Below the pieces are notes generated by a model that saw nothing but the letters and a program-made list of their open reading frames with translations, ran no database searches and was not told the DNA's origin. DNA of 47,061 bases from Chthonomonas calidirosea. GTDB lineage: Bacteria; Armatimonadota; Fimbriimonadia; Fimbriimonadales; Fimbriimonadaceae. The stretch spans positions 1-47,061 of the forward strand of contig CAMAPH010000022.1 of assembly GCA_945859975.1 (NCBI GenBank). Direction: 5' to 3'. The translations under genes were made by a program, and so were the position numbers. Below are positions 1 through 47,061 of the stretch, in pieces; within the stretch, counting starts at the first letter, position 1; the number at the start of each line of letters is the position of its first letter.

Positions 1-2757
1 GCCGAGCATGAGTCGTTGTCCCGTGGCAGATTGAGCCGATGTTGTCGACTGACTCTCCCAGTGAAGCGTTTTAGGATCAACAAAGTAGTCCTGGTACATC
101 GTGGACGGCGAGAAGTTCCGCTCTGATTTCTTAAGTGTAACAAGATGGACGTCCAGGCCGGCTTCACGTACGTAAAAGGTTCCTTGACGCATCGATTCAG
201 GATTGTCGCGGAATGGCGCCACGATTTCATCGCGAGAATAGTCCATGCCTACTACGAACGGAAGGTCTGCTGCCAGAGCCGGCCGATGCAATGCATATGT
301 CGCAAGGTAATCCAAGAGTTCGAGCATCTCTCGCCGAACCCTCGGCGTGATTTTCGAAGCATCCATTGATCGAGATAAAGGGAAGGAGACCATCCGTGAC
401 CAAGCGGACTCCTGCGACTTGAGCAAGGCATCGCGGTAGTTTTCAATCCTTAGGGTGTCGTTCAAATGAATAAAGCTACTCACCCGCTTCACGGCTTCGT
501 CCTCGGCGTTTTCGACGCCCGCGCTAACGAGCAAGTGGTGCAAAGAGTGCCCGCGGTAAAGATCTGAGAGCTCGACTCCTGACTCGCGAATGAAACTGGA
601 CACCGTGATCTCTTTGCCCGCGGCAACAAGACGACGAATCTCATCAATCATTGCCCGTTTGTTCGTCGGGATTCCATTCTTTATCCCGTCGAGAATATGG
701 TTCTGAGTCTCTTTGTCTAGCCTAATGTTGCATCCAGCGGGCAACTGGGGAAACTCATCAGTGATTGCTCGCTGCAGCTCCATCCGAGTCTGGCCCGTGA
801 TGGCTCGACAACGCAAATCCCACCGAAACTTCCGATTCTGCTGACCAACGAAGTCGAGCACGGTTAGCGCGCCCTTGTCTGCGTGCTTTCGCAGCCCTCG
901 ACCGAGCTGCTGGATGAACACCGTCGAGCTTTCGGTCGGACGCAAAAAGAGTACGGTGTTGATTTCGGGCACGTCAATACCCTCGTTAAAGAGATCGACC
1001 GTGCACACGATTTGGATTTCGCCCTTCCGAAATTGGGACATGATCCGATCTCGGTCTTCCGCCGAACGTCCGGAGTGCAGCGGTACGGCATTGTAACCAG
1101 CCGAGACAAACTGCTTTGCCATGTAATCAGCGTGACGAATCGTGGCGCAAAAGGCCACGGCACGAAGTCCATCAAGTTCGGGGGCTTTCTCCTGAAGCTC
1201 GTGAAGGATGATCCGAACTCGTTCATCACCGCGTTCAATGAACTCCTTCTCCAGATCAGAATCTACATACTTTCCGCTGATAAAGCTCGCGTTACTTAGG
1301 TTTGTCTTATCGTCAATTCCATAGTAGTGAAATGGGCAAAGCAAGTTTCGCTCCAGTGCATGCCAGAGTCGCAATTCAAAAGTTGGAACACCAAATCGGT
1401 CAATTACCGATCGGCCATCAGTTCTCTCGGGAGTAGCAGTCAACCCGAGCAACTGAGAGGGTCGAAAGTGATCGAGTAACCGCTGGTAAGTCCTTGCCTC
1501 GGCATGGTGGAATTCGTCGACAATGATAACGTCAAAGTGATCTGCCGAAAACTCACTAAGCCTTTTTTCGCTGAAAGACTGAATCGAAGCAAATACATAC
1601 TTCCAGTTGTCTGCCTTGTCCTGTCCAACGTTCAGTTCGCCAAAATCTTTATCGCGCATAACCGCGCGAAAGGCTCCTAGCGACTGCTCCAAAATGTCGC
1701 CCCGGTGCGCAACAAACAGAAGCTTAAGTCGTCCTTTCGCAGCCTCGCACAACCGCTTGTAGTCAAATGCGGCAAGAAGTGTCTTTCCGGTTCCGGTTGC
1801 AGCAACGACGAGGTTCTCTCTCCGACCCTCGAGTCGCGCGTATTGAAGTTCGGCAAGCGCCTCCGCCTGATGAGGATGCGGGGCGAGGTCAGCAAAGAAC
1901 ATCGCAACCGGATTGGGGCTTCGCTGAGCTTTCAGCGAGATGGTGAGGCGTTCCGTGTCTCTTGCTGGATCAAAGTCCTCAAACTGCGGATCGTGCCAGA
2001 GGCGTTCGAATGTGCTCTTTAGCCCTTCAAAAAGCTGCGGCGATTCGATTGCGCTCACTCGGACATTCCATTCAAGACCATCGACAAGCGCGTTTGGCGA
2101 GATATTCGATGAGCCAATCGTCGCGGTGTTGGCCCCCGAGTCCCGGTGAAAAATCCAAGCTTTAGCGTGCAAGCTCGTCTTTTGATCTCGGCTTTCGTAC
2201 GCAATTTTGACGCTCGCGTTGGTTTCTGCAATCCTGACCAATGCTCGCGTGTGCGTTCCGCCGAGATAAGTCGTCGTCACGACACGTAGTCGACTTCCAA
2301 GTTCCTGGAGCTCTTTGAAGATCAGGTTCAGCCCCGCAACGCCAATAAACGGACAGATGACGTCGACGCGATCTGCCGAAGCTAATTCCTTACGGAGGAT
2401 GTGTGCGTAATTGACCTTGCTTTCGTTTGTAACGAGTGCGTTGTGAGCAAGCGGAATTTCTGGAAGGGTGACCGTGCCTTGCTTCTTTTTAACTGCGGCA
2501 AGCACGCATGCCTCAATGAGCTCATCTTTGCCAAGTTGCTGAATCGCTCTTACCGTTTGCGAAATTGCTTGATCCACGTCATCCGTGAATCTCAACTGCT
2601 CCCGCGTGCGGAGCAGGATCTCCCTCGCGAGATACTCCGCGAGATCCCCGAGTTCCAGCGAATGCACGACCGCTTCAAGATCCGACGGAAGCGCTTCAAT
2701 TTTCGCGCGCACAGTGTCGGTTACTAATAGATCGTAGACTCCCTTAACTAGCGACAT
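1..2757 (-). CDS. PLD-like nuclease + SF2 (DEAD/DEAH) helicase + DUF3427 protein, 3'-truncated by the window edge
   Basis: Absent from the ORF track because it has no stop in the window. Hand translation from ATG 2757 (MSLVKGVYDLLV) gives these motifs: LHAKAWIF...GSSNIS..LEWN (PLD), AATGTGKT (Walker A), VDEFHHA, GLTATPER, FNEGIDVP, QQLGRGLR, and C-terminal TMYQDY...LHWESQS typical of DUF3427. Frame was spot-checked at the HAK, GKT and MYQ codons. Confidence 0.9.
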   Translation of the reverse strand, partial: MSLVKGVYDLLVTDTVRAKIEALPSDLEAVVHSLELGDLAEYLAREILLRTREQLRFTDDVDQAISQTVRAIQQLGKDELIEACVLAAVKKKQGTVTLPEIPLAHNALVTNESKVNYAHILRKELASADRVDVICPFIGVAGLNLIFKELQELGSRLRVVTTTYLGGTHTRALVRIAETNASVKIAYESRDQKTSLHAKAWIFHRDSGANTATIGSSNISPNALVDGLEWNVRVSAIESPQLFEGLKSTFERLWHDPQFEDFDPARDTERLTISLKAQRSPNPVAMFFADLAPHPHQAEALAELQYARLEGRRENLVVAATGTGKTLLAAFDYKRLCEAAKGRLKLLFVAHRGDILEQSLGAFRAVMRDKDFGELNVGQDKADNWKYVFASIQSFSEKRLSEFSADHFDVIIVDEFHHAEARTYQRLLDHFRPSQLLGLTATPERTDGRSVIDRFGVPTFELRLWHALERNLLCPFHYYGIDDKTNLSNASFISGKYVDSDLEKEFIERGDERVRIILHELQEKAPELDGLRAVAFCATIRHADYMAKQFVSAGYNAVPLHSGRSAEDRDRIMSQFRKGEIQIVCTVDLFNEGIDVPEINTVLFLRPTESSTVFIQQLGRGLRKHADKGALTVLDFVGQQNRKFRWDLRCRAITGQTRMELQRAITDEFPQLPAGCNIRLDKETQNHILDGIKNGIPTNKRAMIDEIRRLVAAGKEITVSSFIRESGVELSDLYRGHSLHHLLVSAGVENAEDEAVKRVSSFIHLNDTLRIENYRDALLKSQESAWSRMVSFPLSRSMDASKITPRVRREMLELLDYLATYALHRPALAADLPFVVGMDYSRDEIVAPFRDNPESMRQGTFYVREAGLDVHLVTLKKSERNFSPSTMYQDYFVDPKTLHWESQSTTSAQSATGQRLMLG

Positions 2758-2899
2758 CGAAGCCGGCAGCATACCAAGCGATCATGAGGTCGCGAATCAC
2801 TAGCAAGTTTTATGCTGACCACGACAACGCCTTCCGGTCGGCGGACAACGATGCGTCTAGTACCTTAATCAGCGGATCGATTCGCGCATAACCTTGCGC

Positions 2900-3244
2900 T
2901 CAGCCCTCATTTTGAAACCGAGCCGCTCGACGGTTCCAGCTTCGCCGATAAATGTTTGCCGAGTAAGACGCCATCGCAGTTGCGACCACTACGACGAACC
3001 CAACGACCGAGAGAATATCGGCCGTATTCCGAAAGTCAGAAAGCGAGTCCGTCATCGTAAACGCCAGGACCACCAGAAGCACCGTCAGAACTCCGGCAAA
3101 GATAGCGAAGTTGAATCGGAAGATCATCGCAATCACCCATCGAGGCAGCTTTTCCGATTCCGCCGGTTTTGGCCGACCGATCCGCAGCCAGATCGCCTCA
3201 TCATCCATCTGCGCCAGGCACTTGGCTTCCCATGCGTCTCCCAT
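2900..3244 (-). CDS. Hypothetical small membrane protein (2 TM)
   Basis: 114-aa ORF with two hydrophobic segments; fills the gap; TAGTCT lies 9 nt upstream of the ATG. Confidence 0.55.
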   Translation of the reverse strand: MGDAWEAKCLAQMDDEAIWLRIGRPKPAESEKLPRWVIAMIFRFNFAIFAGVLTVLLVVLAFTMTDSLSDFRNTADILSVVGFVVVVATAMASYSANIYRRSWNRRAARFQNEG

Positions 3245-3281
3245 CCTGACCTTAGACTACCGAAGTCATACTCAGAACACC

Positions 3282-4034
3282 ATGTCAAACATCGCCTGGA
3301 ACGCTGACGACTACAACCGTAATGCGCGCTTCGTCAGTGACTACGGTCACCAAGTTGCCGACCTCCTAGGTGAAATACGCGGACTCCGGGTGCTAGATCT
3401 GGGCTGCGGAGACGGCCCACTGACGAAGGAACTCGAGAACCGCGGCGCCGACGTTATCGGCGTAGACGAAAGCCCGACAATGATTGAGAAGGCGAAAGAG
3501 CTTGGGCTGAACGTCGCCGTGATGGACGCGCGCGAGCTCACCTTCGACAACGAGTTTGATGCGGTGTTCTCAAACGCCACGTTGCACTGGGTAAAGCCTC
3601 CCGAACTGGCCGTCGCAGGCGTTGCCCGAGCCCTGAAACCCGGCGGAATCTTTGTCGCCGAAATGGGCGGGCACGGAAATGTTGCCGCCATCGTTACCGC
3701 GCTGATCGCCGCCACCCGCCTTCACGGACTACCTGACTTCGAGAGCCCCTGGTACTACCCAACGCCTGGCGAGTATGGCCAGCTACTCACCGAGCATGGG
3801 TTCGAAATCGAATCTATCGCGCTCATACCCCGTCCGACGCCGTTGCCAACGGGGATGCTTGGCTGGCTGAAAACTTTCGCCCAAACGAGCCTCGCGGAGT
3901 TCCGACAAGAGTCAGTGGCAACCGTTCTCGACACGGCCGTTGAACTTTTGAAGCCGAGCCTTTGCGATAGCGCCGGAAACTGGACCGCCGACTACATCCG
4001 ATTGAGGTTCCGAGCAAAAAAGATCGCGTCGTGA
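3282..4034 (+). CDS. Class I SAM-dependent methyltransferase (Tam-like)
   Basis: VLDLGCGDG motif I and FDAVFSNATLHW. Start moved to ATG 3282 (MSNIAWNADDY). Confidence 0.9.
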   Translation: MSNIAWNADDYNRNARFVSDYGHQVADLLGEIRGLRVLDLGCGDGPLTKELENRGADVIGVDESPTMIEKAKELGLNVAVMDARELTFDNEFDAVFSNATLHWVKPPELAVAGVARALKPGGIFVAEMGGHGNVAAIVTALIAATRLHGLPDFESPWYYPTPGEYGQLLTEHGFEIESIALIPRPTPLPTGMLGWLKTFAQTSLAEFRQESVATVLDTAVELLKPSLCDSAGNWTADYIRLRFRAKKIAS

Positions 4035-4056
4035 GGATTAACCTCACGACGCGATC
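4016..4056 (-). terminator. Intrinsic terminator for katG (possibly bidirectional)
   Basis: Perfect 15-bp stem GATCGCGTCGTGAGG/CCTCACGACGCGATC with a 5-nt loop, followed on the minus strand by U6; lies between convergent genes. Confidence 0.85.
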
Positions 4057-4065
4057 GCAACCGGT

Positions 4066-6312
<2,247 letters not shown>

Positions 6313-6402
6313 TCACACCCTTGAAAGGTGTAAAGCCATGAGTGTCTACGAACCGAACCACGTCACCCTCATCTCCATTTTGGCCGGAAAACTGGCGCCC
6401 AC

Positions 6403-6452
6403 TTGACGCATCAAACGTGATCGGCCTAATATGCAACTGATATGTTGCATAT
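6403..6452 (+). promoter_or_regulatory. Sigma70-type promoter with overlapping putative ArsR operator
   Basis: TTGACG-N18-TAATAT; perfect inverted repeat ATATGCAAC-N6-GTTGCATAT (6429-6452) covers the -10 box and start codon. Confidence 0.7.
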
Positions 6453-6885
6453 CTCCGATACGATAGAGCGCACTCTCGTCCTTCCCGCTACCAGATCCAC
6501 CGTCTGGCAGAAGTCATTTGCCACGCCGGAGGCACTGGCGTCGTGGTTTCCGGAGCGAATTGATGGCAACTTTGAGCTCGGAGGAACCTACACCATGATC
6601 TGGGGCGAGTTCCACTGCCAGTGCCGACTCGTCGAGCACATCGAGTCCGAGAGCTTTGTCTACCAGTGGCACCCCGGCGCGGCCTGCGAGATCTCCAAAT
6701 ACCCAGAAGACCAGCTTTCAACCGTTCGCTTCACCCTCAGCGATCATCCCGAAGGCACCCAAGTGCTCATGGTCGAATCCGGCTTTATGCGAATTCCCGA
6801 AGATCGACGAGTGAACGCGTTCACCGAGAACAATGGCGGCTGGGACTCCGAACTGCCAAAATTGCAAAAGGCATACGCAATTTGA
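6442..6885 (+). CDS. SRPBCC (AHSA1/START-like) domain protein
   Basis: IERTLVLPATRSTVW...LASWF, TVRFTL, C-terminal GGWDSEL helix. Confidence 0.88.
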   Translation: MLHISDTIERTLVLPATRSTVWQKSFATPEALASWFPERIDGNFELGGTYTMIWGEFHCQCRLVEHIESESFVYQWHPGAACEISKYPEDQLSTVRFTLSDHPEGTQVLMVESGFMRIPEDRRVNAFTENNGGWDSELPKLQKAYAI

Positions 6886-7190
6886 CCACTCAAATCTTCT
6901 TCGCGCTCTCCGATCCGCACCGACAAGAAATCCTCCTCCGGCTCGCCCGGGGAGGACCGCAAACGACGTTAACCCTGCTCAAAGGGATCGGCGCAACGCG
7001 CCAAGGGGCGACGCGCCACCTAACGATTTTGGAAGAAGCCGGGTTGGTGAAGAGCGAAAAGCGCGGAAGAGAGATCATTCGCGAGTTCAATCCCGAGGCC
7101 GTGACCTTGGCCCAGCAATGGTTTGCTGATCTTGAAAGCGCATGGGATTCGCGACTTGACCGACTTCGGAAGCAGTACGAACAAGAGTAA
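6882..7190 (+). CDS. ArsR/SmtB family transcriptional regulator
   Basis: FFALSDPHRQEIL...TRHLTILEEAGLV..EKRGRE; TTG start overlaps the upstream TGA. Confidence 0.88.
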   Translation: MTTQIFFALSDPHRQEILLRLARGGPQTTLTLLKGIGATRQGATRHLTILEEAGLVKSEKRGREIIREFNPEAVTLAQQWFADLESAWDSRLDRLRKQYEQE

Positions 7191-7229
7191 GCGGCGCCCG
7201 ACAAAGGTAGAATTCCAACTAGAGCCGCT

Positions 7230-8018
7230 ATGGATCGTAAGGCATTTCTCTCGCACTCAATGGCAGCAGTTGCTTCCCTCGCACTGCCGAAACTTGAGCT
7301 ATTCGACGAGGACTTGGACGCCCAATCTGCCAAGGATCCACGGAAGGTGATCGCAATGGTTGTCTATCCGGAATTCACGGTTCTCGACCTCATCGGTCCG
7401 TACCAGTTTCTTTCAGCCCTTACAGATCATCGAGTGCTTTTAGTTTCCAAAACCAAAGGGCTTGTGACTTCCGACACAGGACTTGCCGTGCAAACCGACG
7501 TAGCCTTCAAGAACTGCCCGAAGGAAGTGTCCGTGCTGTTTGTTCCGGGTGGAACTAACGGAACCCTAAAGGCGATGAAGGACCCCGAAACTCTAAGCTT
7601 TGTCAAGAATCGCGGGGCACGCGCAGATTACGTGACAAGTGTGTGCACTGGATCTTTGCTACTAGGGGCCGCGGGACTTTTGAAAGGCAAACAGGCAACT
7701 GCCCACTGGCTCGTCCGCGACTTGCTCAAAGACTTTGGCGCGGTGCCGGTAAACAAACGGGTGGTGATCGACGGCAATCGCATCACGGGGGCCGGAGTCA
7801 GTTCCGGTCTTGACCTTGGTCTCGCGATCATCAACCAGATTGCCGGAGCGGCCTACGCAAAGCAGTGCCAGCTTTGGTTCGAGTACGACCCACAACCAAT
7901 GTTTGATTTTGGCAGCCGCGAAAAGTCGAAACCCGAAGATGTCCAGATGCTGGAATCAATGGTCACGGAGTTTCGCAAGGAGCTGAAACAGTACGCGAAA
8001 GCGCGTACTGGAAAGTGA
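7230..8018 (+). CDS. DJ-1/PfpI family protein (isonitrile hydratase-like) with Tat-like leader
   Basis: LDLIGP, FVPGG, SVCTGS nucleophile, ITGAGVSSGLD, EYDPQP. Confidence 0.88.
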   Translation: MDRKAFLSHSMAAVASLALPKLELFDEDLDAQSAKDPRKVIAMVVYPEFTVLDLIGPYQFLSALTDHRVLLVSKTKGLVTSDTGLAVQTDVAFKNCPKEVSVLFVPGGTNGTLKAMKDPETLSFVKNRGARADYVTSVCTGSLLLGAAGLLKGKQATAHWLVRDLLKDFGAVPVNKRVVIDGNRITGAGVSSGLDLGLAIINQIAGAAYAKQCQLWFEYDPQPMFDFGSREKSKPEDVQMLESMVTEFRKELKQYAKARTGK

Positions 8019-8106
8019 ATCGGTCCCCGGGGCGGCCCAAGTCCGCCCGTGATGTTCCACGTTCCTGAATAGCTATTTTCATAGTAATCTAGCCGGGCTG
8101 GAGTCG

Positions 8107-10521
8107 ATGGAGATCCAAATGTTGTCCGCAAATCGCACTGTTAGTTTCGCGCTCGCGCTCCTCATCTGCCCCGCCATTGGCAAAGCCGATTCACCAACGA
8201 TGTCGCACCTTCAGGCTCAGCTATATCCCGTCAACGCGGTCAGATTATTACCAGGACCGTTCGCCGACGCCGTTCGGGCCAATCGGGAGTACGTTCTGGC
8301 GCACGATACCGACAAGCTCGTAGCCCCATTCCGCCGCGAGGCCGGTCTCTCGCCGCGAAAGGAGTCTTACGGAAACTGGGAGAACATCGGCCTGGACGGG
8401 CACACGGCGGGTCACTACCTATCCGCCCTCGCCAGCCTGATTGCCACCGGGCAAGACACACCAGAAGGGGAGTTGCAGCGGCGCCTGACCTACATGGTCA
8501 GCGAACTCGGCGAGTGCCAAAAAGCTGGTGGCGACGGCTACGTGGGCGGAGTTCCGGGCAGCAAAGCGCTTTGGGCGGAGATCGGAAAGGGCAATGTCGA
8601 TGCGATCAATCGAAAGTGGGTGCCTTGGTACAACATCCACAAAACCTACGCCGGACTCCGCGACGCCTACCTGCTCACTGGAAATGAGCAAGCCAAAACC
8701 GTGCTGGTAGGCATGACCGACTGGGCCCTCGCCCTGGCGGCAAAACTGTCGGACGACCAGCTACAACGCATGCTCGCCCAAGAACATGGCGGCATCAACG
8801 AATCGTTCTCCGACGTTTACGCGATCACCGGCGACAAGAAGTATCTCGCCCTCGCGCAGCGATTCAATCATCTCGCTCTTCTGAAGCCGCTGAGAGAGCA
8901 CCAAGACCGACTGACCGGACTTCACGCGAACACACAAATTCCCAAAGTCATCGGCTTCTCCCGCATCGCCCAACTACAGGGGTCTGATGAAGATGAGAAC
9001 GCCAGCCGCTTCTTCTGGGAAACCGTAACAAAAACTCGAAGCGTAGCCTTCGGCGGCAATAGCGTCTCAGAGCACTTTAACGACCCGAAGGACTTCAACG
9101 GACTCGTACAACACCGCGAAGGCCCCGAGACCTGCAACACCTACAACATGCTGCGGTTGACGGAAAGCCTCTTTGCCGGAGCACCGGATGCGAAGTACGT
9201 CGATTTCTACGAGCGAGCTCTGTTCAACCACATCCTCGGCTCAATCAATGTCCAACATCCGGGCTATGTCTACTTCACGCCGCTGCGCCCCGGGCACTAC
9301 CGCGTCTATTCGCAACCCGGCGAGGGCTTCTGGTGCTGCGTCGGCACCGGGATGGAGAACCCCGGCCGATACGGTCAGTTCGTCTATGCCAAGTCGCAAG
9401 AAGGCGTTTACGTAAACCTGTTCCTGGCTTCAGAACTCACCGACGCCACGCGCGGACTGACACTGCGGCAAGAAACCAAATTCCCCGATGAAGGCCGAAC
9501 CCGGTTGCGAGTGTCCCTGAAGGATTCTCAAAGCTTCACCCTCTTCCTGCGGCATCCGGGTTGGGTTGACGCGGGCAAGTTTGAGGTGAAAGTAAATGGC
9601 CAGAAGGTTCCGGTTGAATCTGCTCCGACAACTTATCAAGCCATCAAGCGGCTTTGGAAAGACGGCGACCAGATCGAAGTAAGCCTGCCGATGCACACGA
9701 CCGTCGAAAGACTGCCGGACAACTCCGATTGGGTTTCCATCCTCCACGGCCCAATTGTCTTGGCATCAACCACAACCACCGCCGACCAGCCCGGACTCTT
9801 CGCCGGCCCTGGACGCGGCGACCATATCGCCCAAGGTCCACTCGTGCCAATTGACAACCTGCCTTCCTTGCTGTCCACTCCGGAACAGTTACCAAAACAG
9901 ATTGTTCCCGATCCAGCCGCTGGTCCCTTGCATTTCAAAATCTCCGCCCCAGTCTCTACCTCAGAACAGAAAGAGATCAAGCTCATGCCGTTTTTCCGAC
10001 TCCAAGAGTCCCGGTACCAACTGGTCTGGGACCTCACGACACCGGAGAAACTCGCAGCCAAAAAAGCCGAGCAAGCGGCCCTGGAAAAAGCAAAGATCGA
10101 ACGCGATCGAGCGACGATTGACCGTGTCGCAGTCGGAGAGCAGCAGCCAGAAGTGGATCACGAAATGGCCGGCGAAGGGCTGGAAACCGGTTTCCACAAC
10201 GGCCGCCGGTGGCGACACGGGCGTTCGATCCAATACACGCTGAACCTCCGCGGCGCCAAATCAGCGGATCTCGAAGTCACTTACTCCGGGGACGATGCCA
10301 ACCGAACATTTGACATCTTTGTAAACGATCAAAGGCTCACCACCCAAATCCTGAAAGGCGAGAAGCGTGGCGGCTTTATCGAGGTGAAGTACGTCCTGGC
10401 CGCAGACTTGATCCAAAATGCAAAGGACGGAAAGTTGGTGGTTCGGTTTGTGGGTAAGGACTCCCTCGCGGGTGGCTTGTATGATCTACGCTTGCTTCGA
10501 AAGCCAGGCGGGAGCGAATAG
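8107..10521 (+). CDS. GH127 family glycoside hydrolase (beta-L-arabinofuranosidase-like), secreted
   Basis: [44 protein letters not shown]; signal peptide. The true start may be ATG 8119. Confidence 0.9.
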
Positions 10522-10523
10522 AA

Positions 10524-12869
10524 ATGGCTGAATTGACTCGACGCGACCTGATCGCTGGAACCGCCGCAATCGCCGCTGCTGGCCCGCTTTCTGCTCTTGA
10601 CCTTGGTGCCCTTGTGAAAGAATCGAATCTCGAACTCTGGTTTGAAAAGCCTGCTGCAACCTGGACCGAAGCATTGCCGGTCGGGAATGGGCGGCTGGCG
10701 GCGATGGTCTTCGGAGGTGTGCGCGAAGAGCGCCTCGCCCTCAACGAAGGCAACATTTGGGCGGGCGGACCGCGTGAATACGACAATCCGGAAGCGCTCG
10801 CGGCTCTACCGGAGATTCGCCGCCGGATTCTTGCGGGGCAATACCGCGAGGCGCATGAGCTCACAAACGCCAAGTTCATGGGCAAGCCGATGGGGCAAGC
10901 ACCTTACCAGCCACTCGGGGACCTAATTCTCAACTTCGAACACCCTTCCGAACCAACAAGCTATCGAAGGGAACTCAATCTCAACGACGCCGTCACCCGC
11001 ACCACGTATACGGTCGATGGGATCCAATTCCAGCGCGAAGTCTTTGCGAGCCACCCTGCAGGTTTGATCGTGTGCTCCCTGACCGGATCGAAGAAAGGAT
11101 CGCTCTCGTTCTCCATTCAACTCCGCAAAAGGGACAGGGCGAAAACCTCCGTCACCGGACAAACCCTCAGGATCGAAGGAACGAGCGGCGAGCATGCCGG
11201 AATTCCGGGCTCCATTCGATACGTCGGCATTGCAGAGCTTCAAGTGAAAGGCGGCCAGATCAGCGTAAAGGACGATGTCATCACCGTCAAAAATGCTGAT
11301 TCGGCAACCATCCTGTTTTCAGCCGGATCGAGTTACCGAAACTACAACGATCTCACCGGTAATCCCGATATCATCGCCACGGCGCCGCTGGAGGCCGCAA
11401 AAGGAAAGACCCTCGCCAGCCTAAAGCGAGAACACATTCGAGACCACCAACGTTTGTTTGAGACAGTAGCGATAGACCTTGGTCCAGTTCGTAACCAGCC
11501 GACAATCGAACGAACCAAGGACTTTCAAGAAGGCAGGGATCCTGGCTTAGCCGCGCTCTATTTCCAGTACGGCCGGTACCTGATGATCGCTGGCTCGCGG
11601 CCAGGCGGTCCGCCGCTCACCCTGCAAGGGCTGTGGAACGAGAGCTCCACACCACCTTGGGGGAGCAAGTACACGATCAATATCAACACCGAAATGAACT
11701 ACTGGCCCGCAGAAACGTGCGGGTTGAGTGAGTGTCATGAGCCCCTGTTCGGGTTAATCGAAGACATCTCCAAACCCGGAGCAACCACGGCAAAGAAGCA
11801 TTACGGTGCGGGCGGCTGGGTGGCTCACCACAACACGGACGGTTGGCGCGGAACTGCGCCGGTTGACGGTGCCACATGGGGGATTTGGCCGATGGGCGGC
11901 GCCTGGCTCTGCACCCACCTTTGGGAGCGTTACCTCTTTACCGGCAACAAGGCCGAGTTGGCGAAGCATTACCCGCTTATGAAGGGGGCAGCCAAGTTCT
12001 TCCTGACTTCGAACATCGACCTTCCTGGCACCAACTACCGCGTAACTTGTCCGTCGATCTCCCCCGAGAACGATCACCGTCCTGGCGTCTCCATCTGCGC
12101 TGGACCAACGATGGACAACCAAATCCAGCGCGATCTCTTTTCCGCCTGCATCGGTGCGGCCGCGGTTTTGGAGAAGGACGCCGGATTCGTTCAGGAGCTG
12201 AAGGTGGCCCTCGAAAAGCTCCCACCGAACAAAATCGGCAAGGGCGGCCAGCTTCAGGAATGGATCGAGGACCTCGACATGGAGGCTCCAGAGCGAACTC
12301 ACCGCCACGTTTCTCACCTTTACGGCGTGTTCCCCAGTGCGCAGATTTCCCCGGAAACCACCCCGGAACTCGCCAAAGCCGCCCGCCGGAGTTTGGAACT
12401 TCGCGGGGATGAAGGAACCGGCTGGAGCCTTGCTTGGAAGATCAACTTCTGGGCACGACTGCTAGATGGCGACCGCGCCTACAAGTTAGCAAAGGACGCC
12501 CTAAGGCCGACCAACGGTCGATCGGGCGGCGTGTATCCAAACTTGTTCGATGCCCACCCGCCATTCCAAATCGACGGCAACTTTGGATTCACATCGGGCG
12601 TCGCTGAAATGCTTCTCCAATCGCACGCGGGCAAGATTCATTTGCTCCCGGCCCTGCCTAGTGCTTGGCCAAAAGGCAGCGTGAAGGGACTCCGGGCGCG
12701 GGGTGGGTTCTCCGTCGATATCGAATGGGACAATGGTCGGCTTGTTCAGGCAACGATCAAGAGTCTTTGGGGAACCAGAGCGATCGTTCGATATGAAGAT
12801 GCACTTTATGAAGTTGAAATGAAGCCGGGCGTCCGCAAGTCTGTCTCGGCACGAGACTTCGAAAAGTAG
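10524..12869 (+). CDS. GH95 alpha-L-fucosidase, Tat-exported
   Basis: [55 protein letters not shown] Tat motif. Confidence 0.93.
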
Positions 12870-12875
12870 TTCGAT

Positions 12876-13670
12876 TCATTTCGGCAAATTCAAGACGACT
12901 TCACCCGCGGGCAAAACGGCGACTTGTTCCAACCGAACGAGCCGAGACAACAGGCTACGTAAGTAGCGTGAACTCATCGGCCCCCATCCTTCGCCATCCA
13001 GTCCGTGGGTGTTAAAAACAAACCAGCCTCCTGGAGAGGCGAGAAAATCTTTCAGCGTGGCGTCAAAGAACTCGTCACAGTTCTCGGGACCGTGGCTCCA
13101 ACAGCCGATTCGAACCGGCTCTCGCTTTGTCGGAATCGGGTTCACCGCCGCGTCCCCCTGAGTTCGAACCACTAGGAACTTCGAAAGGGCGTAAGCATCC
13201 AGCTCTGGGTTTGAAGCGTTATAGGCAAAGTTGTAAACGGAGTCTTTAGCTTTAAATCCCAGAAGATTCCTTTCGAACTCCGCGATGCATCGATCAATGT
13301 CGCGTTTCGCAGCTTCCAATGGAATGGTGGTGAGGTTCGTATGGTCGTAGGTGTGGGCCATCACTTCATGACCGCGCTTCTTGAGGGCGTTCCAGTCCGA
13401 GAAATCTCCTTTCGGAAACGGCACAAGACCGGCATCCGGATGGCCGTTAACCGTCGGAACGAAATTCTCCAAGTGGCCCTGCGCGATAACGTTGAAGCAC
13501 GCTCGCAGCTTGAAGGATTCAAATATCTCCGCCGTTTCATAGAACGACTTCTTAAAGCCATCATCGAAGCTGAGGGTGACGATGTGTGTCTTCTTTGGTT
13601 TTGAGTTCAATCCCATTGTCGCGCCGGCAATTCCTGCTCCGGTCATCCAGAGCAATTCCTTTCTTGTCAT
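12876..13670 (-). CDS. Polysaccharide deacetylase (CE4/NodB) family
   Basis: LSFDDG and HEVMAHTYDH motifs; start taken at MTRKELL. Confidence 0.85.
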   Translation of the reverse strand: MTRKELLWMTGAGIAGATMGLNSKPKKTHIVTLSFDDGFKKSFYETAEIFESFKLRACFNVIAQGHLENFVPTVNGHPDAGLVPFPKGDFSDWNALKKRGHEVMAHTYDHTNLTTIPLEAAKRDIDRCIAEFERNLLGFKAKDSVYNFAYNASNPELDAYALSKFLVVRTQGDAAVNPIPTKREPVRIGCWSHGPENCDEFFDATLKDFLASPGGWFVFNTHGLDGEGWGPMSSRYLRSLLSRLVRLEQVAVLPAGEVVLNLPK

Positions 13671-13704
13671 GTCTTCTTTGACCTTCCAACTCCTCCGCTC
13701 TAGT

Positions 13705-14601
13705 TCAGCCACCGCGCACAATCTTCTCGGTGAACATTCCAACTGGGCCCGACTCGGCGAAGAAAGCCCAGTCGTTTAACTCGGACACCGGCAACGAGAC
13801 CTGATCTCCTTGCTTCATGCCACGGACTTTAAATGGCGAACTCATCAACTTGCCATGGATCATGTCGTCCGCCACACGCTCAACCGCGATCCACATAAAC
13901 TCAACGTTGTGCCCGTCACCCAGGGGTCCCTTTACGATATGGAGTTCCGGGTCACCGCCCTTGCCGAGAGCCTCCACGAACTCTGGCCATCGGCTTCTGG
14001 CCTCCGCGACGGCCGCCGCCATTCGGTCATCACTTGGGTCCACCAGCATGACTTCATTGCCCTGCCCTTCCGCAAACAATTCGAGAATCTGTCCCGCGAT
14101 CAGTTGTTCCCGCATCTCCGGCGAAAAGCGAATGCAATGGTTGTTATCCGCCCTCCACAGCAAAAGCGCTTCATCGTCCGCATATTCGGCCAGCACTCGC
14201 CCAAGGCTGATCAGCACCTGATTCCAGCGCTCCTCTTCAATGGGTGCCGGACTAAAGAAGGACGCAAAGCTCTTGTGCTCCAAAATCGCTTCACGTAACC
14301 GTGATTCCGGTATCTGCTCTGCCATTTGCTCCGCGGTCAATTGCGGAGCACCATAAGTCATCGGGGCCTGCATCACTTTCAGCGAAGCTCCGTTGACAAG
14401 CAACGACAATTCGAGCGCGTTCCCCGACACTTCGATCTCAACGCTAGCACGCTCAGCGGCCGCCTTTAACGGTTCAGGCTGAACAAGGGTCGGAGTCCGG
14501 TACAGGAGGATCAACGCCCGGAACGGCCCGCGGCTTCGCCGTCGTATGACAACAATCGCGCCACCGATCAGGACTATCGCCGCAAGCACCCACCAAATCA
14601 T
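13705..14601 (-). CDS. Membrane-anchored DUF2314 (YegJ-like) protein
   Basis: N-terminal TM; C-terminal MAAAVAEARSRWPEF...VK...EFMWI...DW pattern. Confidence 0.75.
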   Translation of the reverse strand: MIWWVLAAIVLIGGAIVVIRRRSRGPFRALILLYRTPTLVQPEPLKAAAERASVEIEVSGNALELSLLVNGASLKVMQAPMTYGAPQLTAEQMAEQIPESRLREAILEHKSFASFFSPAPIEEERWNQVLISLGRVLAEYADDEALLLWRADNNHCIRFSPEMREQLIAGQILELFAEGQGNEVMLVDPSDDRMAAAVAEARSRWPEFVEALGKGGDPELHIVKGPLGDGHNVEFMWIAVERVADDMIHGKLMSSPFKVRGMKQGDQVSLPVSELNDWAFFAESGPVGMFTEKIVRGG

Positions 14602-14660
14602 GAGCCGATTCTACAACTTCGACAAAAGCCATTTGCCTGAAGAGTAGAATCGCGCGCAAC

Positions 14661-15146
14661 ATGGACGAGATTCAGACCGCCAGAGCCGATCTTCAGCAAG
14701 CCACCGAACGAGTACTGAACCTCGTTAGCCTCACCCCAGACGAGCACCTTTTCTGGAAGCCAAGCGCGTCGGCTCGATCGATCGGGGAAATCGTCGCCCA
14801 CACCGCCCATGCCCTCAAAAACATCCTCGGCCAGCTACGGGGCACGCCCTTTCCGCCGGCAAATAGCAGCGAAGCAAATCCCCTGTTCCTAGAGCACGAC
14901 CGACAGTTCACGGATCGGGAAACCCTGCTCGAGTATTTCGGAACGCATCGAGACAACTACGATCAGTACCTAGCTGCCCTCACTTCCGATGACCTAGATG
15001 TTATCGCGACGTTGCCTTTCGGACTCGGACAAGCCCCGGTGAGATTCTTCATGAAAGCCGGAGCGGACCACACCGCAAGCCACATCCCGCAGATCGAATA
15101 CATCCAGACCATCTACGGCGACCACGACTGGCACACCGGTTTCTGA
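14661..15146 (+). CDS. DinB family protein
   Basis: WKPSASARSIGEIVAH and HTASHIPQI metal-binding His pattern. Confidence 0.85.
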   Translation: MDEIQTARADLQQATERVLNLVSLTPDEHLFWKPSASARSIGEIVAHTAHALKNILGQLRGTPFPPANSSEANPLFLEHDRQFTDRETLLEYFGTHRDNYDQYLAALTSDDLDVIATLPFGLGQAPVRFFMKAGADHTASHIPQIEYIQTIYGDHDWHTGF

Positions 15147-15357
15147 AGCCAGAACCTGCTCGACGTTTGACTAATCGGCTCGATCCCTCAGTTTCTATTG
15201 TTTTCTACTGCACATTACGGTCCGCCTCGCAACTCCTGATTGTCGTTTTCGGCCGTTTTCGACAATAGCGGGATGATTTTGGGCCCAAATCGGGCGAATG
15301 AACGGATCAAACCGCGCCTGCGTCTAGGCAATGCGCAACACTGCAACCGGCAAAACC

Positions 15358-15848
15358 ATGAACCCATTCACCCTAAATCCAGAGCTGGACCTCGTCTTGG
15401 TACGAGAATCTGCCGTTCCACCCGAGCTCGTTTATCAGGCATACACCACGCCAGAGTTGCTCGAACAATGGTTTTGCCCGCGCCCTTACAAAGCGGTCGA
15501 CTGGGAAATAGAGCTCACCCCCGGAGGCGCCTTCAACTCGGTAATCGTGTCGCCCGAAGGTCAGCGATTCCCGGGCGCCGGTTGCATTCTGCAGGCAGTG
15601 GAGAACAAAACTCTGATCTTTACAATGCGGTGACCGCCGGCTTCCGGCCAGCAATCAACGAAGGCGAAGACGCTTTTTCCTTTACGGCAATCATCCAGCT
15701 CGAACCGAGCGGAACCGGGTCCAGATACACCGCTACCGTCATGCACGCCGATGCCGCATCAAAGCAGAAGCATGAAACGATGGGCTTCTTCGACGGCTGG
15801 AATGCCGCTTTCGACCAGCTTATTGAACTGATGTCGAACCACGCCTAG
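15358..15848 (+). pseudogene. SRPBCC domain protein, frameshifted near 15624
   Basis: N-half (LDLVLVRE...WFCPRP...GCIL..VENKTLIFT) and C-half (NAVTAGFRP...FTAIIQLE...HETMGFFDGW) are in different frames; adding one base at TTT AC^AAT joins them. Confidence 0.8.
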
Positions 15849-15970
15849 GCTGATCCCTTGGCACGAATCTGCTCGTCACGTTCAATCTTGCCGTCGTTGA
15901 CCCGAATGATCCGATCGCACTGATCGGCGGTGCTTTCGTCGTGATTAACGTTCACGAGGATGGTTTCCCG
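15845..15970 (-). pseudogene. Remnant of an ABC transporter ATP-binding subunit C-terminus (LolD/MacB-like)
   Basis: TILVNVNHDESTADQCDRIIRVNDGKIERDE matches the H-loop/terminal strands of ABC ATPases; no Walker motifs upstream. Confidence 0.6.
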
Positions 15971-16210
15971 CCGTCGGCGGCGCGTTAGCATATATCGGCA
16001 TTCCAAACAATTCCGTCGCCTGCAACGAGCGTGATCTGAACGCTGGAAGTTTTTTGCTCGTTCTTCAGCGAATAGAAGTGGCGACAGAGAAAGCATTACC
16101 GCTTGAAGTGACCTCGCCAAGAAGTATTGACTCCTTTGGCGGCAATTACGCCCTATCCACCAACTAAGAATGGTCAACCGGCGGCGTATACGAAACTAGA
16201 GGAAACATAA

Positions 16211-16717
16211 ATGCCGAATAAGACAAAGAACGAATTAATTCACCCTTCACTTGCGGTGGTCAACGAGAGTCAGGGAGAATGGAATCGCAAGGTGCTTCAA
16301 CCCGTCCTGTACGACCTGATCGCGCTCGGAAGGGTTTTAAAGCAGTTGCATTGGAACGTGAACGGACCGAATTTTCGGGCCCTTCACCTGCATCTAGACG
16401 AAATCTACGCCACCGTCGAGGAGGCCATCGACGACGTTGCGGAACGCCTCGCATCGACCGGACACAGTCCAAACGGCCGAGTGGCGGACGTCAAAGAGCA
16501 GTCTGAGATCGAGGACGTTCCGGCAGGTTTCACTTACGAGACGCAGGTTCTGCTCCTCGCCGAGCACGCCTTACATCAGATGGTCGGTCTCATCCGGTCT
16601 CGCACCGTGGACATTGAGGACATCGACACGGCCTCCGCCGATCTGCTGCACCAGGTCTCGCTAGAGTTGGAAAAGCATCATTGGATGCTCGCCGCCCAGA
16701 AAGTTCGAGCCAGCTAG
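16211..16717 (+). CDS. dps: Dps family DNA starvation/stationary phase protection protein
   Basis: HWNVNGPNFRALHLHLDE, DDVAERL, EKHHWML; GAGG RBS. Confidence 0.93.
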   Translation: MPNKTKNELIHPSLAVVNESQGEWNRKVLQPVLYDLIALGRVLKQLHWNVNGPNFRALHLHLDEIYATVEEAIDDVAERLASTGHSPNGRVADVKEQSEIEDVPAGFTYETQVLLLAEHALHQMVGLIRSRTVDIEDIDTASADLLHQVSLELEKHHWMLAAQKVRAS

Positions 16718-16950
16718 GTTCATCAGACAAGAGCAGGACGAATTCCGGGAACTTCCTCCACTTCGGTAGGCCTCTCGGAGTTCGTCAATCTGTGCGTTAT
16801 CCCACCTACTCACGCGGCCATGCGCGGGTTACTGTCTTCGAGCACCGGCCCAATCTGCGCATTGGGACAACTCGCTATGTGCATAACCAAAAGCACGTTC
16901 CTCGCCCAAGCCGTCGATCAAGTCTGATCCAGGGCGATCCGAAGTGTCGC

Positions 16951-17922
16951 TTAGTCAGTAATTTCTAAATCGGACTTCCCAAGCGCCAGCTTGGCAACCT
17001 GGCTGATAGCACGAGCTCGCTCGGTGTCATTTGCGGTGGAATCCCCAACAAAGGCAACGATGACGACCCAGTCTCCATTTGCTCGACGAGCAATCCCAAC
17101 GTCATTGGTCGCACACGAAACTCCGTCCATGGTCGAGCTCGTTCCGGTTTTGTGCCCCAGCTTCCATCCCTTCGGCACTCCCGCCGCAAGTCGATCTGGG
17201 CCGGTTTTCGTGCGCTCCATCACCCCAAGCAAGTAGTCAGTTGCACGCTTTGAAAGAAGTTGGCCCGTTACGAGTTTCTTCAGCAACGTCGCCATTGCTA
17301 CCGGCGTCGAAGTGTCTCGCCGGTCCGCCTGATATCGCTTGTACGCTGCGCTCTTTTCCGCTTTTGGAACCGCCTGAATCGCGCGATCTAGCTTCGCCGA
17401 ATCAACGTATTCAGGTTTCCAAGTCAAACCAAAGATCTGTGTTTGTAGGTCCCGCTCTTGGCGATCCACCGTTAGACCCGCGATTCCCTTCTTCCGCAAG
17501 AATGCGTTCACGACCTGAACCCCGCCCATTTTGCGAATGAGAAAGTCCCCGGCGGCACTACAACTTTCGGTGACGGTAAGTTCGATGCAGTCTTCCAGCG
17601 AGACGGTCATCGAGTTCCTTTTGCCTAACCTCTCTGCGAGCGGTTGAACCGAGAGACTGAAGTCGGAACGACGGAAAGTGAACTTTTGACCGACCTTCCA
17701 CTTTCCGCGGTCAACCTGATCCAAAGCTGCCATCGACACAACCAGCTTCATCACGCTCTGAATCGAAAACCGCTCGGATTTTCGTGAATAGTAAGCCGCT
17801 TTGGGAGTAATGATCGCTGCCCCCAACCGGCCCTGAACCGCAGATTCGATCTCTGCAAGCCGTGCTTCGATCGGTCGAACCTGAGAAACGCTCTGCACAA
17901 ACAGCACGGAAAGGAGTGTCAA
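16951..17922 (-). CDS. Class A serine beta-lactamase-like protein
   Basis: ERFSIQSVMK (SxxK), ESCS at the SDN position, DRQE (Glu166 region), DTSTP, HKTGT, NDVGI. TTG start inferred. Confidence 0.88.
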   Translation of the reverse strand: MTLLSVLFVQSVSQVRPIEARLAEIESAVQGRLGAAIITPKAAYYSRKSERFSIQSVMKLVVSMAALDQVDRGKWKVGQKFTFRRSDFSLSVQPLAERLGKRNSMTVSLEDCIELTVTESCSAAGDFLIRKMGGVQVVNAFLRKKGIAGLTVDRQERDLQTQIFGLTWKPEYVDSAKLDRAIQAVPKAEKSAAYKRYQADRRDTSTPVAMATLLKKLVTGQLLSKRATDYLLGVMERTKTGPDRLAAGVPKGWKLGHKTGTSSTMDGVSCATNDVGIARRANGDWVVIVAFVGDSTANDTERARAISQVAKLALGKSDLEITD

Positions 17923-17977
17923 AGTCGCACGAATGTACCTGGACCGAATTCCCTCGCTCCCCAGGTAACGTGCCTCC

Positions 17978-18973
17978 ATGAGAAGCAAAGTTGCTTACGG
18001 ATTCGGAATCGCGACTGCCCTCGTCGCGGGCGTGGCGATTGGCCAGGTCGCCCAGAAAGAAAGCCCAGATTCCCACTACCACCTTGGTCCAGATTCGCTG
18101 GTCGAACCCGGCGTACCGAAAGGCGAGATCCAGGGTCCGTTCGTTATCAAAAGCGACGTCTATCCCGGCACCCAGCACACCTACTGGGTGTACGTGCCCG
18201 CCCAATATGACCCGAAGAAAGCAGCTGCCCTCATGGTCTTCCAAGACGGTCAAGCCTTTAAGCAGGAAAACGGCGGCGTGCGCGCGCAGAACGTGATGGA
18301 CAACCTCATCTATCGCCGCGAAATCCCCGTGATGCTCGGCGTTTTCATCAATCCGGGCCGCACGCCAGAGCAGGATGAACCCTCGCCGCAGCGCGGCTGG
18401 GGAGATGGCTTCACCAACCGTGGCGTCGAATACAACACGCCCGATGACAAGTACGCGAAAGTCATCACAGAAGAGCTCATGCCGGCGCTGGATAAGTCCT
18501 ACAACATCTCGAAAGATCCCGAAATGCGGGGAATTGGGGGTGCCAGTTCGGGCGCAATCGCGGCATTTATGGTCGCCTGGGAACGGCCGAACTCTTTCCG
18601 AAAGGTCCTGAGCATCATCGGCAGCTTCACCAACATTCGCGGCGGAGACGTCTATCCCGAGCGAATAATGAAGAGCAAAAAGAAGCCAATCCGCGTCTTC
18701 CTCTGCGACGGTCGCAACGACAATCGCGGCATTCGAAACGGCGTTTACGATCCCCGCTGGGACTGGTACCTGCAGAACGTTCGACTGCAAAAAGCGCTGA
18801 CCGAGAAGGGCTACGACCTCAACTACACCTGGGGAATGAATAGCCACGGTCAGAGTTTTGGCGGCCAGATCATGCCGGAAATGATGCGTTGGCTATGGCG
18901 CGACGCAACGCCGATCATCACCGACCCCAACGATATGGTTGAGCGTGGTTTCTATCAACCGGCCAATCGATAA
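17978..18973 (+). CDS. Secreted alpha/beta hydrolase (enterochelin esterase-like)
   Basis: [20 protein letters not shown] nucleophile elbow; signal peptide. Confidence 0.85.
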
Positions 18974-18977
18974 AGTC

Positions 18978-19334
18978 ATGAAATATCTCATCACCATCCA
19001 TCGTCCAAACGACTTCGCCCATGAAGACATGCTCGGCCCAGAGGTTCGAGAAGCCATCGACCGTGTCAATGACGAAATGGTCGCGGCCGGAGTCCGCCTG
19101 TTCGTCGGCGGCCTGTATTCACCGAGTTCTGCCACCTCAATCCGGCCTCAGTCCAATGGGGACGTGACGGTCTCCGAAGGTCCCTACCTGGAAGCCACCG
19201 ACTATGTGGATGGCCTTTGGGTTTTGGAGTGCGAGACGAAGGCAGACGCAATCGAGTGGGGCCGCAAAGCGGCCCTAGCTTGCCAAGGTTCCGTCGAAGT
19301 CCGACCATTTGCCGGCGCCGCCATGAAGGAGTAA
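18978..19334 (+). CDS. YciI family protein
   Basis: MKYLI..., EGPYLEATDYVDG, AIEW, VEVRP. Confidence 0.85.
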   Translation: MKYLITIHRPNDFAHEDMLGPEVREAIDRVNDEMVAAGVRLFVGGLYSPSSATSIRPQSNGDVTVSEGPYLEATDYVDGLWVLECETKADAIEWGRKAALACQGSVEVRPFAGAAMKE

Positions 19335-19346
19335 CTCCCGCAGAAC

Positions 19347-22058
19347 TTACCGCTGAACCGGGACGAGCTTAACTTCAGTAAGCCCCTGGTTCAACGGTAT
19401 CGAGTACGCCAGCGCGTCCTGTTTATAGTCTCCATCTGGCCGGTAAGACCTCGTCTTTGCCAGCTTCGCCGGCACCTCGATCCGCAATCTTGCGGTCGTG
19501 CAGTACTCGCTCACCCCAGAAAGGGTCACGGCGACCGAACCCGTCTTTTCGTTGTAAGTCACCGAGTCGAACGTTCCCGCGTCCAGGCACAAGTACATCC
19601 CCAACGGAGCAAGGTAGACCCGCTTTCGGAACGAGTCCTTCGGAACAACCTTCACCACTCCCGACGAAAGCTCAAGGTCGCCACCAAACGCTTGCCAGCC
19701 GAACTCCTTTGTCTTAACGAGGTAGGTACCGGTGTTCCAAGCATGGCCGAAGAAGTTCGGACCATAGTCACCGGAGTAAGCATCCCACTTGAGGGTCGAA
19801 GGGAAGGAGTGAAAAGCCGCGGAGGCAAAGCCATTCTCATGAATATTGGATAGCGCCCCCATGGTTCCGCCGTACCCCACCCGTAATAGGAACAGGTCCT
19901 CCGGGTGCTCTCGATACTCGGTGAGCAGCGGAATCGCGTTCATTCCCGAACCGTAATGGTGAATCTGGCGCTCGATTCGGCTGAGCTTCGCCCCGTAAAT
20001 AAAGTCCCAATACCGGCGAGCATTCCCGTTATAGCCCCAGTGCGGAATCGCGGGATCATACGCGAGAATTGAGTTGAGGGTGACTTGGGCTTTCTCTTCG
20101 TGTCCGAAGAATTTGCACCAACCGTACACTTCCTCCTGCCCAGTCGAGTCCCAGGCCATCTCGCTTCCAAACGGATACGGCTCATTCTTCCACCGATCGG
20201 CCCGCACTGCCATCTTAGATTCAATTAAGCGCGCTTGATCGGTCCAGCCCTCTGCCTTCAAATCGTTCAGCAGCCCGATGAAGACCGAACCTTCCATCAA
20301 TCCAAGGCGCCAATATCCAACAACGTCTTCACCGTTCTTTCCAAAGCTAGTGAGATACTCTGTCGTCCGAAACGCTTGATTCAAGTACCACTTCCAATCG
20401 TGCGCCTTCGCTAGGCCAGGATAGTTGCGGGCAATCTTGTACAAAGAATAATAGGCCGCGACCACGTGGGGATAGTTGTATCCCCGCCCAATATCGTTGC
20501 TGGCCTCTTTGTTCCAACTTGTCCAACTGGTCCAGTTAAATTTCTTGTCGTATGGGTAATCCGGCAAAGCTTTAGGATCGTAGAAGAACGTGCTCTTGCG
20601 AACGCCGTATTTCTTCGGCCCTTCCTTAAACTGCAAATTCCCCCAAAGTACTTTGTCAACAAACGATTCAAGCTTCGCGACTTCTTCCGGATTAGGCTGC
20701 CCCATCTCCTTCATCGCAAGGGCAAGCCAGTTTCCCGACCCACCCTCGTCGCCCAGCCCCGCAATCCAAACCCGCGAATCCTGAAGCACCTGGGCCTTCG
20801 CCTCATTGTCGTAGGTAATTGCCGAAGGTGCACGGCCAAACGGATCATTCGAGTCGGTAAACCAAGCTTCGTTTGTCAAAAACCGCCCAAGATTGGCGAC
20901 CGCAACCGCCGCTGGCTTCGTGTTGTAGTAATTGATCGTTTGCAGCGTGCCGTCTTGATACTTAACCGACACCCGAACTCGGCCCCATGCCTTCGGCTTA
21001 ACGTCAAAAGCCATCCAACCTTTTGCCCCGCGCGCCGCCTTCGAAACCTCCGCCGCATCGCGCGGAAGCACTTCAATTGCTGAAACCGGCTTTCGATATT
21101 TCAAGAACAGCTTCCCGGTCTGATCCATCGGGAGCACATAGCCCGGCAAACCAACCGCCACCGGACGGCCAACTCGCGCAAGCGTGTTCTCAATCTCCCG
21201 AATGCTCTTCGAAGGCGTGAACTGAACCCCATAAGTCCGCGATTGCCGCGGTTTCAGCACGCCCGAAGTAGGTTCGTTCCACTGCTGCACGCCTTTCCAC
21301 TCCGACTCCGCATGGGCCCGGGTGTGGACCATCCACTCCATCATTCCCTCAAAAACCTGGTTCGGCCCGAGTGGCTCGCGCACATAGTTCCAAGCCTCTA
21401 GTGGCGTCGAGCCAACCGGCGTCACAACCATCGTCGGCCCCGTTCCGTTCAGCTGGGTAACCCGCAAAAATCCCGCATCCTGCCCAATGTAAGGATCAGT
21501 AAATGAGCACTTGGCATGAGCTTCTTCCAAGCTCCGGTCCATGATGATGTTGTTAAACGGCATCGGAATCCCCAGCGAGCCAATCTCGACGTTGTCCGAA
21601 GTCCGATTTGTCAGCGTGAACAAAAGCTGCAACCGACCGTTCTTAACCTCCCACCGCCGCGAGACCGTTACCGGAGACTCAACCGAAAGACAAGGCGTGA
21701 GATCATGTTCGCTTAGCGCCTTCGACGATGTTGCCACTGCCGGTTTTCGGTTCCGATACGTGCTGAACGACTTAAATTCCTGCGAGCCAATCGATCGAGC
21801 CCGAAAGGAAATGTCCCCCAAATGAACAAAGCCATCCGCTTTTCGAACGCTAAGCCGGTCGGAGGCAAGAAAATCGAACCCAACCGAATTCCGAGGCACT
21901 AGCCCAACCCCGTTTCCACCATCCGCCGTCAGCCTCAGCTCATAGTCGGGCGTGCTTATCGTGCGAAGCCCTTTTTCTAACCCGATCGCATCAATAACGG
22001 GCGGCTTTTGCTGAGCCACAAGGGCCAAAGTGGTTGCAAGAACGGTGGCGTGTATCAT
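19347..22058 (-). CDS. Secreted DUF5695 family protein (putative glycoside hydrolase)
   Basis: DPYIGQDAG, RVWIAGLGDEGG, RGYNYPHV, YPFGSEMAWDSTGQE, PHWGYNGNARRYWDF; start taken at MIHATVL. Confidence 0.8.
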   Translation of the reverse strand: MIHATVLATTLALVAQQKPPVIDAIGLEKGLRTISTPDYELRLTADGGNGVGLVPRNSVGFDFLASDRLSVRKADGFVHLGDISFRARSIGSQEFKSFSTYRNRKPAVATSSKALSEHDLTPCLSVESPVTVSRRWEVKNGRLQLLFTLTNRTSDNVEIGSLGIPMPFNNIIMDRSLEEAHAKCSFTDPYIGQDAGFLRVTQLNGTGPTMVVTPVGSTPLEAWNYVREPLGPNQVFEGMMEWMVHTRAHAESEWKGVQQWNEPTSGVLKPRQSRTYGVQFTPSKSIREIENTLARVGRPVAVGLPGYVLPMDQTGKLFLKYRKPVSAIEVLPRDAAEVSKAARGAKGWMAFDVKPKAWGRVRVSVKYQDGTLQTINYYNTKPAAVAVANLGRFLTNEAWFTDSNDPFGRAPSAITYDNEAKAQVLQDSRVWIAGLGDEGGSGNWLALAMKEMGQPNPEEVAKLESFVDKVLWGNLQFKEGPKKYGVRKSTFFYDPKALPDYPYDKKFNWTSWTSWNKEASNDIGRGYNYPHVVAAYYSLYKIARNYPGLAKAHDWKWYLNQAFRTTEYLTSFGKNGEDVVGYWRLGLMEGSVFIGLLNDLKAEGWTDQARLIESKMAVRADRWKNEPYPFGSEMAWDSTGQEEVYGWCKFFGHEEKAQVTLNSILAYDPAIPHWGYNGNARRYWDFIYGAKLSRIERQIHHYGSGMNAIPLLTEYREHPEDLFLLRVGYGGTMGALSNIHENGFASAAFHSFPSTLKWDAYSGDYGPNFFGHAWNTGTYLVKTKEFGWQAFGGDLELSSGVVKVVPKDSFRKRVYLAPLGMYLCLDAGTFDSVTYNEKTGSVAVTLSGVSEYCTTARLRIEVPAKLAKTRSYRPDGDYKQDALAYSIPLNQGLTEVKLVPVQR

Positions 22059-22113
22059 CGAATTCCCAAAATCTACCGACGGAAATCCCGTTCGAAACCG
22101 TGAACAATTAAGC

Positions 22114-22380
22114 ATGACATTCATGGTCATCGAGAGATTCCGCCACGGCGACGCCGCCCCCGTTTATGCCCGGTTCCGAGAGCGCGGCCGCCTCGCTCCA
22201 GAAGGCGTAAAGTACAAATCGAGTTGGGTCGACGAGTCGTTCCAGGTCTGCTTCCAAGTCATGGAAGCCGAATCAAGATCGTTGCTCGACGAGTGGATCT
22301 CGAACTGGGATGACCTTGTCGATTTCGAAGTCTTCCCAGTTGTTGATTCCGCCACTGCCCAGGCGCGATTCTCGCCCTAG
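22114..22380 (+). CDS. DUF3303 family protein
   Basis: MVIERF...VYARFRERGR..PEG...SWV...CFQVME...WDDLVDFEVFPV. Confidence 0.75.
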   Translation: MTFMVIERFRHGDAAPVYARFRERGRLAPEGVKYKSSWVDESFQVCFQVMEAESRSLLDEWISNWDDLVDFEVFPVVDSATAQARFSP

Positions 22381-22874
22381 CCTTGCAGTTCTGCCAAAAC
22401 CACGTCAAGCACATCCATCGTCCCGCCCCAACCCTGGGTCATGCTCGGCCGACCGGCTTCAAACGTTTGCAACTGCACCGGGTCAGAACCGATAACCGAC
22501 ATCTCTAGGCGAAGCAACGTGCCGCCATCAACGTCCGAGAACTGATTCTTCGACAACATCTCAAGTGGCCAATCCGGCGCCATCGGATGCCGCGTGATTC
22601 CGCCCCCTTCATCCGAAAAGGAATGGTGATTGACGATCAACTCCTGGTCCACAATCTCGCGATAAATCCATCGCCCCCAAAAACCGCTCTGATTCGGCGG
22701 AACGATCTCGTAGTGAAAAATGCCACCCGGTCGAAAGTCCATAAAGTTCCGCCCCGGCGCCATCCCCTTTGGAGACATCCACTTACCGAGATGCTCGGCC
22801 TGCGAAAACGTCGCCCAAACCAGGGCGCGAGGGGCTTTGAAAGTGCGTTCCAGCACGAAAGGTTCGTAGTTCAT
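22377..22874 (-). CDS. SRPBCC (AHSA1-like) domain protein
   Basis: LERTFKAPRALVW, DFRPGG, SMTQGWGGT; start overlaps the ArsR stop. Confidence 0.88.
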   Translation of the reverse strand: MNYEPFVLERTFKAPRALVWATFSQAEHLGKWMSPKGMAPGRNFMDFRPGGIFHYEIVPPNQSGFWGRWIYREIVDQELIVNHHSFSDEGGGITRHPMAPDWPLEMLSKNQFSDVDGGTLLRLEMSVIGSDPVQLQTFEAGRPSMTQGWGGTMDVLDVVLAELQG

Positions 22875-23206
22875 TCTTGTTCTCCAGCTTGAAGTTCTTC
22901 TAGGTAGGCGTCCAGCTGGTCAAAGCTGGCTTCCCAAAATTGGCGATACTGCTCCACCCAATTGCTCGCCTCGGCAAGCGGCTGAGCGTTGAGGGTTCGC
23001 GGACGCATTTGCCCCTTCCGGTCCGTTTCCACCAGGCCCGCCCGCTCCAGCACCTTCAGGTGCTTAATCACCGCCGGCTCCGACATATCAAACGGCTTCG
23101 CAATCTCCCCCACCGGCATCGGCCCCAGGGCCAGCGCCGCAAGAATCGCCCGCCGCGTAGGGTCGGCGAGGGCAGAGAAGATAAGGTTGAGTTTGTCGGA
23201 CGCCAT
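22871..23206 (-). CDS. ArsR/SmtB family transcriptional regulator
   Basis: FSALADPTRRAIL, KHLKVLERAGLV, YRQFWEASFDQL; start at MASDKL. Confidence 0.92.
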   Translation of the reverse strand: MASDKLNLIFSALADPTRRAILAALALGPMPVGEIAKPFDMSEPAVIKHLKVLERAGLVETDRKGQMRPRTLNAQPLAEASNWVEQYRQFWEASFDQLDAYLEELQAGEQE

Positions 23207-23209
23207 TGC

Positions 23210-23238
23210 TAACCGTTTGATTATATAACCAATTGGTT
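23210..23238. promoter_or_regulatory. Tandem putative ArsR operators
   Basis: Perfect palindrome AACCAATTGGTT (23227-23238) plus imperfect TAACC-N4-GATTA (23210-23223) directly upstream of the regulator. Confidence 0.7.
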
Positions 23239-23294
23239 TTGATTTGTCAAGAACGCGTGTTCTGGAAATGGCACCCGGCCGGAGACCCATGTAG

Positions 23295-24785
23295 CTACCG
23301 CTGAAGTTCGCCGTAATAGGTGGTGACGCTGGATGCCTCGACGGAACCGGAAAGGCTGGCAACCGGTCCGGGCGTGGCTCCCACCAGTTTGGTGTTTTCG
23401 GATTCGCTGGTCCGGAAAACGTTGACGTTCCGCAGCCGGCGTGCGCCCTTCATATCAAGGTCGAGCTTGGTCGAGACGGAGTTCGTATTCACCACCACGG
23501 CGGCAAATTTCCGCATGGATGGGTCAGCAAAGGTGGTGACGAAGACCCCTTTCTTGGGTTGCCCCTGGGTACTGACCACCCGCCACCCCGGCCGAACAAA
23601 TCGGCTGTACTGAGCCATCGCCCAAAGCAACTTGGCGGGCCGGTTGTCTTGCATGAGCGAAGAACTCCACCAGAAGACGAACGCGTTCAGGTTTGACTGC
23701 GTGAAATCTTGGTGCATCACTTTGGCGACCACCAGCGCTCGATTCATTTCGCTGGTGCCGTTGAAGGCGGACATATTCCATTCCGTCATCCAAACCTGCT
23801 TCCGAAGCGCGGCGGAGGCTTCGAACCGGTTGGGCTGATAGTTGTCTTGATCGGTGAAGAGGTTGGCGAGGTTACCGCCCATGCTCCAGGGACCGTATTC
23901 GTACTGATGCCCGGCGGCGATCTGAACCAGATTCCGCGTTGCTGGATCGGCGTAGACCTCGCTCAAGTGCGAATCCTTAAAGTTGTTATCCTCGGCGGCC
24001 ATGATCTTCAGCCTCGGATTCAATTTCCAAACGCCTTTTCGCGTGAACTGCTTGTTGAGCACGAGCAGGAAATCGTGAAATTGTTTGGGCGTCCAGTCGC
24101 ACGACTCGTAGTCGCAGTCGAAGCTCGGTTCGTTTTGCAGCGAGAGTGAATAGAGCGGGTAACCCATCTTGGCCTTGAACCCCAGCACGTAGTCCGCAAG
24201 TAGATCCGCGTAATCTTGATAGTGGGCGGGGTCCAGATAACCGCCGACCTCTGGCTTGGTCGCATAAGAAGCTTCGGTCAATCGGTTTTGGCTCTGCTCT
24301 TCAGGGGGAGTCGGACTCTTCCAGCGGTCGTTCGGATTATTGGGCGGGGTCCAAGGGCTGCTGAAAACCTTGGAGAGTTGGTAATCCGGATTGGCGGTGA
24401 CCTCGGCGAGCAGCTTTCGGGTCGCGACTAGATCCCAGTTGTCCCAGTTCAGCTTGAATTTTTTGTACGTCCCCTGCTTGTCCTGAACCGTAGTGAACAC
24501 GTACGCCCCGTCTCGCTTTTCGAGAAACTGATCGTCCAGCTTTGGGTTCTCGCGAAAGGGGATGCGGTTGCGCAGGATTGAGAATCCCGCCCCTTTCGAC
24601 ACGCTGAAAAACGCGTCCATAGTGCCCGCTCCGACCGGGAGATTGCTCCATGCCGAGGAAAATCCAAACCCATCCACCGTCTGCAATGGCCGGCTGAAGT
24701 CGATGGTCACGCGCTGACTCTGCCCAGCGGGAACGGCGTCTGCCGTAACGGGAGCCAGAACAAAGAGGAGAGAGGTCAGAAACAT
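23295..24785 (-). CDS. GH30 family glycoside hydrolase (xylanase-like), secreted
   Basis: QTVDGFG, GAGFSILR, FSSPWTPP, SLQNEP (acid/base), VWMTE (nucleophile), QYSRFVRPG. Confidence 0.87.
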   Translation of the reverse strand: MFLTSLLFVLAPVTADAVPAGQSQRVTIDFSRPLQTVDGFGFSSAWSNLPVGAGTMDAFFSVSKGAGFSILRNRIPFRENPKLDDQFLEKRDGAYVFTTVQDKQGTYKKFKLNWDNWDLVATRKLLAEVTANPDYQLSKVFSSPWTPPNNPNDRWKSPTPPEEQSQNRLTEASYATKPEVGGYLDPAHYQDYADLLADYVLGFKAKMGYPLYSLSLQNEPSFDCDYESCDWTPKQFHDFLLVLNKQFTRKGVWKLNPRLKIMAAEDNNFKDSHLSEVYADPATRNLVQIAAGHQYEYGPWSMGGNLANLFTDQDNYQPNRFEASAALRKQVWMTEWNMSAFNGTSEMNRALVVAKVMHQDFTQSNLNAFVFWWSSSLMQDNRPAKLLWAMAQYSRFVRPGWRVVSTQGQPKKGVFVTTFADPSMRKFAAVVVNTNSVSTKLDLDMKGARRLRNVNVFRTSESENTKLVGATPGPVASLSGSVEASSVTTYYGELQR

Positions 24786-25105
24786 GGGTGATCCGGTTCG
24801 ATTTACCTTCGCAAATCGTGATGATAATCTACATCAATCCTGGAGTTTATTGACCGAAAAGCAGCGGATGCAGCTGGACATCGCCCGTATCACGCCGGCT
24901 TTCCGATGGCTCAGGTCTCCGTTATTTGCAAACATTGGCTAGCCTTGCCCTGGTAGATAACTTTGCGTTGCTTGGCCCAATCGCCGAGCAAAGCCCGTAC
25001 GCTGCCCTGGCGGAAGGTGGATCTAGTGGCTGGCTAAGCACGAGTGCAGGCGCCACCAACATCGCCTGGGTCGTGGATGTTACATATGACAGAATATGAC
25101 GCACG

Positions 25106-25558
25106 ATGACCCTGCCAGAGCCCGTTGAGTTTGTCGAGTTTCTTGCGCCCTATCCCGTAGCCACCCAGACGTTAGCGCGGGCGCTACGACAACGCTTGGT
25201 CGAACTTCTGCCGCCCTGCATCGAAACCATCTGGGACGCCACCAACACCGTCGGCCCCTCCTACGGCTTCACCGAGAAAAACGCCGACCACTTCATCCAC
25301 CTGCCGGCCTACACCAAATACGTCAACATCGGATTCACCCAAGGCGCGTCGCTCACGGACCCAGAAGGCCGCCTGCAAGGCAGCGGCGCAAAGATTCGGC
25401 ACATCAAACTCACCCGCGCCGAAGATCTAGATGACCCGTAACTCCACGATCTGATCCGGCAAGCCGTCGATTCAGCCGTGCAAGTCCCCGAACCCGTCGA
25501 GGCGAGGACGATTGTCCGCGTAATGGACGGTCCTAAACGCCGACCAAAGCCGAGCTAA
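25106..25558 (+). pseudogene. DUF1801-like protein with premature TAA at 25439-25441
   Basis: YVNIGFTQGASLTDPEGRLQGSGAKIRHIKL; the frame continues past the stop (LHDLIRQAV...KRRPKPS) to TAA 25558. Confidence 0.7.
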
Positions 25559-26205
25559 ACCCCGCCCCAAGCCCACTCCAAACCGCCCGGAAGCACCGCG
25601 CTGCTGTACTCAATGTGCAGCACCCGCCGATGATCCACCCGCGTCGCCCGCGGCGAACCGTGGAAAACCAGCGGCCGCATCCAAATCAAATCGCCAACCT
25701 CTGCCGTAAGCGTCACCGCCGTCGCAATCTCGGCTTCGGAAGGATAATCGCGAAAGCCGAGTAGATGACTGCCCGGAATCGCCTGCAGCGGTCCATTATC
25801 CGCCGGACAAGGGTCCAGGTGGATTCTCAACGCAACGCATAATTCCAAAACCTCCACCGGCGGCAGCGTGTGTGCCACGTTCTCTTTCACGCTCCAAGCC
25901 GAAAACCCCGGCACCTCTGGCTTAGCCTCCCGAACCGCAATCTTCGTATCCTGATGCCACCCCAGATTCCAATTCCGCCCCGCAACCTTATCAAACAAAA
26001 TCCCCCGCACCGGCCGCGCGTCTCCATTCACCAGGGTGTCCGCCAATCCCTTCAACCGAGGATCAACTGCCAGCGCCGCGCACCACTCAAACTCCAAGAG
26101 CCCCCGAGAACCCGCCTGCCCGTCCAAATCCGGAAGCCGCCCCTTAATTGCGGCTACTTCCTCAAGACTGAATAACCCCGGAACAAGCCCGTACCCAACG
26201 TCCAC
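25555..26205 (-). CDS. Phytanoyl-CoA dioxygenase family (Fe/2OG) protein
   Basis: WHQD, RIHLD...NGPL..IPGSH, HGS, RRVLHIEY; GTG start 6 nt after TATCAT. Confidence 0.88.
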   Translation of the reverse strand: MDVGYGLVPGLFSLEEVAAIKGRLPDLDGQAGSRGLLEFEWCAALAVDPRLKGLADTLVNGDARPVRGILFDKVAGRNWNLGWHQDTKIAVREAKPEVPGFSAWSVKENVAHTLPPVEVLELCVALRIHLDPCPADNGPLQAIPGSHLLGFRDYPSEAEIATAVTLTAEVGDLIWMRPLVFHGSPRATRVDHRRVLHIEYSSAVLPGGLEWAWGGV

Positions 26206-26223
26206 CAACCTATGATAGCGGCA

Positions 26224-26589
26224 TCACGCTTGCGCCGATGGCGCCTTACGGAGGGATTCAACTTTCACAAAAATCTCCGCCGGTGGACCGTCGAAGTACT
26301 TCAGCAGCGCCGGACAAAGCCAAGCCTCCTGCCCAAAAGCTTCGCAATAGTAGGTGTTGCCGCTCAACTCCGGCCGACGCCATTCCAACTTAATCGTCGC
26401 GCCGGGGAATTCACCCGCCGAAAACACCATCCGAAAACCCTGCTCCGGCGAGTCAAACCCCTCCGTCGCCACATCAATCAGCGAATCCGCCCCCGCAACA
26501 AACGGCTCATGCACCAACCCCCGAGCCTCATCATCAAATACCCACATATCCAGATGCTTGTACGGCGCGATGACAAACAGAGAATTCAT
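26224..26589 (-). CDS. DUF6717 family protein
   Basis: VIAPY...WVFDD..GL..EPFVAGAD...FSA..FPG...WLCPALLKYF. Confidence 0.75.
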   Translation of the reverse strand: MNSLFVIAPYKHLDMWVFDDEARGLVHEPFVAGADSLIDVATEGFDSPEQGFRMVFSAGEFPGATIKLEWRRPELSGNTYYCEAFGQEAWLCPALLKYFDGPPAEIFVKVESLRKAPSAQA

Positions 26590-26664
26590 AAAATTTCACC
26601 TCGGCGGCCCTGACAAAAGAGTCCGCGATGTCTCGATTATGAGCCAAGTGCGCGGCTCTTTCTG

Positions 26665-27021
26665 CTATGAGAATGCTAAAGACGACTGATTCAGTAGCTC
26701 GCTCACAACCGCGATCAGCTCTCGTACAGACTGACCGGCCAGTTCGTACACCGCTTCCGGATCAGCGACGTCATACCCGTGAACTAGGATATTGCGAAAG
26801 CCAATAATGCCCCTGGCATCAGGAATTAGATCGAGGACGTTCGGCTCGAATCTTTGAATCCGAATGAGGGTTTCACCAACGATGATGAATTGCCTTTCGA
26901 CCGCCGATTGCTTCTCCCACTGCTCCAAGAATTGCTCTACGGTCAATTTGTAGACCGCACGTTCAATCAGCTCGCAAGCTCTAAGCAAGTCCTCAAGGCA
27001 CACGCGAGTCTCAAGCCGCAT
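26665..27021 (-). CDS. HepT-like HEPN ribonuclease toxin (DUF86)
   Basis: AVERQFIIVGE and GFRNILVHGY (R-X4-H-X-Y); overlaps the MNT gene. Confidence 0.88.
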   Translation of the reverse strand: MRLETRVCLEDLLRACELIERAVYKLTVEQFLEQWEKQSAVERQFIIVGETLIRIQRFEPNVLDLIPDARGIIGFRNILVHGYDVADPEAVYELAGQSVRELIAVVSELLNQSSLAFS

Positions 27022-27328
27022 AGAAATCTCGTGCCTGACGGTCAACCACTTCGCGGAACCTAGCGTTGCGCAGCTGAGCCACGTTCACAACATCCACCTT
27101 CCGTCCCAAAAGGCTTTCTAAGGCTAGCTTCAATCCGACCAAGCGATCTAACGGCGGCAACATCTTCGCTTCCACTCCGTAATCAACCAGGAAATCAAAA
27201 TCACTCGATTCTTCTCTCCAGTCCGAAGAAAGCGCACTGCCAAACACCCTCAGCCGCTCGACCGCATATCGCCGGCATAGTGCCGCGATCTCGTCTCGGT
27301 TGGTTGCCAGCACTTCAAGAGCATTCAT
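27011..27328 (-). CDS. Minimal nucleotidyltransferase antitoxin (MntA-like)
   Basis: VFGSA-X9-DFDFLV and LESLLGRKVDVV. Confidence 0.88.
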   Translation of the reverse strand: MNALEVLATNRDEIAALCRRYAVERLRVFGSALSSDWREESSDFDFLVDYGVEAKMLPPLDRLVGLKLALESLLGRKVDVVNVAQLRNARFREVVDRQARDFYAA

Positions 27329-27613
27329 TTGAGAATTCCGTCTGCGGCCTTGGGGTGTCGATCCTCCAAAGCGCTCGTTCCGGTTTTAGATACATGGTCC
27401 AAAACCTGCTCTTCTCATTCTACAGTCGCCACAAGCAGATTCCCAAACTTCCTGAGTCTAAGTTAGAGTGAAATGGGGCCGACAGCGGCGAAATCGACCT
27501 AGTATATAAATTTTTACCTGCAATGAATTGTCTCTCGAAGAGGTGCTACGACCCAGAAACCCGGCGTTAACTCTGAATCGACTTGTCCGGTGGTAGAGTC
27601 CATTTACGTCCGC

Positions 27614-28699
27614 ATGATCACGCCGCCTCCTATCATAACTGCGAAAAGACGTTCACCTTGGATAATCCCTTCGCTGATCCTCGCTGCCGGACTGTCGGTA
27701 GGGTTCGTGTTCTTTCGCGGAGTTTTCACGGCTCCAGCGATCACTGAGGAGGACTACCTACAGAATGTCAAGGAGACTCCGGTGACATTAGGCGAGCTCG
27801 GCTTCACGGGATCTGTGATCGCAAATCGGCGAAATACGTTAACTCTCTACACTGCCGACGAAGAATCAACGTTCTACTCGACGCCTTGGAGAATCATGAA
27901 TCTAGCTGGTCCGAACAAACTAGGGCATCTTGTTGTATTTGAGATCAACCAAGCCACGGACGAATACCGGTTTATTCTGGTGGACTTTAATTCGGGCACC
28001 ACAAAGATTGCGGATAAAGGTGTTGGCGATGTTATCTGGAACCATGTCGTGGGTGAAATGACAATGCATCCCGAGGAAGACAAAGTTGTCTACTTCAGCG
28101 GAACGGGTAATCGACAGTATCCGGGTGCCTACATGGAGATCGGTAAGTTGGTTCAGCTAGACTTGACAACTCAGGCTAAGTCCGAACTCGCAAATGAAGT
28201 TGTGGAGAACGAATTTACTTTCTCCGCCACAGGAAGCTCACTCTTCTATACTCGCTCAACGGCAGACGCCGAGCCGCAAATCGCTCAGAAGATACTAAAG
28301 ACTGGCGTCGTAAAGTCCTTGGGTGCAGGCTGGAGCTGCTCCTTATCCTTTGATTCCAACTCGCTCGTCGTGTTCGATCAGGAAAATGCACCAGCGCGCT
28401 CCCTCAACCTCAAGTCCGGCGTGTGGAAGCCGCTAGAGCGCAACGACTACTATTTCTGGCCCCTAGCCACGCTTTCAGATTCGCTTGTCCTGGCCGAGAG
28501 TTTGCCCCTCACCAAAGAAACTGCCCGGTACTTTCCCCCGACGGGCTCGATCTCTGGTGCACACCTAATGATGCGACTCGGCGTTTTCGAACCGAAGAAG
28601 CAGCGCGCGGCAATTCTGCGAACCGATCTAGATCGATACGAACCAGTGGCGTCCTCTGGCCAAACGCTGACAGCGAAGGCGTTTAAGACCAAGTTGTAG
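27614..28699 (+). CDS. Membrane-anchored hypothetical protein, probable TolB-like beta-propeller
   Basis: N-terminal TM; blade-like motifs (MHPEEDKVVYF, FSATGSSLFY, LSFDSNSLVVF). Confidence 0.65.
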   Translation: MITPPPIITAKRRSPWIIPSLILAAGLSVGFVFFRGVFTAPAITEEDYLQNVKETPVTLGELGFTGSVIANRRNTLTLYTADEESTFYSTPWRIMNLAGPNKLGHLVVFEINQATDEYRFILVDFNSGTTKIADKGVGDVIWNHVVGEMTMHPEEDKVVYFSGTGNRQYPGAYMEIGKLVQLDLTTQAKSELANEVVENEFTFSATGSSLFYTRSTADAEPQIAQKILKTGVVKSLGAGWSCSLSFDSNSLVVFDQENAPARSLNLKSGVWKPLERNDYYFWPLATLSDSLVLAESLPLTKETARYFPPTGSISGAHLMMRLGVFEPKKQRAAILRTDLDRYEPVASSGQTLTAKAFKTKL

Positions 28700-28810
28700 A
28701 GAAAGCAAACTCGAAGTTGGCCACGGACACGGTACTCGCGGGTGGGATTTCATAAAATTGTGAAGCAATTGTCGATTAGGCAGACAAGAGCAACCCCTTA
28801 TACTCAAGCC

Positions 28811-29782
28811 ATGCCCGCACCGACGGATCCGAAACCACCCGAAAAGTCAGCCCAGGCAAAGTCATGGATGCAGATTGGCTCGGCCAGCCTGCTCGTCATA
28901 CTGGCCGCGCTCTATGCCTTTCGGCCCGCAATGACAACCGCGATAACAACGTGGCCCGCCGCCGTGGGCATGTTCCTCGGCATCGGCATCGCCATGTTTG
29001 CCCGCCGACCGCGACGCTGGCTCATTTTTGGCTGGCTCGCATTCGGATTGATCTTCGTCGAAGAGTTCCGCTCCCTTCCCCGAGGGCTATTGCCGGCTCC
29101 AAATCGAGATTTTCGTGTCGTAACCCTCAACTGTGCGGGAGGATCAATCCTTGCCGCCGCCGAGGTCAAAGCGCTCCAACCAGATCTGGTTCTGCTTCAA
29201 GAATCCCCCTCTCACCCAGATCTGGAACGCCTTGCCCAAGACCTTTTCGGCGACTCTACGCTCGTCACTTCGGGCCCCGACGCCGCGATCCTAGCTCGCG
29301 GAAAGCTCACCACCATCCCACGCCCTCGACGTATCGGAAACTTCGTGGCCGCCCGATGGGAACCCGCCCCGGGCCAAAGCATCGACGTCGTCAGTCTTCG
29401 GCTCGCCCCGCCGGTTCTCCGCTTCGACCTTCTCAATCCCGCCGCGTGGCAGGAGTTCTCGCGCAGCCGAGACCAGCGCGGAGAAGAGATGAACCAGATT
29501 TAGCGCGAACTGCAATCGCTAGGCGCCAAGCCCGTGATCATCGGCGGCGACTTCAACACTCCACCCGATGCCGCGATCCAAAAGAATCTCCTCGCAGATA
29601 TGCAAGATGCCTTTGCCGTCGCCGGAGTCGGCCCCGGCGCAACCTGCGTCAACCCGTACCCATCCATCGTCCGCATCGACCAAATCTGGACCACCTCCCG
29701 CGTAGAGTGCGTCCGAGCCTGGGTCGCCACCACGCAAAACTCAGATCACCGAATGCTCGTTGCCGACTATCGCTGGCGCTGA
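28811..29782 (+). pseudogene. Membrane endonuclease/exonuclease/phosphatase family protein with in-frame TAG at 29501-29503
   Basis: VVTLN and DLVLLQE precede the stop; IIGGDFNTP, RIDQIW and SDHRML follow it in the same frame. Confidence 0.82.
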
Positions 29783-29868
29783 AGTCCCCGATCGTAGAGT
29801 TTGCGAAGCGTGAAATCCATGGCATCGGCGATCGTTGGATCGAATGGAAATTCTCGACAGCTCAAGGC

Positions 29869-29910
29869 TACAATGAATCATTCTGTTTACCGACTACGTA
29901 AAGAGAATGA
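29869..29910 (+). promoter_or_regulatory. -10 box and putative antitoxin operator
   Basis: TACAAT (29869-29874) followed by inverted repeat TCATTCTGTTTAC-N7-GTAAAGAGAATGA (12/13 match). Confidence 0.65.
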
Positions 29911-29922
29911 GGAACTCGTTCA

Positions 29923-30255
29923 TTGGAAATCACGTTTGCGACTGCAAAGCTGGCGAAATCCATGAACAGCGATTCCAAGCTGAGCCAAGCCCACGGCGCG
30001 GAATTGGCCAAGCAGATTCGAAAGCGCCTCGACGACCTAGATGCTGCTGCGAGCCTGGAGGATATGCGCTCGTTGCCTGGCAAGTGTGAAGAGCTCTCCG
30101 GCAACCGAGCCGGCGAACTCTCAGTTCATTTGAACAAGAACTGGCGACTCATTTTTAAACCTAACCACAATCCGAAGCCGACAAAAGACGATGGTGGACT
30201 CGACTGGACGCAGGTGACGGCGGTCCAGATATCCGAGGTGATTGACTACCACTAA
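29923..30255 (+). CDS. higB: HigB-like (RelE/ParE superfamily) toxin
   Basis: MEITFAT.KL, RL..L.AA..LED, CEELSGNRAGELSV.L..NWRLIF, EVIDYH; TTG start with GAGG RBS. Confidence 0.85.
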   Translation: MEITFATAKLAKSMNSDSKLSQAHGAELAKQIRKRLDDLDAAASLEDMRSLPGKCEELSGNRAGELSVHLNKNWRLIFKPNHNPKPTKDDGGLDWTQVTAVQISEVIDYH

Positions 30256-30287
30256 GCCACCAAAGACCCAGGGAACTGAAACCAATC

Positions 30288-31370
30288 ATGCCGAACCTAG
30301 AATACAAACCAACGAGCGTCTCGCCACCCGGCGAGACGCTAAGTGACATCCTTGAAGAGCGCGGAATAACGCAAACGCAGCTGAGTGTCCGACTCGGTCG
30401 TTCTGGAAAGAACCTAAGCCAGATCGTGAACGGCAAAGCGCCCATCACTCCTGATCTTGCCGTGGATCTTGAGCGGGTGCTCGGCACTCCCGCTCGGTTC
30501 TGGCTGGCGAGAGAATCTCGGTATCAGGAATGGCTTTCTAGGTCGAGTATTCCCGAGCCAACCGACGCCGATTTAGAGTGGGCGAGAAGTTTCACGTATC
30601 CGAAGATGGCCGAATATGGATGGGTTCCGTCAACCTCAACAGCGCGGGAAAAGTTCTTCAACCTCCTAAATTTTTTTGGTGTGGTCCACCGACAAGCCTT
30701 TCAGGCCTGGGCCGGCAATCTCAGCCCCCAGTATCGGCGCTCAGAAACCGCGATCGACAAAGATCACCTCATCGCCGCTTGGCTTCGCCAGGGTGAACTA
30801 GAAGCTGAAGGCGTGGATGCGGGTGACTACAACGAAAAGGGGTTTGCTGCCGCCGTTGCCCACGCAAGAACCCTAACTTGCTCTCATCCAGAAGACTTTG
30901 TGCCCGAGATAAAGAAGGCGTTTGCCGCCAACGGAGTTGTGCTGTTGTTCGTTCCTGAGTTGCCTTCAATGGGCGTTTCTGGAGCCACACGATGGTTGAC
31001 GCCATCCAAGGCGCTGATCCAGATCACCCTGCGCTATAAGACTAACGATCATCTGTGGTTCACGATCTTCCATGAGTCGTGCCACATCCTCAAGCACCAA
31101 AAGCGGGTTGTCTATCTGGAGACGAATGGAGCGAAGAGTCCCGAAGAGATAGAAGCGGACGAATTCTCGGCCAACCACATGATTCCGCCTGGCCCATTAA
31201 ATAGATTTGAGGAGGCAGGTGTGTTTGATAAAGGATCGGTAGAGGCTTTTGCCGAATCCATTGGCATCTCACCAGGCATCGTGGTAGGAAGGCTCCAGAA
31301 AGAAGGACTGATTCCTTGGGACAGCCTCAATAGCCTCAAGGTCAAGTTCCAGTGGTCGAAGGACTCCTAA
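30288..31370 (+). CDS. higA: HigA-type HTH antitoxin fused to ImmA/IrrE metallopeptidase
   Basis: SPPGETL...ITQTQL...GKAPITPDLA..LE; WFTIFHESCHILKH (HExxH); EIEADEFS. Confidence 0.87.
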   Translation: MPNLEYKPTSVSPPGETLSDILEERGITQTQLSVRLGRSGKNLSQIVNGKAPITPDLAVDLERVLGTPARFWLARESRYQEWLSRSSIPEPTDADLEWARSFTYPKMAEYGWVPSTSTAREKFFNLLNFFGVVHRQAFQAWAGNLSPQYRRSETAIDKDHLIAAWLRQGELEAEGVDAGDYNEKGFAAAVAHARTLTCSHPEDFVPEIKKAFAANGVVLLFVPELPSMGVSGATRWLTPSKALIQITLRYKTNDHLWFTIFHESCHILKHQKRVVYLETNGAKSPEEIEADEFSANHMIPPGPLNRFEEAGVFDKGSVEAFAESIGISPGIVVGRLQKEGLIPWDSLNSLKVKFQWSKDS

Positions 31371-31379
31371 CTCTTAGCT

Positions 31380-32876
31380 ATGCTTAGCAAATCTGATTTC
31401 ACAACGGCACTGGATTGCCCCAAAAAACTCTGGCTCTCTCGTCACCTGCCTGAGCTGAAGGAAGCAATTGCACCCACCGCTCTGCGCCGAATGCGAATCG
31501 GAACCGAGGTTGGCTTGCTGGCGAAGCGCCGGTTTCCTTCTGGCGTCACGATTCCGGTCTGGGAATTGGGAAACGAGGCGGCTGCAGCGAAAACTGAAGA
31601 GTTGATGGCCACGGGACAGGACGTGCTCTTTGAAGCCACGTTTCTGCAGGACGATTTAGTGGCGAGAGTTGACGTGCTGAAGCGAGAGGAATCCGGTTGG
31701 CGAATTATCGAGGTCAAGGCGACGACCAAGTATAAAAAGCCAGGCCACCTCCTGGATGTCGCTTTTCAAGCATCGCTGTTTGCGCGTTGCGGTCATCCTC
31801 TATCAGGGGCATCCTTAATGCACATTGACACCAATTACGTCTGGGACGGCGGTGATTGGCATGTTGACAACCTCTTCAAGATTGAGGAGATCACGGACGA
31901 TGTGGCGAAGATCCTGCCCCAGATTCCCGATCAGGCAACTTCGTTTCTTAATTTGATCAACCAGGCCGAATATCCGCCATTCGATGGCGAAGCACCCTAC
32001 TACGACCCGGTCATTCATTCGTCGTGCAAGGGTTGCGAGTTCGCCAAGCATTGCACACCCCGCGTTCCCGCCGACCACATTCACTATCTCGGACTCCACC
32101 ATTCTCGGAGTAAGAAGCTCTTGGCCGATGGAATCCGAGCAATCGGCGGTGTTCCGAAGGACCTCAAATTGTCGGATACAGAGCGGCTGCGCTACCAGGC
32201 GTTCGTTACTGAGAAGCCAGCAGTTTCGGGCGATCTAGACTCTCGACTTGCAGAGATCCAATATCCTGCTCACTTGATCGACTTTGAAACCCTTAGGCCA
32301 GATCTGCCCCTCTTTGCTGGGCATTCTCCATTCCTGATGCTGCCATTTCAGTGGTCTTGCCACACCTTGAACGCGGCCCCGGATTGGTCCGTGACTGATC
32401 AGTCAATTGGACACACAGAGTTTCTCCACCAGCATCGAAGTGATCCGCGTGAGGCATTCATCCAGAGTTTGCTCGCTCAGATTTCGACCGGCGGAAGCAT
32501 CCTTCATTATCACGACTTCGAGAAGCAAGTGATCAATGAAATGGTCAAGGATCGAGTCCCCGGAGCAGATCAAGTTCAGGCAATGTTTGACCGCTTCATT
32601 GACCTTAGGAAGATCCTTGAGGATTGTTACGCCGACGCCAAGTTCCTTGGCAAAACATCCATCAAGAACGTCCTACCGGTAGTTGCTCCAACCTTAAGCT
32701 ATTCCGGTTTGAATATTCAGAATGGTGATCAGGCGCAAGTCGCCTACGCGAGCATGTTGGCCGGAGAGCTTGGCAATGACCAAGCCAAGCAGTTGTTTGC
32801 CGATCTACTTGAATATTGCAAGCTGGATACTTGGGCCATGGTGGAGATACTCAAGGCGCTATCGGCAGTTGCTTAA
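31380..32876 (+). CDS. DUF2779 protein: Cas4-like PD-(D/E)xK nuclease plus RNase H/DEDD-like domain
   Basis: LSKS..CPKKLWL, ARVDVL, IIEVKAT, DVAFQ, CKGCEFAKHC; IDFET, PFQWSCH, FEK, SIKNVLP, YCKLDT. Confidence 0.82.
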   Translation: MLSKSDFTTALDCPKKLWLSRHLPELKEAIAPTALRRMRIGTEVGLLAKRRFPSGVTIPVWELGNEAAAAKTEELMATGQDVLFEATFLQDDLVARVDVLKREESGWRIIEVKATTKYKKPGHLLDVAFQASLFARCGHPLSGASLMHIDTNYVWDGGDWHVDNLFKIEEITDDVAKILPQIPDQATSFLNLINQAEYPPFDGEAPYYDPVIHSSCKGCEFAKHCTPRVPADHIHYLGLHHSRSKKLLADGIRAIGGVPKDLKLSDTERLRYQAFVTEKPAVSGDLDSRLAEIQYPAHLIDFETLRPDLPLFAGHSPFLMLPFQWSCHTLNAAPDWSVTDQSIGHTEFLHQHRSDPREAFIQSLLAQISTGGSILHYHDFEKQVINEMVKDRVPGADQVQAMFDRFIDLRKILEDCYADAKFLGKTSIKNVLPVVAPTLSYSGLNIQNGDQAQVAYASMLAGELGNDQAKQLFADLLEYCKLDTWAMVEILKALSAVA

Positions 32877-33016
32877 TCGCGCTTCCTACACATTGCCCCT
32901 CTGTACCGGCAAAAGTCGATCAAGTCGGACAGATCAAGCTTGATGCTTTGTCAGCTTGAACATCACGAAGTGTCCATCGTGCCGCTGAGTCTGCGTAGGC
33001 TCGGTACATTCCCAAA

Positions 33017-33457
33017 ATGAGCCCAAGACAACTCGCCCACGACGAGATCCAATCGGTAGTCGACTCCGAAACAAACGCCTGGAACAACCTAGACGCCGAC
33101 GCCCTCGTCGCCTTGTTCCACCCCGACATGGTCTGGGTTTGGCCGCCGGACGCGCAGAGCCACGACCCCGAAACCTGGGTCATGCCGATGGGCCGGTTCG
33201 ATGCCGACCGTTGGAAATCCGACTGGAACCGCCTGTTCCAAGACTTCACCCTGGCCCACAACCACCGAACCACCGTCCGCATCGAAGTCTCCGACCAGCT
33301 CGACGGAGCCTTCGCCGTCGTCGACGTCGACACCCTCTGGATCAACAAACACGACCAATCCAAATTCCACTGGCAAGGCCGCGCCTGCAAGGTTTACGTT
33401 AAGGTCGAAGACCGCTGGCTCTTCATCCACCAAACCGGCCTCCTGCAATACACTTGA
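33017..33457 (+). CDS. NTF2/SnoaL-like protein
   Basis: ETNAWNNLDADALVALFHPD...AVVDVDTLW...KVYVK..WLFIHQTG. Confidence 0.82.
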   Translation: MSPRQLAHDEIQSVVDSETNAWNNLDADALVALFHPDMVWVWPPDAQSHDPETWVMPMGRFDADRWKSDWNRLFQDFTLAHNHRTTVRIEVSDQLDGAFAVVDVDTLWINKHDQSKFHWQGRACKVYVKVEDRWLFIHQTGLLQYT

Positions 33458-33605
33458 CCCTAAGGCTCACAAACCAGAAAAACCCAAAATCCCAGGTTGA
33501 CATCCGCCCGTTTCGCCGCCTTAAAGAACGTGAACCAACCGCCTGCGAAAATTTAATTTACACCCGCCCCCAACGCGGGAGCATTTATAAATAAATTTCC
33601 GCCCC
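33331..33605 (+). repeat. Direct repeat copy 1 (3' end of NTF2 gene plus ~150 bp non-coding)
   Basis: Aligns by eye with 45917-46179; shared blocks include AAAATCCCAGGTTGACATCCGCCCGTTTCGCC and CCGCCCCCAACGCGGGAGCATTTATAAATAAATTT. Confidence 0.95.
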
Positions 33606-33756
33606 AAGAAACGAACCCAGATCCGGAAACCACCAGCCGCGCAAAAGCGAGCGGCAAAGCAAGGTTCAGAACCCAAAAGCCCAACCTGAACACCCCACCA
33701 ACCCGGTAGATTTGCCCCTTTTAATCTCCAACGGAAAATGCTAACTTAATGAAGTT

Positions 33757-36700
33757 ATGCGCGTCCTGGCTCTTTGGATCTCGCTTCTTTTCGCAACGGC
33801 AGTTGGCCAAGCCCAAAGCGGCGCCGAAGTCAGCGTCATGTACGGCCATTCCGACTCGGTCGAGTACATGGTGTTCTCCCCGAATAGCCGGTACCTGGCA
33901 ACGGGCTCGTCCGACGAATCCGTCATCGTGTGGGACACCCGGCTAGGCAGCGAGTTCCGCCGCTTCCGCCGCGTCGACGTTCTCCGAACCCTCTCAGACC
34001 TAAAGATCACCGATACAAAAGAGGCAAAGGAGAAAATGGCCCGCCTCGTGCTTGCCCTCCGCGGCGCCATGCCGCTGGGAATCTCCGCCGACGGCCGCAC
34101 CCTCGTCAGCGCTCACCGGGACCAGACGGTGAAGTTTTGGGACCTGACAAACGGTACCGACGTAGCAACCGAAGTCGCCGTCCCCCCCGCCCCGCGCACG
34201 GAAACCAAGATCAACAAGAGTCCAATCCCTGGGGTCAAAGTCGGAGCAGATAAGCCCGAGGAAGCCCTCTTCAACGACTTTCTGAAGGGGGCCGGCGGCC
34301 AGTTCCTAGGCGGACAGATACCGGTCATTGGCCGAATAAGAAACCTGCTCTACGGCGACGAAGGAACCGGCCAACGCCCGATCAATGAAGTCGTCCTCTT
34401 CGCCGCACCGCGCGACCTCAAGTTCGTCCTCGTCGGCGTACAGGACGGCGTCCGCTGCATCGACGTCGCAACTCGGCAACCGGTCGCAACCTACAAGCCG
34501 CGCGACAAGTACGGCGCCGCCGCCATTCGCCGCCTAGCCGTATCTCCCGACGGTCGGTACGGAGTTTGCACGCTGATCTCCGGCCGGGTCGAGGTTTTCG
34601 AACCGACAACCGGAAAGATCCTTGCGACCGAACGCGTCTGGAAAGAAGACGCCCCCATGCTCTCCATCAGCGAAGCCGGCGACTCCGCCGCCATGGTGAA
34701 CGAGAACGGTCGGCTTCAGGTCGTAGCGCTACCCAGCCTGGAGAAGAAGCTCCAAATCGACCCGCCAATGGGCTCTAGCGGCGCGCCAAGCGTCGTAATG
34801 TCGCCATCCGGTGACCGCGTTTACGTCGCCTACAAGCAAGTCCAAACCATCGATCCCTTCAACCCCCGCCCAATCACCTCGGCCAAACCCATCCTCGCAA
34901 ACGCCGTCACCGTCGCGTACTCGGTCGCCGAAGGAAAGGTTCTGTTCAAGGCGACCGGCATCGACGTAACCCGCGGTGTCTTCAGCAGCGATGGCCGCTA
35001 TTTGGCGCTCGGCGAATACGTCCTCGATACCCAAGTCGCTCCAGGTGAAACGCCACAAGCCCGCAGCCTCCGCCTAGGCATGCCCGATGGCGTTAAGTTC
35101 GTGGCAACCACCTCGCTCAACTCACCAAACGACGCCGCCTTCGCCCCCAGCGGACGGTTCATGGCACTCAAGGAGAGCAAGAACCGCACAAGCCTGCGAG
35201 ACGTGCAGACCGGACTCGGTGTTCTCACTCTCAGCGGCTTTGGCGATCCGATCCAGCGCATCCGCGCCACCGGCTCCCGCCTCCTGGTGGCCGGAGGAGC
35301 GGATCCAAACTCCTTCAACCGCCTCCTCGCCCCGTCACTTGCTGCGGCCACAGATATCGAACCAGACCTTCTTTCAAACCTCTACCGGCTGGAAGAACTC
35401 TTCAACAAAAAGAAGCCGGAAGTCCGAGTCTGGGATGAAGCGACAATTCCCGTCTTCGATCCGCCACTTTTGACCTTGGGTTACGGCGAACAAGCCGAAC
35501 GGCTCCTCGATGAAAAAGGCGTGCCGCCGACTTCGATCCGCTTGCTCGATCCAGCCACGTGGCGACAAGGCGTGGCAATCCAATCACAAGCCGGCGGCTT
35601 CGGCCGCTCGGAGATCGTCGAGCGAGAGCAACGTATCGTCGCGAGTTCCGCGGTCGGCCTCGGCGGCACAATCGCTTGGGACGCGCAGACCGGAAGCGTC
35701 GCCGCTGGTGCGTATCCGGCCAACGAAACCGTGCTTGCAGTCGACGTCTCGGGAAGCCGAGTCCTCGTGCAACGAACTGAGAACATCCGTGGAAAGCCCC
35801 AACGTCGTGGAGTCCTGAAGATCGACGGAAAGGACGCCTTCGTTGTGATGAAGCAGCCGCAAGAGATCGACAACTTCCGGTTTCATTTCAGCGCCGACGG
35901 CTCGACGCTGATGTTGGTAGATCCACGAAGAATCCGCCGCTTCAATGTCAGCACCCTGAAGTTCGTACCGGACGTTCGAGTTTCAGTACTGCAAGTCACC
36001 GAAGACGGTGCCTACGCCGTGCTTCGAAACCGCGGTGCCGCGACCCTCTACGACCTGGCCGCCGGAAAGGACGTGTGCAACGTGAAGGAAGTTCCCCTCC
36101 TCATTCAGTCCCTCGCGGTGAGCCCAGAAACCGGCAGATTCGCCCTCGGCCATTCATTCAACAAATTAACCGTGCACGACATGGCCACCGGCGAGCGCCG
36201 GAACACCATCGAAAGCCACGAGGATATGGTCACCGGGATCGCCTTTTTGGATGCCGGTAAGCGATTGGTGAGCGCGTCATACGACTGCACAATGCGCATG
36301 TGGGATGACGCCGGAAAGGAAGTCGTCCGCTTCGTCCCGCTCGGTGAGTCGGACTTTGTGGTGGTCACTCCGGACAACCGCTACATGTCGTCGCGCGGAG
36401 CTGATACCGGCTTAGCGTTCCGGCTCGAAGGTGGAACGTATCCGTTTGAGCAGTTCGACTTGGCGCTGAACCGGCCCGATCTCGTGCTCCCGCGTATCGG
36501 AACACCCGATCCTAAGCTTGTGCAACTCTACGAAGCGGCATACCGCAGAAGAGTCCTCCGCGACGGCCTTGAGGCAGCCACTTCAGACTTAACCAAGCGC
36601 CCAACTCTTGAGGTTCCGAAGCGAGACGAGATCGCCGGGGTTGCGACCCAGCCGACGCTCTTACTCCGAGTTCAGGCAAGTGCCCCCACGGGACGCACGC

Positions 36701-37704
36701 TGAAGCGGTTCGACGTTTGGGTGAACGATGTCCCCGTCCCGCAGGTCTACGGGCCCCCGCGGCCCCTTGGCGCAAAGTGGGAAGGCAACCTGGACCCAAT
36801 CCGCCTGAGCGCTGGCCGCAATAAGGTGCAGGTGGTAGCTGTTGACAGCGCAGGCGTACGCTCGCTCTTCGAGACCTTGTACGTTCGACGCGATGCCCAA
36901 GTCCGCCGGGTCCTGCACATTCTTACCGTCGGCGTATCGGACTATCAGACCGGTAGCGATCTCAAGTATGCCGACGACGACGCCAAGGCCCTCGCCGTTC
37001 CAGAGCTGTATGCCGGGGCGTTCGACGAAGTCAAAGTCACCGCCGTACTCACCGACGCCAATGCAACTCGCGCCAACATCGTCGCCGCCGTGAAGAAGCT
37101 AGAGACAACATCGCCCGAAGACGCGATCCTCATTGCGTTCGCCGGCCACGGTCTCATCGATCCGAAAGACAAGCAGTTCTACTTCGCCACCTACGACACC
37201 GACTTTGCCAATCCACGAGAGAAGGGCATCGCATACGAAACCCTGCCAGAGCTCCTCCGAGCCGTGCCCTCGAGGCAGCGTCTCATCATGTTCGACGCCT
37301 GCTTCTCCGGGGAGCCCGACGGCACGGAAGAAGCGCAGCGCGTTCCGCTTGCCGATGGCATCGTACGTTCGGGGACCCGAGTCGCCGGAACCTATAAAGT
37401 GAGCCAAGCGGTCCAGGTCATGCAGACTCTGTTTTCAAACCTGAACCGCGGCGTCGGCGCCCACATCATTGCGGCGGCCGGTGGAAATGAGTTCGCGGTC
37501 GAAAAGGACGGCCACGGCATCTTCACCTCCGCGGTGCTAGAGGCACTTCGCGACCCAAGCATCGCTGGCGGCAACGTTAAAGATGGCCTCGCCGTCACGC
37601 GCCTCCGCGAGTTCGTCCTTCGCCGCGTTCAAGCGCTGTCCGGCGGCCGTCAGTCGCCAATCTCACGCGCTGAGAACCTAGCACTGGACTTTCGAATCCG
37701 TTAA
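33757..37704 (+). CDS. Secreted WD40-repeat protein with C-terminal caspase (peptidase C14) domain
   Basis: Signal peptide; GHSDSV..FSPNSRYLATGSSD.SVIVWD WD40 repeats; FAGHG and FDACFSG catalytic dyad. Confidence 0.9.
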   Translation: MRVLALWISLLFATAVGQAQSGAEVSVMYGHSDSVEYMVFSPNSRYLATGSSDESVIVWDTRLGSEFRRFRRVDVLRTLSDLKITDTKEAKEKMARLVLALRGAMPLGISADGRTLVSAHRDQTVKFWDLTNGTDVATEVAVPPAPRTETKINKSPIPGVKVGADKPEEALFNDFLKGAGGQFLGGQIPVIGRIRNLLYGDEGTGQRPINEVVLFAAPRDLKFVLVGVQDGVRCIDVATRQPVATYKPRDKYGAAAIRRLAVSPDGRYGVCTLISGRVEVFEPTTGKILATERVWKEDAPMLSISEAGDSAAMVNENGRLQVVALPSLEKKLQIDPPMGSSGAPSVVMSPSGDRVYVAYKQVQTIDPFNPRPITSAKPILANAVTVAYSVAEGKVLFKATGIDVTRGVFSSDGRYLALGEYVLDTQVAPGETPQARSLRLGMPDGVKFVATTSLNSPNDAAFAPSGRFMALKESKNRTSLRDVQTGLGVLTLSGFGDPIQRIRATGSRLLVAGGADPNSFNRLLAPSLAAATDIEPDLLSNLYRLEELFNKKKPEVRVWDEATIPVFDPPLLTLGYGEQAERLLDEKGVPPTSIRLLDPATWRQGVAIQSQAGGFGRSEIVEREQRIVASSAVGLGGTIAWDAQTGSVAAGAYPANETVLAVDVSGSRVLVQRTENIRGKPQRRGVLKIDGKDAFVVMKQPQEIDNFRFHFSADGSTLMLVDPRRIRRFNVSTLKFVPDVRVSVLQVTEDGAYAVLRNRGAATLYDLAAGKDVCNVKEVPLLIQSLAVSPETGRFALGHSFNKLTVHDMATGERRNTIESHEDMVTGIAFLDAGKRLVSASYDCTMRMWDDAGKEVVRFVPLGESDFVVVTPDNRYMSSRGADTGLAFRLEGGTYPFEQFDLALNRPDLVLPRIGTPDPKLVQLYEAAYRRRVLRDGLEAATSDLTKRPTLEVPKRDEIAGVATQPTLLLRVQASAPTGRTLKRFDVWVNDVPVPQVYGPPRPLGAKWEGNLDPIRLSAGRNKVQVVAVDSAGVRSLFETLYVRRDAQVRRVLHILTVGVSDYQTGSDLKYADDDAKALAVPELYAGAFDEVKVTAVLTDANATRANIVAAVKKLETTSPEDAILIAFAGHGLIDPKDKQFYFATYDTDFANPREKGIAYETLPELLRAVPSRQRLIMFDACFSGEPDGTEEAQRVPLADGIVRSGTRVAGTYKVSQAVQVMQTLFSNLNRGVGAHIIAAAGGNEFAVEKDGHGIFTSAVLEALRDPSIAGGNVKDGLAVTRLREFVLRRVQALSGGRQSPISRAENLALDFRIR

Positions 37705-40700
37705 CGCGAATTCCCCGTGAGCACAAACGGCGCCCAATAGTAGGGGTGAGCGTAGCGGGGAAGTCCGGTGGGCCATTTGGGAGCAGCGGAAGCTGCTCTC
37801 TTTGCCTTGGTGTCCGACCGTCTAACTCCCGCGGGAACACTGACGATTTGGCGACCGCTCAAAAACTCCAGCTGAACGCTTCGAAGGGCGGCCAGTGGAG
37901 AAGTCTTCGGGTTGGCCGCGAGCTTTGCGTACATTCGGCGCATCAGCTCGGCCGTCGGTTGGTCCGCCACTGGCCAAAGGCTCGCTGCGACCGCTCCGAC
38001 CCCTTTGCGCAGCAGTCGCTCTGCCATCCCTTCGGCGGCATAGCCGTCCGAGTCCTCGGCTCCCGGCGCCGTCTCGCAAGCGGAAAGCACGACCAGCCGA
38101 AGAGATGCGAACAGCGAGTTGGGCAGCGATTCCAGCTCCTGCAGCGACATCTTAGTGCCGTCGCCAAGGAGCAACTGCGAGTTCTCCGGCGGTCCTGGCC
38201 GCAGAGAAAAGTGGCTAGCAAGGTGCAAGACTGTCGGCTTCGCCCGCAGACCCGCTTCCAGCGCCTTGCGGGTGAATTCGCCGTTGCGCAGAGGCTTCCC
38301 GGGGAAAGCGGCGGCGATGGCACTGAGTTCGGCATCGACTCCCGGCAGCGCCGTGTAGCCCGGAGCGGCCTTCGAAGCACCGCAAGCCAGTACGCGGTAA
38401 CCGGTTCGCTTATCGTCCGGTCGCAGCGCGTCCGACCCCGGGAAGTAGGCGTGTACTCGGCGCGCGACGAGGAACTTCTCACCGTCCCAAAGCGCACCCA
38501 CCGGGATCAAACGCAGAGCGCCATCGAGCGACCAGAGCACGGTCTTGACTCCCTCCGCCTTAAGATGCGCCTCGATAGGCGCAGCAAGGACTTTATAGAT
38601 CGCCAACCCAGAAGGTCGCGGGTCACGTGTCGGATCTTCCAACACCTGTCGGAAAGTCGTAACGCGCTTGCCGAGGTCCTTAACCGAGGTCTTAAAGGAG
38701 CGCAGGCTGCCATTGGTGGCAACTAGGAGGTGGAGATCGTTCTCTCGGTAGAGAGCATAAACGGCCGCCGTTCCTTTGGGCGTGGCCCGCTTGATGCGCT
38801 CGAAGGCGGGGGTGGATTCCAACTTGCCGCCGCCCTTTTTGGAATCTTCCATCACGCGGCGAATGGTGGCGGAATAGGCGGTGCGGAGCTTTTCCAGTTC
38901 CGGCTCCAGCGCCTTGGCTCCGGCTGTATCCTTGCGCAAGCGTAGCGCCTGCTCGCGGGCACCCACTTCAGAAAGCGTCCTGCCCGCGGCCTCGATCTGG
39001 GCGTCCCACTTTGCCTCCACCGGAGTAAGGGGCATCGCGCCGCTCCATGCCGCGCGGTCAGCTTCAGTGCGCTCCTGAGCCTTCAGCAGGTCCATCGCAT
39101 GAAGAGCTTCCGCCTCCCGGCTTTGATCCAGGAGCAACGGAGCCAAGAAGCGGAACACAGCTTCGTTTTTGCGCGACAGCCGTCCCCGCAATTCGCCATC
39201 CAACCCACGCGCACCAAGTCGCACGCTCTGCGAAGCATTTGCCGATTGCTTCGCGAAGTAAGTGGCGACCAAGGGATGTTTGGCCACCATGAGTGAGGCA
39301 ATTCCGCCTAAAACTTGTGCCACGCCAGATCGACTCTTAGCGGCTACCAAAATCGGCAGAGCATGCTCGTAGCGCTCAAGCGCCTTCGCTGGTTGGCCGG
39401 TCTCGCGGAAAAGCGTACCGATCTTGACATGCCCAGTTGCCACTTCGCCTTGAATCTCTAATGTTTCCGCCAAAGCTACAGATTTCTCGAAACAGTTGAG
39501 CGCTTTCGCATAATCACCGAGGGACTGGTAGACGCTGCCAATCTGGCTAAGGCTGGTGGCTTCAATTGACCGATTTCGGATTTCGAGTGAGATGGAGAGC
39601 GCCAGGTTGTGGTGTTCCAAAGCTTTCGCTGACTCGCCGGACCTGCCGTAGAGCAAACCAATGTTGTTAAGAGTGGTTGCCTCTCTGACGCGATCCTTTA
39701 TTTCACGAAAGATTCGTAGTGCTTGCTCGAAATACTGCAGCGCTCGGATGCTTTGCCCGAGACTGTCATACGTGCTCCCGATACCAGCTAAAGTTTGGGC
39801 CTCTCCACCGAGGTCTTGAACTTCTTTCCGGATCTTTAGTGCTCTGTCAAAATACTTAAGCGCCTTTGATGGCTCACCAAACCCAGAGTAAACTATTGCG
39901 ATATTGCTAAGCGTTACGGCATAAGTGCGTTTATCGCCGATTTCGTCCAGAACAGTTAACAAGCGCTCCAAACTATCGAGAGCCCTACCTGTTTGTCCGA
40001 TCGAGTTGTTTACGGCGGCAATGTTGTTGAGAGTCGACGCCGCTCCTCGAAGGTCTCCAATCTCTTTCAGGATCGGAAGTGCCAGCTCGTAGAATTCTAG
40101 CGCTTTTGCCGATCGGCCGAGGTCTGTAAAGACGAAACCCGTATTATTAAGGGTTGCCGCCTCTTGACGCCGATCCTTTACCCTCCTCGAGATTGCGAGG
40201 GCATTCTCGTAAAATTCCAAGGCCTTCGCCGGCTGGCCGATGCTCTGATACACCGCGCCAAGATTATGCAAGGTTGCTCCCTCTCCAGCAAGATCTCCCA
40301 CTTCCCTTCGCAAATTTAACGACTTAACCAGGTATCCTATCGCAGTTGCAGAATCACCGCGATCGGAGTACACGACTCCGATAGACGTTAACACGATAGC
40401 TTCACCGAATCGGTCACCTACAGCCCGTTGGAGTGGGAGTGCACGGTTGTAGTAGCTTATTGCTTTGTCGGGTTGGCCAAGATTTCGCGCTAGAACACCG
40501 AGATTCGCGAGCGTTACCGCCTGCCCGCGTTCATTTTTGAGCGTTTCCTGGATGTGTAGTGCTTGCTCATAGTACTCCCTCGCGTTCGCAGGCTGGCCGA
40601 TACTTGAGCAGACATTGCCGATGTTGCTTAAGGTCGTTGCTTCAGTTACTTGATCACCGACTTCCCTTAGAATGGGCAGCGCAAGCTCGTAGTAGTACCT

Positions 40701-41096
40701 AGCCTTAGCCGGTTGGCCAATGCGGTCGTAGACGAGGCCGATGTTGTTCAGGGTCACCGCCTCACCACCCCGGTCCCCCGCGTACTTTCGGATGGGTAGA
40801 GCCCGCTCATAGTATTCCAGCGCCTTCGCCGGCTGTCCAAGATCAAAGTTGCAACGCCCGATCCAGTTGAGTGCTAGGCCTTCCCCGACCCGGTCGCCGC
40901 GCTCCTGAGCGACCTTCAAAGCCTGCTCAAAGACAGGCAACCGTTGCGCCCACGTCTTGTCGCCAGCCGCACCCTCGTCCAACAGCCTCTGCACCTCCGG
41001 CGTCGGCTTAGGCGCGGGCTTTACCGTCTGCGCCGCAACCTGCGCAGAAAATATCGCCAGCCCGAGGAGCACAATGGCCGTCAGATGCAATCTCAT
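37701..41096 (-). CDS. Secreted TPR-repeat CHAT-domain protease
   Basis: Signal peptide; 13 tandem 40-aa TPRs; DGALRLIP, LHLASHF, VLSACET, ASLWPVAD, HPYYWAPFVLTGN. Confidence 0.92.
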   Translation of the reverse strand: MRLHLTAIVLLGLAIFSAQVAAQTVKPAPKPTPEVQRLLDEGAAGDKTWAQRLPVFEQALKVAQERGDRVGEGLALNWIGRCNFDLGQPAKALEYYERALPIRKYAGDRGGEAVTLNNIGLVYDRIGQPAKARYYYELALPILREVGDQVTEATTLSNIGNVCSSIGQPANAREYYEQALHIQETLKNERGQAVTLANLGVLARNLGQPDKAISYYNRALPLQRAVGDRFGEAIVLTSIGVVYSDRGDSATAIGYLVKSLNLRREVGDLAGEGATLHNLGAVYQSIGQPAKALEFYENALAISRRVKDRRQEAATLNNTGFVFTDLGRSAKALEFYELALPILKEIGDLRGAASTLNNIAAVNNSIGQTGRALDSLERLLTVLDEIGDKRTYAVTLSNIAIVYSGFGEPSKALKYFDRALKIRKEVQDLGGEAQTLAGIGSTYDSLGQSIRALQYFEQALRIFREIKDRVREATTLNNIGLLYGRSGESAKALEHHNLALSISLEIRNRSIEATSLSQIGSVYQSLGDYAKALNCFEKSVALAETLEIQGEVATGHVKIGTLFRETGQPAKALERYEHALPILVAAKSRSGVAQVLGGIASLMVAKHPLVATYFAKQSANASQSVRLGARGLDGELRGRLSRKNEAVFRFLAPLLLDQSREAEALHAMDLLKAQERTEADRAAWSGAMPLTPVEAKWDAQIEAAGRTLSEVGAREQALRLRKDTAGAKALEPELEKLRTAYSATIRRVMEDSKKGGGKLESTPAFERIKRATPKGTAAVYALYRENDLHLLVATNGSLRSFKTSVKDLGKRVTTFRQVLEDPTRDPRPSGLAIYKVLAAPIEAHLKAEGVKTVLWSLDGALRLIPVGALWDGEKFLVARRVHAYFPGSDALRPDDKRTGYRVLACGASKAAPGYTALPGVDAELSAIAAAFPGKPLRNGEFTRKALEAGLRAKPTVLHLASHFSLRPGPPENSQLLLGDGTKMSLQELESLPNSLFASLRLVVLSACETAPGAEDSDGYAAEGMAERLLRKGVGAVAASLWPVADQPTAELMRRMYAKLAANPKTSPLAALRSVQLEFLSGRQIVSVPAGVRRSDTKAKRAASAAPKWPTGLPRYAHPYYWAPFVLTGNSR
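39336..40895 (-). repeat. 13 x 120-bp (40-aa) TPR coding repeats
   Basis: Consensus D+xGEAxTLxNIGxVYxxxGQPAKALEYYExALxIxxExx at an exact 40-aa period. Confidence 0.9.
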
Positions 41097-41184
41097 AGTC
41101 CTAGTATAAGCCTAACCCGGTCAAACCACCAACAGAAAACTAAATCTGCAACCGACTCATAGCCATCGACGTACCATTGCAAAG

Positions 41185-43230
41185 ATGACGCTCCTTGCTG
41201 CCGTTGCCATGCTCGCGATCCAGGCCCCGCCGACCTTTCGGGTGCTCGTTGTCGGCATGGGACCCTACTCCGCCACTGGTTCTGCCTTCCCGAACTTAAA
41301 CGGCGAAAACGACGCCCGGAACCTGGCGGCGCGGCTTAAGAGTGCCTACAACCTAAAGGACGAAAACTTCCACTTCGTCCTTGGCAAGGAAGCGACAAAG
41401 GCCAAGATCGAGGGCGAATTCCGAGACTGGCTCGTCAAGGACGCGAAACCCGGCGACACCCTTGTCTACTTCGTTAGCGGCCACGGAACGCTCGTGCCCG
41501 ATCCGAGCTACGCCACCGGGGTGCGCGGCGCGACCGTACCGATCGACTTCCGGGTGCGCACCGATGGCTCAATTGATGAGACCAGCGTCATCACCAGCCG
41601 CTTTTATAACGAACAAATCACCAGCCTGTCGAAGAGCGGCGTCGAGAACGTGACCCTAATTTTCGACACCTGCCACGCTGGTTCGGTAGCGCGAGGCAAA
41701 GGCGAGGTCGTCGCGAAATGGATCGAAAACCCGGGCGCGAAGGCTCGTCCCGTGCCCGCGACCCGCAGCGCGTACATTGGCTACGAATTCGGAGGCAGCG
41801 TCGTCATCGCCGCCGCTCGGTCAGATCGCTCGGCCTACGAAAATCGCCCGGAAGGCGGAAACCTCACCGTCGCCCTTTGCCGTGCCCTTCGCCGCCAACA
41901 GGAGCGGCAAGCGGCTGGTTCATCCGCCTTTTCGTATCGACAACTGTTCGCCGCCATGCGCGCCGAAATGGAAACCCTCGACCAGCCCATCCCGCAAGAA
42001 CCAATCCTCGCCGGTCCCGCCTCGGACCGCGAAGTGTTTGGGCGAAAGATGGAAGCCATCGAGCCTTACTTCACCATGCTTCCCAAGGGGAGCGGTTGGA
42101 AAATTGATGGCGGACGTGCCGTGGGCATCGAGACGAACCACGTCATTGGGATTTACCCAATCGGAACCCGGAAGTTCAGCGGAGTGAAACCGATCGCAAC
42201 TGCCGTCGTCACCAAGTCGGATGCATTCGAAAGCGAAGTCAAACTGCGAGAAGCTGTCGCACCTTCGGCCCTGAGCGGAGCTCCGGCCCAGATCATCGAT
42301 GGCCTTCCCGATGCCTTCTTACGCCTCGATCTTTCGCGCGTCACCGAGCCGATCTCGGAGCTTGCCAAGCTGCCTCTGGTGCGCCGGGATGACGCCGCAG
42401 CTGACGTCGTGATCGTCCCGTCTGGAGCCAAAAAGTCCACCCCCGACGATTACGATTCGTCACCGGGAAGCTGGCGACTCTTCGATGCTGGCAAGAGTGA
42501 ACCGTTCGCGGAGGTCGCCGGCAACGATCCTCGCCGAGTCGAGTCGCTCCTTGACCTGATTCGCGACGCCGCTCGCCATCGCTCGCTACAGCGCCTTGAG
42601 ACCCCGTCTCCATACGTCAAAGTCGAAGCCGAGATGGTCCCCGTCCGGTTCAAGGAAGCTAAAGAGGGCGAAGTAACCGAAGCCATTTTGCCGCCACGTC
42701 CTATGGAGTCGCTATCAGCGGCTGACCGATTTGCCATTCGGGTACGCGCCGTTCCCGCCAACGGAATCCCGATGCGGAATCCTGAACTTGCACTGCAAGA
42801 GGCTCCATACATCGCCGTTCTCAACCTTTTACCGCGAAAAACGGTCAAGTCCCTTTGGCCAGATGATCGGTTTGGCCTGAATCCGGAAGGCCGCCGGCTC
42901 CCGCCCGATGGCGAATGGCGCTATTTAGGGGAAGAAGGTCTCGTTCGGTCCAGCCGTATTTCAGAGATCCTTCCCTGGGGTCAAAATCCAGACGAGGGCC
43001 CGGGTCGTGAAACGTTTAAAATTATTGCCACCCGCACTAACATATCTTTAGCGCCGTTTCTCACGAGCGCACGGAGTGGCTCCAAAAGTGGAACGCGTGG
43101 GGACAGCCGACTCGCCGACCTTCTTGATTCGTTCAAGGAGGGTCTGCCAATCGAACGGACCGGAACAAAGGCCGGAGCGCCGTCCGAGTTCGGCGTCGTG
43201 TCGATCACCGTTAACATCCCAGATCGATAA
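41185..43230 (+). CDS. Secreted caspase family (peptidase C14) protein with C-terminal accessory (DUF4384-like) domain
   Basis: Signal peptide; LVVGM, ATKAKI, VSGHGT, FDTCHAG, AAARSDRSAYE, QEP; C-terminal GRETFKIIAT. Confidence 0.88.
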   Translation: MTLLAAVAMLAIQAPPTFRVLVVGMGPYSATGSAFPNLNGENDARNLAARLKSAYNLKDENFHFVLGKEATKAKIEGEFRDWLVKDAKPGDTLVYFVSGHGTLVPDPSYATGVRGATVPIDFRVRTDGSIDETSVITSRFYNEQITSLSKSGVENVTLIFDTCHAGSVARGKGEVVAKWIENPGAKARPVPATRSAYIGYEFGGSVVIAAARSDRSAYENRPEGGNLTVALCRALRRQQERQAAGSSAFSYRQLFAAMRAEMETLDQPIPQEPILAGPASDREVFGRKMEAIEPYFTMLPKGSGWKIDGGRAVGIETNHVIGIYPIGTRKFSGVKPIATAVVTKSDAFESEVKLREAVAPSALSGAPAQIIDGLPDAFLRLDLSRVTEPISELAKLPLVRRDDAAADVVIVPSGAKKSTPDDYDSSPGSWRLFDAGKSEPFAEVAGNDPRRVESLLDLIRDAARHRSLQRLETPSPYVKVEAEMVPVRFKEAKEGEVTEAILPPRPMESLSAADRFAIRVRAVPANGIPMRNPELALQEAPYIAVLNLLPRKTVKSLWPDDRFGLNPEGRRLPPDGEWRYLGEEGLVRSSRISEILPWGQNPDEGPGRETFKIIATRTNISLAPFLTSARSGSKSGTRGDSRLADLLDSFKEGLPIERTGTKAGAPSEFGVVSITVNIPDR

Positions 43231-43265
43231 AGCGACTGTAGAATAGCTGGACCCCGGAGAAATAG

Positions 43266-45107
43266 ATGCCCATGCACGACGTAGAATCCCCGCCCGTGAA
43301 ATCTCCGGGCGAACGCACCTACATCGCGTTTGTTCGGATGCTCCCAGGGTCGACAGCGGGAGGCAAATCCAAAGAGCCGTGGCGGCAAATCGAGAGTTGT
43401 CCCAGAACAAGCCATCCGCTACCGCGTCCACAAATCGACGACCTCGGCTATCACTACGTGCTTGGTCCCGACGGCAAGGCAGCGATTGACTCCGCCAATG
43501 CACTGGCCCAAGCGCTCTTCGCCGAGGGACACGATCAGTACATAGTCCTTGACCATGTGGACGTGAGCGAATTGGCCGAGTTGCCCGAGCCGGCCGTACT
43601 GAGTGTCAAGGCTGGTGAATTGTGCCTAAGCGAGGCTGCAGCGGCGGCATTGCAGGCCAATAAAGTCTGGACACCAAAGAACAAGTCTGACTTGCGACTG
43701 TACGATTGGGAAAAAGAACTGGGCTTCAGCTGGCAGATGGCAAAGAAAATCCTTCTACGGACGCAGGAACCCGCGCATGAATTGGCAGGAATTCCAACAG
43801 TTTCCCGGCGGATTTGTCATATTTTGCAAGATATTGTTTTTGGAATTATCATTGCAGCAATTGCGGCTTATCTCATCGAGCCGCTTATCGAGCAAACGCC
43901 GGTGGGTCGCTGGGGAGATCAGATCGCTTACGAGCAAATGGTCGGTGCCCTGAGCCCCGCGTCAAACAAGTCTCCTGTTGTCGTGGTCGATATTGGCGAG
44001 CAATTAAATTATAAAAACGAGATCTATACCGATCTCGAAAAATTGGACAAAGTGGTCGGTAAGGTTTTGGAGCAGAAGCCTCTCGCGGTAGCGGTGGACT
44101 TTGACTTCGGGCCGAACGACGATGATATTCGTCGGCGCACCAATGGGTATCGCATCGATGCCAGCTCGATACTTGGGCGATCCATTGATTCAACGAAAAC
44201 GGCCTCGCCAGTCTTCTTGGGCACTACCTTGCCCGATCCCGGTGCCGAGGAGCTCCTCGGAAGTCAGGAGGCGATCCCTATGGCCGTTCATCTCCTTCGG
44301 CCCCCGGGGTTCATCATGGGCCAAACCGAAATGCTCGGGTCGCTTCACCGTGGTGAAACGGTTCTGCCGAGCCTGGCCGAAAAACTGGCAGAGGTTTACC
44401 GAGAACGGCGTACTCCGTCTCCGAGCAGTCCGCTTTTCAGCTTCTTTTTTGAGCGCTCCGAGACGCATCGTCCGTTTACCGAAATCGTGAAGGGCCTTCC
44501 GCAAGAAATGGCCGAAGTACTGAACGGCATTGAGGCAGACACGTATCTGCTGAATTACGCCAATGTCGACGACTTGATGAAAAATCGAGTCACGGTGTTG
44601 CCCAGCGGCGAGCTCAAGAATCCAGAGAACGCACGCCGTCTGCTGGAAGATAAACTCGTCGTTCTGGGCTCGACTACCACCGAAGGGGACCTCATGCGCC
44701 AACCTCTGGTGTACCGTCCCGTGCCCGGCGTCATTCTCCACGCGCTGGCCGTCGACACCCTTTTGCGGAGTCCAATTTATGATTTCACTGAGATCGGGAA
44801 CAAGGTTTCCGGCTTCATAAGTGGTTGCCTCGTGCTCTTCCTAGTTTCGGCCGTCCGGTGGCGCTTCATGACCGGTCGTGGGGAAGAGATTGAACAGCGC
44901 GCGGCAGGGTTTGCCACTCTGCTCTCCCTGTTCTCGATTCTTGCTCTAGCGTGGGGGCTCGCTCGGGCATACGGCGTGTTATGGACTGGCGCTTTCGTGT
45001 CCCTCTTCGTGGTGCTCGTCGTGGAGCCCCGCATCGAACATGGCCTGCACCACACTCCTAAACTTTTCTCTGATTTGAAACGAATATTCCGAGGCGCACG
45101 AAAATGA
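43266..45107 (+). CDS. CHASE2-domain membrane protein without C-terminal output domain
   Basis: TM, then VVVVDIGE, PLAVAVDFDF, DKLVVLG, PGVILHALAV..LL, then 3 TMs and a short tail. Confidence 0.82.
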   Translation: MPMHDVESPPVKSPGERTYIAFVRMLPGSTAGGKSKEPWRQIESCPRTSHPLPRPQIDDLGYHYVLGPDGKAAIDSANALAQALFAEGHDQYIVLDHVDVSELAELPEPAVLSVKAGELCLSEAAAAALQANKVWTPKNKSDLRLYDWEKELGFSWQMAKKILLRTQEPAHELAGIPTVSRRICHILQDIVFGIIIAAIAAYLIEPLIEQTPVGRWGDQIAYEQMVGALSPASNKSPVVVVDIGEQLNYKNEIYTDLEKLDKVVGKVLEQKPLAVAVDFDFGPNDDDIRRRTNGYRIDASSILGRSIDSTKTASPVFLGTTLPDPGAEELLGSQEAIPMAVHLLRPPGFIMGQTEMLGSLHRGETVLPSLAEKLAEVYRERRTPSPSSPLFSFFFERSETHRPFTEIVKGLPQEMAEVLNGIEADTYLLNYANVDDLMKNRVTVLPSGELKNPENARRLLEDKLVVLGSTTTEGDLMRQPLVYRPVPGVILHALAVDTLLRSPIYDFTEIGNKVSGFISGCLVLFLVSAVRWRFMTGRGEEIEQRAAGFATLLSLFSILALAWGLARAYGVLWTGAFVSLFVVLVVEPRIEHGLHHTPKLFSDLKRIFRGARK

Positions 45108-45877
45108 AATTCATTGCTTTGTTTAGCTTGCTTGTGATCGGAGGAAGCGCAACCCAAAAAACGCCGGGACGCCTTTCCGCCGGAGTGTTGATCGTTTCTA
45201 AAGGCGTCGCCCTGTTGAAGGACCCCGAGGCTGGCAAGCCGCTTCGGCTGCCGGCTGGGAGCACCGCGGGCGTTCGCACCGGCGATATTGTGAAACTCCT
45301 GCAAGGGACGGCCTTCATTTTGCACCGGGATGAATCTCGGGAGCCATTGCCAATTGGGAGCGAAGTGCCCGTTCGGCGGCGGCTGACCGAGCGGGATCGC
45401 AAGCTTGCGCAGCTCCGACCGATCCTCGATAAGGCAGCCCGAGACAAGGGCGCCCCGTATCCTAACGCGTCGTCGCTTGTTCCCGCATCACTCCTGACCG
45501 TTCGCCTCCCAGAAGCGCTCCCCGGCGGGCGGGTCCGCGTTGTCTTGCGCAATTCCCGAGACGAGGTCGTGGCCGAGTTCACTGCGCAGTCGAAACGCCT
45601 GATCGTGCTGCCGGAGTTGCGGCGCGCGGCCATGGTCTTGCGAGATGCTGGAGACGAGTTCGCTTCGGTCGAATTCGTGTCCGGAGCAGTTCGCCGGAAG
45701 GCCTCATTCCGGCTCCTGCCTCGCGCCGACGAGCAGCGGCTCTGGTCGTATCTTCTGTTCCCACCACAGGAATCGGACCCAGAGCTTGCCGCGCTGGAGC
45801 GCCGCGTGGGACTGGTGCAGTTCCAGCTCAACGGCAAACGTCCATTCGTTGATCTCGCCACCGCACTGGCTCCATAG
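45104..45877 (+). CDS. Secreted hypothetical protein, translationally coupled to the CHASE2 gene
   Basis: ATGA overlap; signal peptide MKFIALFSLLVIGGSA; 257 aa. Confidence 0.75.
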   Translation: MKFIALFSLLVIGGSATQKTPGRLSAGVLIVSKGVALLKDPEAGKPLRLPAGSTAGVRTGDIVKLLQGTAFILHRDESREPLPIGSEVPVRRRLTERDRKLAQLRPILDKAARDKGAPYPNASSLVPASLLTVRLPEALPGGRVRVVLRNSRDEVVAEFTAQSKRLIVLPELRRAAMVLRDAGDEFASVEFVSGAVRRKASFRLLPRADEQRLWSYLLFPPQESDPELAALERRVGLVQFQLNGKRPFVDLATALAP

Positions 45878-45916
45878 GCTCACCGATCTTGGCAAGTCCG
45901 ACGTCGCGGATCTCAG

Positions 45917-46179
45917 CACCCTCTGGGTGAAAAACAAAACCAATCCAAATTCCACCGGAAGGGCCGAGCCTGCAAGGCTGACGACCGCTGGCTGTTCATC
46001 CACCAAACCGGCCTCCTCCAATACCCGTGACACTCAGGCAAACAAACCAGAAAAACCCCAAAATCCCAGGTTGACATCCGCCCGTTTCGCCACCTTTAAT
46101 TACGTGAACGGACGGCCCGCGAAAATTTAATTTACAGCCGCCCCCAACGCGGGAGCATTTATAAATAAATTTTCGCCCC
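45917..46179 (+). repeat. Direct repeat copy 2 (decayed NTF2 gene 3' fragment plus conserved non-coding part)
   Basis: Homologous to 33331-33605; the coding part has a 1-nt deletion and a 12-nt deletion between AAGG microhomologies. Confidence 0.95.
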
Positions 46180-46309
46180 CTCAAAACAAGCCCGTGCCTC
46201 CGAACAAATCCGAACCTAAAAGACCTGCAATTAATTAAGATCCCTGAGGGGGAACGTTAATCAATTCCACCGACCAGGGTGATCACAACAATGGATTGCC
46301 CTACCGCAC

Positions 46310-47061
46310 CTAAGGCAAAGTCAGGCAAACAAATGTGTCCGAAGTCGGCCCCCGGTCGAATCCGAATAGCTTCGCATATCCGCCGCCGCTGGCAGCAATG
46401 ACCAAATACTGCTTGCCACGCACGGAGAACGTAGATGGAGCCGCAAAGGCCGAAGCGGGAAGCCGGTATTCCAGCAGCGTCTTACCGGTGCGGCTGTCGA
46501 AGGCGCGAAGGGTCTGGTCGCAAGTGGCACCAACAAAGACCAGATTTCCTTTCGTCACCAGGGTCCCGCCCAAGTTCGGAGTCCCGGTCAGCGGAACGCC
46601 TCTCCGGGTCAGTTCTCGATACTCACCCAAGGTCTTTCGCCAACGAAACCTCCCGGTGTTCAAATCGATTGCGGTCAAAGCGCCCCAAGGCGGCTTAATG
46701 CCCGGGTAACCCTCCCGATCGGTCAAGTGAAGATAGTTCGCCGGATTCGACATGATGCCCGGAAGGTCATTCGTATTGACAAAGAGCGTGTTTGATCGAG
46801 GATCGAACGATGCTCCCGACCAAGGCGACCCGCCAAAGTAGCCCGGCACCACAACCGTGCCTTGTCGGGTGGGCGGCAAGTAGGCCTGACTGTAGCTCAA
46901 GCCCTTCAGCTTCTTAAGCACGTCCAAACGAGCTTCGGCAGAAATGTCCGTAACGTCATTGTCGGTGAATACGGTGCGGGAAAGCGCTGGCGGCAAAACC
47001 GGCTCGGGCTGAGTTTTCGCGGCAACCTCACCTTCGATCACGGAAGCAGGAACATCGACTT
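46310..47061 (-). CDS. PQQ-dependent (glucose/quinate-type) dehydrogenase, C-terminal part; starts beyond the window
   Basis: TQPEP, PGYFGGSPWSGASFDP, KPPWGALTAIDLNTG, GGTLVTKGNLVFVGAT, RAFDSRTGK, APSTF..GKQYLVIAASGG. Confidence 0.88.
   Translation of the reverse strand, partial: VDVPASVIEGEVAAKTQPEPVLPPALSRTVFTDNDVTDISAEARLDVLKKLKGLSYSQAYLPPTRQGTVVVPGYFGGSPWSGASFDPRSNTLFVNTNDLPGIMSNPANYLHLTDREGYPGIKPPWGALTAIDLNTGRFRWRKTLGEYRELTRRGVPLTGTPNLGGTLVTKGNLVFVGATCDQTLRAFDSRTGKTLLEYRLPASAFAAPSTFSVRGKQYLVIAASGGGYAKLFGFDRGPTSDTFVCLTLP

Follow-up and report, generated by a model that had tools for sequence, protein, structure and literature searches.

Caspase-clan proteases have been tied to the CHASE2 ectodomain in fusion proteins, such as the metacaspase-CHASE2 protein of Trichodesmium erythraeum and the EACC2-caspase-CHASE2 type of Kaur et al. 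2021 (PMC3501461, PMC2853523, PMC8195603). As described there, these fusions share with the locus analysed here a CHASE2 ectodomain with one plus three TM helices, whereas their caspase forms the N-terminal part of the CHASE2 polypeptide and is predicted to be cytoplasmic; here the proteases are encoded by separate genes and have export-type N-termini. Secreted beta-sandwich proteins, often with a TPR protein nearby, also adjoin CHASE2 proteins, namely LysM/FecR proteins with a CHASE2 kinase in the Burkholderia 'BiofilmReg' system, FecR and TPR proteins with a CHASE2 cyclase in Campylobacterota, and MtxA with a CHASE2 cyclase in magnetotactic bacteria (PMC5192318, PMC9239204, PMC4439547). In contrast to the present CHASE2 protein, P0004, those proteins carry kinase or cyclase outputs, and the TPR partner is described in the available accounts without a protease domain. 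Genomic island 15 of Psychroflexus torquis contains putatively secreted metacaspases and a CHASE2 family protein (PMC3914696). The likeness is one by description, in that several signal-peptide metacaspases adjoin the CHASE2 protein; unlike the present cluster, the island is flanked by transposases, has a LytTR regulator and was suggested to act in programmed cell death, and the available part of its account describes no partner family, CHAT protein or mechanism. A WD40/CHASE2/DUF928 cluster has been mentioned in Nostoc (PMC5587647). The earlier note on this DNA had stated that CHAT-CHASE2 neighbourhoods occur in cyanobacteria, but no paper pairing CHASE2 with the CHAT domain was found, and the mentions of the cassette described below that were found in the literature are passing ones.

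DdvA of Myxococcus xanthus is a periplasmic TPR-CHAT protein for which autoproteolysis before intramembrane proteolysis was proposed by its authors (PMC11506125). It resembles P0002 of the present cluster in placing TPR-CHAT outside the cytoplasm, with proteolysis proposed to start signalling. However, DdvA is described as an anti-sigma factor that spans the membrane, has its zinc domain in the cytoplasm, pairs with an ECF sigma factor and lacks a complete His-Cys site, whereas in P0002 a predicted signal peptide is followed directly by TPRs and the dyad is complete. P0002 was rejected as a DdvA-type anti-sigma protein on the grounds of this N-terminal layout and because no sigma-factor family was matched among the 18 ORFs scanned in the window, that is, the whole 47,061-nucleotide stretch analysed. 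Csx29 of the type III-E Craspase has the TPR-CHAT architecture as well, but is cytoplasmic and bound to Cas7-11, whereas P0002 has a predicted signal peptide and no cas genes were found among the ORFs scanned in the cluster and window. With the Csx29 model (NF041237), P0002 scored 14.7 bits where 300 are required, and this assignment was rejected.

The cluster comprises five genes. P0001 (33757-37704, plus strand; 1315 aa), with a predicted signal peptide, a WD40 beta-propeller region and a C-terminal Peptidase_C14 domain, converges on P0002 (37701-41096, minus strand; 1131 aa), which consists of a predicted signal peptide, a TPR array, a helical linker and CHAT, and the stops of both genes share the TTAA at 37701-37704. 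P0002 and P0003 start divergently from either side of an 88-bp spacer (41097-41184); a consensus promoter scan of it gave no match, with counts at chance level. P0003 (41185-43230, plus strand; 681 aa) has a short hydrophobic N-terminus and a Peptidase_C14 domain followed by about 400 residues. After a 35-bp gap comes P0004 (43266-45107, plus strand; 613 aa), with an N-terminal extension, a TM helix, CHASE2 and three C-terminal TM helices, and its end overlaps the start of P0005 (45104-45877, plus strand; 257 aa), a predicted secreted partner, in the ATGA at 45104-45107, which indicates translational coupling of P0005 to P0004. The five ORFs, their domains, both overlaps and the 88-bp spacer, as listed in the earlier note, were all confirmed, the junctions by direct reading.

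Genome-wide scans of the 3.12-Mb assembly returned two Peptidase_C14 and two CHAT matches, which are lower bounds because the scans missed the caspase domain of P0001, and a single CHASE2 match. A stretch of 12 kb therefore contains the sole CHASE2 gene together with three caspase-clan genes, out of a minimum of five in the genome. Against PADLOC-DB 2.0, the proteases matched the generic 'caspase' and 'TPR' models only, at the domain level, whereas the system-specific models were unmatched and P0004 and P0005 had no match at all. The gene immediately upstream of the cluster gave a match to PD-Lambda-2_B, a defence protein (E 2.4e-27); the one beyond it encodes a DUF2779 protein for which a Cas4-like match was weak.

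Peptidase_C14 was placed by Pfam at residues 1056-1308 of P0001 (33.1 bits against a cut-off of 21.4), alongside WD40 propeller matches, and at residues 20-266 of P0003 (65.4 bits, same cut-off). CHAT (PF12770) occupies residues 828-1129 of P0002 (37710-38615; 185.8 bits against a cut-off of 24), and many TPR families match an array at about residues 50-600 (39297-40949). The intact His/Cys dyads reported earlier for all three proteases were recovered in HMM alignments, in which the catalytic columns hold His and Cys in P0001 (AGHG/DACFSG), P0002 (ASHF/SACET) and P0003. In addition, the His and Cys motifs of the yeast metacaspase 4f6o align with SGHG and DTCHAG of P0003, and His100 and Cys163 are invariant in 9/9 members of the P0003 family. 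Residues ~290-681 of P0003 match no Pfam family; DUF4384 is matched by three of the nine family members (best E 5.9e-5) and not by P0003 itself, whose C-terminal end is probably DUF4384-like. P0001 and P0003 were rejected as EACC1-associated caspases (NF047832), scoring 74 and 32.9 bits, respectively, against a cut-off of 140.

Comparison with relatives indicates that the TPR array of P0002 is hypervariable between near-identical genomes. Against the orthologue in genome G014, identity is 16-46% per 50-residue window across the array and 92-100% in the CHAT half; P0001 and its G014 counterpart are 98.5% identical, and the genes flanking the cluster are 94-99% identical between genomes whose TPR arrays differ. 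This hypervariability fits a ligand-binding surface.

For all proteins, export was judged by a hydropathy heuristic alone. The N-termini of P0001, P0002 and P0005 combine a basic residue, an uncharged stretch of 14-15 residues and small residues. In P0003 the uncharged stretch is only 12 residues long, lacks a preceding Lys or Arg and runs straight into Pro-Pro. The signal-like N-termini formerly ascribed to all three proteases thus hold for P0001 and P0002, whereas that of P0003 is signal-like but atypical, making its export uncertain. At related loci, 16 of the 19 neighbour proteases examined start with a strongly hydrophobic stretch by the same heuristic, and two proteases of genome G428 bear a twin-arginine-like SRRxF/L motif. 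With the reservation about P0003, the proteases of the cluster are probably extracytoplasmic, as the earlier note had proposed.

In P0004, CHASE2 was matched at residues 213-503 (43902-44774; 49 bits against a Pfam cut-off of 26.3). Hydrophobic segments at ~182-210 and three more between 512 and 590 fit the usual TM-CHASE2-3TM layout, in which both ends would be cytoplasmic and CHASE2 periplasmic. P0004 could be aligned with 17 relatives, and its N-terminal extension of 185 residues (43266-43820), predicted to be cytoplasmic, is lineage-specific. In the AF2 model, residues 1-177 have pLDDT values below 50 and the CHASE2/TM part values of ~65-90; compared with G014, the N-terminal part is 54-86% and the remainder 88-100% identical. 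No output domain was matched in Pfam or NCBIfam outside CHASE2, and residues 1-185 had no similar PDB chain. A caspase at this position, as in the EACC2-caspase-CHASE2 type, was rejected (no Pfam match at E<=10), as was a class III cyclase (no Pfam match; hhalign probability 0.66% against four cyclase domains). Among the Atlas feature matches of the extension, 21/30 carry Guanylate_cyc (score 0.91).

P0005 matches no Pfam family. Comparison of its family with nine CHASE2-adjacent partners by hhalign (probability 93.9%, E 1.6e-7, 128 columns) indicates that it belongs to an unnamed partner family encoded just 3' of CHASE2. This family, CHASE2 and the proteases recur together. We examined 38 CHASE2 loci, close kin left out, comprising 15 from Armatimonadota outside the present genome and G014 and 23 from a pattern scan run with CHASE2-only proteins against 185,579 species genomes; they belong to Armatimonadota and Acidobacteriota, with single planctomycete, Verrucomicrobiales and Gammaproteobacteria records. 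A caspase/CHAT gene is adjacent in 28/38 loci, and a P0005-type partner gene directly follows CHASE2 in 28/38, counts that overstate independence because the related loci are partly kin; moreover, half of the partner calls are sequences that built the HMM. In Armatimonadota, caspase/CHAT lies at most two genes away from CHASE2 in 13 of the 15 loci. In the pattern-scan loci, caspase/CHAT is adjacent in 15/23 and the partner gene present in 18/23, nine of these 18 partners being outside the HMM training set and scoring E 1e-54 to 7e-9. His and Cys are kept in 24/25 neighbour caspases and 11/11 CHATs, so that the neighbour proteases look active.

Individual loci vary around this arrangement. Genome G229 has TPR-CHAT, a P0003-like caspase, CHASE2 and the partner on one strand throughout; P0003 aligns along its full length with the 710-aa caspase directly preceding CHASE2 there (residues 17-647 with 30-678; E 4e-15). 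G428 has two P0003-like caspases, CHASE2, the partner and a P0001-like WD40-caspase that adjoins CHASE2 and shares 33% identity with residues 709-1314 of P0001 (E 2e-74). Distant versions of the cassette, with 28-29% identity in CHASE2, occur in two other members of the genus: in G007 a CHASE2-only protein, a secreted 313-aa protein overlapping it by 4 bp and a signal-peptide WD40-caspase, and in G006 a signal-peptide caspase-TPR convergent with a secreted 304-aa protein and a CHASE2-only protein. In locus L059, a partner domain (residues 25-318; probability 96.9%, E 1.6e-10) is fused to Peptidase_C14 (350-554). CHASE2 is joined to a C-terminal cyclase in L038, L039 and L040, to an N-terminal cyclase in L059 and to an N-terminal Ser/Thr kinase in L053 and L065, all with the same neighbours. 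No caspase/CHAT gene was found in 10/38 loci, four of which lie on short or cut contigs; Acidobacteriota loci L052, L054, L056 and L058 encode CHASE2 and the partner with no protease gene, and the protease is therefore not obligatory in the cassette. These data bear out the earlier suggestion that the genes belong together: the cluster is no chance grouping, and the cassette is widespread and unnamed, its core trio recurring in several bacterial phyla.

We tentatively propose, at slightly short of an even chance, that the five genes form one envelope module acting as a protease-gated receptor. Its core would consist of the four-helix membrane protein P0004 with CHASE2 facing the periplasm, the secreted partner P0005 encoded immediately downstream, and at least one exported cysteine protease of the caspase clan with a repeat array (P0002, P0001, P0003). 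An extracytoplasmic protein cue would be bound by the TPR and WD40 arrays, activating or positioning the His/Cys protease; the protease would then cut the partner or the CHASE2 ectodomain, and this cleavage would free the membrane module from inhibition. The module would drive the fused nucleotide cyclase or Ser/Thr kinase in relatives, and here the output may lie in the four-helix bundle, the fast-evolving cytoplasmic extension or an unlinked protein. The outputs on relatives' CHASE2 proteins place the proteases on the input side, and the protease-gated reading is built on this. Correspondingly, CyaD1 without CHASE2 was reported to give constitutive cAMP in S. meliloti, which fits an inhibitory ectodomain (PMC5498481), and the proteolysis proposed for the periplasmic TPR-CHAT protein DdvA is likewise in line with this reading (PMC11506125). 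Of the signalling from protease to CHASE2 envisaged in the earlier note, the direction is plausible in the light of the relatives' cytoplasmic outputs, whereas signalling by a cleavage product was not supported, P0004 having no recognisable output. Mutual activation of the proteases was not supported either: at most related loci only one protease is encoded, and a cascade is therefore not a core property.

Bacterial caspase homologues are mostly discussed as cytoplasmic enzymes of death or immunity, and the proposed module, if correct, would make them signalling components of the cell envelope. The input of CHASE2 has been described as unknown since the domain was defined (PMC5192318). Its conserved genetic linkage with exported, apparently active proteases and a dedicated secreted partner gives rise to the testable idea that the input of CHASE2 is a proteolytic event and not a small molecule, and the cassette may thus reveal what CHASE2-type sensors detect. 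The present cluster is a rich example: it unites three protease architectures, a diverged TPR sensor and a receptor that lacks a recognisable output and whose cytoplasmic extension is unique. The cyclase-bearing relatives offer an easy experimental read-out.

The same components could serve extracytoplasmic surveillance or abortive infection, in which the arrays recognise periplasmic proteins of an invader (phage, bacteriocin or predator), the proteases fire and the output-less four-helix CHASE2 protein acts as effector, perturbing the membrane or arresting growth, for instance. The patchy distribution (4/61 relatives and, in the phylum scan, 14/401 genomes), an array diverged to 16-46% between flanks of 94-99% identity, as in immune sensors, the PD-Lambda-2_B match directly upstream followed by DUF2779 with its weak Cas4-like match, and the generic PADLOC 'caspase' matches all point this way, as does the report of a defence island controlled by the periplasmic TPR-CHAT protein DdvA (PMC11506125). 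However, no system model of PADLOC is matched by P0004 or P0005, the proteases match at the domain level only, no effector domain is recognisable, and many relatives have ordinary cyclase or kinase outputs and lie among housekeeping genes; the cluster is not visibly mobile either, since its flanks are the same in three related lineages. We consider surveillance unlikely overall, and rather improbable the specific form in which the arrays see foreign proteins, a CHASE2-bound partner is cut and the CHASE2 protein arrests or kills the cell, which, if true, would parallel in the periplasm the caspase/CHAT immune systems of the cytoplasm.

The order of events might also be reversed, with CHASE2 and the partner sensing an envelope cue and recruiting or activating the proteases as the output, in remodelling of periplasmic or surface proteins (maturation, shedding or sortase-like processing) and with no cytoplasmic signal. 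Most CHASE2 proteins of the subfamily indeed lack a cytoplasmic domain, P0018 and P0019 having ~25 residues before TM1; L059 joins the partner and a caspase in one protein, and the accessory domains of the proteases (DUF4384-like, PEGA, TPR, WD40) are binding modules such as cell-surface proteins typically have. But the cyclase and kinase forms keep the same neighbours, which makes better sense with the periplasmic parts acting as input to the receptor, and the cluster encodes no substrate candidates. As a general account this order is doubtful, and for output-less forms the sensor may nevertheless control the protease. That the proteases are independent secreted enzymes of nutrition or housekeeping, merely beside a CHASE2 gene, is very improbable. 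In its favour, P0001 lies beyond a convergent gene pair, and 10/38 related loci lack the protease; in contrast, a caspase-clan gene adjoins CHASE2 in 28/38 independent-query loci across phyla, where a random 20-kb stretch would have about a 3% chance (3.1-Mb genome, about five such genes), and both the partner-caspase fusion and the ATGA coupling argue for a joint function.

Further comparisons bear on the fold of the partner. A search of 1.84 billion representatives found only four relatives of P0005. It was rejected as FecR (PF04773; no match at E<=10), and no FecR match was found anywhere in the genome. No MtxA family match was obtained by Pfam, and the sole MtxA hint for P0005 comes from the DUF7354/MtxA_IG-like cluster (Atlas feature score 0.85); the partner in L038 matches DUF7354 at E 0.077, and a profile search of the PDB gave weak TPR-like matches only. 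The AF2 model of P0005 (mean pLDDT 59.6) consists of two beta-sandwich domains, and its best fold comparison is with the small beta-sandwich 5ix9 (Z 7.8).

The gene cluster at 33757-45877 is genuine and conserved: an envelope module of unstudied function, here in a multi-protease variant with a hypervariable TPR sensor and without a recognised output. It lies on contig C22 of an assembly of 3.12 Mb in 101 contigs (95.8% complete), and the five long ORFs described in the earlier note were all recovered. P0001 (33757-37704, + strand, 1315 aa) carries Pfam WD40 propellers and a Peptidase_C14 domain at residues 1056-1308, and P0002 (37701-41096, - strand, 1131 aa) carries Pfam TPR families and a CHAT domain at residues 828-1129. 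P0003 (41185-43230, + strand, 681 aa) has Peptidase_C14 at residues 20-266, with no Pfam family recognised beyond about residue 290. The membrane protein P0004 (43266-45107, + strand, 613 aa) has CHASE2 at residues 213-503, and its secreted partner P0005 (45104-45877, + strand, 257 aa) is without a Pfam family. Indeed, the catalytic His and Cys claimed for all three proteases are present, and the tight packing was reproduced exactly: a TTAA common to the convergent stops, a divergent spacer of 88 bp and an ATGA overlap between P0004 and P0005. P0003 and P0004 are separated by 35 bp. A promoter and terminator scan returned counts no better than the chance level, and the NCBIfam models for the EACC1-type caspase (74 and 32.9 bits, cut-off 140) and Csx29 (14.7 bits, far under the cut-off of 300) were not reached. 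Other Peptidase_C14 and CHAT matches of this genome lie on other contigs (C40:869-1321 and C50:12137-12844). Elsewhere in the window, a DUF5695 protein of 927 aa (19347-22130, 1226 bits) has ArsR, AHSA1 and GH30-like genes as neighbours and seems to have no connection with the cluster.

We examined whether CHASE2, partner and protease genes recur together. With P0004 as the query, matches were obtained in 4 of 61 relatives, own genome counted, including weak matches (28-29% identity) in the same-genus genomes G007 and G006. In both, a CHASE2 protein without output is followed by a secreted protein of ~300 aa without a Pfam family and adjoined by a signal-peptide caspase, which is a WD40-caspase in G007 and a caspase-TPR protein in G006. 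A CHASE2 profile run over the phylum matched 14 of 401 genomes. Among the 15 Armatimonadota loci (13 new loci with annotated flanks plus G006 and G007), a caspase or CHAT gene lies no more than 1-2 genes from CHASE2 in 13, the other two being contigs of 5.6 and 6.6 kb. For comparison, at about five caspase-clan genes per 3.1 Mb, a random 20-kb stretch would hold one ~3% of the time by simple arithmetic. The Armatimonadota genome G229 encodes, on one strand throughout, a TPR-CHAT protein, a 710-aa caspase aligning end to end with P0003, CHASE2 and a 244-aa partner, and in G428 CHASE2 and a partner are accompanied by two P0003-like caspases and by a WD40-caspase that shares 33% identity with P0001 over 600 residues. 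When one genome per species was searched in a pattern scan with three CHASE2-only proteins as queries, 26 loci resulted, 3 of them the queries themselves. The 23 further loci come from 18 Acidobacteriota lineages (several of which we take to belong to this phylum), one planctomycete, one Verrucomicrobiales, one Gammaproteobacteria and two Armatimonadota; a caspase or CHAT gene adjoins in 15 and a partner in 18. The view that these genes belong together as a recurring set thus holds, with the members of the trio adjoining one another in distant genomes and with protease and partner each found in 28 of all 38 related loci, although these include kin and are not independent (L052, L054, L056 and L058, for instance, belong to a single type that has just CHASE2 and the partner). 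Eighteen of the 28 partner calls were made on HMM training sequences, and the 10 independent ones score between 1e-92 and 7e-9. Among the loci without a protease, four lie on short or cut contigs: L034 and L036 are short, and L046 and L063 end at or in the CHASE2 gene. In one acidobacterial locus (L045:1464-21382), a single CHASE2 and partner pair is surrounded by five ORFs with caspase domains and by a subtilase gene (Peptidase_S8).

By sequence, P0005 is a near-orphan. A full HMMER search of 1.84 billion representatives gave 4 matches, among which P0013 (40% over residues 9-157) is the only usable distant relative. BLASTP links nonetheless join the CHASE2-adjacent partners into one network that reaches P0005 via P0013, and profile-profile comparison (hhalign) between the P0005 family and nine partners gave a probability of 93.9% (E 1.6e-7, 128 columns). 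P0005 shows no BLASTP similarity to the partner P0016, and the two are linked only by profiles. The AF2 model of P0005 is weak (pLDDT 59.6) and consists of an N-terminal beta-sandwich (block pLDDT 69-90) and a second beta-sandwich; Foldseek found nothing in the PDB at E <= 0.001, and VIA-align on this low-confidence model returned common beta-sandwich matches only (Z <= 7.8). No Pfam family fits P0005, FecR included. Longer members of the partner family have a C-terminal TPR-like helical hairpin, and a profile search of the PDB gave only weak TPR-like matches to this C-terminal end and did not recover MtxA. In a locus from Terriglobia (L059:9065-13220), the gene for P0022, a CHASE2 protein bearing a class III cyclase at its N-terminus, precedes one for a 743-aa protein that combines a partner domain (residues 25-318; probability 96.9%, E 1.6e-10) with Peptidase_C14 (350-554) in a single chain. 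Such a fusion speaks for joint action of partner and protease.

The proteases of related loci appear catalytically competent in their conserved residues, His and Cys being kept in 24 of 25 caspases and in all 11 CHATs. The exceptions are a caspase of L045 whose catalytic Cys is replaced by Pro and a two-domain protein whose second domain is degenerate. All nine members of the P0003-like family share His100 and Cys163 without variation. Three of the nine have a DUF4384 match close to the C-terminus (best E 5.9e-5), and P0003 aligns with this region without a score of its own; DUF4384 is described in PMC7475262 as a known companion of cyanobacterial orthocaspases.

Export was judged by a hydropathy heuristic. 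Signal peptides are textbook-looking in P0001, P0002 and P0005. The N-terminus of P0003 has only 12 uncharged residues and no basic residue, with Pro-Pro right after and then the first caspase strand. The N-terminal signal-like peptide claimed for all three proteases therefore stands for P0001 and P0002, and that of P0003 is signal-like but atypical. Predicted export is a conserved trait of the CHASE2-adjacent proteases, since by the same heuristic a strongly hydrophobic stretch lies among the first 70 residues in 16 of 19 such caspase and CHAT proteins from own and related genomes; 2 of the 19 show none there when read from the longest ORF, the start of which may be over-called. In several of these proteases, as in P0003, the caspase fold starts straight after the hydrophobic stretch. 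The two P0003-like caspases of G428 (L029:4163-8943) have a twin-arginine-like SRRxF/L motif ahead of it, which hints at Tat export of folded caspases. Export of P0003 itself is a prediction. We also considered whether P0003 and P0004 might be the two halves of a split caspase-CHASE2 fusion, the caspase being cytoplasmic, and rejected this in view of P0003-like relatives with clear signal or Tat-like N-termini.

Hydropathy places one hydrophobic segment before CHASE2 in P0004 and three after it, so that both ends are predicted to be cytoplasmic and CHASE2 outside. Most CHASE2 proteins of the P0004 subfamily are without any cytoplasmic domain. With the same neighbours, CHASE2 carries a C-terminal cyclase in L038, L039 and L040 and an N-terminal cyclase in L059. 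N-terminal Ser/Thr kinase-CHASE2 proteins of Verrucomicrobiales and Acidobacteriota occur with CHAT in L053, with partner and caspase in L065 and with neither in L051; the partner, along with a neighbouring CHAT or caspase gene, is retained in L053 and L065. The 185-residue N-terminal extension of P0004 (43266-43820) occupies the position of the N-terminal outputs of these relatives. It has no Pfam match, no PDB relative and no detectable relative outside the genus, and shows no similarity to the extensions of G428, L048, G229, L047 and L045. Residues 1-177 of the AF2 model are under pLDDT 50, and Foldseek with the P0004 model found nothing in the PDB at E <= 0.001. An Atlas feature lead and the N-terminal cyclase-CHASE2 relative P0022 had raised the idea of a degenerate cyclase here, which proved unsupported (BLASTP E 0.034 over 70 residues; hhalign against cyclase domains, probability 0.66%).

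Across loci, the periplasmic partner and protease are constant, and at its cytoplasmic end CHASE2 has no domain, a cyclase or a kinase. Read most simply, the periplasmic proteins would serve as the input device of the CHASE2 receptor. Beyond the genes belonging together, we infer each step: most likely, a protein cue would be bound by the repeat arrays, the protease would then cut the partner or the ectodomain, and the membrane module would switch. This reading fits two reported systems: cAMP production is constitutive in an S. meliloti CyaD1 without its CHASE2 domain (PMC5498481), and self-cleavage of the periplasmic TPR-CHAT part of the anti-sigma factor DdvA has been proposed as the step ahead of intramembrane proteolysis (PMC11506125). 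The cascade put forward in the earlier note, in which the proteases activate one another, found no support, the majority of loci having a single protease.

The direction of signalling could also be reversed, the system being sensor-first with envelope proteolysis as its output, which we consider unlikely. An immune-like surveillance role seems similarly improbable. It would account for the patchy distribution (4/61 relatives and 14/401 phylum genomes), the hypervariable TPR array and the neighbouring PD-Lambda-2_B-like gene, but P0004 and P0005 are matched by none of the PADLOC defence models, and in many relatives the output is an ordinary signalling domain.

Word-indexed homologue searches returned close kin only. 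In the near-identical same-genus genome G014, the whole block stands in the same flanks (P0001 98.5%, P0003 93-96%, P0004 90% and P0005 98% identity; flanking genes 94-99%), and when metagenomes were scanned with the P0005 family a single contig emerged, the closely related and syntenic L011, with the block at 83-94% identity (tblastn). Both blocks are vertical kin and have little bearing on function. The comparison with G014 reveals where the cluster changes fast. The TPR array of P0002 (39297-40949) is 16-46% identical per 50-residue window to its orthologue and is three repeats longer, the orthologue being 120 residues shorter; identity is 90% over the signal peptide window and reaches 92-100% across the CHAT half. 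This divergence points to cassette replacement or diversifying selection; TRF on the TPR and WD40 DNA found no tandem-repeat homogenisation. The cytoplasmic N-terminal part of P0004 is 54-86% identical, and the CHASE2 and TM part 88-100%, making the extension, at sequence level, the fastest-evolving part of the protein.

Known arrangements resemble the cluster in part. The caspase-CHASE2 fusions in print (PMC2853523, PMC3501461 and PMC8195603) have a predicted cytoplasmic caspase in the same chain. Further sources describe secreted FecR- or MtxA-type proteins adjoining CHASE2 kinases or cyclases (PMC5192318, PMC9239204, PMC4439547), a Nostoc cluster of two WD40 proteins with CHASE2 and DUF928 (PMC5587647), and metacaspases, putatively secreted, that share a Psychroflexus island with a CHASE2 protein (PMC3914696). 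No description of the trio as a system was found in passages of the bacterial CHASE2-caspase literature or, for PMC5756287, in its listing entry, and nothing on CHASE2 together with a CHAT domain, both searches covering non-subscription papers without their supplements. The cluster makes the long-open question of CHASE2 input testable.

Directly upstream of the cluster, at 30288-32876, lies a co-directional gene pair, both members 99% conserved in G014. The first encodes a 360-aa protein with HTH_3 and Peptidase_M78 (PADLOC PD-Lambda-2_B match over residues 15-339, E 2.4e-27) and the second a 498-aa DUF2779 protein with a weak Cas4-like match (E 2.7e-5); the two are possibly a defence pair.
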